A DNA stretch of 64,000 bases. Source: Macrostomum lignano. Taxonomy: Eukaryota. Below the pieces are notes generated by a model. It did not search any database and was not told the DNA's origin. It was given only the letters and a program-made list of their open reading frames with translations. The first letter of the stretch is position 1. Each line of letters begins with the position of its first letter. This document shows positions 1-64,000 of this stretch, in pieces. The translations under genes and the position numbers were made by a program. The stretch lies in assembly GCA_002269645.1 (NCBI GenBank), contig NIVC01000581.1:310001-374000 (forward strand), in the 5' to 3' direction.

Positions 1-121
1 GATCTCCCAACGGTGGCTGGGCGTATCGCACACCCAAAAACTCCGATATTGTGTTATTGTCCGTGGTCAGCACTGTGCTTCCAACAACTGTGCCATAGCC
101 GCTTACTGAGACATTATAGTT
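1..121 (-). other. Start of COesterase-fold domain 8 (type B), runs off window
   Basis: Hand translation NYNVSVSGYGTVVGSTVLTTDNNTISEFLGVRYAQPPLGD matches the starts of domains 4 and 6. Confidence 0.8.
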
Positions 122-3100
122 CCGAATTGCAGTCCTCGTTCTTCTCGGGATGATCCTGTCAGATTTGGGAGCCTCATTGGTGGTAACGTCAGGCAGAGAC
201 AGCGCGGACTTCCGTCGCAGTGGTTCGGGCGACTTCTTTGCACTTTTCACCAGGCCATCGACATACGGCAGATCATAGTACCAGACTCCGCAGCGTTGAA
301 TAGTGCTGGCTCCTTCGGTGGCATTGTAGCGATCACTATAGAGGTTGTTGTAGTCGGCGTAGTCCCATACTCCGAGTTTTGTTGTCTGCCAGGATGGATC
401 TAAAGTGTTTGGGACGTGGTTTGCATTATTCATCTTGCATATCATGAAATAATTTGAATTTTTAAGAGACATTTGTATTTTTTACTCACTTGGCTTGCCG
501 TCCTTTACGAACTTGACAATGTCGCGCATCATGCGAACGGAAAGGTTTCTGTGCGATTCTGGGTAGGCGATGCCAGTGCCCGCCGGAATGCCAAAGAAGT
601 AGCGCAGATCGGCCTGATGGTCTGAGCCCAGTTGCATTCGATCAGTATCCCATGGGTCTCGAGCAGTAAACACGTACAGGTAGGTCTCAGTGCTGGTCTG
701 GTTCCGGCCCTTCTGCACGATTGTCTCCCACACAGGGCAAAGGAAATAGCGATCTCCGACTGCCTGGCCCCAGGTGTTAAGCAGAGTCTGCTTGTCGGGA
801 CTGCCGATGTAGTCGTCGAAGTACAGATTGATAAAGTCCGTGCCAGTTTCGCTCAGTTTGCGAGGGAATCGCGGGTGGTAAGGGAAAGTTCGGTTGAGAA
901 GCTGAAAATGAATTACGGTTCCAATCATGAATTTTAACCGTTTGGTATTTGTAGAAAACGCACTAAAATTTGGTCAAATTACTATTTACCTGCGTGTAGG
1001 TTTCTGCATCAATGTCAGCGAGGGTTAGATTCTGGTTCACCAGGGCTTGTTCAACATAGCTTCCACCGGTGTCAGTTGTGAATCCCATTAGCATTTCAGT
1101 GTTTGACGAGCCTTGCTCCTGGTGCCTCCAAGCCTCAAGTGGGTCGCGGTTGTTGAAGAAGGCACTATCCAGCACAGGTCTAAACTCTAGAGTGAGAAGT
1201 AGCTGCAGGAATGGAGTTTGAGCGTCCACAATATTTTTAGTATCCAGAGTTTTAAGGCAGGTGATGGCCTCGGAGATATTAGTACTTGGGCAGCCAAGCG
1301 CGAGGGACACGAATGCAAGGTTCAGCTCTCGGGTGTTTTCCTTGCCTCCGTTGCTGTCGTACCAGGCCATTGGCATTGTTGGCGAGCCACCCATCATGAT
1401 CGCTCGCTTGAAATTCTGCTTCGATGCGGTGATGCTGTGGAATCCAACGGCTGCTGCTCCGATGCCGTGGCCAGCTAGTGCAATGTTCTCGGGGTCTCCA
1501 CCGAACATGCTGATGTACCTCTTCACCTCGTTCAACGCCAGACGCTGATCCAACAAACCCATGTTTCCAGGAAGCTCGCTATCGCTAAGATATAGGAAGC
1601 CGAATGCGCCCAGCCGGTAGGCCACAGTGACTAGAACAACATCCTCGTACGAGAGAAGATTCTCACCGAACAGTTCGCGCTGACTGATGGAGCCGGATTC
1701 AAAGTTCCCGCCGTGAAGGTAAACAATCACTGGGTAGTTGCGTCCTTGAACTGCACCGGGCGTCCAGATGTTTAGGTACAGACAGTCTTCAGAGTATGCT
1801 ACACCAAGAGTGCGATTGTCTTGTGGACAAGCATGAGGCAGCGTTTGAGCAATAAATGTGCCCGGACTGTTGGGAATAGCTCTCGGCGGAGCAAATCGGA
1901 GGTCTCCGACAGGAGGTTCCGCATACGGCACGCCCAGAAATCGAGAGATGTTCTTCATTCCGTTTGGTGTGAGAACGCGATGTCCGACGATTGAAAGGTC
2001 AGGAGTGATGGAAGCCGTGGCATTTCCGACAACCGTGCCGTCTGGTCCGATTGGAGGCCGCGTTGGTGGTGCAGTTGGTGGCGGCGTGGTGCCCGTGTCA
2101 TTCAAGCTGTTCACATACGGCAGTATCTCGTCCCAGAATCCGCACTGCTGTCGCCTGTAACCGTCCTTGTACATCCTTGGTGGTAGGTTGTCAGCATCCA
2201 GAAGCAGATGCGATTTGTTGGACGCGTCGTACCGTTCCCAAGGTATCGCGCCGCCAGGCTCGCCGTTTCTAGCAAAATTGACGATCGACTGCATAATTTC
2301 GTCGGACAGCTCGCGCTGCTCATCAGGTCTTGCAGGGCCCGGGCTTGACGGATTGCCGAACACGTAGAACGCGTCTTCGACTAAAATTTATTAATGGACG
2401 TGCAAGAGAATTTGAACACGAAAAGTTAAACTTCTTTACCCGGTATCATTTTTAATATAAAAAACTGCTTAAAAATTTGTAATTAGCAGTGATAATTTTT
2501 ATTTTGTAGTATTCTATCATGAAAGTACATTCTTGTAGATTTTTCTTATGTACTTCAGTATACGGTTACATTTGTTATTTTGGTTTTGGGAAATTACCAT
2601 TCTTGAAGATACCATGATAGTAAATATCTAAAATTCATTCATATGCTTTATAATCCGAAGGTTCAACTCACAAAGGCTAGCGTGCAGCAGTGGAAGTTCT
2701 GACTCCTCATATTCATTGCCCTCTGTGAACAGATAGTTGTAGACTGGCTGGCTGGAAGCTTTGGAGTAGGCGTCAAGGAACTTGTTGTTAGCGCATGTAT
2801 AGTAGCGGTCACTGATGGCGAGGCCCAGGTCTCTGATATCACGCTCGAAATTGCCCTGTCCGTTGTACTGCATGAAGTGGTTGCGCAGGCCATTTCTGCC
2901 GGCAGTCGTCATTGACTTCGGAAACCGCGGAAAATACTCGGTCATGCGCTGTAGAGTCTGAAAAACAGAAAGAAAATTCGAAAGTTACAGATCACGAAAT
3001 AATGTTAATTAATATGGTTAAGCTCAAGTCAAGTACAAACCTGGAGATAAACAGCATGAGTGAAGTTCCCCGGTGTCAAAAGAAGACCGTCAGTGGCTCT

Positions 3101-6100
3101 CTCCAGAAGGAAATTTCCAGGTCGGTCCACTCCACCAAAGATCATGGGCACCTGCATCAGTGAGCTCGGGTTTACAGTCCAAGGATCGCTTGAAATGAAA
3201 TCACCATCGACCACTGGTGGAAACTCAATTCGCTGGAACAACTGTTGGAACACTCCCTGCTGCTCATTGATCTCATTGGCAGACAGGCCGCGAATGCAAG
3301 ACAGCAGCTCAGCCCCCTGGCAGCGGAGCCTGGTTCGAACAAAAGTCACTTGCAACTCTCGCGCCTCCTCGGTATCGTTCGTCAGCGGGTAGGACATGTA
3401 CGGAGAGCCGGTCATGAGGACGACCTGGTGAAACCGGTTCTGCCCTGGCCTGGCCATATGGTAACCGATCGACACGGCGCCAGCCTCCACGCCCATCAGG
3501 GTGATGCGGTTCTTGTTGCCGCCGAAGCTCTCAATGTTATCGGCCACCCACTGCAAGGCCATCTCCTGATCCCACAGACCGTAGTTTCCGATCACCTCCT
3601 TGTTGTCGAGGGACAAGAAGCCAAACACACCTAAACGGTAGTTGATGGTAACCACGACTGCGTCATGGTGATCCAGGATCATGCTTCCCTGCCAACGATC
3701 TTCGCCAACGCTTCCAACTTCAAAGAAACCTCCGTGAAGGAAAACTAGCACAGGCAGATTGGTGACATCTCTACCCTCTCGCTTCGGAGTCCAGACGTTG
3801 AGATAGAGGCAGTCTTCGGACATTGTGAAATTGTAATTCTGCATCTGCATACAAGCTGGCGGCATCTGTTGTGCAATGTGCTGTGTATCTGCAAAAAATA
3901 TTAGAATTAGACAGTCTGTAAACCTACACGCTTGATTATTTATAAACCATAATAAAGGCTTGAAATCCCACCTGATGTTGTGGAAGGCTTAACCGGCTTA
4001 GCCAACCGAAGATTTCCTACGGGTGGCTGTGCGAACGGAATTCCAAGGAAGTGAGACATTGTGACATTTGAGATTGTTCTTATGGTGTGTCCACGAACGT
4101 GACCGAAGTCAGGAACCTGAATAGTGTAATTCGCAATGACTTCGTGCACATTGAACGGTGTGGCGCGCTGAGGCTGCAAGTTGGGTGTCCTGGCCGGCCG
4201 CTCGCCACTGCTAGCGAGCAGTTTGACAAAGTTTTCTTCCTCGCTTGCTGTCGTAGTCGGGACCAGCGTGTTCACGTAGGGCAGCTCATTCTTCCAGACC
4301 GGGCAGCGGCCACTGTTTAGACCGAAGCCGTCGCCAACCATGACTGAGATCACGTTTCCAGCACCGCCTGAGTCTGGCAGAACAACGTCGTACAGCAGGA
4401 AGTCTGAGTTTTGGAAGCTCGTTCGGTTCCAGCGGGCAGGAGCTAAAGAAAAAACAGACTTAGTTTTAGAGCAAGCACAAAATGAAGCACCAAAAAACAG
4501 TAACAAAACCATTAAATGATCCTAGGAAAGCTCACCTGATCCACCAATATACTGAACAAAGTCGTCCATCATCAGTCGAGACAGATCCTTGTGAACCTCC
4601 GGATATCCATCTAGCCTCATGGGCTCGCCAAACAGGTAGCGGATGTCGCCCCAGTGGTCAGCGCCGATCAGGCCCTCCTGCGCCCTGAACGGGTCCTCCA
4701 CATCTAGGTAGTACATGTGAATGTCGTGCTGCTTGTCCCTCAGAAGGTCGCTTGTGGCCTCCCAGATGGGGCACAGGAAATTGAAGTCACCCATCGCCCT
4801 CGACCAGATGGCCTTGATCCGCTCGTTGTAGTCGTAGTAGTTCCACTCGGTGAGGGCCAGCTTGAGGAATTGAATTCCAGTAGCCGTGTTCCTTTCCGGG
4901 AAGCGAGGGAAGTAGTTAAACTGCAGCTCCACGATCTGAAAGGTATTCAAGAAAAGGTATGGCATCGATGCTTCTTTCGTTTAATAAAGGATTTTTGGAT
5001 TTTATAGTGCAAGCTGTTTCACCTTTTATAGTGAAACAGAGGTATGGTAAGTTGCTCACCCTTTCGAAAATAGTTCGGTTCAGCGACTCCCAGGAAATGT
5101 TCCTTCGAGCCAGCGACTGCTCGATGTAGTAGCGACCAGAGTCTGAGCCCACGCCTGTCATGTACGGCTTGTCCATCTCGCCCTTCCACCAGCGATCATA
5201 TGGATGGGTGTGGTTGAAAAACGACTGGTTGAACACGGGCAGGAACACCAAGTGATCTCTCGAGTGCTGCATGTTAAGCTGTTCCGTCATGATCCTATCC
5301 AATGTAAGGTTTCTCAGACATTCCAAAACCGAATCAAGTGGGCCTCTTGCGCAGTCAAGCTGAACATTGACAAAATGCTCGCTATCTTCAAGAACCTCTT
5401 GGGTCGAGCTCGACCAAGCCAGCGGCATCGACGGAGATCCGCCCATCAAGATCATCCGGTCGAAGAAGTCCTTCGAATCCGTGACAGCGTGGAAGCCAGC
5501 CGACGCGGCGTCCGTCCCGTGACCCATCAGAGTAATCTGCGTCCTGCTGCCTCCAAAGAAGGGGATCACTCTTTGGATGAAGTCGAGAGCAAGCCGTTGG
5601 TCCATCAGACCGAAGTTTCCGGGCAGCTTCTCGTCGTCCAGGAACAGGAAGCCGAGCGCGCCCAGTCGGTAGTTGACCGTGATGAGAATGACGTCCTCGT
5701 TCTCGAGAAGCTGCTCACCTCGATACTCTGGCAGACTGTTAGCTCCACTCGTGTAGTTGCCGCCATGCAGGAACACTGCTGTTGGATAACTTCTGGACGT
5801 GTCGCGCGGTGCCCAAATGTTCAGGTACAGACAATCCTCAGACATGCTTCCTCCTGGAACTGGATTGATGGTTTGTGGACAGGCCGGCGGCATTGTCTTT
5901 GCTGTGTAGTTGCCACCCTTTGGTAATGAAGCCTGGCTCCACCGAGTGAGTGGCATTTCCGCGTAGGGCAGACCCAGGAATCGCTTGATGATCTTTCCGT
6001 TTGGCAGTCGCACCAAGTCTCCGGCGATGCTGATCCTGTTTTGCGTTCTTCCGAGGTCGATTTCAATGATGATTTCCTCAATAATGCCGCCATCGGGACC

Positions 6101-9100
6101 GATCGGAGGTCTGGTCGGCGGCGGCGCAGTATCGTTCAGGCTGTTGACGAACGGTAAAGTGTGGTCCCAGAAGCCACACTCCTGTCTCCTGTACCCATCA
6201 GGATACATCGTCGGAGGGAGATGGTCGGCGTCGAGCAGCAGATGAGACTTCTTCTCAGAGTCGTACGGGTCCCATTTCAAAAGGTCAGATGGACTGCCGG
6301 TTCGGGCAAACTGAACGATGGCGTGCATGATGGCGTCGGACAGCCGCCGCTGTTGGTCTGGCACAATTGGACCGGGGCTGGAGGGATTGCCAAACACATA
6401 GAATGCGTCCTCGACTGAAAGGGAAAAATTAATAAGTGTTGCAGATTCTTAAGTTTTTTAAGTTTACGAGCTTAAGCAGTTTGACTTTAAAATGCTGTGA
6501 GAGAAAACGAAAATCAATACTGCAGCTTTCGACTCACAAAGACTTGCATGCTGCAGGGGAAGCTCTGTGTCTCCCTTGTATTCCTTGCCCTCAGTGAACA
6601 GATAATTGTAAACAGGCTTGCCCGAGGCTTTGGAGTACGCATCAAGGAACTTGTTATTCGCGCAGGTGAAGTAGCGATCGCTGAGCGCTAGTCCTAGGTC
6701 TCTGAGATCCCGCTCAAAATTGCCCTGTCCATTGTACTGCATGAAGTGGTTGCGCAGGCCCGTCCGCCCGGACACAGTCATGCTCTTGGGGTATCTCGGG
6801 AAGAATTCGTTCATACTTTGCAGAATCTAAAAGTTCAGAGCACCGACTTGTTCTTTTGGATTGAATTAAAGTGTGCGGTTTTTGCGACGTCCTGAGCAAA
6901 AAATATTAAAATTATGAGTAGGAGCTATTTAAGCGCATCCATTACTTTTTATTTAATGATACGTAAGAAAACTTAGAAAAAATTTGTCTTTATAGGTAAA
7001 AAATACGTGAGCAAAATTCCTGACACAATTTAATTTCCAGATTGCATAAAACTTTAAAGAGAATTACTCACCGTTAAGTACGCGTTATGACTAAAGTTCT
7101 CTGGCACAAGGATCTCAGTGTCCACCAGTCTTTCGATAAACGTGTTTCCAGGTCGGTCCACTCCTCCAAAGATCATGGGCACCTGCATCAGTGTGCTCGG
7201 GTCCATCGTCCAAGGATCCAACCTGATGAAGTCACCATCAATAATGGGTGGGAATTCAAGCCGCTGGAACAGTTGCTGGAACACGTCCTGCTGCTCATTA
7301 ATTGAATCAGCCGGTTGACTCCGAATGCACTCTAGAGCTTCAGCTGGGTCGACTGGGCATCGCAATCTTCGCAAAAAGCTGTATTGCAGGTCACGAACTT
7401 CCTCAATGTCATCCGACAGCGGGTAGGACATGTACGGAGAGCCGGTCATGAGGACGACCTGGTGAAACCGGTTCTGCTTTGGCCTGGCCATGTGGTAACC
7501 GATCGACACGGCGCCAGCCTCCACGCCCATCAGGGTGATGCGGTTCTTGTTGCCGCCGAAGCTCTCAATGTTATCGGCCACCCACTGCAAAGCCATCTCC
7601 TGATCCCACAGACCGTAGTTTCCGATCACCTCCTTGTTGTCGAGTGACAGGAAGCCGAAAGCTCCAAGACGATAGTTCATGGTAACCACGACTGCATCGT
7701 AGTGATCCAAGATCATGCTTCCCTGCCAGCGATCCTCGCTAATACCTCCGACTTCAAAAAAGCCTCCATGAATAAAAACAAGCACGGAGATGTCATTCAC
7801 GTTCCTGCCAGCGCGTCTTGGAGTCCAAATATTGAGGTAGAGACAATCCTCAGACATGTTCCGGTTGTGATGCTCTCTCTGGATGCACATTGGCGGCATT
7901 GTCAGTGCCAAATGCTTTGAGTCTGGAATTGAGATATAAAAATGTTTAGGTTAAATGCATTGTTTTATATGGAGTAACTATTATAAATTTGGCTCAAAAT
8001 TAATGAAAATGTGCACCTGATGTTGTATGTGGCTTCACTGGCTTTGCCAATCGACGATTTCCGACAGGCGGCTGCGCATACCGAACTCCGAGAAACTGGG
8101 ACATGGTGATATTGTTCGACAGAGTCATGATGGTCTGCCCCGTCACCTTGCCGAAGCCGGGAACGTCCACAGTATAGTTCGACACGACTTCGTAGAGATT
8201 AAACTCCGATTCGTCTTTTACGCTGCTGGTCTTTCCGATTGCTGGTCGCTTTCTGCTTGCACTGACGGTTATTTTCGAAGTCTCTTCTTCCTGGAAGGGG
8301 GCGCTGACAAACGATTTGACGTAGGGCAGCTCGTTTTTCCAGAGCGGGCACCGGCCAGTGTTCAGGCCGAAACCGTCCGGCACCATGACAGAGACCAGGT
8401 TTCCCGGACCGCCGGAGTCCGTTTGCAGGATGTCGTACAGTAGAAAGTCTGACGTCTCCTGGCTTGTTGCATTCCAGTGAGATGGTGCTGCAAATTGGGA
8501 AGACAGCTTGCTCTGTACATGAAGTTAATAATCTGTACAGCACTTAATAATTTGCCACTAAAGACAAATTTCGAGCACGAGCAATAGTAATTTACTGTAA
8601 AACTGTTGCATGTTATTCTTACCAGAGTACCCGCCAGTGGCTTAACTTAATCGACATATTTTTTCGTTTTGTTTTTACAATATTTGATCAGTTGATGTTT
8701 TGGCAATGCTTGGTACAGATTGCCTCCTAAAATATTCTATTTTTCGGTCTTTTTATTGCTGATTATAAGGATCACAAAGGAAAACTACGAGTTGAGAGTT
8801 TGTGAGATTAAAAATACTGTTTTTAAATAATTTGAGCAAAACTGAAAACTAATCAATACGAGGGTAGCTCGAATAAAGATGTGTATAAAGAAGCTTTTAA
8901 AGTAATCCTAGTATTAATAGCTTTATCAGAGGACTATCAAGTGGTCATTTAAACAAACTCTACAGAACAGCATGAACGATATGTCTGATTTTTTAACTTT
9001 TCTTGCATATTGGTAGTCAATAGCTAGCTCGTACAAAAATATTTTTTCAAACTTTGATTAAAACACTGTTTAAAACTACGCTACGAGTACGATGCTTAAA

Positions 9101-12100
9101 TTGAATTTATGGCCAACCAAGCATTTAAGATGGACACAATATGCATTTCGGTTTAAAAGTCAGTGGTCCAGGTTTTCTTTACTCCTATCTTCTGTTTTTC
9201 TTCTTATGCAGAAATTCTGCTGACGAAAGTCTTTCTTTGAAATAGGAAATAATTGAAAATAAAATCGTACTACGCTTCCCTAACGTTTTTTGGCTCTCAC
9301 CTGATCCCCCAATGTACTGGACAAAGTCGTGCATCATCAGTCGGGAAAGGTTCTTGTGAACCTCCGGGTACAAATCCTTCCTGAGCGGCTCGCCAAACAG
9401 GTAGCGGATGTCGCCCCAGTGGTCAGCACCGATCAGATCCTCCTGTACCCGCAACGGGTCCTCCACATCTATGTAGTACATGTGAATGTCGTGCTGTTTG
9501 GCCCTCAGTAGGTCGCTCGTGGCCTCCCAGATGGGGCACAGAAAGTTAAAGTCACCCATCGCCCTGGACCAGATAGCCTTGATCCGCTTGTTGTAGTCGT
9601 AGTAGTTCCACTCAGTGAGGGCCAGCTTGAGGAATTGAATTCCGGTAGCCGTGTTCCTCTCCGGGAAGCGGGGGAAGTAGTTAAACTGCAGCTCCACGAT
9701 CTGGAACGTTTGCCATTTGCATTTCAATCATATTCTCAATGAGTTATTATGTTTTCCGTTATTTTAAATAGCTCAAAACAGTTAGTTTTTCTTACCCTTT
9801 CGAAAATAGTTCGGTTCAGCGACTCCCAGGAGATGTTCCGTCGAGCCAGCGACTGCTCGATGTAGTAGCGACCAGAGTCTGAGCCCACGCCTGTCATGTA
9901 CGGCTTGTCCATCTCGCCCTTGGACCAAGCGTCGTACGGGTGCGTGTAGTTAAAAAACGACTGATTGAACACGGGCAGGAATACCAAGTGATCTCTCGAG
10001 TGCTGCATGTTCAGCTGTTCCGTCATGATCTTATCCAATGTAAGATTTCTCAGACACTCCAAAACCGAATCAAGTGGGCCTCTTGCGCATTCGAGTTGAA
10101 CATTGACAAAATGCTCGCTATCTTCAAGAACCTTCTGAGTCGAGCTCGACCAAGCCAGCGGCATCGACGGAGATCCGCCCATCAAGATCATCCGGTCGAA
10201 GAAGTCCTTCGAATCCGTGACAGCATGGAAGCCGGCCGACGCGGCGTCCGTCCCGTGACCCATCAGAGTGATCTGCGTCCTGCTGCCTCCAAAAAAGGGA
10301 ATCACTCTTTGGATGAAGTCGAGAGCGAGCCGTTGGTCCATCAGACCGAAGTTTCCGGGCAGCTTCTCGTCGTCCAGGAACAGGAAGCCGAGCGCGCCCA
10401 GTCGGTAGTTGACGGTGATGAGAATAACGTCCTCGTTCTCGAGAAGCTGCTCACCTCGATACTCTGGCAGACTGTTAGCTCCACTCGTGTAGTTCCCACC
10501 GTGCAGGAACACTACTGTCGGGTACGTCGTTGAAGTATCGTTTGGAAAAAAGACGTTTATGTACAGACAATCCTCAGACATGCTTCTTTCCGGAACTGGA
10601 TTGATGGTTTGCGGACAGGCTGGTGGCATAGACTTCGCTGTGTAGTTGCCACCCTTCGGAAATGAAGCGTAGCTCCACCGAGTGAGAGGCATTTCCGCAT
10701 AGGGCAGACCCAGGAATCGCTTGATGATCTTTCCGTTTGCTAGTCGAACCACGTCTCCGGCGATGCTGATCCTGTTTTGCGTTCTTCCGAGGTCGATTTC
10801 AATGATGATTTCATCGATAATTTCTCCCTCTGGTCCGATCGGAGGCCTGGTTGGTTCCGGCGGCTCCTTCAGCTCATTGACGTAGGGAAGAACCTCCTGC
10901 CAGAATCCGCAGTCGTTAATCCGGAAGCCCCAATTTACCGACACATTGTGCACCTGCGCATCGAGCACAAGGTAGGGCTTTAGATTTGCCGTGTACTCCC
11001 ACCACAGGTCGAGACTGTTTTCAGGATTGGGATTTCCTGTCTTGGCGAAGTGCGTGAATAATTCGATCATCTTTTCGGACAGACTTTTCTGTTCATCGTT
11101 CCACTCAGGTCCTTGCAAAGGATTTCCGAAGAGATAGAAGGTGTCCTCGGCTGTAGAGTAGATTTGTGAATATATATTGATTTATTTGGCTTTTTTGGAT
11201 TGATTTTTTTTCGGCTGCTAATAAAAATGCAATAAAATGGCACCTACACAAGCTTGCTCCATCGGATGTAATATTTTCAACATTGGACTTCTCGGAGAAC
11301 ACATAGTGATATAGGAATGCATCAAGCGGATGCCGCTTAGAGATCACTTGCTGCAGGTATTCGTTGTTTCCGCAGGTGTAGAAGCGGTCACTATAGGCCT
11401 CACTAAGGCTGTCAATCAGCACCTGCCTATGCAGAAGCGGCGGTCGGTATTGCATCCCGATCAGCGTGGCTCCGGGCTGCTTCAGCTCCTTAGGTAGCCT
11501 CGGGTTGTAGTATGATGCGTTAACGATGTTCTGCAAGTGTTTATGGTTGCATAGTGAATTATTCATCTACGAGTACTTATAAAACTCACCCACATATTTT
11601 AGAGGCCTTACCTGCAGCACTTCATCATAAGAAATGTTTGCCAAGTCCAGCTCGCCGAAGCGAATCCTGCGGTTGATGATCTCATTTCCCGGCCTGTCGA
11701 CAAATCCGACGATCATGGGCACCTGGGACATGTCGCCCTGCTGCACCGAATGCCACGGGTCCTCCTTGAGAAAGTCTCCGTCGACTGTGACCAGGGCCTC
11801 CGGACCGAACTTGTTGGCGAACTCGTTAGTGTAGACACTGTTGATATCCGACACGGACTTGGCCCGCATGCAAGCCAACTGGGCGTCCGTGGTGCTGTTG
11901 TTGCATCCCATTAGCTGCAGGTATTGTTCGATGCGCATGCGGGTGCCATCGGTGTCGTTGTTCAGGGGATAGGCCATAGACGGACTGCCCGTCTGGAGAA
12001 TCACCCTGGAGATCCGGGTCTCGTTGCGGATCAGGTGGTAGCCAATGGACACGGCTCCGGCGTCGTCGCCCACGGCGGTGATGAGACTGGCGTTGCCACC

Positions 12101-15100
12101 GAAGTGGTGAATATTCGCCTCCACCCATTTGAGCGCCATCTCCTGATCGAAGAGGCCAAAGTTTCCGCGGCTGCCCTCGGCCGAGAAGGGCAGGAATCCC
12201 AGAACTCCCAGTCGGTAGCCGATGGTAACCACGACGACGTCCTGCAGCTCGACAATCTTCTCGCCACTCCGGTACGGATCGTTGATGCCTCCGACTTCGA
12301 AGAAGCCACCGTGAATGTACACCAGTACGGGGACCTGCTGAGACTCATTGGCTGTCAGGCTAGGTCTCGGAGTCCAGATGTTGAGGTAGAGGCAGTCCTC
12401 GTCCTCTTCCAAGGTCGTATTCCACGCCTGCGGACACGCCTTAGGCATCGTTTGCGCATCGATGGTAGCTGCAAAGTAAATTGAAGAAATAAGAATTATG
12501 CGATGCTCAACAGGAGTGCTTTTGGAATTGAGGAAAGGACTTCTACAGCTTGCAGAAGGGGCAGAAGTCGGAACTATCTGGAAGATTCTGACATTGGAAG
12601 GTCGCTGATAAAATCTAAAAGTGCATTTTTCTGTTTTGAGCGTAAATCGAAAGGCTTTAATAAATTTACTTGAAGACCCAGTGCCATTTCAAACTAATGA
12701 TGGAGTCATTAAGAGCCTGTAGCCCAAAACTACGAGCGTACCTTCCATACTACCGGTGATAAATTAATTGAAGCCAGCATGCTTTTATCCAATGCGGCTT
12801 TACAAGTTGTTGGTATTGTGATTTTTATTTGTGATTTTTCCTAAGAAATTTATTTCGACGAATTTTTCTCGTTTTGAAAGTGTCTTGTGACACACTAAAA
12901 GTGGGGGTCAAACCTCGCGCAGGCAGACTGAGACAGTTGTCTGGCTTGAGTCAGCCTCAGCCACACGCCGTCCTCTGCACAGACCTTCTGAACTGGTTTG
13001 TGCTGCCAGCACTAACCGGGTTTTGTGTACACCGCCAACCCCCCGGCTTGCGCCCACCCCCCTCCCTCGGCAGGGTTTTTATGCCTGCGGGCCAGCTGAG
13101 TTTGTGTCGCTGCGCGCTTGAAAATTTTCTAACATTGGAGCAAAATTCAAATGTTCTAAGAAGTATACTCAGCAACATTGAAAAGTCGCCACTCTATGCG
13201 CCAGTGAGCAATTTCTCTTGGACCATTCTGAAATAAAAGATGCGAGAAAACTCATCGGGGTAGCTTTAATCCGTCCAACCCTCGCACACAGCTCCCCCAC
13301 TTCATTTCTCAACTCAAGTCTGCCGCGGCGTATTTAAGTTGCGTCACTCGCAAAGATTGAGAGACTACCTGCACTCTCAAAAGCGGCGATCACAGACGGA
13401 TCTGTGATGGCGACTTTTCGATGTTGCTGAGTATATATACTGCTAGTGGTCCTTGATTAATATTGCACAGGTACATGAACAACTGTTCATATTGCACAGG
13501 TACATGAACAACTGTTCATATTGCACAGGTACATGAACTACTGTTAATATTGCACAGGTACATGAACAACTGTTAATATTGCACAGGTACATGGACAACT
13601 GTTAATATTGCACAGGTACATGAACAACGGTTAATATTGCACAGGTACATGAACAACTGTTAATATTGCACAGGTACATGAACAACTGTTAATATTGCAC
13701 AGGTACATGAACAACTGTTAATATTGCACAGGTACATGAACAACTGTTAATATTGCACAGGTACATGAACAACTGAAGCAGCGGGACGCTACACATGAAA
13801 ATCCTCCAAATTTTGAGATATGGCGAGATAGGAAGATATAGGAAATATGAGATATAGGAAGATAGGAAATAATTGCTAGCAATTATTTAAAAGCATTTTG
13901 GCAGTAGAAGGCTTTCGTTGGATGTGAGACTAAGCGCAATTTTTTAGTCTGCAAACTGTTTTATAAAAAAATGAGCTGGCTTATTCTGCTGAATCGTCAG
14001 AATATTTTTTCTCATCTTTGCTTGTGGGTTTGACTTCCAGACCGAAAACCTTGATCTGCCTCTTTTCTTGCAGCTGCAATGTTTAATGTAACTCACCGTT
14101 TGCAATGTCCTTCAGAGCCGGCTTGGCAAATCGCAGATCGCCGGTTGGCGGCTGCGCGTACGGAATGCCGAGGAATCGCTCAATCTCCTTCCCGTTCGCG
14201 GAGAGCCGGTGCCCCCTGACAGTGGCGCCGACCTCGGTGAGCTCCACAGTGGCATTGTCAATGATTTGCGCGGATGTGGGCTGGAAATTGTTGGCGGCAG
14301 CCTCTTGCTGCGGCTTCGAGCGGGCCGGCGCCGCACCGATGGTGCTGCCGTCCAGCAGAAACGGGTCCTGCCGCAGCGGGTTCATCGGCTTCGCAGAGTC
14401 GCCCGGCACGAGGCGGTTCACGAAGCTGAGAGTGTCGTACCACCAGCGGCAACGGCGGATGGCGAAGCCGCCAGTTAAGTCGTAGAGGCCGGGGTCCTGC
14501 ACCGGCAGGTAGCTGTTGTAGTTCCAGTCCCCGGCGATCACGCTGCGCCAGTTGTTGTCTGTGTGTGTGAAATCCCGGCGGTTGCCATTTAGCGCTGGGT
14601 TTGATTGGGCTGAGAGTCCGCGGGTTATTTGTCATAGGAATGCAAAGGAGGCAATGAGAGTGGGTGTGAGTTGGATTGCCCGCTGTGCTGTAGGAATGGC
14701 AGGAAATTCAGTTCATTTTGAGAAAGTGAAGGATTTGAAATTTTCTGGAATGGGCTGTTCCCTTTGAAATTCATATTCTAAACAGAAAATTTCCTCACTC
14801 GGCCTTCCGGTGGTGACAAAGTTGGCCAGATCCTCCATCATGCGCTTGGCCAGCTCGTTGTGCTCGCTCGGGTACGGGAGGCCAGGGCCGTCCGGGACGC
14901 CAAGGAAGTAGCGCACATCGTTGACGTGTCCGGGCGCCTCGTTGTCCCTAAACGGGTCCGGAGCACCGAAGTAGTACAGGTAGGCGTTCATGTCCTCTCC
15001 CGGCTGCGGCCTGTCATCATCGAACAGGGCGTAGAGGGTCGGGCAGAGAAAGCTGAAGTCGCCCAGAGCCTCGGACCATTTTTTCAGCAGCAGCTCTTTG

Positions 15101-16942
15101 TTCTGGGCGTCGTTCCACTCGGTGTGCGACAGCTGGAGGAATTTCAGCCCGGTGTCGTCCAGCTCGGTGGGGAAGCGGGGGTAGTGCACGAACTGCTGGC
15201 GCAGGATCTGCGGCGGGACGGGCGAGGTGGGGTGAGGATGAGGCTTATTGATTTACAAGTAAACGAGCAATGGAAAATAAATGTGAAAATCAACATAGCT
15301 CGTAGATTAAGTTAGATTAAATTCTTCCAACGCGTTTCGGTCCGACAAGGGCCATCTTCAGGGTCTGATTTTCACTCACTCAGGGTATTTTCACTCACTC
15401 AGGGTATTTTCACTCACTCAGGGTATTTTCACTTACTCAGGGTATTTTCACTCACGCAACAACTTTTATAAGAGATAAATAGAGAACAAATGTTTACTGT
15501 AGAATGTTCAGAATGTTCTCTGGGCAGAATGTTCAGAGTAAGTGAGCAGAGATTGCGAGTACAATGATCGGGTTGTGCCTTCACTTAGAATACCTTTAGT
15601 AAATGGCCCGCACCACTGTGAGAAAGTTGAATGTTCAGATTTGGTTTCTGGTTTTTAATGTACATGGATTCAAGTATATTGAGCCTAAAGTCAGTCCTAC
15701 AACGATCAATAATTTAAAACTGCTTAGTTTGCCCAATGTCGCAACAACTGTTGCAACAGAGCAGGTGGTCTTGGATAGCCGGATGAACAATATCCGCGGG
15801 GACATTCGCCTAGCATAGGAAAAGCTACTCACCTCGTAGTACACATCGCGGTTGAGGATGTCGGTGGTTAGGTTGCGAGTGCGCAGCGAGTTGAGGGCGA
15901 ACTCGATACCGGAGTCAGCGGTGACGCCCATCAGCAAAGTGACGTTCTTACGGCGCTCGCCCCAAGTTATTAGCGGGTCCATAAAGTTAAAGAACTCTTT
16001 GTCCAGTACGGGCATGAACTCGAGCGAAATGTAGAGCTTCTCGTAGTTCTTCTGCTCTTCGATCAGCTTCTCAATGGAGATGTCATTTCGCAGGCATTCG
16101 ATCACCTCTTGAAGCTTGCCCTCCCCACGAGCGCAGTTCAGCTGAATGTTCGCGAAGCGCTCACTAACGCCCCTCACTGCATCGATGTCGTTCGACCAGA
16201 CCAGGGGCATGAGGTGCGAGCCGCCCATCATCACCGCACGGGTGACCGGGACATCTTGAGTGGCGATGTGGAACCCGACAGAAGCGGAGCCGGTTCCGTG
16301 GCCCGCCAAAGTGATTCTGTTCGGGTCTCCGCCGAAAGAACTTATCATACTAGTGATTGTCTTCAGAGCCAGGCGCTGATCCAACAGGCCGAAGTTACCT
16401 GGCATCAGTGTCGAATCCAGGTAGAGAAAGCCGGTGGCGCCCAGTCGGTAGTTGATGGTCACAAAGACGATGTTCTGATTTCGCACGAGGGTCTCGCCCT
16501 GGTACTCCGGCTCAGCGATGCCGCCAGTCTCGAAGCGTCCACCGTGGATGTAGACCAGCACAGGGTACTTGGTACCCGAGGTGGTGTCAGGCGACCAGAT
16601 GTTCATGTACAGGCAGTCCTCGCTGTACGGCAGGCTCTTCGTGGTGTTGTCCTGCGGGCACAGCGGAGGCTGCTTTTTGGCATCGATTTGGACGTCCCTG
16701 CTGAAGTTCAGCGCTTCGGGCTTGGCGAACCGCCGGATTCCGGTGGGCGGCTGAGCGTACGGAATGCTGAGGAATCGGTGAATTTCTTTCGACTCATTTA
16801 CTCCGGAGGCGTTCACCTTCAAGCCATTGAACTCGTAGCCTTCGTAGATCACTTGAACGGTTCCGATGATTGATTCGGCATTGAAGCCGGCGCAGAAGGC
16901 CAGCAGCAGGGCTGCCGCCAGCGTTGCTTGGAGCGGCCTCAT
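1..16942 (-). CDS. Giant secreted multi-domain carboxylesterase/cholinesterase-like (alpha/beta-hydrolase) protein, >=8 tandem pseudo-enzyme domains, 3'-partial
   Basis: Exons read by hand: 16942-15833, 15207-14799, 14558-14097, 12468-11612, 11530-11248, 11150-9796, 9700-9301, 8487-8017, 7922-7072, 6826-6538, 6414-5060, 4935-4536, 4442-3972, 3888-3041, 2957-2672, 2380-990, 901-490, 399-<1. All 17 introns are GT..AG and phase-compatible. Total 12,049 nt, about 4,016 aa, with no stop. N-terminus MRPLQATLAAALLLAFCAG is signal-peptide-like. Each domain has FLG(I/V/L)(P/R)(Y/F)AxxP, EDCLY(L/M/I)N(I/V), HGG and GN(F/Y/M)GL.DQ. Confidence 0.9.
251..2024 (-). other. COesterase-fold domain 7 (type A), elbow GHGIG
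   Basis: FLGVPYAEPP, SEDCLYLNIW, ALAGHGIGAAAVGFH (1458-1472), DHQADLRYFFG, RCGVW (hand translation of 399-251). Confidence 0.85.
2103..4131 (-). other. COesterase-fold domain 6 (type B, paralog of domain 4), elbow GVEAG
   Basis: FLGIPFAQPP, SEDCLYLNVW, GVEAG at 3479-3493, QCGFW. Confidence 0.85.
4267..6075 (-). other. COesterase-fold domain 5 (type A, near copy of domain 3), elbow GHGTD
   Basis: Near-identical protein and DNA to domain 3; elbow at 5510-5524. Confidence 0.85.
6137..8180 (-). other. COesterase-fold domain 4 (type B), elbow GVEAG
   Basis: FLGVRYAQPP, SEDCLYLNIW, TLMGVEAGAVSIGYH (7513-7527), FEDAFYVFGNP, ECGFW. Confidence 0.85.
8315..10810 (-). other. COesterase-fold domain 3 (type A), elbow GHGTD
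   Basis: FLGLPYAEMP, SEDCLYINVF, TLMGHGTDAASAGFH (10246-10260), DHWGDIRYLFG, RCPLW. Confidence 0.85.
13166..13433. mobile_element. 268-bp Tc1/mariner-type MITE in intron 3
   Basis: TIR TACTCAGCAACATTGAAAAGTCGCC at 13166 and its reverse complement (1 mismatch) ending at 13433; TA on both flanks. Confidence 0.8.
13461..13775. repeat. 29-bp minisatellite, ~11 copies
   Basis: unit tattgcacaggtacatgaacaactgtt(a/c)a. Confidence 0.95.
15322..15365 (-). ncRNA. Minimal type I hammerhead-ribozyme-like motif (Penelope-type), probably degenerate
   Basis: Minus strand reads CC-CTGAAGA-TGGCCCTTGTCGGACC-GAAA-CGCG-TT-GGAAGAA: CUGANGA and GAAA cores, a GG..CC stem II, a palindromic ACGCGT stem III and a GUU triplet. 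Stem I pairs only weakly. Confidence 0.5.
15371..15455. repeat. 19-bp tandem repeat, ~4 copies
   Basis: unit tcactcactcagggtattt. Confidence 0.9.
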
Positions 16943-18622
16943 TCTCCCAGTGGGTTCGAGGTCGCCAAAAAACTGGTTCGCAGTTCGGACTCGCGGCTTC
17001 GGCGACATTTATCAGCTGCTGTTGGGGTTTTATCGCGGCTGCCATGACGACGGAACAACAAATAGGCCGGGCGGTAAACGCCTCTCGCTGCTAGCTGGCA
17101 CTGGTCGAGGCCAGGCCAGGTGAATTTTGGCTGTCTGAAAATTATTTTGAGCGTGCGTCAACGCATTGCAGAGAGGGGTAAGCGGCACAGCCACCGGCAC
17201 TTGAACTTTTTGACTGGTTGCCCGAGAGGGGCAGCTCTGATCACCTGCTGCTCTGCTGATAGCGCCAGCCACATAATGCCACTGGAATCTTTTATCTTCA
17301 CTTTCGAGTTTTCTATCTGCAACTTGAATGCATTGCTTGAAAAAGTGGCGCTATGGTTTTTATCACCCGCGGGCGAAACCAGCGACTTCACCCACTGGCC
17401 TCACCACGAAAGTTAAAAATCAAAATGAAGATTAGAAGAAGCTCGTTTGGACAAAAAGAGATCGCAGAAACGGCTTTCAGTTTCAGCAAATAGTTACCGT
17501 TGCTATGGTAAGATTTTCTTACGTGTATCGAGAATGGTGGGCGACAGGTGAAGCAAAGTGAAGTACAGCAACACAAGCAAGCGAGCCCAGAAGTACATGG
17601 AGCTGAACGATTCAATTCGGGGCTGTTCGACCCATCGCTGGATGCTGCAAGATTGGCTTGAAGATCGCTGCAATAAGCATCAAAAGCTACTCGTATAATT
17701 CTGGAATCCCCTACCCGCCACCCTAATATACATTGCGTGTACATTTGCATGCACTTTAAAGTATAAAGCAGTACCGAAGACCAACGACGATGCAAATACG
17801 TTGCGACTCGCTGCACAGCATTAAATTTGTCTAATCAATGAAAATGCGCATTCTTCGGCTTTTAGTCGAGTCGAAAGTTCAAAATCGTCTCCAAGGCAAT
17901 TCCTATATTTACAGGCAGCAGTCGCGTCTTATCAGCTCGAAAGTCTCCTCTTCTTCTCGATCCGACGCCGATCTCGGCAGCTTTTTGCTGTCTCCTTATC
18001 TTCCCACCGCGCCCTACTGCTATTTGAGATCATTCTAGAATCTGCAACTGAACACTGATAAGACGGTTCGATCAGCTAAGGAGTTCGCACGAGCTTCTTT
18101 TAATCAGAGCTGCCATGCAGTTTGCCATGAAGATGCGCAGAAATTTTCTTTTGACTAAGTCAAGTCAGTAGAACAGGCATTTTCAAATTGAAAAAAAGTT
18201 TTTTCCACGCAAAACCCGATCGCTAGGATTCGAATCGTGGCGTTTTTGTGTTTTAGGAATCAAAAAACTCCAAGAAGGCAGACAACCCAAATACGCGATT
18301 ACGATTGCACAATTTTATAAGCACCAATTCAAAATTCCACGTCAGCGCAGACAAACACCAGAAAATCGAGTGAGTAACGTTTGAGTAGCGTTTCAAACGG
18401 CGAGTGGTATTATTTACATGTACAAGTACTTCTCTTGAAACGTTAAGTCCAGTTTTAAGACTACATGTAGCGAGGGGGGCTACTTAAAAGAGAGAGAATC
18501 TTAGTTTGAATCAGACGTGCGCTTTAATACGCGTAAAGTTATATTTAGTGATATAAAATGAAAGCAACCAAGCCCTTTATCTTCATCGGAGCTGTACATG
18601 TGTATGAATGGGGAAAGAATAA

Positions 18623-19421
18623 CACTCAGCAACATTGAAAAGTTTTCACCTTCGCGCCAGCCGTGTATATTTAGAGTTTCAAAACTGATTTTTGTCGCCG
18701 ACTTGTGCCATAGACGATTGATGATTTCGTCAACACGCACTTGGGCCATAGACAAAAACTTGGGTCATAGACGCCAGACAGGTCGAAGGAAACAGTCACA
18801 TGGAGCAGACAGCAGCAGCTTACAAGAGTCTAGCTAAAATCCACGTTCGCAACCGAACGCAATGCTTCGCCAAATTACCGACCTGGAACGAGCGCGCGCC
18901 ATTGGCATGCTGGACGCTGCGACGTCCATCCGAGCTGTTGCTCGCCAAATTGGACGGTCACACACAGCAATCCGCAAACTGCAGATCAAGTGCAGAGAAA
19001 CGGGCAGCGTGGCCGGCGCATCTGAAAGAGCTGAGGCACCTGCGAACCTTGCGCTTTCCGTCCCGATCACCGGACATGAATCCCATAGAGCACGTTTGGG
19101 GTTACCTGAAGCGCTCGATTCGCCGCAAAACGTTGCCAAATGCGCGAATCACTGTCTACTGCATGGCAACAACTACCGCAAGATTTTCTGCGACGCCTGG
19201 TTCTGGGGATTCCCTGGAGAGTGAGCGCTGCTATACGCGTTACTGACCCTGTTCTGGGTAAGTTGTCACCCATGCTCGCGTACTTTGTTTCTTTGCTGTT
19301 CCTTTGCTTCGTTCGAATCCGGATTATATATCTGTCTATGGCTCAAACCACGAATATCTCCACCCACCAAAACGTTGACCCTTCGCGCGCTAGGGTGGAA
19401 ACTTTTCAATGTTGCTGAGTG
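18623..19421 (+). mobile_element. Internally deleted Tc1-like DNA transposon
   Basis: TIRs CACTCAGCAACATTGAAAAGTTT(T/C)CACC at 18623 and ending 19421 (TA on the right, AA on the left). N-terminal HTH fragment RQITDLERARAIGML..AVARQIGRSHTAIRKL lies directly against the C-terminal RSPDMNPIEHVWGYLK fragment in another frame. The central DD region is missing. Confidence 0.85.
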
Positions 19422-20626
19422 TACCAATATCGATAAGCTGCCTAGTACGGCAGAAAGATTTTCATGGCATAACAGAACCACAGAGCGGGCACGAGCACTC
19501 GGAGAAGGGCCTAAAAATAGTTTATCCTGCATCGATTTTAGACATAGACAAATTTTATGAGCCTAGTCAAGGAATTCTAAATCTAGCAACTGGAATGACA
19601 ACTGAAATATCAGCTATACAAGACGAGGTCAAGATTAGAGATCGCAAGCGTGCGACGTAAAAACAGAGTATTTAAAAAGAAGGATCGTATTTCAAAGTAT
19701 ATTTCCGAAACAATAACAAAAGCAGAGGAATGAAACGCGACACAAGAAGACGTTGAAATTATATCAATTTCTAGATGTAACACAAGTAGGCACAGGAGTA
19801 TTTCAAGCAAGCAAAGTAAGAGTAGATGGCTTATAAACTGTATTGAGAAACTGTAACAAAGGCCTCAAAGACAAAGACTTCACAAAGGCCATTAAATTTA
19901 CAAGCTGCGTGGCTGAACTCAGAGTTGAGGACACTGGAATGATGTGGCTGTACTGTTTTGGCGATACTGCCTGACTGCCATAAAAAACTAGGACTTCCAA
20001 CTTACAATTCACGACTATGCAACTCTTTATCATGGGAGTTAGACCATTAGCTAGAAGCATAATGCTGAGAGTGTCTGCTGATTGATGCGCAGCAAATCCG
20101 GACGGCTTCTTCTCTTTCGAAAACTTAGCGACCAGATCATCAAGTGAGTGAATTCTTTCACTGGCAAAATAGCTCGTAATCTCTCTCTTGTTGTTCCAGT
20201 GGACTTTTTTGGTACACAAACCATACGCTCGTAGAGTGTCAGTTTTGAAGCAACTCTGTCAAAATAGAATCGGACTTTGCGGCCCAACCAGTCAGGCTAT
20301 TTTAGTCTCTGTGTGTAAGAGGATGGAGAAAAATAAATTTTATTAATACTTGTAGATCCCAAAAGCAAAGTCAGAATCAGCTGATTTTGCACAGATAACT
20401 TTCACCCCGTTCAGGCTTTCATTTGATTACTTTGTTACCGATTTCTCCCAGGAGAAGTTGACTAAACGTGTATTGTCAAAATTGAACCAGATTTTGTCAA
20501 AATTGAAGCTTGATCTGTCAATATTGATTGTAGATTTCGAGTGTCCGACCATAGAGTGTCAATATTGAAGAGGAGTTTGTCGGTTTTGAAGTTCTCCTTG
20601 TTCAAAATCGAGGGTAAAATGGTGTA

Positions 20627-20771
20627 GCAGCCTGGAGTGGAAGCGAGTTACCTCATGAGGCCAGACTAGCATAGACAGAGTCAGACAGAGCCATAGACAT
20701 TCAGTGCTGGCTCCTTATCTTTACAATTGGCGTGGCCTCATGAGGTAAAACTCGCTTCCGCTCCAGATTGC
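20627..20771. mobile_element. 145-bp MITE-like inverted repeat
   Basis: gcagcctggagtggaagcgagttacctcatgaggcca versus tggcctcatgaggtaaaactcgcttccgctccagattgc; TA on both flanks. Confidence 0.65.
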
Positions 20772-21735
20772 TAATTGTAGAACTCCTTGGCACATCCGGT
20801 GTTTTTCAGGATCTGTGGGCCCGGAATGAGATTTACGTCCACTTCAATTGTCTATGACAAAAAGACCTTCGCTTCTATAAGATTGACTTCATTTTGCGTC
20901 CGTTGTCACTGTCGATGGCATAAATTCCTACAAAGAACTTCTACAAAGGTGTATAGCGGCCATTTTTTTCCACTTTCTCTAAAGTAACCTTTCTTAGTTC
21001 CTTTACTGGCCAACATGCTCCTGTAGCTTGCGCATCTGATGCTGGTGCCAATTCGGTTTCGAACTGGAACGTAGCAATAATCCAGTTGGTGCGAGAGCAC
21101 CTAATTTGTTTGGCAACTGCAATTGTTCGAAAACTACCTTCAATTCAACATCACCCTCAACGATTGTGAGTGTCGAATTTTTAGCATGCGTAGGACAACT
21201 TTACATTTTGACTGAAAGCTTGCTTTGTTTTGATGATGTTGATATATTTGTATTTGTTGAAGTACGGGCTCGTAGAAATTAAGCTGAGCAGTGTTGAGGC
21301 GAATTGAAAGATGCATGGGCTGCTGGTAGAAACATGCATGTAGGTTTATGCTAATTTTAAATTACTGATGGGTTTCGGCCTTTCGGCCCCCTTGTGAGGA
21401 AGCATTCGGGCCTCAGGTCTCAGAAATAAATCAATTAGAGTCCTGGCCCCCACTCCTGTCAGATGGTCAGCCCCATGGTAGCTTGATCGTGTGGCGAGCA
21501 GTCTAGGTCCTATAGCTAAGAGAGGGGCAGCGAGAGACAAGCAGGGAGAATTTTGAAGGTAGAGATCAGCTAATCCGCAGATTAACTATAACCCGCTGCC
21601 ACCAGCCCGTGTGTCCTGGCTCACCAAACCGGAACTTTCGAAATCAGGCTTCCGACTAGAGGGGGCTTAGCACTTAACTGCCAACTAGTGTATTTTTGCT
21701 GTCAATATCGAAGTCATAGCCGATATTAACAGGCG

Positions 21736-23341
21736 GATGCCGATGGGGGGTATTTCAAATACCCAAAAAGTTTTCCACGCCATAACTCTTGAACCCGACG
21801 ATGGATTCGTCTAAAAATTCACAGTACGGGCTAAAATTTATCGAGGAATCTGATGAAGCCATCGCCGACTCTCTCGAACATCGAAATCGTCGAGATATTC
21901 AGCTATTCTCAAGGAGGTCCCCCTGTTTTTGAAGGCAAACCGTCGAATTCAGTGGCTAGGTCTTGACACCAGGCAGTAAGGTGCACAAAATGATCCCAAA
22001 CCTCATTTCAGCCATTGGTGAGGTAACCCAGAACACTTGTAGTGCACTACAACAATGCCCCGTGGCCACCGTCGACCATCGTCATGACATTCAACGAGCA
22101 CATTCTGACATCATCGGAATTTGAGATCCGAAACAAATTTCGGTCAAAAATTTATTATGAAATCTTGTCAATGAGCAACCTACGACTCCTTCTTGCACTC
22201 ACTATACTTCCTGCACCATCCCGACCGTCTGGACGTCCGTCGGGACCTTCAACGGATGTGTCCATTGGACTTCTTATGACTTTGCAGATCGCACACGGCA
22301 CGCGAAGTGCATGACACCCGTTATTTTTGCTCCAACTGCTCGAAAGTGTACCGTTATAATCTGTAAACTTTTAGTGTCACTTTCTCTTACTCACTCAGAC
22401 TTTTACACCAAAAGATGTACCCAGTTTTGTCCAAATTAACGTTCCCAAGAAAAAAAAATCGGTTTAGCTGAATCGAAATGCAGAATCGATATGGAAATTA
22501 AAAGAGGATCATAATAGTGGAAATTATGCTGAGAAAGTAGCGGATAAAAAGCAGAAATAATAGTAATCATGTTTTACTGGAAAGCTTTATGCTTAAAACT
22601 GCCGACATAAACTTGCAGTAGAAATTCGAAATGCTCTTATAACGGTTATGGTCTAATTTCGGACTGAAATTTTGATTGTTGTCACAGCGGAAACAATTCT
22701 TTTACTGTGCAACTTGCACATTCAATGACAGGCACAAAGGCAGGTTTATGAGTTTCGGTGGGACAAGACATGGCGGTGAATGAAAAAAGTGGAGGCCTTG
22801 CTGTGTACACTTTTGGTTCATGCGTCCATTGCATGCTGTTTATTGTAGATCATTGCAGACTGTTTATTCCTTTACAACTGTTTATTCCATGTTTATTAGA
22901 CTGTTTACTCAATGATACCGTTCCATAGCGACTTTACTCTGTTGCGCCAGTTTTAAGAAACGATGATGTCAGAATGTGCTCGTTGAATGTCATGACGATG
23001 GTCGACGGTGGCCACGGGGCATTGTTGTAGTGCACTACAAGTGTTCTGGGTTACCTCACCAATGGCTGAAATGAGGTTTGGGATCATTTTGTGCACCTTA
23101 CTGCCTGGTGTCAAGACCTAGCCACTGAATTCGACGGTTTGCCTTCAAAAACAGGGGGACCTCCTAGAGAATAGCTGAATATCTCGACGATTTCGATGTT
23201 CGAGAGAGTCGGCGATGGCTTCATCAGATTCCTCGATAAATTTTAGCCCGTACTGTGAATTTTTAGACGAATCCATCGTCGGGTTCAAGAGTTATGGCGT
23301 GGAAAACTTTTTGGGTATTTGAAATACCCCCCATCGGCATC
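21736..23341. mobile_element. 1.6-kb non-autonomous foldback-type element with 381-bp TIRs
   Basis: 21736-22116 is the reverse complement of 22961-23341; I saw only one mismatch. The 845-bp interior is non-coding. No clear TSD. Confidence 0.85.
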
Positions 23342-25993
23342 TGTGCAATGGAAAAATAGCTTCGTCATCCGACTGTTAAGGGACACTGCTGGGACTTGAT
23401 CGCATAGGCCATGCAGGTACAGAGGGGACTTGTGCAGGGGATTCTTGCAGTGGCGAGACTATGGGGTCTATGGGGAGACTATGGGGATCAAGATAGCTAC
23501 ATGTACTATTACATTGCTAAATACGAGGAATTGTACTTTTGGCCTTCAACGCGCCAACTAGCTTCTCGTAGCGCTGATGATAGACTAACTCGAACTTCGG
23601 AGACCGCATGATTCATTACCCGAGCCGCTTGGCGAACCTAGAGTGCACAGAGTACATCTCTAGCGCCGATTTTGCACTATTGGCAGTTTTGCTCACTGAT
23701 TTGATAGATTGATCGACTGAAAACTGCCTTGCCATTGGTCCATTATGACCGGCGCCTACTAGCTTAGCCACTCATCTGAGCCATCGGCGAACAAATAAAT
23801 AAAACCGATAAAATAACTGTCAGATTTAACCTTGGGGAATTCGTCTTTGATGATGATGGGGTGAGTCGCGATCCGGGGATCAAGATACGACGGTCACGAG
23901 TAGCAGCCAGGTGTCAGGTGACAGGTGACCCGCCAAGGGTTTTAGCCAAGTCAAGTCAAGGGTTGAAGTCCGAGCGGGCCAAAAACTCCGGTTTATATAG
24001 CCGCCAACTGGACCACAGTTTGTTATAATGGAACACGTCGATTCTGATTGGCTGAGCCGATTTTTTAAAATGAGCGTCGAATTTTCTGATTGGCTGAGCT
24101 TGTTGCCACCCAAAGTCACATGACCGGGAGATCCTATCAGTTCCCTCAGGGTCGTAAAAAGATGACAGGTGCGGCCATAAATCAATCAAAATCGCAACAA
24201 AATGATTTATGACTTTTCGCGTAGAATTGAGAAAAACTAATGAAAAAAATATACATTAGAAAGCTCTTATTAAGTATAAAGTGAAGATAATAAAGAGAAA
24301 TCGCTAATCGCTAATCCCAAAGTAATTTTAGGGGTAAAACGCATAGCTGTCAAAGCTGTCACACGCTTGAGTGAACACGAACAAGAGGCCCTGACCTCAT
24401 AAATCTTGATGGCCTGTCAAAATGATGAGAAAAAAGCTACCGCCCGCATCCTCTCAGACCATCTGGCGCCAGCCCCAGCACTGAGTGAGGCGCAGGTGGC
24501 TGTCAGACCAGCTCAGACGCAATGATTTATGACCCAAAAGCAGCAAAAAACTGCGCCTATGTTATTATAACTACAAGTATGGCAGATTAATATAGCTAAA
24601 GAAGTCCTACTACTAGTAGTACTAGTATAAATTCTAGAAAAATTACAAAAGAGGGAGAAAAATGCCCATAGCCTGCCGTTAGTAGGCTAGCAAGTTTGGA
24701 ACCCATGGTGCGAGCGTGAAATTTGGAAAAAAGTGTGTCCTCATCATTACTATAGTCAGTAGATGATAACGTAGATGATAATCTAGTGCAAATTATAGAC
24801 AAGTAAATATGTGTTTGAGTCTTACTCACGAGCATACATGTAGTACATGTACATGTATATATACGGCCCCGGAAAATGGGAATCTGCTGACACGTACTGT
24901 TGATATTCTAATTAATAATAAAAGCTTGCATTTTTTACTCTACACAAATTTTACTGTTGGATAGTTGCGTGTGATGAGTCTGCTACTTTACTGTAAACAC
25001 AAATGCGAGTTTTATTTTCATGTACCCACGCATTTGCACGCGTTCGTTTTATCCTGTTATTCCGGAAATTAATTCTGCTGGTTTAATCACCTCTTGTTTT
25101 CAAAGAGAGGCATAAATATAAAGGATACATGCCATTAGTGTTGGCCATAGACATCGTCTCGTTTAAACTCTTGTTTCAGCCAGCACGCTCTGATACTCGT
25201 ATATAATACTGCATAACTTCGAGAAAAATTGTTACGGCTTTGTGTAGTTTAACAAAAAACATAAAATTACAATGCCCAGCCGGCCTCAGAAATAAAAACT
25301 ATAGTTTTACTGCTATGATTGGTGCCAAAATGTTTTGCCAAAAGCTACCCATTGTTTAATTAAAATGTGTAACCTATAGATTGAGTCACCCAATGTTTTT
25401 AAATTGGTTACGAGTATAATATTTAACTTTTGACTGAAATACCTTTTATACCGTTTTTAGTTCTTTTGACCTTGCCTTTTGAAAAACTACTTCACTATTG
25501 TCATTCTGTGTCAAAAAATTAGTTCGTACTCTGGCTTTTACTTTACACAATCATATTGTAGTATATAAACCAACATAATATAAAAAATATTTTTACATTA
25601 CATTCAATGGAAAGAGATTATAAACATTCTGTCAAGTCGGACAGTTCAGAAGAAAATGTGTCATTTATCGGAGACAAATCAACGATCGAGAAAAAGAAGG
25701 TTTGATACTTATAATTTGATACAGTTATATTTTCTCATAAACTTTTTAATCAGTAAAAAGTAAATAAGTATTGATTATATGTTTAGATTTTTTTTCGTTT
25801 TTATTTATTATTACTTATTTTTTTCGCTTATTTATTTTTATATATGGGTTTATAATGAATAAAGAAAATAAATAACTAGTTACGAGTGTTCATATTATTA
25901 TCCTGGAGATTATAGTCAACATACTTAAACTTTAGGGACTTAGGGTTTTTCGCTTCAATATTCTAGCGAATGTCAAAGGCTACAACAATAAAG

Positions 25994-26413
25994 GGTGTAA
26001 GACCAAGACCGCCACACACCAAGACCGCCACACTTGGGGGAGCTAGGAGGGAGGAATTTGGCTCGCCATGTTATTGGATGGGGCTGAGGAGGGGTGAGAT
26101 GGGGAGAGCCAGCAAGACAAGGCCACGAGAGAGGAACTGGTGAGCAGGCTAGCCTGGCTAGGTAGGTGAGTGAGCCAGGCTCCTTGTTTTTTTCATTTAA
26201 TTTGAATTGTTAAAATTGCCCTGGTTGACTTGCAATCATTTTGGGCCACTTATTCATCTTATTAGTGACCAATCTTAGGACACTTCTTCTTCATCTAACT
26301 CCACAACCCATCATAACCAATAGCAATGCTGGAAGATTGGTAGCTTCCCCTCAATTCCAATAGTCAGTAAGAGCTGTGGCGGTCTTGGTATGTGGCGGTC
26401 TTGGTCATGCGCC
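25994..26413. mobile_element. 420-bp MITE with 8-bp TSD (hAT- or Merlin-like)
   Basis: Termini GGTGTAAGACCAAGACCGCCACA..TGTGGCGGTCTTGGTCATGCGCC with an internally doubled ACCAAGACCGCCAC motif; direct repeat CAATAAAG at 25986-25993 and 26414-26421. Confidence 0.75.
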
Positions 26414-26711
26414 CAATAAAGTCACCCAAAACTTTCGTGGGACAGTGAATCTTAAATTTGGTCGAATTTTTAAAGAACTAACACCTGTTAATCCTTTTTT
26501 ATCTCTTTTCCTTTCTTGCCTGACAGGCATGACAACGAAATAAAGTTAGCTAGTCTTTTAAAAACTGCAAAAATAGAGAATCTGCTAAAATAAGTTGTTA
26601 TTCTATTTTTGTCGTATCCACTTTCTATCCTATATTCTACAAACAGTAAATTTCTATAAATTTACGAGTATTTTATTTTAAAGCATTTGAAGCCTAATTA
26701 TTTAATCTTAG

Positions 26712-29333
<2,622 letters not shown>

Positions 29334-32300
29334 CGGCGTCTTCCGCAAGTTTCCCATGCGGTCATCTGAGGTTATCACCTCTTCGAATATTGGTTAACGC
29401 GATTTCCCAGACTTCTCACAATCCGCAGACAAGCGCGCAGCTGCCGTCTTCCTTTCTCTTGTGCTCAGTTTTTTACTTTTCCAGTTCTGCTGAATCATTT
29501 TTTATTCTCTACCCCGTTTGGCTCGACTGGTTGTTGCATTTTGCTTTCAGGTGAATTTGCTTGTTTGTGCTTCCATTCAACTCACAAGCCTGCTCAGTTT
29601 GACCTTGTGATGTCTCCATTGTTGAACGCAACGATTGCTTTAAGTGGCACTTTGCTAGCATTCATTGATTCGCTTTATAGTACATCGGCATTAATCACCC
29701 GCAGTTATTGAAAACATTCAGCAAATTGATGAGCTTTCACTGCAGACCCGTTGAAAAATTATGGGAACAATTTGTGGGAACATTTGGTAGCTTATGGCAA
29801 TTTATGGCTAAATAGTGGTAAATTTTGGTAACTTGTGGTTACTTTTCAAGTTTAAGAGGTGGGCGCCGCCGTGGCGTGCGCTGATTGGCTATCTGTTTGG
29901 CAACTTTTAGGAACATTGAGCGCGGCGAATGGTAACTTTTGGTAACTTTTTGGAGAGGTAAAAAAATGGCAACATTTAGGAAACTTTTGGTAACTTTTAG
30001 CACTTTTTGGTGAGTTTTTGGGAATTTTCGGCAACTTATGGTAACTTATCAGTGGCCTCATGAGTGGCGGGCGCCCTGCATGACTCATTACGTGCGGAAA
30101 CTTTTGGGAACTTTTCTAATAAATTGGTAACATCTGGTAATTTTCATATGAGGTGTGCCTCGGAAAGAACAAGTACAATGTTAATTAAATTATGAATGCA
30201 GTAGAAGTTCTCGAAAGCAGCTTTAAAGGTCGGAACTATGTTTAATAAGTATCATGCCGATGATGGTATTTGTTAAAGTTAAATTTATCTGCCCAATATA
30301 TCGATCTATTTTAAATGACTGATGCGCCAGTCATGGCGTGCACCATCAGCGGCCATACTACTAGCTATATTCTGATATTGCGCTTATCATCAGACATCTT
30401 AGGCAACCTGGGAAGATAATTTACTTAATGTGTTACATTATGATGTTATCTTTGTGTAATATCTCCAGACTCTCGTGACTCTCATAAATCCACCTATACT
30501 AAATCGTTTTCTATAGATCATAATCGAATTTACAGATGGAACTTCCGTAGAGTTTGTATGCAGGTGTTAATTTTAGCTAGGCCTATATGAAATCTTACTT
30601 TTTATTAACGAACATCCAGGGTACATACAATGTATGTTAATACGTGATAGTGTTTAGATAGCATCACATAGTCGTTTTTTATTTTAAAGAAATTAGCGTC
30701 TAGTTTTGCTTGTTTGCTAAGGTAAATTATGCAAAAGTAGGTTGATAATTATAGGCATGAACTAGGAACTAGACATAGTGGTAATATTTCTTATTTTTCA
30801 AGTACACAATTCCTGATCATAATGTCATATTAACCAGGTACGACAATCCATGTTTTCTATTACACACTCAGAAAAGTTGTTTTGTAAAAATTTAAACTAA
30901 ATTAGACTGATATGAATGAACTGCATGTATCAGTAGAAATAGCTAAGTAACTTTTTATTAAAAAATGTGCATTCATATGCCAATTTGCAATTTTGGAAAT
31001 TAAGTATTAGAACTTAATGAGTAGGCCTATGAAAATATATTTCAACTGAGGTTATTTTAATCAGTCAAAATTAAGCAGAAATTAAGCAGAAGCACTATAT
31101 TAATGTATTAAATTTGTATCTTTTTGTTGCATTAACCAAAACAAGCTGAACCAAACAGGTTATAGGAATAAATACTAATTTTAACTTTAATTTTTTAATT
31201 TTGTATTTGCATGGCATTATAGTCAAAAAATTATAACTACAATATTTTTGGCATTGCCACTAAGTATGTCCTTTGTACTATATCACTATAGTAGTTAAAT
31301 GCAATTTTTATGATACTTTCTAGTATATATGCATATATAATTTTAACCTAGTTTGATCAGCCATTACTTGTTAGCCTGCTAAAACTATATAATACCTGGA
31401 CAATTCCATGTGATGGTCAAATGTATATATGTGATTAAGATGGTCATGTGAGTATAAAGGTCATGAAACAAAGGTCTTTATCAATTAAAACTCTGATTTG
31501 AATTGGTAAAACCAGACTTATTAAAGCTCTAGATAGAAATATTATGAAAGAAGCTTTAGTTCTAGTAAAGCAAGAATTAGTATATAATTGTATACAATAA
31601 TTGTCTTCATGAAATATGATTTGCATTGTTATGAAATTTAAATATGTTTTAAAATGATCCTGGGATTCTTGAAGTACTGATATTTTATCTTATTTATTTT
31701 TATATTTATGCATAAAGACTTTTTTTACAATTTTTACAATAATCTAGACTCATAATTCTAAGATTCTATACAGTTAATTTTGTATAAAATAATAGTAGTC
31801 TGCCTGTTGTAGCCTTTACATATAAAATTTGGTATTATTTTATGACTGGATTTAATTGTACAATGGTAAAGAATGGTATTAGTCTATAGGTTACATTATG
31901 AAGTTGCTTCTGTACTCACACATTTTCAGTCTTAGATAATTTAATTTTACCTTGTTGGAGCAAATCCAAAATTGGTCTACTTATTTATCTGAAAATCAGA
32001 ATCACATTTTTGTATTAATACGCAAGAAATTATATGTATTGACTTTATATATTATATATATTGTCAAATATATGTCATAATATAACTAGACTCCACTGAA
32101 AATTTGAAGGTAAACCAAGAAAAGGTTTCTAAGATATTGAATATTTCAGATTTATCCCTAATTAGATAGAAGTTTACTCTGGTTATTGGGTTGCCAGCAC
32201 ATGCTCTACTGTACCAATATGGGAATAATAATCTGTGTAATCTGTGTGAATAATAATCTGTGTAGCCACTTTAAAAATAAATAAAGCGGCTACACAGACG

Positions 32301-32575
32301 CACACACACACACACAGACACATGGATAGAGTTTTGTGTTTTATATATTTAGTTAAGAGAAGATAATAATTTTTCTTTAAAGTCAACACCAGTAACCCAG
32401 TTATCCTGGGTTACTTTATGATGTTCTGGAGATGCACAAGTGAAAAGATGGATTTTATTAAATTAGTCTTTGTATGGCATCCATTATTTAGCATGCAAAA
32501 TGTCCATTTCAGAAGACTAAACGAGGCGAGTATTTTAAACAGTACAATGATCTTCGGCGCAAGCGCCAGGCTCCA

Positions 32576-35416
32576 ATGGCTGCTGCATCAGGACCTACTG
32601 CCAAATCACAAAAGCAGTATCAGCGAGAGTACAGATGGCGCAAAGCAGGCGCAGTCGCATCAACTGATCAAGAACCGACATCAACAAGTAGGCTGATAGT
32701 ACATGGAGCAAGAAGTGCTGATCATCAACACAAGGACAATAGTATTGAGTTGCATTACTGTAGCACCGAAGGTCAACAATTAGCATCAATTAGTCCAAAT
32801 ACGATGTGTGCAGCGCCAAGTGGTGATCAACATTGTAATCATGTCAATGCGGAATTGACAGATGTCGACCTGGCGCCGAGCAGGAGCCTTCCAGAGCAAC
32901 CAGCAAATGGAGGCGATTGCACAGTCTCTTCGCATGATGAACTCCCAGATGGCAACAGACAGGCTACGAACTTGGATGACATAGATGAATGGTGTGATAG
33001 AATTCTTCATTTAGCAACAGAAACGAGTTTGAATGTATCAGACACCAACGACCAAGTTCAACATGATTCTGACACAAGTGCTGTAGGAGACGAGTATGCC
33101 GTAAGTGACGTGGAAGTCTACGAATTTGCAGCAGCAGCAATGGATACTGACAAACCTGAGATCGATGCAGTACCTCCTAGTTTAACATTGCCCTTGTTCG
33201 AAGGATCAAGGCATAGCCTTGGAAGCGCAGTGTTGCGCGTCCAGGAATGTGTTGTTAAGCACCATTTGCCAACAACAGCTGTCGAGAGTGTATTAGACAT
33301 GCTACATGACCTACTGCCTAGTGATAACATCATGCCTAACACCCGATACCTGTTTGACAAGACCATTGGTGGCCAATTGTCAGCTACTTGTAGCATTTAC
33401 TGTCTCAACTGCAGCAGCGAAGTGCAAAGTCGAAGCGAAGGAGAGTGTTCTTCATGTAAAACACTTTTAAAAAATAACACTGGCTGCTTCTGGTTAATTG
33501 ACCCGCGTGAGCAATTGCAGTGCGCCATTGAAGGCCGCGGCTTGCTCTCAAAAGTTACCTTTCCAGCTGATCAGAAAGTCGAGGGTAATGTTCTGCATTG
33601 GTCGACCAGTCAGGCGTATACCAAATTTAAGAACAGAATCAACGTCAGTCAGCGAGCAGATCTGACGTACACAGTTGGAGTTGATGGCTTCCCATTGTAC
33701 AGAACATCCCCTTGCGAGCTATGTCCTGTCTACATAAGCATAAATGAGCTTCCCGAGAGGCTAAAGCCAACATTTATCATTACCTGCGGTCTGTGGAGTG
33801 GCAAGAAAGCGCTAAGATCTGCTGCATTCATGCCGACTGTAGTTAAAAGCCTTAACAGTCTTCAAACTGATGGCGTTTTCGCGAGTTTCTGCACGGGCAA
33901 TGACGTCAGCACCTGCACGATTCGCTTTCATCCGTTAATGGCCGTCATGGACGCACCTCAAAGGGCGGAAACGTTGGGCTTGTGTCGCTTTAATTCCATC
34001 AATGGGTGCGACAAGTGCTACATACAGTCGCAGTCTGTCAAGGTCAAGGCTGGGTACGCTCGCAAGTTTACTATGGCGCAAGCACAGCTGTCGATGAGGC
34101 TCGCCATTGACAAGGGTTGCTCACATATGGATCGTCGCACCAAGGATGACAGCATCATGCTTCACGAGACAAAAGGCGCAAAGGCTGCGAATAATCTCGG
34201 CGTGAAGGCCGTTTCACCTCTAGTCAACCTGTCAAATTTCGACTACATTGAAGATTCACCGCCGTGCTATCTACATCAGGTTTGCCTAGGTCAGATGAGG
34301 TGGCTTTTGGCGCAACTATTCAACGCGCGCGGTAATAAGCCTGATCCTAACGCTTCGGCTTGTCCTGATCTTCATAGCAAGGTTGCTGAAGTCGACAAGG
34401 CAATTCGGAGAATCTTCGTCCCCGACAGTGTTCAACGGTCACCCAGAAGTCTATCCGAGATGGGCTATTTTCGGGGACACGAGTACGAGACCTGGATGCT
34501 GATTATCGCACCGATGGTGATGGAGGACTTTCTAGTAGACCACAAGGATCACTACTACCACCTCCTTTTGCTAGCAAGCGTCATGTTCTGGCTAACGTGG
34601 GAAGGTGCACCCATGTCTCAGATCCAACTCTGCCAAAAATCTTTAACTACGTTTGGTAGACTGCTGGAGCACCTTTATTCAGCTAGCGCACTCACTTATA
34701 ACGCGCATATGGTGTCAGAGCACATGGTACCAACTGCCCAACGGTTTGGACCACTTCGAATGGCGTCGGCCGGTATTTTTGAGGCGAATCATTTCCGATT
34801 AAAGTCCTCATTACATGGCAAGAGGCTTGCTGATGTAGAAGTTTGTCGGATACTTCGCCAACGTGTCGGCTGCATTCGACTGGCTTCCTCTCTTCATCGA
34901 GACAGTGTGTTGCATGAGCGCCAAGGAGCGACATCTTGCAACATAGGGCAGTGCCATTTGAAGCGGTTCAAAGATGGGCTGGTGAAGTCTGTAACAACTG
35001 CACACGGGCATCTACTTACCCCATATCGTTCTAGGCCTACCTCAGAAGGTGCAAGGGTGTCCTCGTTTGTTGCTGTTCTGTCTAGACAGCAAGACAACCA
35101 AGACAGTTCTGACGAACAAGACTGCCAGCTAACGTTTGCTCGCATAGAGACCATAGCTGCTCAAGAAAACGAGATCCTACTCAGACTTCGGCTGGTCCTA
35201 ACTGCTGTAACCCCGCGCAGCAGGCAGGCGATGCGATTATTAAGCGGTCGTGCCGACGGTTGTAGCTGCGTGCACTTTGCGAAGCTGGAATGCGATGCTT
35301 TCGGTGACCTTCCTTTCTTGGCTGAAATATCACCGGATGCTGTCATTGGTACTTGCGCCGTCAGTGACACCCACATAGCGGTCCTTCCAACCGTTCAAGG
35401 CTGGCATGCTCCCTAA
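32576..35416 (+). CDS. CMC/EnSpm transposase, 946 aa, uninterrupted
   Basis: YCLNC..CSSC zinc motif, GVDGFP (D), MDAPQRA (D) with FNSINGCDKC, YLHQVCLG, RSPRSL..F.GHEYETW, TYNAHM..H..FGPL..SA..FEANH (E). These match the known animal EnSpm transposase motif order. Confidence 0.88.
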   Translation: MAAASGPTAKSQKQYQREYRWRKAGAVASTDQEPTSTSRLIVHGARSADHQHKDNSIELHYCSTEGQQLASISPNTMCAAPSGDQHCNHVNAELTDVDLAPSRSLPEQPANGGDCTVSSHDELPDGNRQATNLDDIDEWCDRILHLATETSLNVSDTNDQVQHDSDTSAVGDEYAVSDVEVYEFAAAAMDTDKPEIDAVPPSLTLPLFEGSRHSLGSAVLRVQECVVKHHLPTTAVESVLDMLHDLLPSDNIMPNTRYLFDKTIGGQLSATCSIYCLNCSSEVQSRSEGECSSCKTLLKNNTGCFWLIDPREQLQCAIEGRGLLSKVTFPADQKVEGNVLHWSTSQAYTKFKNRINVSQRADLTYTVGVDGFPLYRTSPCELCPVYISINELPERLKPTFIITCGLWSGKKALRSAAFMPTVVKSLNSLQTDGVFASFCTGNDVSTCTIRFHPLMAVMDAPQRAETLGLCRFNSINGCDKCYIQSQSVKVKAGYARKFTMAQAQLSMRLAIDKGCSHMDRRTKDDSIMLHETKGAKAANNLGVKAVSPLVNLSNFDYIEDSPPCYLHQVCLGQMRWLLAQLFNARGNKPDPNASACPDLHSKVAEVDKAIRRIFVPDSVQRSPRSLSEMGYFRGHEYETWMLIIAPMVMEDFLVDHKDHYYHLLLLASVMFWLTWEGAPMSQIQLCQKSLTTFGRLLEHLYSASALTYNAHMVSEHMVPTAQRFGPLRMASAGIFEANHFRLKSSLHGKRLADVEVCRILRQRVGCIRLASSLHRDSVLHERQGATSCNIGQCHLKRFKDGLVKSVTTAHGHLLTPYRSRPTSEGARVSSFVAVLSRQQDNQDSSDEQDCQLTFARIETIAAQENEILLRLRLVLTAVTPRSRQAMRLLSGRADGCSCVHFAKLECDAFGDLPFLAEISPDAVIGTCAVSDTHIAVLPTVQGWHAP

Positions 35417-35564
35417 TCTTCCCGGCAACTGAATAATTGTAAGCATGTAGAACCTGTCACTTAGTTGTATTTGCTAGGTACAGGTTATATTTCACCGAAA
35501 ACACAATGTAGTGCGTATGCAAATGACAGTCATTCCATCCGTATTTTTCTGCTACATTTCAGAT

Positions 35565-36200
35565 ATGCCGCCTCCCTCCGACGCAGTACTCGCAATCTGC
35601 GAGGAGGTGTTTGCCGATGCTGGCATATCCATGCCAAATCTCGCTAGTCTTCGCGAACGCCTCTCAACAGACGCCGACTTGGGGACCACCTTCCTCCACG
35701 ATCTGCCAACGCTCATCATCGCCGACGGAGTGCAGCGCGATATCCGTATCACGACTGCAATCGGCGTTAAAGTTGGCGCGCTCTTTACGCCAGCAGAGCG
35801 CAAGGCTGCGCTCGAAATGGCTCAGCGCGACCAGCTACGTCGTAGCCAGCAGGCAGCAGAGGCCCGCCGCCGCCAACAAGAGTGGGCAAAAACCGTGCAG
35901 CGGCAGCTGGGCGGCCAGCATCCCGGCGACAGCAGCGGCGGCCAGCGCGACGATAGCAGCGGCAGTCAGCGTCCCGGCGGCAGAAGCGGCGGCCAGCGCG
36001 ACGATAGCAGCGGCGGCCAGCGTCCCGGTCGATGTACTACTCGTGGCGTGCGCAGCGGACTTTGCATTCAAGTTTGCATTCAAAATGCCATTTTGGCATT
36101 CAAGTTTTTTAAGGGTGCGACGTTAACTCTGTCGCGCTCGAAATTCTCGCCGCGGAAAACAAACGTAAATAGTATATTCTATTTAGACTGGCTTGGATAG
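35565..36200 (+). CDS. Transposon accessory ORF2, unknown function
   Basis: ATG 35565 just after an AG acceptor (35561-35562). Helical N-half, then a Q/R-rich helix and a G/S/Q/D low-complexity repeat. The 3' end may be spliced. Confidence 0.5.
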   Translation: MPPPSDAVLAICEEVFADAGISMPNLASLRERLSTDADLGTTFLHDLPTLIIADGVQRDIRITTAIGVKVGALFTPAERKAALEMAQRDQLRRSQQAAEARRRQQEWAKTVQRQLGGQHPGDSSGGQRDDSSGSQRPGGRSGGQRDDSSGGQRPGRCTTRGVRSGLCIQVCIQNAILAFKFFKGATLTLSRSKFSPRKTNVNSIFYLDWLG

Positions 36201-37341
36201 TGGCGCCATGGAGCGACCTGAGTCGTCCTAGATAGATGACTATAGCATAGGCATAATTATGCATTTATTTTCAAGGATATATTTTGAATAATACGATTTA
36301 TTCCTATTGTAACTTGGCATTTTACTTTAAAACTTACATCTCAGTTAGTTACTGATCTATTGGAAATGGTGCATAATTGTATATAATGAACCCCACAAGA
36401 GAACTATTTTCTAGAAGCATTTACATATATGACATATAATAGCATAAATTTAAAACTATACACGATAGATATCATATGGAAATATATTTTTGTAGATTGT
36501 GAATAGGTTTTGCATACTATCAACAATGAAATTCAACCCATTGTTAAATCACTGCATCCTCGCTTCTTCCCCGTGCCATCTTCTACCTCATTCCCATCTT
36601 CCTCACCACCATCGTCTTCCCCCTTCTACTCTTCCTCTCCCACCTCTCTATCTCGTCGGTCTATTTCTCATCATCCTCCACCCATCCTTACTTTGCTAAT
36701 AATATTTTTCCTAATAGTAATCTCCTCTTAATACCCTACCCTACTCGCGCCAAACCTCAGCGATGTTGCATTTGAAGTAAATATGTAATATAAAATATGA
36801 CGTGAAATTATTAATTCACTTGAGAAACCTATCTTACGGCTTTTTTATTTACCCCCTCAACTGATCTCAACTTATCTGTTTCATACACAACAAGCTAATT
36901 TTGCTGAGCATCATGTTTATAGGTTAAGCACGCTTTAAGTTTATCGGTTGCGTTTCCTGTTTTTTATATCCCCTAGATTCTCATGTCTCAGACCTCATCA
37001 CTCCACACCGCCATAATAATAAAGTATTAATTTTCAAATTCTGGCCCAGCTAATATCCCATTAAAAATGCATGGATTGTCTGCGTTAGTAATTCCTTTAG
37101 TTAAACTTCTGTGCAACTCATGCACTCACTACAACATTTGCAGGATTACCTTATCAATGTTACTCGATTTTATATCAATGCTGCCACATCAATATTATTC
37201 ATAATCTACCATTCCAGATTGCAGATTACCAAATTCGAGGGCCACATCGACCGACGACTACGCTCTACAGTTGTTAGAGCGCCAAGAGGCCGTTCTCCCT
37301 ACGTCAACCGAGATTAACCAAGACCCACTAAAACACTAGTT

Positions 37342-38991
37342 ATGGCAAGCTTGTCTTACGAAAACCCACCATTCTGGGTAGTTCAAGGCACAGAAACTAA
37401 CAATAGACAATGCTATGCAATATCTGTAAGGAGAATTGTGAAACCGTCACCAGCGCCTACACAGCAATTCGCGAAAGTGTTGGTGAACGTATCGTCCCAC
37501 AACACACGACACACAAAGCCTCAGCTGCTACAGGCGGAACTATTAAAGGGCCCGTTCGATAACAAGGAGGCTGCGTCTCGCGCTATGCAGTGTTGTCAAT
37601 TGCCAGACGAAACTTATTGCATCGACTTGGATTGCGATAGTTGCAGCGTGCTGCACCGAAAGATGGCCGTTGTCGAGGAGCAGATGGACAGGCTCAAAAA
37701 CGAGCTTCAAAGCGCCAAAGCGGCAGCATCTGAAAGGCGCGACTTGCTACTGAAGGAGGTGGATGCGCACAAGTCGACGCAGAGGCGCTTGGAGGTGGCT
37801 AATGCTGAGATGGATGACCTGCGCCAAGAAATTGATCGTCTCAGAACGACTGGCGAATCATCCGAATTTCAATCCAACGTTATTCGGATTATGCAAGACT
37901 TTGCCGCTCAAAGCCTTGCAACAAGCCAAACCCCAGCTTCGGTAGCTCCTGCTATTCACGCTTCCCCATCGATCGAGGTCATATCCGAGATTCTGGGAGA
38001 AGACCAACGAGTGCCGCTTCTGGCGTCCGCCCCGAACGTGACTATTACAAGAGAGCAGAAGGCAGCTATTGAGCATGCGGTCGCTGAACTCCGTCGCGAG
38101 CCGGGTGACAAGCAGTTGCGAAAGCTCACCAGACTCCTCATTCGTTCCCTTTTTTCGACCTCGGAATTGTGCGTGACTACCGTGTCTGGCATGGCCAAGA
38201 AGCAGCAAATTCGTATGCCAGCGAATTGTCATATTGTGAGGACAATTACTCAGTTCCTCACAGCTGCTTCTCCTAATCCTCTACCAGACGGTCTTTTCCG
38301 CAATTCATTCAAATATTGCTCGTTGGATGCCCGCCGGAAAAAGAAAAGGATCGATTCTAGTGCGCTAAGAAGCGGCGGGACCGATCAGTCCTCCTCAACC
38401 GAGACGAGTGCGCTAAGAAGCGGCGGGACCGATCAGTCCTCCTCAACCGAGACGAGTGCGCTAAGAAGCGGCGGGACCGATCAGTCCTCCTCAACCGAGA
38501 CGAGTGCGCTAAGAAGCGGCGGGACCGATCAGTCCTCCTCAACCGAGACGAGTGCGCTAAGAAGCGGCGGGACCGATCAGTCCTCCTCAACCGAGACGAG
38601 TGCGCTAAGAAGCGGCGGGACCGATCAGTCCTCCTCAACCGAGACGAGTGCGCTAAGAAGCGGCGGGACCGATCAGTCCTCCTCAACCGAGACGAGTGCG
38701 TTAAGAAGCGGCGGGACCGATCAGTCCTCCTCAACCGAGACGAGTGCGCTAAGAAGCGGCGGGACCGATCAGTCCTCCTCAACCGAGACGAGTGCGTTAA
38801 GAAGCGGCGGGACCGATCAGTCCTCCTCAACCGAGACGAGTGCGCTAAGAAGCGGCGGGACCGATCAGTCCTCCTCAACCAAGACGAGTGCGCTAAGTGG
38901 CGGCGGGACAATAAAAAAAGGGGAGAAGCGAACAAAGCAGCAACCTTCTCAGAGCTCAAAGAGATCAAAGAGAAATGTTCGCGAAACCTAG
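37342..38991 (+). CDS. Transposon accessory ORF3, 549 aa: coiled coil, BEN-domain-like region and 16-aa tandem repeat
   Basis: Heptad region MDRLKNELQSAK..LRQEIDRLR. BEN-like LTRLLIRSLFSTSEL..TVSG..IVRTITQFL..FRNSFKYCSLDARR. Basic C-terminus. Confidence 0.65.
   Translation: MASLSYENPPFWVVQGTETNNRQCYAISVRRIVKPSPAPTQQFAKVLVNVSSHNTRHTKPQLLQAELLKGPFDNKEAASRAMQCCQLPDETYCIDLDCDSCSVLHRKMAVVEEQMDRLKNELQSAKAAASERRDLLLKEVDAHKSTQRRLEVANAEMDDLRQEIDRLRTTGESSEFQSNVIRIMQDFAAQSLATSQTPASVAPAIHASPSIEVISEILGEDQRVPLLASAPNVTITREQKAAIEHAVAELRREPGDKQLRKLTRLLIRSLFSTSELCVTTVSGMAKKQQIRMPANCHIVRTITQFLTAASPNPLPDGLFRNSFKYCSLDARRKKKRIDSSALRSGGTDQSSSTETSALRSGGTDQSSSTETSALRSGGTDQSSSTETSALRSGGTDQSSSTETSALRSGGTDQSSSTETSALRSGGTDQSSSTETSALRSGGTDQSSSTETSALRSGGTDQSSSTETSALRSGGTDQSSSTETSALRSGGTDQSSSTETSALRSGGTDQSSSTKTSALSGGGTIKKGEKRTKQQPSQSSKRSKRNVRET
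38359..38908 (+). repeat. 48-bp coding tandem repeat, 11 full copies (SALRSGGTDQSSSTET)
   Basis: Period 48 from 38359 to 38887, in frame within ORF3. Confidence 0.95.
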
Positions 38992-39620
38992 ACAGTTTTT
39001 TGTAATATTCCCCCAGTCCGTGTACTCGTATGCTGCTGCTAATAAGCTTTACGGCTATTCGTTTTCGACTAATTGCAACTGCGTCAAACATGTGCCGGGA
39101 TTAGTGTACGGGAATCAAAATATTTTTTTAATTGTTAAATGAATTGCTGTTCCATTGTTGAAACTGTTTAAATTCAACTAGATTACCTTTGCCTTACATT
39201 TTTTGCTCCACGTTAACTTTTGTTTGAATTTAATTTGGATGACATTGTTGTTCTTTCTCTTCATCAATACTCACACTGCATTTACTATGTATAGTGTGCT
39301 TTTGGTAATCTTTTTATGTTTTTCATTGTTACGTTAAGTCGTTATATTGCATTCTCATACTGCTGTTTCCTTCTTTTTTCACTGCTACAAACTACTAGCC
39401 AATCAGCATTTTTTGCATTTACAGTGTTATAAATACACACCTAACAAACTGTTTCTCCCATTTTGTTACCCAGATCCACTACCAAACTCAAAACTCTTGA
39501 GAGAATTTTACCTTAACTTCTATTTGCTTTTAATCAGAAGTGAATAATTATTACAATGGGAAATTGTCAGCCTAAGCAATTTTCTTACAATAGGCAAATT
39601 AAACCATCAATTGTAACTTT

Positions 39621-39960
39621 TGGGAGCTTCTCACCAGAAGCGAATGGAAACATCAATGGCAACTTTTGGGAACTTATGGGAGCTTCTCAACAGAAACGAA
39701 TGGAAACATCAATGGCAACTTTTGGGAACTTATGGGAGCTTCTCAACAGAAACGAATGGAAACATCAATGGCAACTTTTGGGAACTTATGGGAGCTTCTC
39801 AACAGAAACGAATGGAAACATCAATGGCAACTTTTGGGAACTTATGGGAGCTTCTCAACAGAAACGAATGGAAACATCAATGGCAACTTTTGGTAACTTT
39901 TGGGAGCTTCTCACCAGAAGCGAATGGAAACATCAATGGCAACTTTTGGGAACTTTTGGG
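39621..39960. repeat. 56-bp subterminal tandem repeat, 6 copies
   Basis: unit tgggagcttctcaacagaaacgaatggaaacatcaatggcaacttttgggaactta at 39621, 39677, 39733, 39789, 39845, 39901. Confidence 0.95.
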
Positions 39961-40545
39961 AACTCCCTATCCCCGTACGTGTAAATTTGAAATGGTAACT
40001 TTTGGTAACTTTTCTGCCAAAAGTTACCATATTCCGGCCCTCTGATTGGCTATGTGTGTAAATGTTTCCTAACGCGTACGCCTTCCGATTGGCTGCGAGA
40101 ATGGTAACTTTTTGGTAACTTTCATAGGCAAAAGTTCCTGTAAATGTTTCCATAATTTTTCAACGGGGATTCTGTCATTTGCACTCGTCCAGTTCGGCGT
40201 GTGTGCAGGGGAGGTGCGGGGCCCGAGTGCCAGCTCTGGAAACCAGTTAGTTCTGCTGCGGCAGTGGGGCCTGGCCAACTCAGAGCAGAGCTCGTCTGAG
40301 CTCACAAACTCTCACCTTTTGTCTCACTCATCAGTCTGTGCGATGCTCTTCCAGCGTTCTGGCTAACAAAACAGCTTGAGAGCAGTTCTTAGAAAGCTAA
40401 TAATAAAACAGATGCCAACACCGGCATTTACAAAGCCGCGTCAGCCTTTCTGAGTACAGCCTGGCCTTTTTGGAAAAACCTTGCCAGCTAAAATTTATGG
40501 CGTTGATCAGATTCATTGAGTTTATGGCAGTAGGGACAATTAGAT

Positions 40546-41262
40546 TAAGGCAGAAGGGACACCCAGACTAAGGCAGTAGGGACACCCAGACTAAGGCAGT
40601 AGGGACACCCAGACTAAGGCAGTAGGGACACCCAGACTAAGGCAGTAAGGACACCCAGACTAAGGCAGAAGGGGCACCCAGACTAAGGCAGTAGGGACAC
40701 CCAGACTAAGGCAGTAGGGACACCCAGACTAAGGCAGTAGGGACACCCAGACTAAGGCAGTAGGGACACCCAGACTAAGGCAGTAGGGACACCCAGACTA
40801 AGGCAGTAGGGACACCCAGACTAAGGCAGTAGGGACACCCAGACTAAGGCAGTAGGGACACCCAGACTAAGGCAGTAGGGACACCCAGACTAAGGCAGTA
40901 GGGGCACCCAGATTAAGGCAGTAGGGACACCCAGATTAAGGCAGTAGGGACACCCAGATTAAGGCAGTAGGGACACCCAGATTAAGGCAGTAAGGACACC
41001 CAGATTAAGGCAGTAAGGACACCCAGACTAAGGCAGTAGGGACACCCAGATTAAGACAGTAAGGACACCCAGATTAAGGCAGTAGGGACACCCAGATTAA
41101 GGCAGTAAGGACACCCAGATTAAGGCAGTAAGGACACCCAGATTAAGGCAGTAGGGACACCCAGATTAAGGCAGTAGGGACACCCAGACTAAGGCAGTAG
41201 GGACACCCAGACTAAGGCAGTAAGGACACCCAGACTAAGGCAGAAGGGGCACCCAGCTCAAG
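40546..41262. repeat. 23-bp minisatellite, ~31 copies
   Basis: unit taaggcagtagggacacccaga(c/t). Confidence 0.95.
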
Positions 41263-41594
41263 GCACTGGAATACCCTACTGTCTCGAGTTTGGTATAAAT
41301 TCTTCGAGTCCAAAGAAGATCCTAAAGGATGACTAAAGTCCACCGTGTTGAGTTGTTGACTCATAGCTGCCAAGGCAAAAGTGTGACATTCTTGCAGGTC
41401 ATTCCTTCAGACGCAAAATTGTGACTAGCATGTACTAACTGGCATATGACAACTGCAATTGCCTACTTAAAGTAGGAGAAAAAGGTAGAAAGTGTAAAAA
41501 TTGTCAAAATGTTTTTTACTACCTTAAATGCTCCCAAATTTGCAAGCTTCAGTTTATAAACAGAACAGAACTTTATCCATGCAGTACGCTGCTC

Positions 41595-42228
41595 TCTGTA
41601 CGCTGTGTCTGCTCCCTGTGTCTGCTCTCTGCTTGTGTGTCTGCTCCCTGTGTCTGCTCTCTGCTTGTGTGTCTGCTCCCTGTGTCTGCTCTCTGCTTGT
41701 GTGTCTGCTCCCTGTGTCTGCTCTCTGCTTGTGTGTCTGCTCCCTGTGTCTGCTCTCTGCTTGTGTGTCTGCTCTCTGCTTGTGTGTCTGCTCTCTGCTT
41801 GTGTGTCTGCTCTCTGCTTGTGTGTCTGCTCCCTGTGTCTGCTCTCTGCTTGTGTGTCTGCTCTCTGCTTGTGTGTCTGCTCCCTGTGTCTGCTCTCTGC
41901 TTGTGTGTCTGCTCTCTGCTTGTGTGTCTGCTCTCTACCTGTTTGTCTGCTCTCTACTTGTGTGTCTGCTCTCTACTTGTGTGTCTGCTCTCTGCTTGTG
42001 TGTCTGCTCCCTGTGTCTGCTCTCTGCTTGTGTGTCTGCTCTCTGCTTGTGTCTCTGCTCTCTGCTTGTGTGTCTGCTCTCTGCTTGTGTGTCTGCTCTC
42101 TGCTTGTGTGTCTGCTCCCTGTGTCTGCTCTCTGCTTGTGTGTCTGCTCTCTGCTTGTGTGTCTGCTCTCTGCTTGTGTGTCTGCTCTCTGCTTGTGTGT
42201 CTGCTCTCTACCTGTGTCTGCTCCCTCT
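41595..42228. repeat. Composite 19/13-bp CT/GT-rich minisatellite
   Basis: units ctgctctctgcttgtgtgt and ctgctccctgtgt. Confidence 0.95.
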
Positions 42229-43208
42229 GAATTTCTTTCTCCGCATTTTCTACGCATTCCATGCATTTTCTCGGTCAATTTCCTGCGCTATTATTCAGAG
42301 GTGTCGCTTCCAGCTCGCCCGCTGAGGCTCAGCAAAGCACTGAAGCTTCTGAAGCAGTTAGTCGAACAATGGGGCAAGGAAGACGCACCAGTCACAGCCG
42401 GCCTGTTGCTACTCACAGGCAGACTGGCGCGTCCCGCCTCATCACCACGGAGCGGGTGGGGCTGCAGCTCTGAACTCTCGGCAGCCTCAAGGCGGCCGGG
42501 AAGGCCATGCAGAGTACAGCCGGCTGCGGAGCCTCAAGGCAGCGGGGCGGGGGCGGGCGCCGTCTTGCTGTCTTCCAGGAGCTGATCACCGTGGCAACAG
42601 GAGGGGCGGGGACAGAGGAGAGGGCAGAGTGGCAGAGCCGGGGACACAATGCGGAGGGGGGGGGCATTGTTTGCCTGTGAGACAGGTGGGCGAGCAGTCT
42701 GGAATTTGGCGAGCGACACTGAGGGAGACTCAGGCGTGTCTGGCAGCAGCGGGCTGGCTTGCCGAGGAATTTTCCGCATTGAGCTCCTTGGCCACTCGGA
42801 CTGCCCGGAAAGGCGGGGAATCGCAAAAATAAGCCTGGCTCGGACTCAAGAGCACCCGCCGGTGCGCAGGAAATTTTAGCAAAAAGCGAAGAACAACTCA
42901 GTTGCATTGTATATTGTATGATATTTTACAGGTCTCGAAAAACAGCTGCGGCGGCCACAGCCTCATCGATGTTCAGCTCAATAGCAGCAGCATTCTGAGA
43001 CGTTGTGCAGCGGGATCTCCGGGTTTCCAGGGCTGCCGCATGTCCTGCTCTGGCACCCGTGTTTAACAGGGGGAAGACCGTGTCTCACAGGCTGGGGCAC
43101 AGGTGCAGTAATGGTGTAGGCGCCTTCCTACCTATCTATCTATCTATCTATCATCGATCTATCTATCTATCATCTATCTATCTAATCTCCCCAGTAGAGC
43201 CCAGAGGG

Positions 43209-43922
43209 TCACTGGCCCTGGCCCTCGCTGGGCTTCACCCGGTACCAGCTGTGCATGATGACGAAGGCCACCAGGCTGGCCGGGCAGGCCACGAGCCCCA
43301 CGGCCGTCACGCCGATCATAGCGGTGCCCAGGCAGCTGCTGATGTCCAGCCGCGGGAAGGTCAGGCAGACCCAGCAGGCGTCCGTCGTCAGGCTGGCCGT
43401 CCAGACGCAAGCGACGATGACGATGGCGCGCCGACCAAAGACTCGGACGAAGACGAGCAGGGTGGTTGCTATGGCAACGGCTAAAGCGGCGGCGAAGACG
43501 GCGAAGGAGCCGCCGAGCATGGGGGAGCAGCGGCGGCGCATCATCAGCACGTCCAGCACGATGAGCGCCACGCTGTGCAGCAGGACGAGGCCGCCGCATA
43601 GCATCAGCTTGACGCGGTCCTGCAGCAGCTCGCCGACCTCCGGCAGGGCGGTGTGGCTGCAGTCCGTCAGCGTCGCCTGGCTCTTCATGCCTGACGATGT
43701 GGCGAGGTCGGCGAATCCGCCGGCTCCGGTCAGGTCGGCGGAGCTCTCAGCGATGACGCCGTAGCCCGCGAAGTCGTCGAAGTCGTCGAGCTCCTCGTCC
43801 TCGAAGCTGACGGCACCGGCGGCCGCAACGGCGGCTGCCATCGCGGGCGGCGGCGCCGGAGCCTCGTCGGCAACAGTCGCGACCGGCGACTCCGGCGTGG
43901 CGGCGGTGGGCCGGGTGAACAT
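43209..43922 (-). CDS. Orphan membrane protein with an acidic N-region and ~4 predicted TM helices
   Basis: GC3-rich frame, first in-frame ATG at 43922. Four hydrophobic segments (LMLCGGLVLLHSVALIVL; GGSFAVFAAALAVAIATTLLVFV; AIVIVACVWTASL; TAMIGVTAVGLVACPASLVAFVI). A possible donor near the end (CGG|GTGAAG) means it may continue. Confidence 0.6.
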   Translation of the reverse strand: MFTRPTAATPESPVATVADEAPAPPPAMAAAVAAAGAVSFEDEELDDFDDFAGYGVIAESSADLTGAGGFADLATSSGMKSQATLTDCSHTALPEVGELLQDRVKLMLCGGLVLLHSVALIVLDVLMMRRRCSPMLGGSFAVFAAALAVAIATTLLVFVRVFGRRAIVIVACVWTASLTTDACWVCLTFPRLDISSCLGTAMIGVTAVGLVACPASLVAFVIMHSWYRVKPSEGQGQ

Positions 43923-44439
43923 GGAGCACGGATTCGAACTCACGGCTAGCCCGGCACTACCATGGGGGCTGGAAACAGGCGAGAGACTGGGGATCTGAGG
44001 TTGGGGAAGCGAAGTCTGCAGCTCAACTTGAGCAGTCAGGCTTGAGCTCAGCAGGCAGCGGCGCACAGCCCTGCGCTCTCCGCGCTTTTTAGCCGCTTTT
44101 CAACTGTGGGAGGCCCCAGCCAATCAGCCAAGCCGTCGGGAGAGCGCCGCCATCCCGTGCCAACTGGTTGGGAAAAAGAGCCCTTCTGCAGCTCAGGAAA
44201 TTAACCCATGAAAGCTTTTGAATGCAGAAGTAGTAATATTGGTGAGAATGCGAGAGCGAAGCCAGACAGTGTACAAGTGCTTGTACACTGTACACTGTAC
44301 AGTGCTGCTCAAGTGCCTGCTGTTTTTATTACACAAATACATTTTTATTACAACCGACAGCTCAGCCGCAGCTATTGCGCAGCGCGCATCTGAAAGCTGC
44401 CTACGGCTGTTCAGTCCAAGGCCTGGAGTGGGGGCGCCA

Positions 44440-44612
44440 CACACACCCTCAGTTGCCCCAGCTAATGCTGGCACCCATTTTACAGCTGGGTTGAACTGAA
44501 GCTATGTAGAGGTAAGTGGCCTTGCTCAAGGACACTAATTGTTACGAGTAGGTTGAGAATCGAACCCCTGACCGTTCGGTCGTGAGTGCGACGCTCTAAA
44601 CACTGGGCTGCA
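44440..44612 (-). mobile_element. tRNA-derived SINE
   Basis: Minus strand: tRNA-like head cagcccagtgtttagagcgtcgcactc..aggggttcgattctc (B-box GTTCGA), then gtgtccttgagcaaggccacttacc and cccagctgtaaaatgggt, which resemble conserved central SINE domains. Confidence 0.6.
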
Positions 44613-44989
44613 ACCCCCTGCCTGCTGAACAATTGCCTGCTGTACAAGTGCCTCAAACCCACTGAGTGCTGATGCGCTAAAGCCCCTGGACTTTGACAAG
44701 CATTCCCTGACTGAGAGCTGCTGGCGAGAGGGGAGATGGGAGCGGGTAAGTGGGTGGATTTGGCCACTCATGGCTGGAGGTCTGACAAGTGCAAACCAGG
44801 GAAAAAGCCGAATTTCCTGCTGGAGACAACTCTGAGGCTGATCTCCTGAATCGCTTCATCAGATAATTGCTTCAATTTACTACATGGAAATTGCAGGTGC
44901 AATTCGCTGCTATGGCAACTGTAGAAACTCTGACTTGCGCTGATTGCTGCCCTACACAATGCTCCACTGGCACGGTATAGCCCTGCCTA

Positions 44990-45135
44990 ATCCGCCCTGT
45001 CCCTACCCTTCTCAACCCTGTCCCTACCCTTCTCAACCCTGTCCCTACCCTTCTCCACCCTGTCCCTACCCTTCTCAACCCTGTCCCTACCCTTCTCCTC
45101 CCTGTCCCTACCCTTCTCCACCCTTGTCCCTACCC
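44990..45135. repeat. 21-bp tandem repeat, ~6 copies
   Basis: unit ccctgtccctacccttctc(a/c)a. Confidence 0.9.
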
Positions 45136-45619
45136 TTCTCCGCTCTCCCCCCTTCACTACTCTGCATGCAAATTTCATAAATCCACTAAAAGCCCCAGCA
45201 ACTTTATCAGGCGCAGTCAGCATTTTCAAGCCTGGCAGGATTTTTCCAGACCCAAGCCCGCAGCGCCCGCAGCGCCAGCAGCCAGCGCCTGCCCATCCCC
45301 AGCCCAACTCTGCAAAAAGCGGAACTCTTCGCATTTCCAGTTTTCCATTTCCGGCGCTGAGCACGGGCGGCTCCGCAGGAGTCGTCCCGCACAGGATGAT
45401 TTTCTGCTTTTTACTTTTCTAAATTCACTGAGAAAAACTTTATTGCAACGAAGGCCAGCATTCTGAGCGCCGCAATGCTGAGCTGTATGATTGTGTGGAG
45501 CCCGTCTGGGGTCGCTCTGCTAAAGTGGGCCCCAGAGTTCCGTATCCGGAATGAAAAGTACCTGCTGCCACTGTTGTGCCGCCGCTGTGCCGCCACAGGC
45601 AACCAACAGATTTCATCTC

Positions 45620-45795
45620 CTACCTGTCCTTCAGGTCTGCGCTGTCTCCCTCCCTGTCCTTCAGGGCTCCGCTGTCTCCCTCCCTGTCCTTCAGGGCTCC
45701 GCTGTCTCCCTCCCTGTCCTTCAGGGCTCCGCTGTCTCCCTCCTTGTCCTTCAGGACTCCGCTGTCTCCCTCCTTGTCCTTCAGGACTCCGCTGC
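45620..45795. repeat. 30-bp tandem repeat, ~5-6 copies
   Basis: unit ctgtccttcagggctccgctgtctccctcc. Confidence 0.9.
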
Positions 45796-45992
45796 CAGAA
45801 AAACCGCACATCGTTTCCAATCCTGAGTCAGAAGTCACGGACTAAAACTTAAATGCTTTATTCAGAAAAGTTTTTTCAAAGCCTTCACAGGAATTTGAGC
45901 AGAACTTCAGCAACCGAATGGAATTCGCACAGAAACAGAAGCACTCAGTCCCGCCACTGTCAGTCAGCTGGATTCAGAGAAGTGGAGGTTCC

Positions 45993-46601
45993 TCAGGCGC
46001 CCGTGCCGCGGTCGCCAGTGACTGTGGCACCGCCGTCCGCGCTGGCGCCAACGCCGGAAGCGCCGCCGGAGCCGCTGGTGCCGAGGTCGGCCGCGCCGCT
46101 CTCACTGTTGGCGCCCCCCTCGGGGAAGGCCTGCACGGGCCGCTCCTCGGACCGGATGAGCTCCATCACGTTGCCCAGCTTCTCCCGGCTGGCCTTGTGC
46201 AGCTCCTGGCGCTGCATCTCCTTCCAGCGCCGGCGGTGCGCCTCAGCCGCCGCCGCCACGGCCGCCTCGTCGACCTCGATGATGTTGTGCGAGGAGCTGG
46301 AGGTCTGGATGATCTGGTCGGAGCCGATCTGCTTGCTGTGCAGGTAGCGGGCCGTCAGCGCCTCCTGGCAGTAGCTGTACAAGCTGAGGTCGAAGCGGGA
46401 CAGCAGCAGCTTGTACTCGGGCAGCAGACGGTCCAGGCTGTCCTTGGCCAGGCCGAAGCGCTTCTTGAGATCGTTGGGGGCCACGCCTTCCGCCTGCATG
46501 TCGGTGGCCAGGCGCCGCATGAAGGCGTCCTTGTAGTCGCTGTCCAGCTGCCCGACTTCATCAGCGGCGAGGCTCGGCTTCTTCTTAGCCTGCTGCCCCA
46601 T
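45993..46601 (-). CDS. Orphan ORF (202 aa as a single exon), helical, unknown function
   Basis: GC3-rich frame; ATG one base after a CAG acceptor; no family recognised; 3' end uncertain. Confidence 0.55.
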   Translation of the reverse strand: MGQQAKKKPSLAADEVGQLDSDYKDAFMRRLATDMQAEGVAPNDLKKRFGLAKDSLDRLLPEYKLLLSRFDLSLYSYCQEALTARYLHSKQIGSDQIIQTSSSSHNIIEVDEAAVAAAAEAHRRRWKEMQRQELHKASREKLGNVMELIRSEERPVQAFPEGGANSESGAADLGTSGSGGASGVGASADGGATVTGDRGTGA

Positions 46602-47109
46602 TCTGTGTTTACTCTTGGTTATCTGAGCTGTGCTGGCGGATTTTCATCCCGCTAGGCTTCTATCTGCATATGGGCGCAGGTTTGATCCGTCTGTCTATGG
46701 CCGAACTGCTGCTGTAGGAACTTTATTTATAACTCTGCCGACTTAGTGTGGATTAGTAGATCATCAAGAGACAACTAAAACCATGGAGGAAAGAATAGAA
46801 CCCCAGCCTCTTCTTTTCCTTTCGTTTGTTCATTCTAGTCTGTCTTCTGCCTTATCCCGCCAATGTTTTCGTTCTTTCGTATTCTAGTTGGCTGCCCACT
46901 TTTGGTTTCTCTCGTCGTTTGGGCTTGGCAGCTCATGTCTCTAGACAAGAAGACCGCTGATTGGCTAGACTTCCGGATTCCACCTTCTATCTCTCTCGCC
47001 CTTCAACTCTGTGAATTTTGCCCCCCACCCCTGCGTGGCTTGCCCACCCCCAAGCCTGAGTGGCTTGCCTCTTTGCCCCACCCCCACCCCGGCGTGGCTT
47101 TCCCCCAGC

Positions 47110-47520
47110 TTTGCACCCTCTCAATCACTCCTGCACCCTCACAATCACTTCTGCACCCTCACAATCACTTCTGCACCCTCACAATCACTCCTGCACCCTC
47201 ACAATCACTTCTGCACCCTCACAATCACTCCTGCACCCTCACAATCACTCCTGCACCCTCTCAATCACTCCTGCACCCTCACAATCAGTCCTGCACCCTC
47301 TCAATCACTCCTGCACCATCACAATCACTCCTGCACCCTCTCAGTCACTCCTGCACCCTCTCAGTCACTCCTGCACCCTCTCAGTCACTCCTGCACCCTC
47401 TCAGTCACTCCTGCACCCTCTCAATCACTCCTGCACCCTCTCAATCACTCCTGCACCCTCTCAGTCACTCCTGCACCCTCTCAGTCACTCCTGCACCCTC
47501 TCAATCACTCCTGCACCCTC
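47110..47520. repeat. 20-bp minisatellite, ~20 copies
   Basis: unit (c)aatcactcctgcaccctc(a/t). Confidence 0.95.
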
Positions 47521-47997
47521 TCCTTCCTTTCCGAAATTCAGTAATTCGATTCTAAGCCCTCTCTTATCAATTTCTCTTCCTTTTCGCCCCAAAACTCATC
47601 AATTCTTGCCGGCTTATCATAATTTACGAAATAAAGAAAACACGTTTAATTTACTTTGAGTAGTGCATATCAGATTATCGCAAGACGATTAAAATTTGAA
47701 TATATATTTTTGGTTGAACTCGTCTTGGTTCGGTGGCTGATGGGAATGAAGTGAAGGCGGCTGCGAGATGTGGCGGGCCGCCTTGCGCCAAGCAGTTATC
47801 ACTCAAAATTCGCAAGGCAGTGGCTGATTAAAGCATATTGATGCAGCATGGCCCGCGCGCCCAGGTCCCCAGACTGAATATCCCAGGCCGCTGCTGGATT
47901 AATGCATGCACTTTTCGTATTGCTAAATACCAGAGAGTTAGGCACAACTGAAGGTCAGTCGGCTAAGTCGGCCGCGCACTCGGCAATCCCAGCCTCT

Positions 47998-50900
47998 TCA
48001 CACTTGCGAGTCCCTGGAGCCGACGGTCTGGGACTCTGCCTCCGCTTCGGAGCTGGTGTACTCGCTGCTGCTGTCCCCGGACTCCGTCTCCGACTCTGAC
48101 TCGCTGCTGGACCCGTCATCTCCCGGGTTCGCCGCCAGGGCTGCGGCCGGTGCTGCTGGCGGCGCCGCTGACACCGCCGGTACGGGCACGGCAGCCACCA
48201 GCTGCGGCTGCTGCGCCGAAGTCCGCGGCACCGGCGTTGGCGGCTTCGGCGGCTTCGGCGGCTTCGGCGGCTTCTCCTGTTGTGGCGGCGGCGGAGGCGG
48301 TGGCGGTGGCGGCGTCGGCGGCGGTGTCGACTGTGCTCGCGGCTTGGGCGTCGTTGGAGGCGGCGAAGATTCCGAAGAGATTTGCGACCGCCGCTCAGTC
48401 AGCACGAGCTCCTGCGGCGGCTGCGTCTGGCTGTCCGCTGAAATCTCCGACACTCCTGATAGGTGAAGGAATATTGGCTGGCATTTGATTGGCTGGCATT
48501 TGATTGGCTGGCATTTAATTGGCTGGCATTTGATTGGCTGGCATTTGATTGGCTAGCATTTGATTGGCTAGCATTTGAGTGGCTAGCATTTGATTGGCTG
48601 GCATTTGATTGGCTGGCATTTGATTGGCTGGCATTTGATTGGCTGGCATTTGATTGGCTGGCATTTGATTGGCTGGCATTTGATTGGCTGGCATTTGATT
48701 GGCTGGCATTTGATTGGCTAGCATTTAATTGGCTAGCATTTGATTGCGAGCTGCGAGCTTTTGGCTGGGTGACTTTCGTTCAAAAATTGAAAGTCAGAAT
48801 GGGGATCAGAAAATTTTGATGAGGGAATGGGAATCAGATATTAGGGACCAAATATTTGTCCCTAGATTTGAGATTAGAGATCTGAGATTGGAGATCTGAG
48901 ATTGGAGATCTGAGATTGGAGATTGGAGATCTGAGATTGGAGATCTGAGATTGGAGATTGGAGATTGGAGATTAGAGATCTGAGATTGGAGATCTGAGCA
49001 TGAGGATAGGATGAAGAAATCCTGCCCACTGGCTCTGTCAAACTGAAAGGCGGCAGGTGAAAACTCTATGCTTGAGTAAAGCAGTGCTCACTTGATAGAC
49101 GAAACTTGGACTCGGCTTCTGCAACAGGGAATTGAGTGAGAATTGAAATTCAAAAAAATAAATTCTAAATTAAAATGAGCTAGATCACTTTAATGCGACT
49201 CACCGGCTGAGCTGGCGGGAGAGCGAATATCCACCGCCTGAGGCTTCTGCGTTTCCTAGAAAATTAACGTCGGGAATCGTTGGACACGCGCCATTCGAAG
49301 ACACAGGTAAGGGTGGACTGCGACTACTTTACACTCAGAGAACTGACTCACCCACTGCCTCATGTTTATCATGTGTCTCATCAACACCCTGTCTCACCAG
49401 CACCCTGTCTCACCAACACCCTGTCTCACCAGCACCCTGTCTCACCAGCACCCTGTCTCACCAGCACCCTGTCTCACCAACACCCTGTCTCACCAACACC
49501 CTGTCTCACCAACACCCTGTCTCACCAACACCCTGTCTCACCAACACCCTGTCTCACCAGCACCCTGTCTCACCAGCACCCTGTCTCACCAACACCCTGT
49601 CTCACCAGCACCCTGTCTCGGCAACACCCTGTCTCACCAGCACCCTGTCTCACCAACACCCTGTCTCACCAACACCCTGTCTCACCAACACCCTGTCTCA
49701 CCAACACCCTGTCTCACCAACACCCTGTCTCACCAACACCCTGTCTCACCAACACCCTGTCTCACCAACACCCTGTCTCACCAACACCCTGTCTCACCAA
49801 CACCCTGTCTCACCAACACCCTGTCTCACCAGCACCCTGTCTCGGCAACACCCTGTCTCACCAGCACCCTGTCTCAGCAACACCCTGTCTCACCAACACC
49901 CTGTCTCACCAACACCCTGTCTCACCAGCACCCTGTCTCACCAACACCCTGTCTCACCAGCACTCTGTCTCAGCAACACCCTGTCTCACCAACACCCTGT
50001 CTCACCAACACCCTGTCTCACCAGCACCCTGTCTCACCAACACCCTGTCTCACCAACATCCTGTCTCATCAACACCCTGTCTCACCAACACCCTGTCTCC
50101 CACCCGGCCGTGGCTCACCCGGTCGAGGCAGACGGCGGTGGCCCGGGCCAGGGCGGACAGCTGCTGCAGCGAGCCGTCGATCGCCGCTGAATTTTCCTCG
50201 CCGCTCTTCAGCGCCGGGAAGACGGCGGCCAGCGCAGAGCTCGCCTCGGCCATCAGCCGCCACGCAAGCAGCACCTTCTCCTGCCTGCTGGGCTGCTGCT
50301 GCGACTGCGACATCTGAAGGGATGCGGAAGCAGCTCTCTGATCCCCACTCCGACTCCGATCCTAACTCTGATCCCCACTCTGATCCCCACTCTGATCCCC
50401 ACTCTGATCCCCACTCTGATCCCCACTCTGATCCCCACTCTGATCCCCACTCTGATCCCCACTCTGATCCCCACTCTGATCCCCCATTTCCAACCCAACT
50501 CTGATCCCCACTCCAAAACCCAACTCTGATCCCCACTCCTAAACCCAACTCTGATCCCCACTCCAAAACCCAACTCTGATCCCCACTCCAAAACCCAACT
50601 CTGATCCCCACTCCAAAACCCAACTCTGATCCCCACTCCTAAACCCAACTCTGATCCCCACTCCAAAACCCAACTCTGATCCCCACTCCAAAACCCAACT
50701 CTGATCCCCACTCCAAAACCCAACTCTGATCCCCACTCCAAAACCCAACTCTGATCCCCACTCCAAAACCCAACTCTGATCCCCACTCCAAAACCCAACT
50801 CTGATCCCCACTCCAAAACCCAACTCTGATCCCCAGCAGCTCACCGTCAGCGCATCCGGGGAGGCGCACCAGTTGATGCCGAGGGCCACGGGCAACAAAG

Positions 50901-53900
50901 TCTGCTGCTCCCGGATGGCCGCCTCCACCCGGCTCTGCAGCTCGCCGGCAAGGCCAGCCGACAGCGGGGCGGCAGCCTCGGCCGAGGGGGAAGACGGCTG
51001 CTGGCTGTCTGGAAAGGCAGGCAGGAGGGAGGCTCAGGTCCCGGTGCTCCGGTACAAATCATCACATCGTCTTCAGAATTATCCAAATCAGCTTTTCAGC
51101 CAAATCTCCCAAATCCCACTCACCGGCCTCCGGACCCGCCGCCTCGCCCTCCGACTCGTCGGTGTCCGGCCTGCGCAGGACGGCCGTCTGAGGCCGCGGC
51201 ACGTTGATGCCGGCGGAGCTGTGCACCCGGCGGTGGTCGGCCTGCAACTGCGCAGCCGGCAGGAGCTGCTGCTGCCCGGGGAGGCTCCGCGCCGTGAGCT
51301 CCAGCGCGGAGCCGGAGAGGCTGGCGTGACGGTCCAGCTGGCGCTGCGACAGGCGGGGCGCCAGGCCGCGGATGCACTCTACGAAGTCGCTGGCCTGCCG
51401 CTGGGTCTCATTGGGAAAGAAGGGCAGCCGCGGCTTCTCCAGGCTCATGCGGAACTCCAGCATCAGCGGCTTGACCCGGTTGGCGCCGCCCGTGCCCCTG
51501 GCCATCACCTGTTTTATGAGGAAATTCACGAAGCAATCGTAGCCTGGGCATTGTGCGAACTGCAATCCTAGCCTGTGCATTGTGCGAACTGCAATCCTAG
51601 CCTGGGCATTGTGCGAACTGCAATCCTAGCCTGGGCATTGTGCGAACTGCAATCCTAGCCTGGGCATTGTGCGAACTGCAATCCTAGCCTGGGCATTGTG
51701 CGAACTGCAATCCTAGCCTGGGCATTGTGCGAACTGCAATCCTAGCCTGGGCATTGTGCGAACTGCAATCCTAGCCTGGGCATTGTGCGAACTGCAATCC
51801 TAGCCTGGGCATTGTGCGAACTGCAATCCTAGCCTGGGCATTGTGCGAGCTGCAATCCTAGCCTGGGCATTGTGCGAACTGCAATCCTAGCCTGGGCATT
51901 GTGCGAACTGCAATCCTAGCCTGGGCATTGTGCGAACTGCAATCCTAGCCTGGGCATTGTGCGAACTGCAATCCTAGCCTGGGCATTGTGCGAACTGCAA
52001 TCCTAGCCTGGGCATTGTGCGAACTGCAATCCTAGCCTGGGCATTGTGCGAACCGCAATCCTAGCCTGGGCATTGTGCGAACCGCAATCCTAGCCTGGGC
52101 ATTGTGCGAACTGCAATCCTAGCCTGGGCATTGTGCGATTCACATCTCGTTGAGGGCCAACCCCAAAAGGAGCAGCGCAGGTCCACTTCCTGGCGATGAG
52201 GAGGAAACTTGTTTGGGGTCCACTGTCCACCTCTATGGGAGGGTGCTCGGGGGTCAGGGAGTGCACATTCCTACGACTGACAGCCCCTGTCAGCAAACTG
52301 ACCGACTAAAAACGAAATAGAGGCAAAACAGGCATGGCCCGGCTGTCGGCACCTGCTCCACGATGATGCGGAACTCGGCATCCACCAAGCGAGATCCGGG
52401 CAGGCGGCGCTTGGACTCCGTGGCTGTGTCGAAGATGTGCACCACGCTGTCCATCGGGATCACCGGGGGGCAGTTCGTCTCGATCAGGTTGGCGAGCTCT
52501 GCGGATTGCTGCTGCTGCTGCTGCGAGTCCACCACGGATACGCTGGGTCCTGGAATCCATGCGGAAACTGCCTGTCACACTGGCACAGCTTCCGTCACTC
52601 CTAGTGTCTCGGAACTGACTTTCAATCACTCTTGTCACTTTCAGTCACTCTTGTCACTTTCAGTCACTCTTGTCACTTTCAGTCACTCTTGTCACTTTCA
52701 GTCACTCTTGTCACTTTCAGTCACTCTTGTCACTTTCAGTCACTCTTGTCACACTTTCACTCGCCCTTGTCACACTTTAAGTTAATCTTGTCACTTTCTG
52801 CCACCGCCTATCTCTATCTATTCACTCATTTCCTTCAGCTCCAAGCCGGCACAAATGGCATCAGCGCTCGAGCTGCAGTGCAGGGCCCAAGGCTCACCCA
52901 GCTGTTTCAGCAGCTGGTACTTGACGCCCCGGGCCTCGTCCGACTCAGAGATGACCAGCAGGAAGTCGGTGAAGACGAACAGCCTGAGGCGGTAGCCCTC
53001 AAGGCCTGGCATGAACACCTCCCGGGTCACGTGCAGCTCGCAGGTGTGCAGGTGGGACACCTGATCCTTGAACTGAATGATCCGAGTCTCGTCCATTAGC
53101 GACCGTTCCCAGAAGATTGAGAAGGACTTGCTGAGCACCAGCTGCCGGCTCAGCTCCTTCAGCTTGGCCCCCGTGCTGTTGCAGTAGTCACTGATCGCCT
53201 TCGCCCTGGCGACGCACTTTTCCAGGTTGTCCGCGTCCTTGTCTGCCGGGTCAATTTGTGGGGGGGCTTTGCTGTGGTTTGGTTTGCACTGACTTGACAA
53301 TCCGGGTCAATTTGTGGGGAGGGCGGGGGCTTTGCTGTGGTTTGGTTTGCACTGACTTGACAATCCGGGTCAAGTTGTGGTTGGCTTTGCTGTGGTTTGG
53401 TTTGCACTGACTTGACAATCCGGGTCAAGTTGTGGGGGGCTTTGCTGAGGTTTGGTTTGCACTGACTTGACAATCCGGGTCAATTTGTGGGGGGGCTTTG
53501 CTGTGGTTTGGTTTGCACTGACTTGACAATCCAGGTCAATTTGTGGGGAGGGCGGGGGCTTTGCTGTGGTTTGGTTTGCACTGACTTGACAATCCGGGTC
53601 AATTTTGGGGGGCTTTGCTGTGGTTTGGTTTGCACTGACTTGACAATCCGGGTCAATTTGTGGGGGGCTTTGCTGTGGTTTGGTTTGCACTGACTTGACA
53701 ATCCGGGTCAATTTGTGGGGGGCTTTGCTGTGGTTTGGTTTGCACTGACTTGACAATCCGGGTCAATTTGTGGGGGGCTTTGCTGAGGTTTGGTTTGCAC
53801 TGACTTGACAATCCGGGTCAATTTGTGGGGGGCTTTGCTGTGGTTTGGTTTGCACTGACTTGACAATCCGGGTCAAGAAGAGTCCCTGGAACCTTCCAGA

Positions 53901-56900
53901 GCCGCCACCGCCTCAACTCACCGGCAAACTCGCAGGCCTCCCGGGCCTTCTTGGCCTTCTTGGCGGCCGTCTCCAGCAGGGTGACCATCCGCATCGTCTG
54001 CTGCATGTTGACGCTGTACAGGTCCACGAAGCGGCGCTTGTTCATGGCCGGGTGCGCCTCGGCCCTGGTGAAGAACCGGTTGAAGGTCGGGTCCTCCCGG
54101 CGCAGGCCGATGAGCCGCAGGATGATGTCGTCCTCGTTGATGCTGGCCGTCTTCCGCCTGGTGGTGACCTTGGAGAAGCCGAAGCTGAGGCCGAGCCGCT
54201 GGAAGTTCAGCGCGTTGTTGCCTTCCGAGTACCAGCCGAGCAGCCGGTCGCCGAACCTCTCCAGCCGGCCGGTGCGCTGGAACTCCGCCAGGTTGTCTCC
54301 GCCGCCGATGCAGTCGTGGAGGCTGCGGTAGAGGGCGATGCACTCGCTGACGAAGTGCAGCCCCAGCTGCTGCAGCACCTGGCGGTTGGTCTGCGGCCAC
54401 GGCTGCACAAACAGCAGCTCCAGCAGGTTGAGAGATCGAAGGTGGCTCTTCGAGCTGAAGATCACCTGCGCGCGTTGCGAGTTTGAGTTTCGAGCTTCAA
54501 CTGGTGAGACTCGGTTTTTCACTGTTGGTTTTCTATATCAATAAAAATAAGAAGGCCGAAGCCTCGCGCACCTCGTGCAGCGCCAGCTGGTACTCCCGGA
54601 ATCGATCCGCGTCCTTATCGGAGCCCGAGGCCGGCCGAAGCTGGGCGAGCCGGCGCGCCAGGTCGGTGCTCTCAATGTAGCCCTGGAAGTCGGCCGGGAC
54701 GCCGCCGATGTCCGGATTTTTTAACACCGCGTCCTCCTCCGGGGTCAGCTGGAATAGGGAAATCAGCGTCCGGCTGCATGGATCCTGATCCCCAGCAAAT
54801 CTGGCATCCAGCTGCATGGATCCTGATCCCCAGCAAATCTGGCATCCAGCTGCATGGATCCTGATCCCCAGCAAATCTGGCATCCAGCCGGTCACTCTCG
54901 CAGCCAGCCAGTCACTCCCGCAGCCAGCCAGTCACTCCCGCAGCCAGCCAGTCACTCCGCAGCCAGCCAGTCACTCCGCAGCCAGCCAGTCACTCCGCAG
55001 CCAGCCAGTCACTCCACAGTTAGTAGTAACTCCCACAGCCAGCCAGTCAGTCCGAATTCAGCCAGTAGTCGCTCTCGCATCCAGCCAGGCACTCCCGCAG
55101 CCAGCCAGTCACTCCCGCAGCCAGCCAGTCACTCCCGCAGCTAGCCAGTCTCTCCCGCAGCCAGTCAGTCACTCCCGCAGCCAGCCAGTCACTCCCGCAG
55201 CCAGCCAGTCACTCTCGCAGCTAGCCAGTCTTCCCGCAGCCAGCCAGTCACTCCCGCAGCTAGCCAGTCTCTCCCGCAGCCAGCCAGTCACTCTCGCAGC
55301 TAGCCAGTCTCTCCCGCAGCCAGCCAGTCACTCTCGCAGCTAGCCAGTCTCTCCCGCAGCCAGCCAGTCACTCCCGCAGCCAGCCAGTCTCTCCCGCAGC
55401 CAGCCAGTCACTCCCACAGCCAGCCAGTCACTCCCGCAGCCAGCCAGTCACTCCGCAGCCAGCCAGTCACTCCGCAGCCAGCCAGTCACTCCGCAGCCAG
55501 CCAGTCACTCCACAGTTAGTAGTAACTCCCACAGCCAGCCAGTCAGTCCGAATTCAGCCAGTAGTCGCTCTCGCATCCAGCCAGGCACTCCCGCAGCCAG
55601 CCAGTCACTCCCGCAGCCAGCCAGTCACTCCCGCAGCTAGCCAGTCTCTCCCGCAGCCAGTCAGTCACTCCCGCAGCCAGCCAGTCACTCCCGCAGCCAG
55701 CCAGTCACTCTCGCAGCTAGCCAGTCTTCCCGCAGCCAGCCAGTCACTCCCGCAGCTAGCCAGTCTCTCCCGCAGCCAGCCAGTCACTCTCGCAGCTAGC
55801 CAGTCTCTCCCGCAGCCAGCCAGTCACTCTCGCAGCTAGCCAGTCTCTCCCGCAGCCAGCCAGTCACTCCCGCAGCCAGCCAGTCTCTCCCGCAGCCAGC
55901 CAGTCACTCCCACAGCCAGCCAGTCACTCCCGCAGCCAGCCAGTCACTCCCGCAGCCAGCCAGTCACTCCGCAGCCAGCCAGTCACTCCTGCAGCCAGCC
56001 AGTCACTCCCGCAGCCAGCCAGTCACTCCTGCAGCTAGCCAGTCACTCCCGCAGCCAGCCAGTCACTCCAGCAGCTAGCCATTCAGTCACTATCGCAAGC
56101 AGCCAGTCACTCCGCCAGTCACCTGCACTCTCGCAGCCGGCCAGCCCCATGGCACTAGCAGCAGCAGCATTTCTCACCGGTTCAACCATCACATCGCAGG
56201 GCGACAGCAGTCTTGAATCCCCCACCATGGCGTCCTGCCCCGAGTCCAGGCTGCCTCGGTGGCCGCTGCGGCCGCCGTCCCCGCCGAAGTCCGCGCCGAG
56301 CTGCGGCATGGAGGCCACGGGATGCGGCTGGGGAGGCCCCGCAGCGGCAGCTGTGGATGCCTGGCTCGCTGGCTCAGTGGCGGCAGCATCGGCCACGGAA
56401 GACCTGGCGGCTGCCTTCGGAGCAGCTTCGGAGTTTGAGGCGGGGTGGGCAGGGAATGCGTGTAGGGATGCTGTGGCGTTCAAAAGCAATTTAGTTTAAT
56501 ATAGGATTTGAATCGCACATGCAGTAGCAGATCGCCAGCTCAATCAGTGAGAAAATAATCAATTGATTTATCTGTGAGTAAAGATTAGCAATAATTTCCA
56601 ATCCAACTGCCGAGTATGAGAGAAGAAGACAATTGAAGGTCGAACTCGAAGTCAAAACTCACCGAGCCACCTGGCCACGGCTGCTGTGAGCTGCGGCACT
56701 GCGAGGATTGGCGAGTGAGAAACTGAGGAGGCTGCGTGAGTGCAGAGATTGGGGAGCGGATGGCGTGCTTCATCTGCACTGGCACCCACCTGCACTGGCA
56801 CTCACCTGCACTGGCACTCGCCTGCACTGGCACTCACCTGCACTGGCACTCACCTGCACTGGCACTCGCCTGCACTGGCACTCACCTGCACTGGCACTCA

Positions 56901-59900
56901 CCTGCACTGGCACTCACCTGCACTGGCACTCACCTGCACTGGCACTCACCTGCACTGGCACTCACCTGCACTGGCACTCACCTGCACTGGCACTCACCTG
57001 CACTGGCACCCACCTGCACTGGCACCCACCTGCACTGGCACCCACCTGCACTGGCACTCACCTGCACTGGCACTCACCTGCACTGGCACCCACCTGCACT
57101 GGCACCCACCTGCACTGGCACCCACCTGCACTGGCACTCACCTGCACTGGCACTCACCTGCACTGGCACCCACCTGCACTGGCACTCACCTGCACTGGCA
57201 CTCACCTGCACTGGCACTCACCTGCACTGGCACTCACCTGCACTGGCACTCACCTAAATCGACACACTTCTGAATCCCATATAACCAGGCACACAGCTCG
57301 TACTAGACTGATTCGTTCTTCGAAAGTTGAGGTGAGAAAGTGGACTGAGACAGAGAACCCATGTGCAAAATTAAGGCATATTGAAGCTTGAATTATAAAT
57401 AGTGTAAAGGTGGTGAGTGCTAAATTTACTCTTTAAAGTAATGTGGAATACGTTTCATTATGTAGTCATTTCTTGGCCTACAGAAAATTAGCTGGAATTG
57501 TCTACTGCAATATACTGGAGGAGACCGTATTATTTATTCCGAGTTTGCAGCGTATGTAGTGTGAAATATGCTCACGGTAGGCTATCACACGAGTGCAGGA
57601 TTTTAAACAAGAAATAGAAAACACATCAGACCGTCTTTCACAAGCAGAGATCCGAATTGAAATCAAGGGCAGTCCTACGGGGCAGCTGGCCCGGCCAATA
57701 CTTACCGCGTCCGCCGGCCTGGGGCTGCGGATGGGCGCTGGGCCCGCAGGCGTGCGCTTCAACAGGCGAAGGGGAGCAGATTTCAAACATTAAAAAGTTC
57801 AATGATTGAGCGAAAATTACATCTCTCTACTATTGAGTAGTATTATTTGCAAAGCAATTGAGTCGTCGAATTTTAACTAGGCCTTCATTAATACCAGTTC
57901 AATGAGCAAGTCAATTTCTAACAAAAGCGTTTGTTAAGCAAACTGAAAAGTTAAATGGCAATCAGAAACGGACTTCTGAGCTATAAATATTGGCCCAGTA
58001 CATATACCTGCTGGTCGAAACTGGGCCAGCCCTTGCATTGTTCTAAATGCCTAATGGACATTCTGCATGCACCCGCTTACCACCTGCTCAATAGAGTGGC
58101 CACAGGTTGAGGAATTCAGTGCAGATGCACATTGGCTAGCCAATCAGGCCACAAGGATGGGGTACACTGGCTAGCCACAGGGTTGTGGCAGTTTCTATTG
58201 TGATTTTACCGCTCTCCCCAAGATAACAGATAACAGATTCGAACTCACAGCTGTCGCGCCCCTCGTTGCTGTGGCTCCGAGTGAGCAGCCCGGCCGCCGA
58301 GCTGCAGCTGATCGGCTTCACCAGGTCCATGCAGGCCCGGTGCGAAACCACCTGGCAGTCTCCGACTGAGGGAGGTGGGCATGTGACTTGCAGATGAAGC
58401 ATGTGACTTGTGACTTGCAAATGAAGCACTCATCCAGGCACCAGTTGAAGCACTCATCCAGGCACCAGTTGAAGCACTCATCCAGGCACCAGTTGAAGCA
58501 ATCATCCAGACACCAGTTGAAGCACTCATCCAGGCACCACATGAAGCACTCATCCAGGCACCAGTTGAAGCACTCATCCAAGCACCAGTTGAAGCACTCA
58601 TCCAGGCACCAGTTGAAGCACTCATCCAGGCACCACATGAAGCACTCATCCAAGCACCAGTTGAAGCATTTATCCAAGCACTACATAAAGCACTCATCCA
58701 GGCACCAGTTGAAGCACTCATCCAGGCACCACATGAAGCTCACCCTTGCATCGCATGGCCTGAGGCCCGGGCCCGCAGAGCAGCTTGCCGCACGCGGAGC
58801 AGGCCCGGATCCGGTCCAGCTCCACCGGCCTCAGCAGATGCGTGCCCCGCCGCTCGATTTCTTTTAGGCCGCCGAAGCTTCGCCCGACGGAGCCGCGCAG
58901 ACGCTGGCAGTTAAACTGCGGCAGCTCTGGCGGCAGCTCGGATGGCAGGCGCAGACGGAAGAACCGCTCGAGCAGCGAGGCCAGGCAGCCGGCCTCCAGG
59001 TGACCGCCGAACGGCGTGCCGATCATGTAGTTCACGTGAGCCAGCATGACACCGCGGCACTGCTCGATGAACCGCTGCTGCCGCTCGTCGGACAAATCCG
59101 GCCGCAGCCCGTCCACGCCGGGCAGAATGTCGGACACGAAGCCGTCGCGCCGCTTGGCCTGAATCTCCGCGCTGACTGAGGCCACCAGCGCCTCCAGCGT
59201 TGGCCGCAGGCTGGCCTGGGCGTTGCTGAAGCCGGAGACGATTCGCTCAATGTGGCTGTCCATCGGCCGCTTGGCGAACAGCTGCGACAGCGTCTTGATC
59301 GGCTCGTTCAGCGCCGGCCGGCCGAGCCCCAGGCCCGGGTCCAGGCTACGCGCCACCGTCTCCAGGGACAGCGGGCCCTCCCGGTTCAGGAAGGTCGAGT
59401 AGACGGAGAAGGCCGCCCGCTTGGACTGCTTGGACGCCAGGCCGGCGGTCTTCCAGTCATCGGCGAGCCAGTCGAAGAACTGCGAGTATTTGGGAGGGGG
59501 TTCAAGGCGCAGGTAAAAAAACTGGCTGTTCCAGAAGCCCGCCCGGCCTTGCAGCTCGGACTCACCACAAAGTTGAGCGCCTTGTACCACTTTGCCTCCT
59601 TCCTGGCCAGGAGGCTGTGCAAGAACACCAGCATGGCCGGCCGGAACCGCTTCATCTCCGAGTACTGGGACAGGTAGGTCTTCAGAGTCTGCAGAGAAGG
59701 CGGGATTCACTGGTATTGGGCCGCCTTACCGCTTCCACAAATTCTCTCTTGAATGAGGAGACTCACGCTGAGCGCCTTGGTCATGCTTTGTGAGTCCGAG
59801 GTTTCGCGATTAAAGTTGGGATCTCCCGACATGAAAGATCCCATGCCGATGTCGGGCTCCTCTTCATCTTCCTCATCTTCATCCTGATGAGGCTGCGGTG

Positions 59901-60169
59901 CACCTCCTGGCACCTGAAAGCAATTTCGTCATGGGAGGTTGAGTGGGTCATTCATGGGAGCACTGGCTGACATTCGACATTGTCATGCAGACATAGGGTC
60001 ATGCAGACATAGGGTCATGCAGACACTGGGTCATGCAGACATAGGGTCATGCAGACACTGGGTCATGCAGACATTGGGTCATGCAGACACTGGGTCATGC
60101 AGACATTGGGTCATGCAGACACTGGGTCATCGCCCATGAACTCACCGCATTCCGTGGCGGCAGTGACAT
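47998..60169 (-). CDS. RGS-RhoGEF family protein (RH/RGS-like, C1, DH, PH; p115/PDZ-RhoGEF/LARG/RhoGEF2-like), ~1,380 aa
   Basis: Exons 60169-60146, 59913-59767, 59688-59566, 59521-58744, 58359(or 58365)-58249, 57756-57706, 56731-56663, 56425-56178, 54748-54572, 54465-53922, 53242-52826, 52549-52353, 51508-51124, 51008-50845, 50313-50119, 49255-49204, 48455-47998; phases compatible. Acidic DEDEEDEEE patch; RPAMLVFLHSLL..AFSVYSTFLNREGPL (RH domain); H-x12-C-x2-C-x13-C-x2-C-x4-H-x2-C-x8-C (C1); LHEVIFSSKSHLRSL..DYCN (DH); LRLFVFTDFLLV (PH). The small low-complexity exons are less certain. Confidence 0.8.
48470..48745. repeat. 15-bp minisatellite, ~18 copies, each with ATTGG/CCAAT
   Basis: unit ttgattggctggcat. 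Confidence 0.95.
48870..48998. repeat. gagatt/gagatct simple repeat
   Basis: ctgagattggagat variants. Confidence 0.85.
49375..50098. repeat. 16-bp intronic minisatellite, ~45 copies
   Basis: unit ca(a/g)caccctgtctcac. Confidence 0.95.
50335..50835. repeat. 12-bp array grading into a 25-bp array
   Basis: ctctgatcccca, then ctccaaaacccaactctgatcccca. Confidence 0.9.
51540..52137. repeat. 29-bp intronic minisatellite, ~20 copies
   Basis: unit tagcctgggcattgtgcgaactgcaatcc. Confidence 0.95.
52620..52755. repeat. 19-bp tandem repeat, ~7 copies
   Basis: unit tttcagtcactcttgtcac. Confidence 0.9.
53245..53875. repeat. ~55-62-bp intronic minisatellite, ~11 copies
   Basis: unit ccgggtcaatttgtggggggctttgctgtggtttggtttgcactgacttgacaat. 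Confidence 0.9.
54770..54885. repeat. 35-bp tandem repeat, 3 copies
   Basis: unit ctgcatggatcctgatccccagcaaatctggcatccag-like. Confidence 0.85.
54886..56110. repeat. ~20-bp CAGC-rich minisatellite with a ~500-bp higher-order duplication
   Basis: unit cagccagccagtcactcccg; the irregular insert ccacagttagtagtaactcc..cgaattcagccagtagtcgc occurs near 55015 and near 55511. Confidence 0.9.
56775..57255. repeat. 16-bp intronic minisatellite, ~30 copies
   Basis: unit tgcactggcac(t/c)cacc. Confidence 0.95.
58415..58735. repeat. 24-bp intronic minisatellite, ~13 copies
   Basis: unit gaagcactcatccaggcaccagtt. Confidence 0.95.
59985..60130. repeat. 19-bp intronic tandem repeat
   Basis: unit gggtcatgcagaca(ta/ctg/ttg). 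Confidence 0.85.
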
Positions 60170-60984
60170 GCTCCTGGCCGGTGCAGGTCAGTAATTTGCC
60201 TGGCAGAAACCAGTTGCTACAATTCACTTCTCTTCCGGAAGGAATTAGCGGCAAGCAGAAGCGAGCGCTCTTCTTCTGCCAACCTCAAAACTACAAGCGA
60301 CAGGCGGAGAGAATGGAAGAAGTTCGCTAAATAGCATTTGGGGCCGGCTTGTCTCTCCTTCCACTGCTCCGGCCGCCCCACAATCGCAAGTACAATCGCT
60401 CTGGTCGCAGTGTGAAATTGCGGGGCAGAATTGAATGCGCCCTGGCTGGACACAACAGCCGCCGACTGTACTTTCTGGAAGCGCTCGCTGTTTCACGCGA
60501 CAACCCCCTCCCCCACCACCCCCACCCCCACCCCCATTCTCTACAGCCCCAGCCTGCCGTTTGCGCGGGGAGGTTTACTGGTAGCCCCGTACGCGGCGGA
60601 CCCCCCGCGCACTCTGAAATCATGGCGCAGCAGCCCCACCACCCGCTGCCCGCCAGCGCTCTTTCATTCTCTCTCCGCTGGGCTGGCGCAGCCATTGCGA
60701 CTGAAAAGTGGCGCCATGGCCTGAGGCCTCGGGCGGATTCGTCCAACGTTTGCGCAAATCTTTTTTCGTGCGTTCGCCCGGCACGGAGACCGCGACTGAT
60801 TTGTTCGCCCGATGCTAGCGACCTCTTCTTTGCCTGTTGCAGCTGCGCTTCCATCCACCCTAGAATGCAAAGCTTATTGTTCAGTTTTAATTTCTGAACT
60901 TTGTCTACCTGGCTTGACCTAACTGGTATCCAAATAGACACCGAATTCTCAAATCACACGGCTCTTTCGCTTTGGATTCCAGTC

Positions 60985-62280
60985 TTTGACTCTCTCACCT
61001 TTGACTCTCACCTTTGACTCTCTCACCTTTGACTCTCACCTTTGACTCTCTCACCTTTGACTCTCCCTCTCACCTCTGACCCCCTCATCCTTAACCCTCT
61101 CACCTTTGACTGTCTCACCTTTGACTCCCTCAACTTTGACTCACTCACCATTGACTCTCTCACCTTTGACTGTCTCACCTTTGACTCTCTCACCATTGAC
61201 TCTCACCTTTGACTCTCTCACCATTGACTCTCACCTTTGACTCTCTCACCATTGACTCTCACCTTTGACTCTCTCACCTTTGACTCTCTCACCTTTGACT
61301 CTCTCACCTTTGACTGTCTCACCTTTGACTCTCTCACCTTTGACTCTCTCACATTTTACTCTCTCTCACCTCTGACCCACTCATCCTTAACCCTCTCACC
61401 TTTGACTCTCTCACCTTTGACTCCCTCCCCTCTGACCCTCTCATCATTGACTTTCACATTGGGCTCTCTCACCTTGGATTCTCTCACCTTGGACTCTCTC
61501 ATCTTGGACTCTCTCACCTTGGACTCTCTCACCTTGGACTCTCTCATCTTGGACTCTCTCATCTTGGACTCTCTCACCTTGGACTCTCTCACCTTTAACT
61601 CTCGCCTTGGACTCTCTCACCTTGGACTCTCACCTTGGACTCTCTCACCTTGGACTCTCTCACCTTGGACTCTTTCACCTTGGACTCTCTCACCTTGGGC
61701 TCTCTCACCTTGGACTCTCTCACCTTGGGCTCTCTCATCTTGGACTCTCTCACCTTTGACTCTCTCACCTTTGACTCTCTCACATTTGACTCTCTCACAT
61801 TTGACTCTCTCACATTTGACTCTCTCACATTTGACTCTCTCACATTTGACTCTCTCACCTCTGACCCTCTCATCATTGACTTTCACATTGGGCTCTCTCA
61901 CCTTGGACTCTCATCTTGGACTCTCTCACCTTGAACTCTCACCTTGGACTCTCTCACCTTGGACTCTCACCTTGGACTCTCTCACCTTGGACTCTCACCT
62001 TAGATTTTCTCATAGAATTTCTCGCATTAGACTCTCTCAGTCCTTGGACTCTCTCACCTTTAACTCTCACCTTGGACTCTCTCACCTTGGACTCTCTCAC
62101 CTTGGACTCTCTCACCTTGGACTCTCTCACCTTTAACTCTCGCCTTGGACTCTCTCACCTCGGACTCTCTCACCTTGGACTCTCTCACCTTGGACTCTCA
62201 CCTTAGATTTTCTCATAGAATTTCTCGCATTAGACTCTCTCAGTCCTTGGGTTCTCTCACCCCGGACTCTCTTGCCCTGG
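60985..62280. repeat. ~15-16-bp pyrimidine-rich minisatellite
   Basis: unit tt(t/g)gactctctcacc. Confidence 0.95.
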
Positions 62281-62852
62281 ACTCCTCCACATGAAACTCG
62301 CCTCCGGCTCAGGCTGGGCTCTCCTCAGAGACGGCTTGCCGATCGCGCAGAAAATTCGCTACGGCCGATCGCCTCCCAAATGCGGAGCCACCTGGCATTT
62401 GTCAGGCATTCTGCATTGCTCAGTCAGGCGCAAATCAATTTCGCCGAGGACAAAAGCGCTCGATTTCAGGCCTTCCGCCCACTGCTCAGTCCAATCTGTC
62501 AATCACAGCCTGTCTCGCACAGGCTTCTGCAAATCTCAAGAATCAGCCTCAGCCACCTGTAATTTCTGCATTGAAAACTGAATTCATGGCTTGCTCATTA
62601 ATTTGGGATCCCCATCCCATTGTTCCCGGCCACTCGGCCGTGGCTCCGGCACAATATGAAGGAACCGCACCGGCCGCCTCCACTGCCTCCCATGCCGACC
62701 GCCTGCAGCAAACATTCATTGACGGCCTGAGCTCTGCAATTCAGCATCGAATCCACCTGCGACTTCCGGCTCGACTCAAAGATGTGAGCTTGTTTTAGAA
62801 AGAGGGATGTTCATGGACCATCTGCTGTGTGCTGTGGTTTCTTGTCACATCT

Positions 62853-63148
62853 CCCTATCTGACACACTGGACCCTATCTGACACACTGGACCCTATCTGA
62901 CACACTGGACCCTATCTGACACACTGGACCCTATCTGACACACTGGACCCTATCTGAAACACTGGACCCTATCTGACACACTGGACCCTATCTGACACAC
63001 TGGACCCTATCTGACACACTGGACCCTATCTGACACACTGGACCCTATCTGAAACACTGGACCCTATCTGACACACTGGACCCTATCTGACACACTGGAC
63101 CCTATCTGACACACTGGACCCTATCTGACACACTGGATCCTATCTGAC
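62853..63148. repeat. 19-bp minisatellite, ~15 copies
   Basis: unit ctatctgacacactggacc. Confidence 0.95.
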
Positions 63149-63191
63149 ACAAGCAAGCCATCCGCCCAGTTCGAGTTTCCAGCCCGGCATA

Positions 63192-63797
63192 ATGACGGCA
63201 TTGTCGGGCTCAGCGGGCCAGGTGCTGCTGCTGCTGCTGCTGTCCGCCGCTGCCACGTCGGCCAACGCGCAACCCCCGCCGGCGCCGATGCCCGCCTCCA
63301 TGGCTGCGTCGGCCGCCGTGGGCCGGAAGGGCTCACCTCCGCTGACTTCAGCAGCCGCGGTGGTGGCGGCCGACCTGCAGGACGCTGCGCCCTGGGACGA
63401 GGATGACGCGCTCGCTGAACTTGGCGACGCGGTCGAAATCGACGACGATGAGGATGTCGGGGATCGCCTCAGACGTCGAGCAGCCAACGAGCCAACGAAA
63501 AGCGGCGAGAGCGGCGGTGGCGGCGGCGGCGACTGCCAGCTGCTGATGGCCGGGCGCGATGTGCGTCGCCGAATGTCCCGGTCGGAGCTGCGCCGGCTGC
63601 TGGGCCGGCTGGTGAAGGAGCACCACGCCTTCCACCTGCCCGGCAAGCGCGTTGGCGGACGGGGCCGCCCGCTGTGCCGCTACGGCAAGCGCGGCCAGTG
63701 GCGACCCTGCAGCCTGCACTACAAGCGGCTGCAGAGCCGGCGGCCCTACGCCTATCACTGGCCGATCATGAACATCCTGGGCGGCGCGCTCGGCTAG
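63192..63797 (+). CDS. Neuropeptide precursor-like protein (201 aa), partly NPY/NPF-like
   Basis: Signal peptide (QVLLLLLLSAAATSANA), acidic pro-region, RRR/RRR/KR/KR/KR/RR basic sites, two G-K-R amidation signals (HLP-GKR, GRPLCRY-GKR), terminal Gly; GC3-rich; AG acceptor just upstream of the ATG. Confidence 0.75.
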   Translation: MTALSGSAGQVLLLLLLSAAATSANAQPPPAPMPASMAASAAVGRKGSPPLTSAAAVVAADLQDAAPWDEDDALAELGDAVEIDDDEDVGDRLRRRAANEPTKSGESGGGGGGDCQLLMAGRDVRRRMSRSELRRLLGRLVKEHHAFHLPGKRVGGRGRPLCRYGKRGQWRPCSLHYKRLQSRRPYAYHWPIMNILGGALG

Positions 63798-64000
63798 CCG
63801 CGCTTTCCGCGGGCAAATCAGCTGTGGGATTGACCGGACCTTTTTACTGAGCAACTTAGTCTAGGCTTGACCATCCGTTCTCCCAGACTCCACCAAATAG
63901 GTTCGATTCCCCTCCTCCTAAACCTTTGACCCACCTCATAACTGGACCCATCTTCTCATGCATGTACATGTAGGTTGACCCGCTTCCCCTTAGCCTTGAA

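What the first reader, a model, noticed from the sequence alone, without database searches (positions are those of the whole stretch)
1..16942. One gene encodes a >4,000-aa secreted chain of at least eight cholinesterase-fold domains
Seen: the ORF track shows many esterase-like fragments that look like a gene cluster. However, all 17 intervening gaps have GT/AG ends with matching phases, and several exons (11150-9796, 6414-5060, 2380-990, 14558-14097, 8487-8017, 4442-3972, 399-1) carry the end of one domain and the start of the next in a single frame. There is one signal peptide, at domain 1, and no stop before the window edge. Known: type-B carboxylesterase/cholinesterase domains (~550 aa) normally occur once per protein (AChE, neuroligin, neurotactin, gliotactin, the thyroglobulin ChEL domain). 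Tandem-domain precedents I know are in other folds (lactase-phlorizin hydrolase, phospholipase B). I know of no described 8+ domain COesterase polyprotein. Inference: a giant extracellular scaffold, adhesion, mucus or ligand-binding protein, i.e. a candidate new system.
Basis: partly seen in the sequence, partly recalled or inferred. Interest (0 to 1): 0.95.

Follow-up and report, generated by a model that had tools for sequence, protein, structure and literature searches.

The report
Eight-domain cholinesterase-like flatworm membrane protein
One flatworm (Macrostomum lignano) gene strings eight enzymatically dead cholinesterase-like domains into a single membrane-anchored surface protein of about 4,700 residues, an architecture that sits unnamed in sequence databases but that I could not find described in any paper.

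Summary
On the minus strand, 18 exons joined by 17 GT-AG introns give one open frame from the ATG at 16942 to the window edge. That is 4,016 aa, with seven complete PF00135 domains and the start of an eighth. Seven exons carry the end of one domain, a linker and the start of the next.

The window is Macrostomum lignano. A 96-98% identical copy in GenBank assembly GCA_002269645.1 keeps every intron and supplies the missing 3' end. The eighth domain is the last. It is followed by a 79-aa Ser/Thr/Pro stalk, one transmembrane helix and a roughly 65-aa tail ending in STDL. The full protein is 4,684 aa.

Domains alternate between two subtypes, as (A-B)x4. All have lost the catalytic Ser and Glu and the choline-binding loop, but all keep the six disulfide cysteines. 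Purifying selection is strong (dN/dS 0.09-0.16).

So this is a membrane-anchored, non-catalytic surface protein with neuroligin-like topology, not a freely secreted chain. It arose by internal triplication of a two-domain A-B gene that still exists in the same genome. Public, unnamed gene models already fuse these domains, though they undercount them. Predicted 2-4-domain relatives exist in other phyla. It is a new variant of a known kind.

The parts
1..16942 (-). Coding part of the gene inside the window: ATG at 16942, 18 exons, 17 introns, 4,016 aa. It is cut by the window edge inside exon 18.
   Evidence: Model built. The start codon was fixed by the in-frame stop in the L003 copy. All exon lengths and splice sites are conserved in L003.
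15833..16942 (-). Exon 1: signal peptide (16942-16877, MRPLQATLAAALLLAFCAGFNA) and most of domain 1 (type A).
   Evidence: The GenBank CDS of the L003 copy starts at the same Met.
14799..15207 (-). Exon 2 (domain 1, type-A middle exon; 409 nt, ends in phase 1).
   Evidence: It is homologous to exons 7, 12 and 17, and to exon 2 of the paralog P0127.
14097..14558 (-). Exon 3: A-to-B junction exon (tail of domain 1, linker, start of domain 2).
13457..13775 (.). 29-bp x 11 minisatellite inside intron 3, the only long intron (1628 nt).
11612..12468 (-). Exon 4 (domain 2 core, type B).
11248..11530 (-). Exon 5 (domain 2, type-B middle exon; donor T|GTAGGT).
   Evidence: The same join is present in P0121.
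9796..11150 (-). Exon 6: B-to-A junction exon (tail of domain 2, Pro-rich linker PPEPTRPPIGPEG, most of domain 3).
9301..9700 (-). Exon 7 (domain 3).
8017..8487 (-). Exon 8: A-to-B junction exon (domain 3 to domain 4).
7072..7922 (-). Exon 9 (domain 4 core).
6538..6826 (-). Exon 10 (domain 4).
5060..6414 (-). Exon 11: B-to-A junction exon (domain 4 to domain 5).
4536..4935 (-). Exon 12 (domain 5).
3972..4442 (-). Exon 13: A-to-B junction exon (domain 5 to domain 6).
3041..3888 (-). Exon 14 (domain 6 core).
2672..2957 (-). Exon 15 (domain 6).
990..2380 (-). Exon 16: B-to-A junction exon (domain 6 to domain 7).
490..901 (-). Exon 17 (domain 7).
1..399 (-). Exon 18, truncated by the window edge: A-to-B junction exon (tail of domain 7, linker, first 81 aa of domain 8). 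The rest of the gene lies outside the window and is read from locus L003 at 27219-29484. That part holds 42 more nt of exon 18, exons 19-21, the rest of domain 8, the stalk, the transmembrane helix, the tail and the stop codon.
4531..6125 (-). Stretch 88% identical in DNA, intron included, to 9296-10864. This is domain 5 against domain 3, and is a likely gene-conversion tract or younger duplication within the array.
   Evidence: dS is 0.37 for D3/D5 but 1.38 for D4/D6.

Best explanation
This is a single Macrostomum lignano gene with 21 exons, 18 of them in the window. It encodes a 4,684-aa type I membrane glycoprotein.

The layout is a signal peptide, then eight cholinesterase-like (PF00135) domains in strict A-B-A-B-A-B-A-B order, then a 79-aa Ser/Thr/Pro-rich stalk, one transmembrane helix, and a roughly 65-aa cytoplasmic tail ending in STDL.

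Shown here:
- The gene structure and the domain count.
- Loss of the nucleophile Ser (replaced by G, D, G, E, G, E, G, E) and of the acid Glu in every domain.
- Loss of the His in the B-type domains.
- Deletion of the Cys-loop segment that carries the choline-binding Trp.
- Retention of all three disulfides.
- Strong purifying selection.
- Origin by in-frame tandem amplification of a two-domain (A-B)-stalk-TM gene. That gene survives as a paralog in the same genome with the same intron positions and phases.

Inferred:
- The protein does not hydrolyse esters or bind choline esters.
- It works as a cell-surface scaffold, adhesion molecule or receptor. Its cholinesterase-like domains would act as protein-binding and dimerising modules, as in neuroligins, gliotactin, neurotactin, glutactin and the thyroglobulin ChEL domain.
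- Each A-B pair plausibly folds back into an intrachain pseudo-dimer through the alpha3(7,8)/alpha10 four-helix bundle used by cholinesterase and neuroligin dimers. That would give about four bead-like modules held away from the membrane on a glycosylated stalk.
- The C-terminal T-D-L may dock to PDZ proteins.
For: One gene:
- 17 GT-AG introns with matching phases and no stop codon.
- Seven exons span domain boundaries.
- Exon GC is 0.548 and intron GC is 0.367.
- There is only one N-terminal hydrophobic leader.
- All splice sites and exon lengths are conserved in a second copy, L003. Between the two copies exons are 98.2% identical and introns 77% identical, with dN/dS 0.09.
- The GenBank CDS P0412 on L003 runs from the same Met to the stop after the transmembrane helix. 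That annotation was derived from RNA-seq transcript assemblies, cut at experimentally detected trans-splice and poly(A) sites (PMC5730564).

Domains:
- Pfam finds 7 stretches in the window and 8 in the full model.
- A/B alternation is seen in pairwise identities: A-A 38-40%, B-B 36-38%, A-B 27-34%. A/B-specific HMMs agree.

Dead active sites and kept disulfides: alignment with AChEs, 6 Cys per domain.

Selection: dN/dS is 0.16 for D3/D5 and 0.15 for D4/D6.

3' end: stalk with 70% S/T/P, and a transmembrane segment with a Kyte-Doolittle maximum of 2.83.

Origin: paralog P0127 has the layout SP-A-B-stalk-TM. Its exons 1, 2, 3, 7 and 8 match the window's unit in length class and phase.

Organism: P0413 is named M. 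lignano and is 95% identical. L003 comes from GCA_002269645.1.

Dimerising role of the fold: PMC5943944.
Against: - The stalk, transmembrane helix, tail and stop were read from a 96-98% identical copy, not from the window itself. The window copy could in principle differ downstream.
- No full-length cDNA was seen. The transcript-derived GenBank model lacks exactly one A-B unit (1,122 aa). I attribute this to a collapse across a 150-nt identical stretch. An isoform or a copy-number difference cannot be formally excluded.
- Function is inferred from topology and from relatives only. No expression site, partner or phenotype is known.
- The pseudo-dimer model was not tested. The tools give no inter-domain contacts.
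- Several A-to-B linkers contain basic motifs (RPAR, RRTR, SRKR) that could be convertase sites, which would favour a processed polyprotein.
Confidence: 0.8

Rival explanations
1. A tandem cluster of separate single-domain esterase genes that only looks fused. The units would be resolved by internal promoters, spliced-leader trans-splicing or polyadenylation.
For: M. lignano trans-splices 38.8% of its genes, and many of its transcriptional units are polycistronic. Fused gene models of true tandem arrays do occur elsewhere. Lineus P0123 repeats a Met plus signal peptide at every unit.
Against: - Every boundary lies inside an exon, with no stop, no Met-plus-leader and no acceptor between domains.
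- There is one hydrophobic leader in 4,684 aa.
- Downstream units would lack a start codon and a signal peptide.
- The boundary-aware transcriptome annotation did not cut the unit.
Confidence: 0.03
2. An assembly artefact: a two-domain gene inflated by mis-assembled repeats.
For: - The genome is more than half repetitive, and the assembly is redundant.
- D3/D5 are 88-89% identical.
- Public models disagree in length: 2,356, 3,380 and 3,558 aa.
Against: - The units are far from identical. A-A is 38-40% except D3/D5, and B-B is 36-38% except D4/D6 at 71%. They cannot be copies of one unit.
- Two independent, 2-4% divergent sequences (the window and L003) show the same 8-domain order and introns.
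- The shorter public models are explained by collapses and skips at identical stretches.
Confidence: 0.02
3. A polyprotein precursor. The chain is made as one product and then cut at the linkers by proprotein convertases, releasing soluble one- or two-domain cholinesterase-like proteins. Candidate uses are extracellular matrix, mucus or secretion.
For: The A-to-B linkers carry basic motifs: SASRKRP (D3-D4), ERPART (D5-D6), PRRTRT (D7-D8) and APARSK (D1-D2). These were read from the model sequence.
Against: - Only two of the four motifs fit the minimal R-x-x-R rule.
- The paralog P0127 has no such motif in its linker.
- The B-to-A linkers are Pro-rich, without basic sites.
- The conserved transmembrane anchor and cytoplasmic tail argue for a surface-retained product, although shedding is possible.
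Confidence: 0.1
4. A stoichiometric ligand sink or bioscavenger. The dead esterase pockets would still bind small esters, organophosphates or lipids, multiplied eightfold.
For: Non-catalytic esterases can sequester ligands (general knowledge). A-type domains keep the His, and the HGG oxyanion-hole motif is kept.
Against: - Ser and Glu are lost in all eight domains.
- A 12-13-residue deletion removes the Cys-loop segment with the choline-binding Trp in all seven domains aligned.
- Nucleophile replacements include the charged residues D and E.
Confidence: 0.05

Closest known systems
Neuroligins, and the other cholinesterase-like adhesion molecules gliotactin and neurotactin
   Same: - Non-catalytic cholinesterase-like ectodomain with the three cholinesterase disulfides.
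- N-glycosylated.
- O-glycosylation-type stalk, single transmembrane helix and short cytoplasmic tail.
- The C-terminus fits a class I PDZ-ligand pattern (STDL here; TTRV in neuroligins, from my own knowledge).
   Different: - Eight domains per chain instead of one.
- By sequence the domains are nearest to AChE/BChE. All but one of the best 60 PDB matches in each of two searches are AChE, BChE or cholinesterase, and no neuroligin appears among them.
- No evidence of neurexin binding or of neural expression.
Macrostomum lignano two-domain paralogs (PAA79323.1 = P0127, PAA79327.1 = P0264, A0A1I8I8B3 = P0131)
   Same: - Same A-then-B subtype order.
- Same motifs (GHG.. in A, G.EAG in B, YFPRFP, LPYVN).
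- Same intron positions and phases.
- Same stalk-TM-tail ending.
- Same species.
   Different: One A-B unit (1,232 aa) against four. Only about 35-40% identical. The paralog's B core is split into three exons. The A-to-B linker is poly-Pro.
Acetylcholinesterase and butyrylcholinesterase
   Same: Best sequence matches (E about 1e-61 to solved structures). Same fold, same disulfides, and the same C-terminal helix region (C.FW..LP).
   Different: No Ser-Glu-His triad, a shortened Cys (omega) loop without the choline-binding Trp, multi-domain, and membrane-spanning.
Thyroglobulin ChEL domain and Drosophila glutactin
   Same: Use of a dead cholinesterase fold as a structural or dimerising module in a very large secreted-pathway glycoprotein.
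   Different: Thyroglobulin has one ChEL domain after unrelated Tg repeats. Glutactin has one domain and is a soluble basement-membrane protein. Pfam finds no other domain type here.
Predicted multi-COesterase proteins of other phyla. Examples are Styela clava XP_077968891.1 (4 domains plus TM), the echinoderm/hemichordate 2-domain plus TM 'uncharacterized proteins' (Acanthaster XP_022079595.1, Lytechinus, Diadema, Saccoglossus, Glandiceps), and Solemya and Saccostrea 3-domain proteins
   Same: Several cholinesterase-fold domains in one chain without internal signal peptides. Several end in a transmembrane helix. All are uncharacterised.
   Different: - 2-4 domains, not 8.
- Many of their domains keep GESAG-type serines.
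- They do not show the A/B subtype signature, so they are probably independent fusions.
- In Styela the first domain boundary coincides with an exon boundary and the second linker is spread over three exons, unlike the single junction exons here.
Lactase-phlorizin hydrolase
   Same: A type I membrane protein built from tandem copies of one enzyme fold. Some of the copies are inactive.
   Different: Unrelated fold. It retains catalytic domains, and its pro-region is removed.

Membership tests
Type-B carboxylesterase/lipase fold (Pfam PF00135 COesterase) | Profile match above the curated gathering score | tested here: met
   E=0. 2351 bits with 7 stretches in the window's protein. 2693 bits with 8 stretches in the full model. 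The cut-off is 27 bits.
Type-B carboxylesterase/lipase fold (Pfam PF00135 COesterase) | The six cysteines of the three cholinesterase disulfides | tested here: met
   C73, C88, C248, C261, C403 and C521 are invariant across 7 domains and 4 reference cholinesterases. There are exactly 6 Cys per domain, D8 included.
Active cholinesterases/carboxylesterases | Ser-Glu-His catalytic triad (G-E-S-A-G nucleophile elbow) | tested here: not met
   The Ser position is G, D, G, E, G, E, G, E in D1-D8. The Glu position is S/P/S/P/S/P/T in D1-D7. His is kept only in A-type domains, with Leu in B-type.
Active cholinesterases/carboxylesterases | Cys (omega) loop with the choline-binding Trp | tested here: not met
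   A 12-13-residue deletion relative to four cholinesterases removes the ..EMWNP.. segment in all seven aligned domains (columns 150-175).
Cholinesterase-like adhesion molecules (neuroligin type) | Non-catalytic cholinesterase-like ectodomain | tested here: met
Cholinesterase-like adhesion molecules (neuroligin type) | One cholinesterase-like domain per chain | tested here: not met
   Eight domains.
Cholinesterase-like adhesion molecules (neuroligin type) | Stalk, single transmembrane helix and cytoplasmic tail (type I topology) | tested here: met
   Seen in the 96-98% identical copy L003, outside the window. The stalk is 79 aa and 70% S/T/P. The transmembrane segment has a Kyte-Doolittle maximum of 2.83. 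A 94-aa TM-plus-tail segment follows the stalk.
Cholinesterase-like adhesion molecules (neuroligin type) | C-terminal PDZ-binding motif | tested here: inconclusive
   The chain ends in S-T-D-L, which fits the S/T-x-hydrophobic class I pattern.
Cholinesterase-like adhesion molecules (neuroligin type) | Binding to neurexin or another defined partner; closest sequence relatives are neuroligins | not testable with these tools
   Partner binding cannot be tested here. On sequence, no neuroligin appears among the best 60 PDB matches in either search. All but one of those matches are AChE, BChE or cholinesterase.
Macrostomum A-B didomain cholinesterase-like membrane proteins (P0127/P0264/P0131) | A-type domain followed by B-type domain | tested here: met
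   Subtype HMM scores for P0127 are A 228 / B 94, then A 288 / B 399. The window gene shows the same alternation four times.
Macrostomum A-B didomain cholinesterase-like membrane proteins (P0127/P0264/P0131) | Shared intron positions and phases | tested here: met
   P0127 exons of 1038, 388, 414, [252+291+302], 295 and 410 nt have start phases 0, 0, 1, 1, 0, 1. The window unit has about 1176, 400-412, 462-471, 848-857 and 283-289 nt, then the junction exon, with the same phases.
Thyroglobulin-type proteins | ChEL domain preceded by thyroglobulin type-1/2/3 repeats | tested here: not met
   Pfam reports only COesterase and overlapping alpha/beta-hydrolase families.

The most novel reading that the evidence does not exclude
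The (A-B)x4 chain is a new kind of giant surface receptor or adhesin. In this reading each A-B pair is an obligate intrachain heterodimer that copies the cholinesterase/neuroligin four-helix-bundle dimer. Four such pseudo-dimers then form a semi-rigid rod projecting tens of nanometres from the membrane. Two-, three- and four-domain cholinesterase-like membrane proteins, unnoticed so far in tunicates, echinoderms, hemichordates and molluscs, would be independent solutions of the same type. That would make 'tandem ChE-like' proteins a widespread, unstudied class of metazoan cell-surface molecules.
Probability: 0.3. Interest if true: 0.75.

Novelty: new variant of a known kind. Interest (0 to 1): 0.55.

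Why it matters
Every studied cholinesterase-fold protein carries one such domain per chain and pairs it with a second chain through a four-helix bundle. A chain with eight dead copies in a strict two-type alternation is the largest array I found. The profile search of 1.84 billion cluster representatives gave nothing comparable.

It offers a natural test of whether the fold's dimer interface can be internalised as an A:B pair. It also shows how a neuroligin-like receptor can be lengthened by exon-unit amplification.

It is also a practical warning. Three public models of this gene are each wrong in a different way, because of near-identical repeats.

M. lignano has in situ hybridisation, RNAi and transgenesis (transgenesis: PMC5730564; the others from general knowledge). 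The function is therefore directly testable.

Tried and rejected
1. The search for homologous proteins with one junction exon and with the D8 core returned only single-domain proteins at 50% identity or less. In those calls no hit was longer than about 1.75 times the query. The tool seems to limit candidate length, so these searches could not see multi-domain proteins. A 4,038-aa query did find them.

2. Exact look-ups of two window ORFs found nothing.

A profile of the three contiguous junction exons was used instead.

4. Apparent synteny between the window (44351-44599) and the gene upstream of the paralog in L001 turned out to be a roughly 250-bp non-coding interspersed repeat that matches in all frames.

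5. My exact spliced mapper timed out on P0412. It was replaced by k-mer block chaining.

6. Rfam gave no hit in the window.

7. Four literature searches for tandem or multiple cholinesterase or carboxylesterase domains, or for a Macrostomum esterase, found nothing relevant. A search for a named homolog in Macrostomum was also empty.

8. Structure prediction was not run. The tool returns no inter-domain contacts, so it could not test the pseudo-dimer idea. The fold itself is not in doubt.
Full report
**Observation**

On the minus strand of 1-17008 the long open segments all translate to type-B carboxylesterase/cholinesterase sequence.

Each is followed by GT(A/G)AG, except 399-1, which runs off the window. 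Each is open in one frame. Each reads ...FGNP...C.FW..LPYV(N/K/D), then a linker, then ...FLG(I/V/L)PYA.PP... That is the C-terminus of one domain followed by the N-terminus of the next, with no stop, no Met and no leader between them.

An exhaustive donor/acceptor search between consecutive coding segments, guided by the paralogous units, gave a unique consistent chain of 18 exons and 17 GT-AG introns (81-1628 nt, most of them 81-125 nt). The phases match and there is no stop. Exons have 54.8% GC (GC3 67.6%) and introns 36.7%.

Pfam finds seven full COesterase stretches (E=0, 2351 bits). The eighth domain is cut by the window edge after 81 aa.

**Organism and the missing end**

Searches with short queries saw only single-domain cholinesterases at 50% identity or less. 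A profile of the three B-to-A junction exons, run against 1.84 billion cluster representatives, put a 3,380-aa protein with 8 matched stretches on top. This is P0121 (2750 bits; name masked, because the window encodes it). Next came multi-domain proteins of other animals.

P0121 is collinear with my model. Its three aligned blocks are 96.1-98.2% identical over 4,155 columns, and most of the shortfall is gaps. It uses the same exon joins.

A search with the whole model returned two further models of the gene. P0413 is named Macrostomum lignano and is 95% identical. P0412 has 3,558 aa. P0412 lies on scaffold NIVC01001098.1 of GenBank assembly GCA_002269645.1 (locus L003).

L003 is collinear with window 17640..1 at 96-98% nucleotide identity. 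It continues 12 kb beyond the window edge. Every window exon projects onto L003 with the same length and with AG/GT intact. The only exception is exon 3, which is 6 nt longer and stays in frame.

Downstream, L003 supplies the last 42 nt of exon 18 and three more exons, ending at a stop codon. L003 has a stop between the first ATG (window 17008) and the second one. The start is therefore the Met at window 16942. The GenBank CDS begins there as well.

The full product has 4,684 aa and eight Pfam COesterase stretches. After domain 8 come three elements:
- A 79-aa stalk that is 70% Ser/Thr/Pro.
- A transmembrane helix, FYALVTVIPILGVALIGLAIFVVVKVVMG (Kyte-Doolittle maximum 2.83).
- An Ala-rich, acidic tail of about 65 aa ending in EGSTDL.

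**Is it one gene?**

Beyond the junction exons, the single leader and the two collinear copies, selection is informative. Between the window copy and L003, dS is 0.062 and dN is 0.0056, so dN/dS is 0.09 over 10 kb of coding sequence. The exons are 98.2% identical, against 77% for the introns. Between the youngest internal duplicates, dN/dS is 0.16 (D3/D5) and 0.15 (D4/D6).

The GenBank annotation of this assembly was made from RNA-seq-based transcript assemblies. Those were cut at experimentally detected trans-splice and poly(A) sites and then run through TransDecoder (PMC5730564). The annotated CDS P0412 runs from the signal-peptide Met to the stop after the transmembrane helix. That is RNA-level support for one mature mRNA.

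P0412 equals my model at residues 1-1932 plus 3055-4684. It lacks exactly 1,122 aa, which is one A-B period. The jump lies inside exons 9 and 14, directly after 150 nt that are identical in both, and there is no GT/AG at the jump. I read this as a repeat collapse, not an intron. P0121 and P0413 show other skips of the same sort.

**Anatomy of the domains**

Domain starts recur every 551-578 aa. Odd (A) and even (B) domains form two subtypes:
- A-A pairs are 38-40% identical, except D3/D5 at 89%.
- B-B pairs are 36-38% identical, except D4/D6 at 71%.
- A-B pairs are 27-34% identical.

Each subtype has its own exon pattern. B-to-A linkers are short and Pro-rich (PPPTRPPIGPDG). A-to-B linkers are longer and charged.

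Aligned with four cholinesterases:
- The nucleophile Ser is G, D, G, E, G, E, G in D1-D7. D8 has E.
- The acid Glu is S/P/S/P/S/P/T.
- The His survives only in A-type domains.
- A 12-13-residue deletion removes the Cys-loop segment that carries the choline-binding Trp.
- The six disulfide cysteines are invariant. Each domain has exactly six Cys.

There are 64 N-x-S/T sequons before the transmembrane helix. The nearest solved structures for both subtypes are AChE and BChE (E about 1e-61). No neuroligin appears among the best 60 matches of either search.

**Origin**

With A- and B-specific HMMs, only M. lignano proteins show an A-then-B pattern. These are P0127/P0264 (PAA79323.1, PAA79327.1), P0131/P0241 and a fragment, P0247 (A0A1I8FL08), which was named.

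P0127 has the layout signal peptide, A, poly-Pro linker, B, Thr/Pro stalk, transmembrane helix, tail. Its gene (locus L001) has nine exons. Their positions and phases match the window's unit. The exception is its B core, which is split in three.

The giant gene is therefore an in-frame, head-to-tail amplification of such a didomain gene. The B-tail exon and the A-first exon, minus its leader, are fused into one junction exon.

D3/D5 are much younger in dS (0.37) than D4/D6 (1.38). An 88%-identical DNA tract, intron included, covers exactly D5 against D3. This points to gene conversion or a staggered duplication.

**Mechanism**

Shown: a type I membrane glycoprotein with eight catalytically dead cholinesterase-like domains, under purifying selection.

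Inferred from established knowledge of the family: non-catalytic members (neuroligins, gliotactin, neurotactin, glutactin, the thyroglobulin ChEL domain) use the fold for protein binding and for dimerisation through the alpha3(7,8)/alpha10 four-helix bundle (PMC5943944). By analogy, this protein would be a surface scaffold, adhesion molecule or receptor.

The strict A-B alternation, together with an ancestral gene that had exactly one A and one B, suggests that each pair forms an intrachain pseudo-dimer. That would give four modules on a glycosylated stalk. The T-D-L C-terminus fits a class I PDZ ligand. None of this last layer was testable here.

**Rivals**

- Separate genes, and an assembly artefact, are essentially excluded.
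- A processed polyprotein is possible. There are basic motifs in A-to-B linkers (RPAR, RRTR, SRKR). But the anchor and the paralog's linker argue against it.
- A ligand sink is unlikely, given the gutted active site.

**Comparison and novelty**

No paper in the searchable library mentions tandem cholinesterase or carboxylesterase domains. The structural review of partnerships of this fold does not use the word 'tandem'.

Yet predicted multi-domain proteins are not rare:
- Styela clava has a 4-domain plus TM protein. In its 36-exon gene the first domain boundary coincides with an exon boundary and the second linker is spread over three exons.
- Echinoderms and hemichordates share a roughly 1,170-1,200-aa 2-domain plus TM family.
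- Solemya and Saccostrea have 3-domain chains.

Some long models are fusion artefacts. Lineus P0123 has a signal peptide at each unit. None of these proteins has the A/B signature. None approaches eight domains among the best 150 of 39,910 matches.

I therefore class the finding as a new variant of a known kind. It is real, unusually large, undescribed in the literature and experimentally tractable. But it is not a new system, and it is not absent from databases.

Noticed in passing
L003:19751 and 23791 (equivalent to window exons 9 and 14, 7922-7072 and 3888-3041): The GenBank CDS of this gene (P0412, 3,558 aa) omits exactly one A-B unit (1,122 aa). The jump sits mid-exon, right after 150 nt that are identical in D4 and D6, and has no GT/AG. 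I read it as a repeat-collapse error in the public annotation. The two UniProt models (3,380 and 2,356 aa) have other skips.
   Followed up: yes
window 4531-6125 versus 9296-10864: Domain 5 and domain 3 are 88% identical in DNA, intron included (dS 0.37). Their partner domains 6 and 4 are only 73% identical (dS 1.38). This suggests gene conversion or a staggered duplication inside the array.
   Followed up: partly
window 13457-13775: A 29-bp x 11 minisatellite (97% matches) lies inside the only long intron (intron 3) of the gene.
   Followed up: no
window 26766-27359 and 27481-27996 (+): Two exons of a Ser/Thr protein kinase (Pfam Pkinase, 1e-35 and 4e-29). By eye the sequence resembles a ribosomal S6 kinase.
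   Followed up: partly
window 18800-19246 (+): Remnant of a DDE_3 (Tc1/mariner-type) transposase, about 1.8 kb upstream of the gene's start.
   Followed up: partly
window 32576-35416 (+): An intact 946-aa ORF with no Pfam match and no exact record in the gene-position collection. It may belong to a mobile element.
   Followed up: partly
window 37342-38991 (+): A 549-aa ORF whose C-terminal half is a 48-bp x 11.5 tandem repeat (98% matches). The repeat encodes the 16-aa unit SALRSGGTDQSSSTET.
   Followed up: no
window 39600-63200: This stretch is unusually dense in minisatellites. Tandem Repeats Finder gives 23 rows here, some overlapping, with periods mostly of 12-56 bp, up to 83 copies and 55-64% GC. 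This fits the published figure that simple and tandem repeats make up 15% of the M. lignano genome.
   Followed up: partly
window 44351-44599; L001:6363-6602: A roughly 250-bp interspersed repeat, 86% identical between the window and the scaffold that carries the two-domain paralog. It matches in all reading frames, so it is non-coding.
   Followed up: yes
window 53818-54522 (-): A weak RhoGEF-domain match (E 3e-4, below Pfam's cut-off) in a 234-aa ORF. It may be an exon of another gene.
   Followed up: no
proteins P0134, P0135, P0139, P0144, P0148, P0149 (not in the window): Echinoderms and hemichordates share an uncharacterised family of about 1,170-1,200 aa with two cholinesterase-like domains and a C-terminal transmembrane helix. 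In the members read, the first domain tends to keep a GESAG-type serine and the second has lost it.
   Followed up: partly
protein P0123 (Lineus longissimus XP_064631732.1): This 2,475-aa '4-domain' RefSeq model repeats a Met plus signal peptide at the start of each unit. It is probably a fusion of tandem single-domain genes. It is a useful negative control for the architecture claim.
   Followed up: partly

What the first reader, a model, noticed from the sequence alone, without database searches (positions are those of the whole stretch)
1458..16303. All seven complete domains are pseudo-enzymes, disabled in two different alternating ways
Seen: the G-x-S-x-G nucleophile elbow reads GHGTG (D1), GDDAG (D2), GHGTD (D3, D5), GVEAG (D4, D6), GHGIG (D7). 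Odd domains have Ser->Gly; even domains have Ser->Asp/Glu. The catalytic acid position (canonical G-x-x-x-D-E-G) is S, P or T everywhere (GVTADSG, GFVDRPG, GVGSDSG, GGVDRPG, GFTTDTG). The catalytic His is kept in odd domains (GHVND, DHWGD, DHQAD) but is Leu in even ones (SLSED, SLFED). Cys residues for all three canonical disulfides are retained. Known: Ser->Gly at the elbow is the neuroligin-type loss of activity. Inference: the fold is under selection without hydrolase activity. The A-B pair may be an obligate binding unit, and the acidic elbow of B domains could bind cations or cationic ligands.
Basis: partly seen in the sequence, partly recalled or inferred. Interest (0 to 1): 0.8.

Follow-up and report, generated by a model that had tools for sequence, protein, structure and literature searches.

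The report
Giant protein of eight dead cholinesterase domains
One intact flatworm gene (probably Macrostomum) encodes a secreted protein of at least eight cholinesterase-like domains, all lacking the catalytic residues in two alternating, conserved ways, so it is most likely a binding or scaffold protein and not an enzyme.

Summary
Window 1-17008 (minus strand) carries one gene: 18 exons with GT-AG introns, no stop in 3,905+ codons, a single N-terminal signal peptide, running off the window start. It encodes seven complete cholinesterase-like (Pfam COesterase) domains and the start of an eighth, alternating between two subtypes.

- **A subtype (D1, D3, D5, D7):** Ser→Gly, Glu→Ser/Thr, His kept.
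- **B subtype (D2, D4, D6, D8):** Ser→Asp/Glu; in D2, D4 and D6 also Glu→Pro and His→Leu.

All domains keep the three disulfides, lose the third oxyanion-hole Gly, and delete the loop segment carrying the choline-binding Trp.

It is not a pseudogene. dN/dS is about 0.15 between repeat copies, and introns are unalignable while exons are conserved. Single-exon fragments of D1 and D4 model confidently as the AChE fold.

The only true relatives found are uncharacterised two-domain A-B proteins of Macrostomum lignano. One has a neuroligin-like stalk, membrane helix and tail. Where their models cover the sites, their B domains carry the same Glu/Pro/Leu, and one mapped gene shares all five intron positions of the unit. 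A and B each form well-supported clades.

The A-B pair is therefore an ancient unit, amplified here at least four times. Loss of activity and a binding role are inferred, not measured. I rate it a new variant of the non-catalytic cholinesterase-like proteins.

The parts
1..17008 (-). One gene with 18 exons in the window and the 5' end at 17008; it runs off the window start. Exons, high to low: 17008-15833, 15207-14799, 14558-14097, 12468-11612, 11530-11248, 11150-9796, 9700-9301, 8487-8017, 7922-7072, 6826-6538, 6414-5060, 4935-4536, 4442-3972, 3888-3041, 2957-2672, 2380-990, 901-490, 399-1.
   Evidence: All introns are GT-AG, and there is no stop in 3,905 codons. Pfam COesterase matches the pieces tested, which cover D1-D3 and D7. 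The database model of the same locus, P0121 (96-98% identical, partly mis-spliced), has 8 COesterase stretches and no other kind of domain.
16877..16942 (-). Signal peptide (M23-A44: MRPLQATLAAALLLAFCAGFNA), the only one in the protein. Translation may start at M1 (17008) or M23.
   Evidence: Read directly from the sequence; coordinates. None of the internal domain junctions read carries a Met-led hydrophobic leader.
14410..17008 (-). D1, A-type. Elbow GHGTG 16289-16303, acid loop GVTADSG 15908-15928, His loop GHVND 14917-14931, oxyanion IHGGRF 16532-16549.
   Evidence: The AF2 model of the exon-1 fragment has pLDDT 91, and its best PDB matches are human AChE and BChE at TM 0.82.
10870..14409 (-). 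D2, B-type. Elbow GDDAG 12056-12070, acid loop GFVDRPG 11687-11707, His loop ASL|SED across intron 5.
8309..10869 (-). D3, A-type. Elbow GHGTD 10246-10260, acid loop GVGSDSG 9871-9891, His loop DHWGD 9410-9424. Preceded by the Pro-rich linker motif TRPPIGPEG at 10825-10851.
6137..8308 (-). D4, B-type. Elbow GVEAG 7513-7527, acid loop GGVDRPG 7147-7167, His loop ASL|FED across intron 10.
   Evidence: The AF2 model of the exon-9 fragment has pLDDT 86.7, and its best PDB matches are AChE and BChE at TM about 0.8.
4264..6136 (-). D5, A-type and 89.5% identical to D3. Elbow GHGTD 5510-5524, acid loop GVGSDSG 5135-5155, His loop DHWGD 4645-4659. Linker motif TRPPIGPDG at 6089-6115.
2103..4263 (-). 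D6, B-type and 72% identical to D4. Elbow GVEAG 3479-3493, acid loop GGVDRPG 3116-3136, His loop ASL|FED across intron 15.
250..2102 (-). D7, A-type. Elbow GHGIG 1458-1472, acid loop GFTTDTG 1065-1085, His loop DHQAD 608-622. Linker motif TRPPIGPDG at 2037-2063. Its C-terminal tail, with the sixth Cys (RCGVWYYDLPYV), lies in exon 18 (399 downwards). The lower bound of 250 is approximate.
1..249 (-). A→B linker and the first strands of D8 (…ISEFLGVRYAQPPLGD), cut by the window edge. D8 is B-type; its elbow GAEAG is seen only in the database model P0121.

Best explanation
This is one very large, secreted and heavily glycosylated extracellular protein. It consists of at least four tandem copies of a two-domain module (A-B). 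Both domains are cholinesterase-fold pseudo-enzymes.

Shown:
- It is a single gene with one signal peptide.
- Every domain keeps the disulfide-stabilised cholinesterase fold but lacks the Ser nucleophile and the acid. B also lacks the His.
- All domains lack a full oxyanion hole and the Trp-bearing part of the Cys-loop.
- The sequences are under purifying selection.
- The A-B module predates the amplification. It also exists as a stand-alone ectodomain on a mucin-like stalk with a membrane helix and cytoplasmic tail in a Macrostomum lignano paralogue.
- The array grew by duplication of a segment bounded by the phase-1 intron at 'ASL|xED', with later gene conversion between copies.

Inferred:
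- The protein does not hydrolyse esters. It works as a multivalent binding, adhesion or matrix scaffold, as other non-catalytic cholinesterase-like proteins do (neuroligin, glutactin, the thyroglobulin ChEL domain).
- The module is the functional unit. My preferred, untested, model is that A and B pack against each other as an intramolecular copy of the four-helix-bundle dimer that cholinesterases and neuroligins form. That would give beads joined by the short, conserved Pro-rich B→A linkers (TRPPIGPD/EG).

The source organism is most likely Macrostomum, either M. lignano or a close relative.
For: **Gene model.** 17 exons spliced, all GT-AG, give 3,905 codons without a stop; an eighteenth exon is added. 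The B→A junctions lie inside single exons (E6, E11, E16), so the domains cannot be separate genes.

**Fold.**
- Pfam COesterase E-values run from 1e-7 to 1e-93 on the pieces tested, except one D2 exon that gave no hit. The database model of the locus has 8 COesterase stretches and no other kind of domain.
- Best PDB sequence matches are ChEs at E about 1e-58 to 1e-60.
- AF2 fragments have pLDDT 91 and 87 and match AChE at TM about 0.8.

**Active-site losses.** Shown. Each domain has six Cys, and the protein has 57 N-glycosylation sequons and acidic pI.

**Selection.**
- dN/dS is 0.16 (dS 0.37) for D3/D5 and 0.15 (dS 1.38) for D4/D6. Introns are about 50% identical, that is unalignable.
- Where synonymous sites are saturated, amino-acid identity is still 37-69%.

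**The A-B unit.**
- The exhaustive HMMER search found the locus's own database model, and among the top hits whose source I looked up, the M. lignano proteins were the only ones with the A-B combination.
- P0129 and P0132 align collinearly to each window A-B unit at 33-36% over about 1,050-1,100 residues.
- The E/P/L replacements and the motifs GxEAGA, GGVDxPGN and ASLxxDAxY are seen in the M. lignano B domains wherever their gene models cover the site.
- All five intron positions of the unit are shared with the M. lignano gene.
- In the NJ tree the A clade has 100% support, the B clade 92.5%, and A+B plus the M. lignano single-domain proteins 95.5%. M. lignano domains nest inside both clades in the same order.

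**Topology of the paralogue.** P0129 has a signal peptide, A, a poly-Pro linker, B, a Thr/Pro stalk, a membrane helix and a tail.

**Dimerisation precedent.** Four-helix-bundle dimers occur in AChE, neuroligin and the Tg ChEL domain (PMC5943944, read).

**Organism.**
- The closest homologues whose source could be looked up are all M. lignano.
- A 249-nt non-coding repeat is 86% identical between the window (44351-44599) and an M. lignano contig.
- The S6K gene shares flatworm-specific words.
Against: - No activity, binding or expression data exist; I found no paper on this protein or its M. lignano relatives.
- The 3' end is outside the window, so I cannot tell whether the protein is membrane-anchored or soluble.
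Neither a whole domain, nor the His loop in its structural context, nor an A-B pair was modelled.
- The intramolecular-dimer idea rests only on analogy and on linker lengths.
- Gene conversion between copies inflates the similarity of D3/D5 and of part of D4/D6, so the dN/dS values come from a mosaic history.
- The A domains of the M. lignano paralogues are more degenerate (HGG lost; acid and His positions variable). The constraint on A may therefore be looser than on B.
Confidence: 0.7

Rival explanations
1. The domains, or some of them, are still enzymes that use non-canonical residues. In B, the Asp/Glu at the elbow would act as nucleophile, as Asp does in haloalkane dehalogenases and epoxide hydrolases. 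The nearby His of D4/D6 (LQHASL) would act as the base.
For: B carries an acidic residue exactly at the nucleophile elbow in all four copies, and also in the M. lignano B domains. HMMER could align the upstream His of D4 onto the catalytic His; D6 has the same motif. Asp-nucleophile α/β hydrolases exist (from my own knowledge of those families).
Against: - The upstream His is absent from D2 and from both M. lignano B domains.
- The acid position is Pro in every B where it can be read.
- The third oxyanion Gly is replaced by Phe.
- A domains have Gly at the elbow, hence no possible nucleophile there.
- I know of no COesterase-family enzyme with a Glu nucleophile.
Confidence: 0.07
2. The protein is a stoichiometric ligand sponge or carrier. 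The remnant gorges, above all the acidic B pocket, would bind small cationic or lipophilic molecules (choline esters, amines, metals, toxins), and eight or more copies would give high capacity.
For: - The elbow Glu/Asp is conserved in B, and the window's B domains carry a second acidic residue beside the oxyanion strand (HGGFFEVG).
- All domains are acidic, with pI 4.8-5.6.
Against: - The Cys-loop segment bearing the choline-binding Trp is deleted in both subtypes.
- The second acidic residue is Gln in the M. lignano B domains.
- No coordinates were available to check that a pocket survives.
- A stalked, membrane-anchored paralogue fits a receptor or adhesion role better.
Confidence: 0.15
3. 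It is an annotation or assembly artefact, or a decaying tandem array: several adjacent esterase genes or pseudogenes wrongly read as one protein.
For: Many multi-domain COesterase hits in public databases look like fused neighbouring genes with intact triads, for example Lineus 4×GESAG and Cirrhinus 3×GESAG. The public model of this very locus (P0121) is mis-spliced.
Against: - B→A junctions are continuous inside single exons.
- Intron phases match across all 17 junctions.
- There is one signal peptide only, and no stop in 3,905 codons.
- dN/dS is about 0.15.
- The same A-B fusion, with the same intron positions, is present in an independent M. lignano gene.
Confidence: 0.04

Closest known systems
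Macrostomum lignano two-domain 'COesterase domain-containing' proteins (PAA79323.1/P0129, PAA79327.1/P0273, A0A1I8I8B3/P0132); uncharacterised
   Same: - Same A-then-B order, with 33-36% identity over the whole unit.
- Same B-type Glu/Pro/Leu replacements and B motifs where the gene models cover them.
- Gly at the elbow of A.
- All five intron positions of the unit are shared with the one gene mapped.
- Their domains fall inside the window's A and B clades.
   Different: - One A-B unit instead of at least four.
- P0129 ends in a Thr/Pro stalk, membrane helix and cytoplasmic tail, whereas the window gene's end is unknown.
- Their A domains are more degenerate (HGG lost; acid and His positions variable).
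- The one gene mapped has two extra introns in B.
Neuroligins and other cholinesterase-like adhesion molecules (gliotactin, neurotactin, glutactin)
   Same: - Extracellular cholinesterase-fold domain without a working triad.
- Ser→Gly at the elbow; arthropod neuroligin-like proteins even read GHGTG, like D1.
- The paralogue P0129 has the same stalk, membrane helix and tail layout.
- These are listed as the known non-catalytic members in PMC5943944.
   Different: - Those proteins have a single domain per chain.
- Most neuroligin-like hits keep the Glu and the His (pattern G-E-H).
- The window domains do not fall in the neuroligin clade. They group with M. lignano single-domain proteins, apart from the neuroligins sampled.
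- No B-type (acidic elbow, Pro, Leu) counterpart is known among them.
Thyroglobulin C-terminal cholinesterase-like (ChEL) domain
   Same: A non-catalytic ChE-fold domain inside a giant secreted, disulfide-rich glycoprotein. There it serves folding and dimerisation rather than catalysis (PMC5943944).
   Different: Thyroglobulin has one ChEL domain preceded by Tg type-1, -2 and -3 repeats. Here Pfam finds only ChE-fold domains, at least eight of them.
Acetyl- and butyrylcholinesterases
   Same: - Closest solved structures by sequence (E about 1e-58 to 1e-60, about 30% identity) and by fold (TM about 0.8).
- Same three disulfides and the same C-terminal CxFW…LP motif.
   Different: - Catalytic Ser and Glu replaced; His also replaced in B.
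- Oxyanion GGG becomes GG-R/F/N.
- About 12 residues of the Cys-loop, including the choline-binding Trp, are deleted.
- The domains are tandemly repeated.
Parastrongyloides trichosuri multi-domain 'acetylcholinesterase' proteins (A0A0N4ZI24/P0124, A0A0N4ZI25/P0168)
   Same: Several ChE-fold domains in one predicted protein, with elbows reading GAEAG or GIESG (Glu) and GIGAG or GIGSG (Gly).
   Different: They form their own clade with 100% support, away from the A and B clades, so the resemblance is convergent. The domain order differs (E-G-G-G and G-E). These predicted models were not checked for gene fusion.

Membership tests
Carboxylesterase type B / cholinesterase fold family (Pfam PF00135) | Significant match to the family profile over the domain | tested here: met
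   Pieces of D1, D2, D3 and D7 score 31-315 bits against a cut-off of 27. One exon piece of D2 (11105-11566) gave no hit on its own. The database model P0121 has 8 stretches and 2,056 bits.
Carboxylesterase type B / cholinesterase fold family (Pfam PF00135) | α/β-hydrolase fold with the three conserved disulfides | tested here: met
   Six Cys per domain at the aligned positions. AF2 models of single-exon fragments of D1 (350 aa) and D4 (283 aa) have pLDDT 91 and 87, with TM about 0.8 to AChE and BChE.
Catalytically active carboxyl/cholinesterases | Ser-Glu/Asp-His triad at the elbow, acid loop and His loop | tested here: not met
   A has Gly/Ser(Thr)/His. B has Asp or Glu/Pro/Leu.
Catalytically active carboxyl/cholinesterases | Oxyanion hole HGGG | tested here: not met
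   The third Gly is Arg, Phe or Asn in all seven domains.
Catalytically active carboxyl/cholinesterases | Measured ester hydrolysis | not testable with these tools
   This needs recombinant protein and enzyme assays.
Neuroligins | Falls in the neuroligin clade | tested here: not met
   In the NJ tree, A+B plus M. lignano single-domain proteins form a clade with 95.5% support, outside the neuroligins sampled. The deeper nodes are weak, at 30-50%.
Neuroligins | One ChE-like ectodomain, O-glycosylated stalk, single membrane helix, cytoplasmic tail | tested here: inconclusive
   The window protein has at least 8 domains and its 3' end lies outside the window. The paralogue P0129 has the stalk, membrane helix and tail, but two domains.
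Neuroligins | Binds neurexin | not testable with these tools
   No binding data exist, and the interface residues were not examined.
Macrostomum A-B double cholinesterase-like proteins (unnamed family) | A domain followed by B domain, collinear over the unit | tested here: met
   In-register alignment gives 33-36% identity (541-625 bits for the D3-D4 and D5-D6 units), against 27% and about 300 bits out of register.
Macrostomum A-B double cholinesterase-like proteins (unnamed family) | B-type replacements Glu(Asp)/Pro/Leu and A-type Gly at the elbow | tested here: met
Macrostomum A-B double cholinesterase-like proteins (unnamed family) | Shared intron positions | tested here: met
   All 5 intron positions of the unit coincide with introns of the P0129 gene in L001, which has two further introns in B.
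Thyroglobulin | Tg type-1, -2 and -3 repeats upstream of the ChEL domain | tested here: not met
   Pfam finds only COesterase and overlapping hydrolase-fold families.

The most novel reading that the evidence does not exclude
Each A-B pair folds into an intramolecular heterodimer that copies the four-helix-bundle homodimer of cholinesterases and neuroligins. Four or more such beads, strung on rigid Pro-rich linkers, would form a new kind of multivalent extracellular rod. The conserved Glu-lined remnant pocket of B would then be a real ligand site, for a cation, an amine or a partner-protein side chain. This would be the first case of an α/β-hydrolase pseudo-enzyme 'dimer' hard-wired into one chain and then amplified.
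Probability: 0.2. Interest if true: 0.7.

Novelty: new variant of a known kind. Interest (0 to 1): 0.55.

Why it matters
Non-catalytic cholinesterase-like domains are known as single copies: neuroligins at synapses, thyroglobulin in the thyroid, glutactin in basement membrane. Here the same fold was disabled in two distinct ways, and the two versions were fixed as a pair with conserved order, motifs and intron positions. The pair was then amplified to at least eight domains in one chain.

This gives a natural system for asking what a 'dead' esterase pocket is kept for. It also allows a test of whether the family's dimer interface can be internalised within one chain.

Macrostomum lignano is a laboratory flatworm with RNAi, in situ hybridisation and transgenesis, so both questions are testable.

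On the practical side, the public gene model of this locus is wrong. It skips D5 and parts of D3 and D6.

Tried and rejected
- **Word-indexed search with D1-D2.** It gave only hits at 33% identity or less and missed the real relatives. The exhaustive HMMER search found them.
- No whole domain or A-B pair could be modelled, and no coordinates were returned to inspect side chains.
- **Exact look-up of the 946-aa ORF.** Intended to identify the organism; nothing on record.
- **Rfam on the whole window.** No matches.
- **Organism from the S6 kinase gene.** The top hit (Opisthorchis) scored high only because that model is internally duplicated. Identities of 60-70% to many phyla do not settle the taxon; only flatworm-specific words point to a flatworm. 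I briefly considered a liver fluke and dropped it once the M. lignano repeat match appeared.
- **Bacterial promoter and terminator scan.** Irrelevant to a eukaryotic gene.
- **Nematode (Parastrongyloides) and ambulacrarian two-domain proteins.** I considered them as relatives. The nematode proteins form an independent clade in the tree, and the ambulacrarian proteins have different triad patterns.
- **First tree script.** It timed out and was redone.
- **Eight literature searches.** None found anything on tandem cholinesterase-like pseudo-enzyme arrays or on the M. lignano genes.

Full report
**1. What is there**

The minus strand of window 1-17008 holds a chain of open reading frames that all match the carboxylesterase/cholinesterase family.

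Joining them at canonical GT-AG sites gives 17 exons and 3,905 codons with no stop. An eighteenth exon (399-1) continues the frame to the window edge. Most introns are short (81-291 nt); three are longer (625, 813 and 1,628 nt).

Only the N-terminus has a signal peptide (MRPLQATLAAALLLAFCAGFNA, 16942-16877). The junction from each even domain to the next odd one lies inside a single exon (E6, E11, E16). This is therefore one polypeptide, not a row of genes.

The exhaustive HMMER search returned a 3,380-residue database protein (P0121). Its names are withheld, as the tool does for the window's own product. It is 96-98% identical to my model but skips D5 and parts of D3 and D6. It adds the eighth domain up to an elbow reading GAEAG.

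**2. The observation**

| Position | Odd domains (A) | Even domains (B) |
|---|---|---|
| Nucleophile Ser | Gly | Asp (D2) or Glu (D4, D6, D8) |
| Acid Glu | Ser or Thr | Pro |
| Catalytic His | His (kept) | Leu |

- A domains are 40-42% identical to each other (D3/D5 89.5%).
- B domains are 38-41% identical to each other (D4/D6 72%).
- A versus B is 28-35%.
- Each domain has exactly six Cys at the three canonical disulfide positions.

- The third Gly of the oxyanion hole is Arg, Phe or Asn in every domain.
- The Cys-loop is about 12 residues shorter than in AChE, which removes the choline-binding Trp.

One caveat concerns the His. D4 and D6 have a His three residues upstream of the Leu. HMMER, using gaps, aligned that His in D4 to the catalytic His. 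It is missing in D2 and in the M. lignano B domains, so I treat it as incidental.

**3. Is it alive?**

- dN/dS (Nei-Gojobori) is 0.16 for D3/D5 (dS 0.37) and 0.15 for D4/D6 (dS 1.38).
- Corresponding introns are about 50% identical, which means unalignable. Exons are 64-90% identical.
- A sliding comparison shows a mosaic. Synonymous identity is 0.75-0.92 across D3/D5 and up to 0.96 around the B elbow, but falls to about 0.38 (saturation) elsewhere in D4/D6. That pattern indicates gene conversion between repeat copies.
- In the saturated stretches amino-acid identity is still 37-69%, so constraint does not depend on conversion.
- AF2 models of single-exon fragments are confident: D1 with 350 residues at pLDDT 91, and D4 with 283 residues at pLDDT 87. 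Their best PDB matches are human and Torpedo AChE and BChE, at TM about 0.8.
- The protein has 57 N-glycosylation sequons, and each domain has pI 4.8-5.6.

**4. Relatives**

The first word-indexed search found nothing above 33% identity. The exhaustive search found many multi-domain COesterase proteins. I extracted the triad positions for all of them.

Most keep GESAG/E/H in every domain and may be fused neighbouring genes. Among the top hits whose source I looked up, only the Macrostomum lignano proteins combine an A-type domain with a B-type domain in A-B order: P0129, P0273, P0132, P0414 and P0415.

The evidence that the A-B pair is an ancestral module:
- These proteins align collinearly with each window A-B unit at 33-36% identity over about 1,050-1,100 residues. 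The out-of-register alignment gives 27%.
- Where the gene models cover the sites, their B domains carry Glu/Pro/Leu and the motifs GxEAGA, GGVDxPGN and ASLxxDAxY.
- P0129 is a complete type I membrane protein: signal peptide, A, poly-Pro linker, B, Thr/Pro stalk, membrane helix, cytoplasmic tail.
- I fetched its gene (L001) and mapped its exons. All five intron positions of the window unit recur there, including the phase-1 intron that splits 'ASL|xED'.
- In an NJ tree with 200 bootstraps the A clade has 100% support and the B clade 92.5%. M. lignano domains are nested in both, in the same order.
- A, B and M. lignano single-domain 'GLDAG' proteins together have 95.5% support. Cholinesterases and an acoel AChE lie outside that clade, and the neuroligins sampled lie elsewhere.
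- Nematode multi-domain proteins with Glu and Gly elbows form an independent clade (100%).

The Ser→Gly of A is thus probably independent of the neuroligin one. The array in the window grew by duplicating a segment bounded by the ASL| intron.

**5. Organism**

- The closest homologues whose source could be looked up are all M. lignano.
- The S6 kinase gene in the window shares flatworm-specific words, but at 60-70% identity to many phyla it does not settle the taxon.
- A 249-nt stretch with stops in all frames (window 44351-44599) is 86% identical to part of the M. lignano contig. A shared non-coding repeat at that identity points to Macrostomum, either M. lignano or a close relative.

This is an inference; I put it at about 0.75.

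**6. How it most likely works**

Shown:
- It is an extracellular protein, entering the secretory pathway through one signal peptide.
- It is built of at least four A-B modules of disulfide-stabilised cholinesterase fold with no catalytic apparatus.
- It is under purifying selection.
- The same module is displayed on a neuroligin-like stalk in a paralogue.

Inferred:
- It is a non-enzymatic, multivalent binding, adhesion or matrix protein, by analogy with the known non-catalytic members of the family (PMC5943944).
- My preferred sub-model is that A and B pack as an intramolecular version of the family's four-helix-bundle dimer. The A→B linker is long and variable (about 45-55 residues). The B→A linker is short and conserved (TRPPIGPD/EG). 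That would give beads on a stiff string. I give the sub-model about 0.3.

**7. Rivals**

- **Residual catalysis through an Asp/Glu nucleophile in B.** Unlikely: there is no conserved His, Pro sits at the acid position, and the oxyanion hole is disrupted.
- **A small-ligand sponge.** Possible but weakened by deletion of the Trp-bearing loop and by poor conservation of the second acidic residue.
- **An artefact or pseudogene array.** Excluded by the exon structure, by selection and by the independent M. lignano gene.

**8. Novelty**

Non-catalytic cholinesterase-like domains are a known kind. Eight literature searches found no description of any of the following:
- a chain of eight or more such domains;
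- the strict alternation of two differently disabled subtypes;
- the conserved Glu/Pro/Leu configuration of B.

All relatives are annotated as uncharacterised. I rate it a new variant of a known kind, of moderate interest.

Noticed in passing
window 5060-11150 versus 990-6414 (repeat units D3-D4 and D5-D6): Synonymous-site identity between the two units is mosaic. It is 0.75-0.92 across D3/D5 and 0.96 around the B elbow (model residues about 1912-1961), but about 0.38 (saturated) in neighbouring parts of D4/D6. Introns are unalignable throughout. This looks like exon-limited gene conversion between repeat copies.
   Followed up: partly
window 44351-44599 (-): A 249-nt non-coding repeat, with stops in all frames, is 86% identical to L001 2363-2602 on a Macrostomum lignano contig. 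It is probably an interspersed element shared within the genus.
   Followed up: partly
window 18800-19246 (+): A remnant of a Tc1/mariner-type transposase (Pfam DDE_3, E 5e-7) lies just upstream of the gene.
   Followed up: partly
window 13457-13775 and 15368-15455: Two minisatellites lie inside introns of the gene: a 29-nt unit × 11 copies in intron 3 and a 19-nt unit × 4.6 copies in intron 1, both at 97% matches.
   Followed up: no
window 26766-27996 (+): A p70 S6 kinase-like gene in at least two exons, with a Pkinase match and 60-69% identity to flatworm S6 kinases.
   Followed up: partly
window 32576-35416 (+): An intact 946-codon ORF with no Pfam match and no exact record in the public gene collection. 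It may belong to a mobile element.
   Followed up: partly
window 37342-38991 (+): A 549-codon ORF whose C-terminal half is about 11 tandem copies of a 16-residue unit (SALRSGGTDQSSSTET). The opposite strand also reads open through the repeat.
   Followed up: no
window 41500-62200: A GC-rich region (54-64% GC) full of short tandem arrays. These produce long spurious ORFs in several frames and on both strands.
   Followed up: no
window 53818-54522 (-): A weak RhoGEF-domain match (E 3e-4, below the Pfam cut-off) in a 234-codon ORF. It may be an exon of a GEF gene.
   Followed up: no
database protein P0121 (model of this locus): The public gene model is mis-spliced. It joins D3 residue about 1500 to the later part of the domain, jumps from the D4-D5 linker into the end of D5, and skips part of D6.
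   Followed up: yes
proteins P0124, P0168, P0165 (Parastrongyloides trichosuri); P0135, P0136, P0141, P0143, P0173 (echinoderms, hemichordates): Other phyla have their own multi-domain cholinesterase-like proteins. The nematode ones have Glu and Gly elbows (an independent clade). Several of the ambulacrarian proteins, of about 1,180 residues, have one intact-triad domain followed by one inactive domain. All are uncharacterised.
   Followed up: partly
M. lignano proteins P0155, P0181, P0217, P0407: Single-domain relatives read GLDAG at the elbow (Asp for Ser). P0155 and P0181 keep both the Glu and the His. In P0407 the domain is flanked by a mucin-like N-terminus and a membrane helix. In the tree P0155 and P0181 are the sister group of the A clade.
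   Followed up: partly
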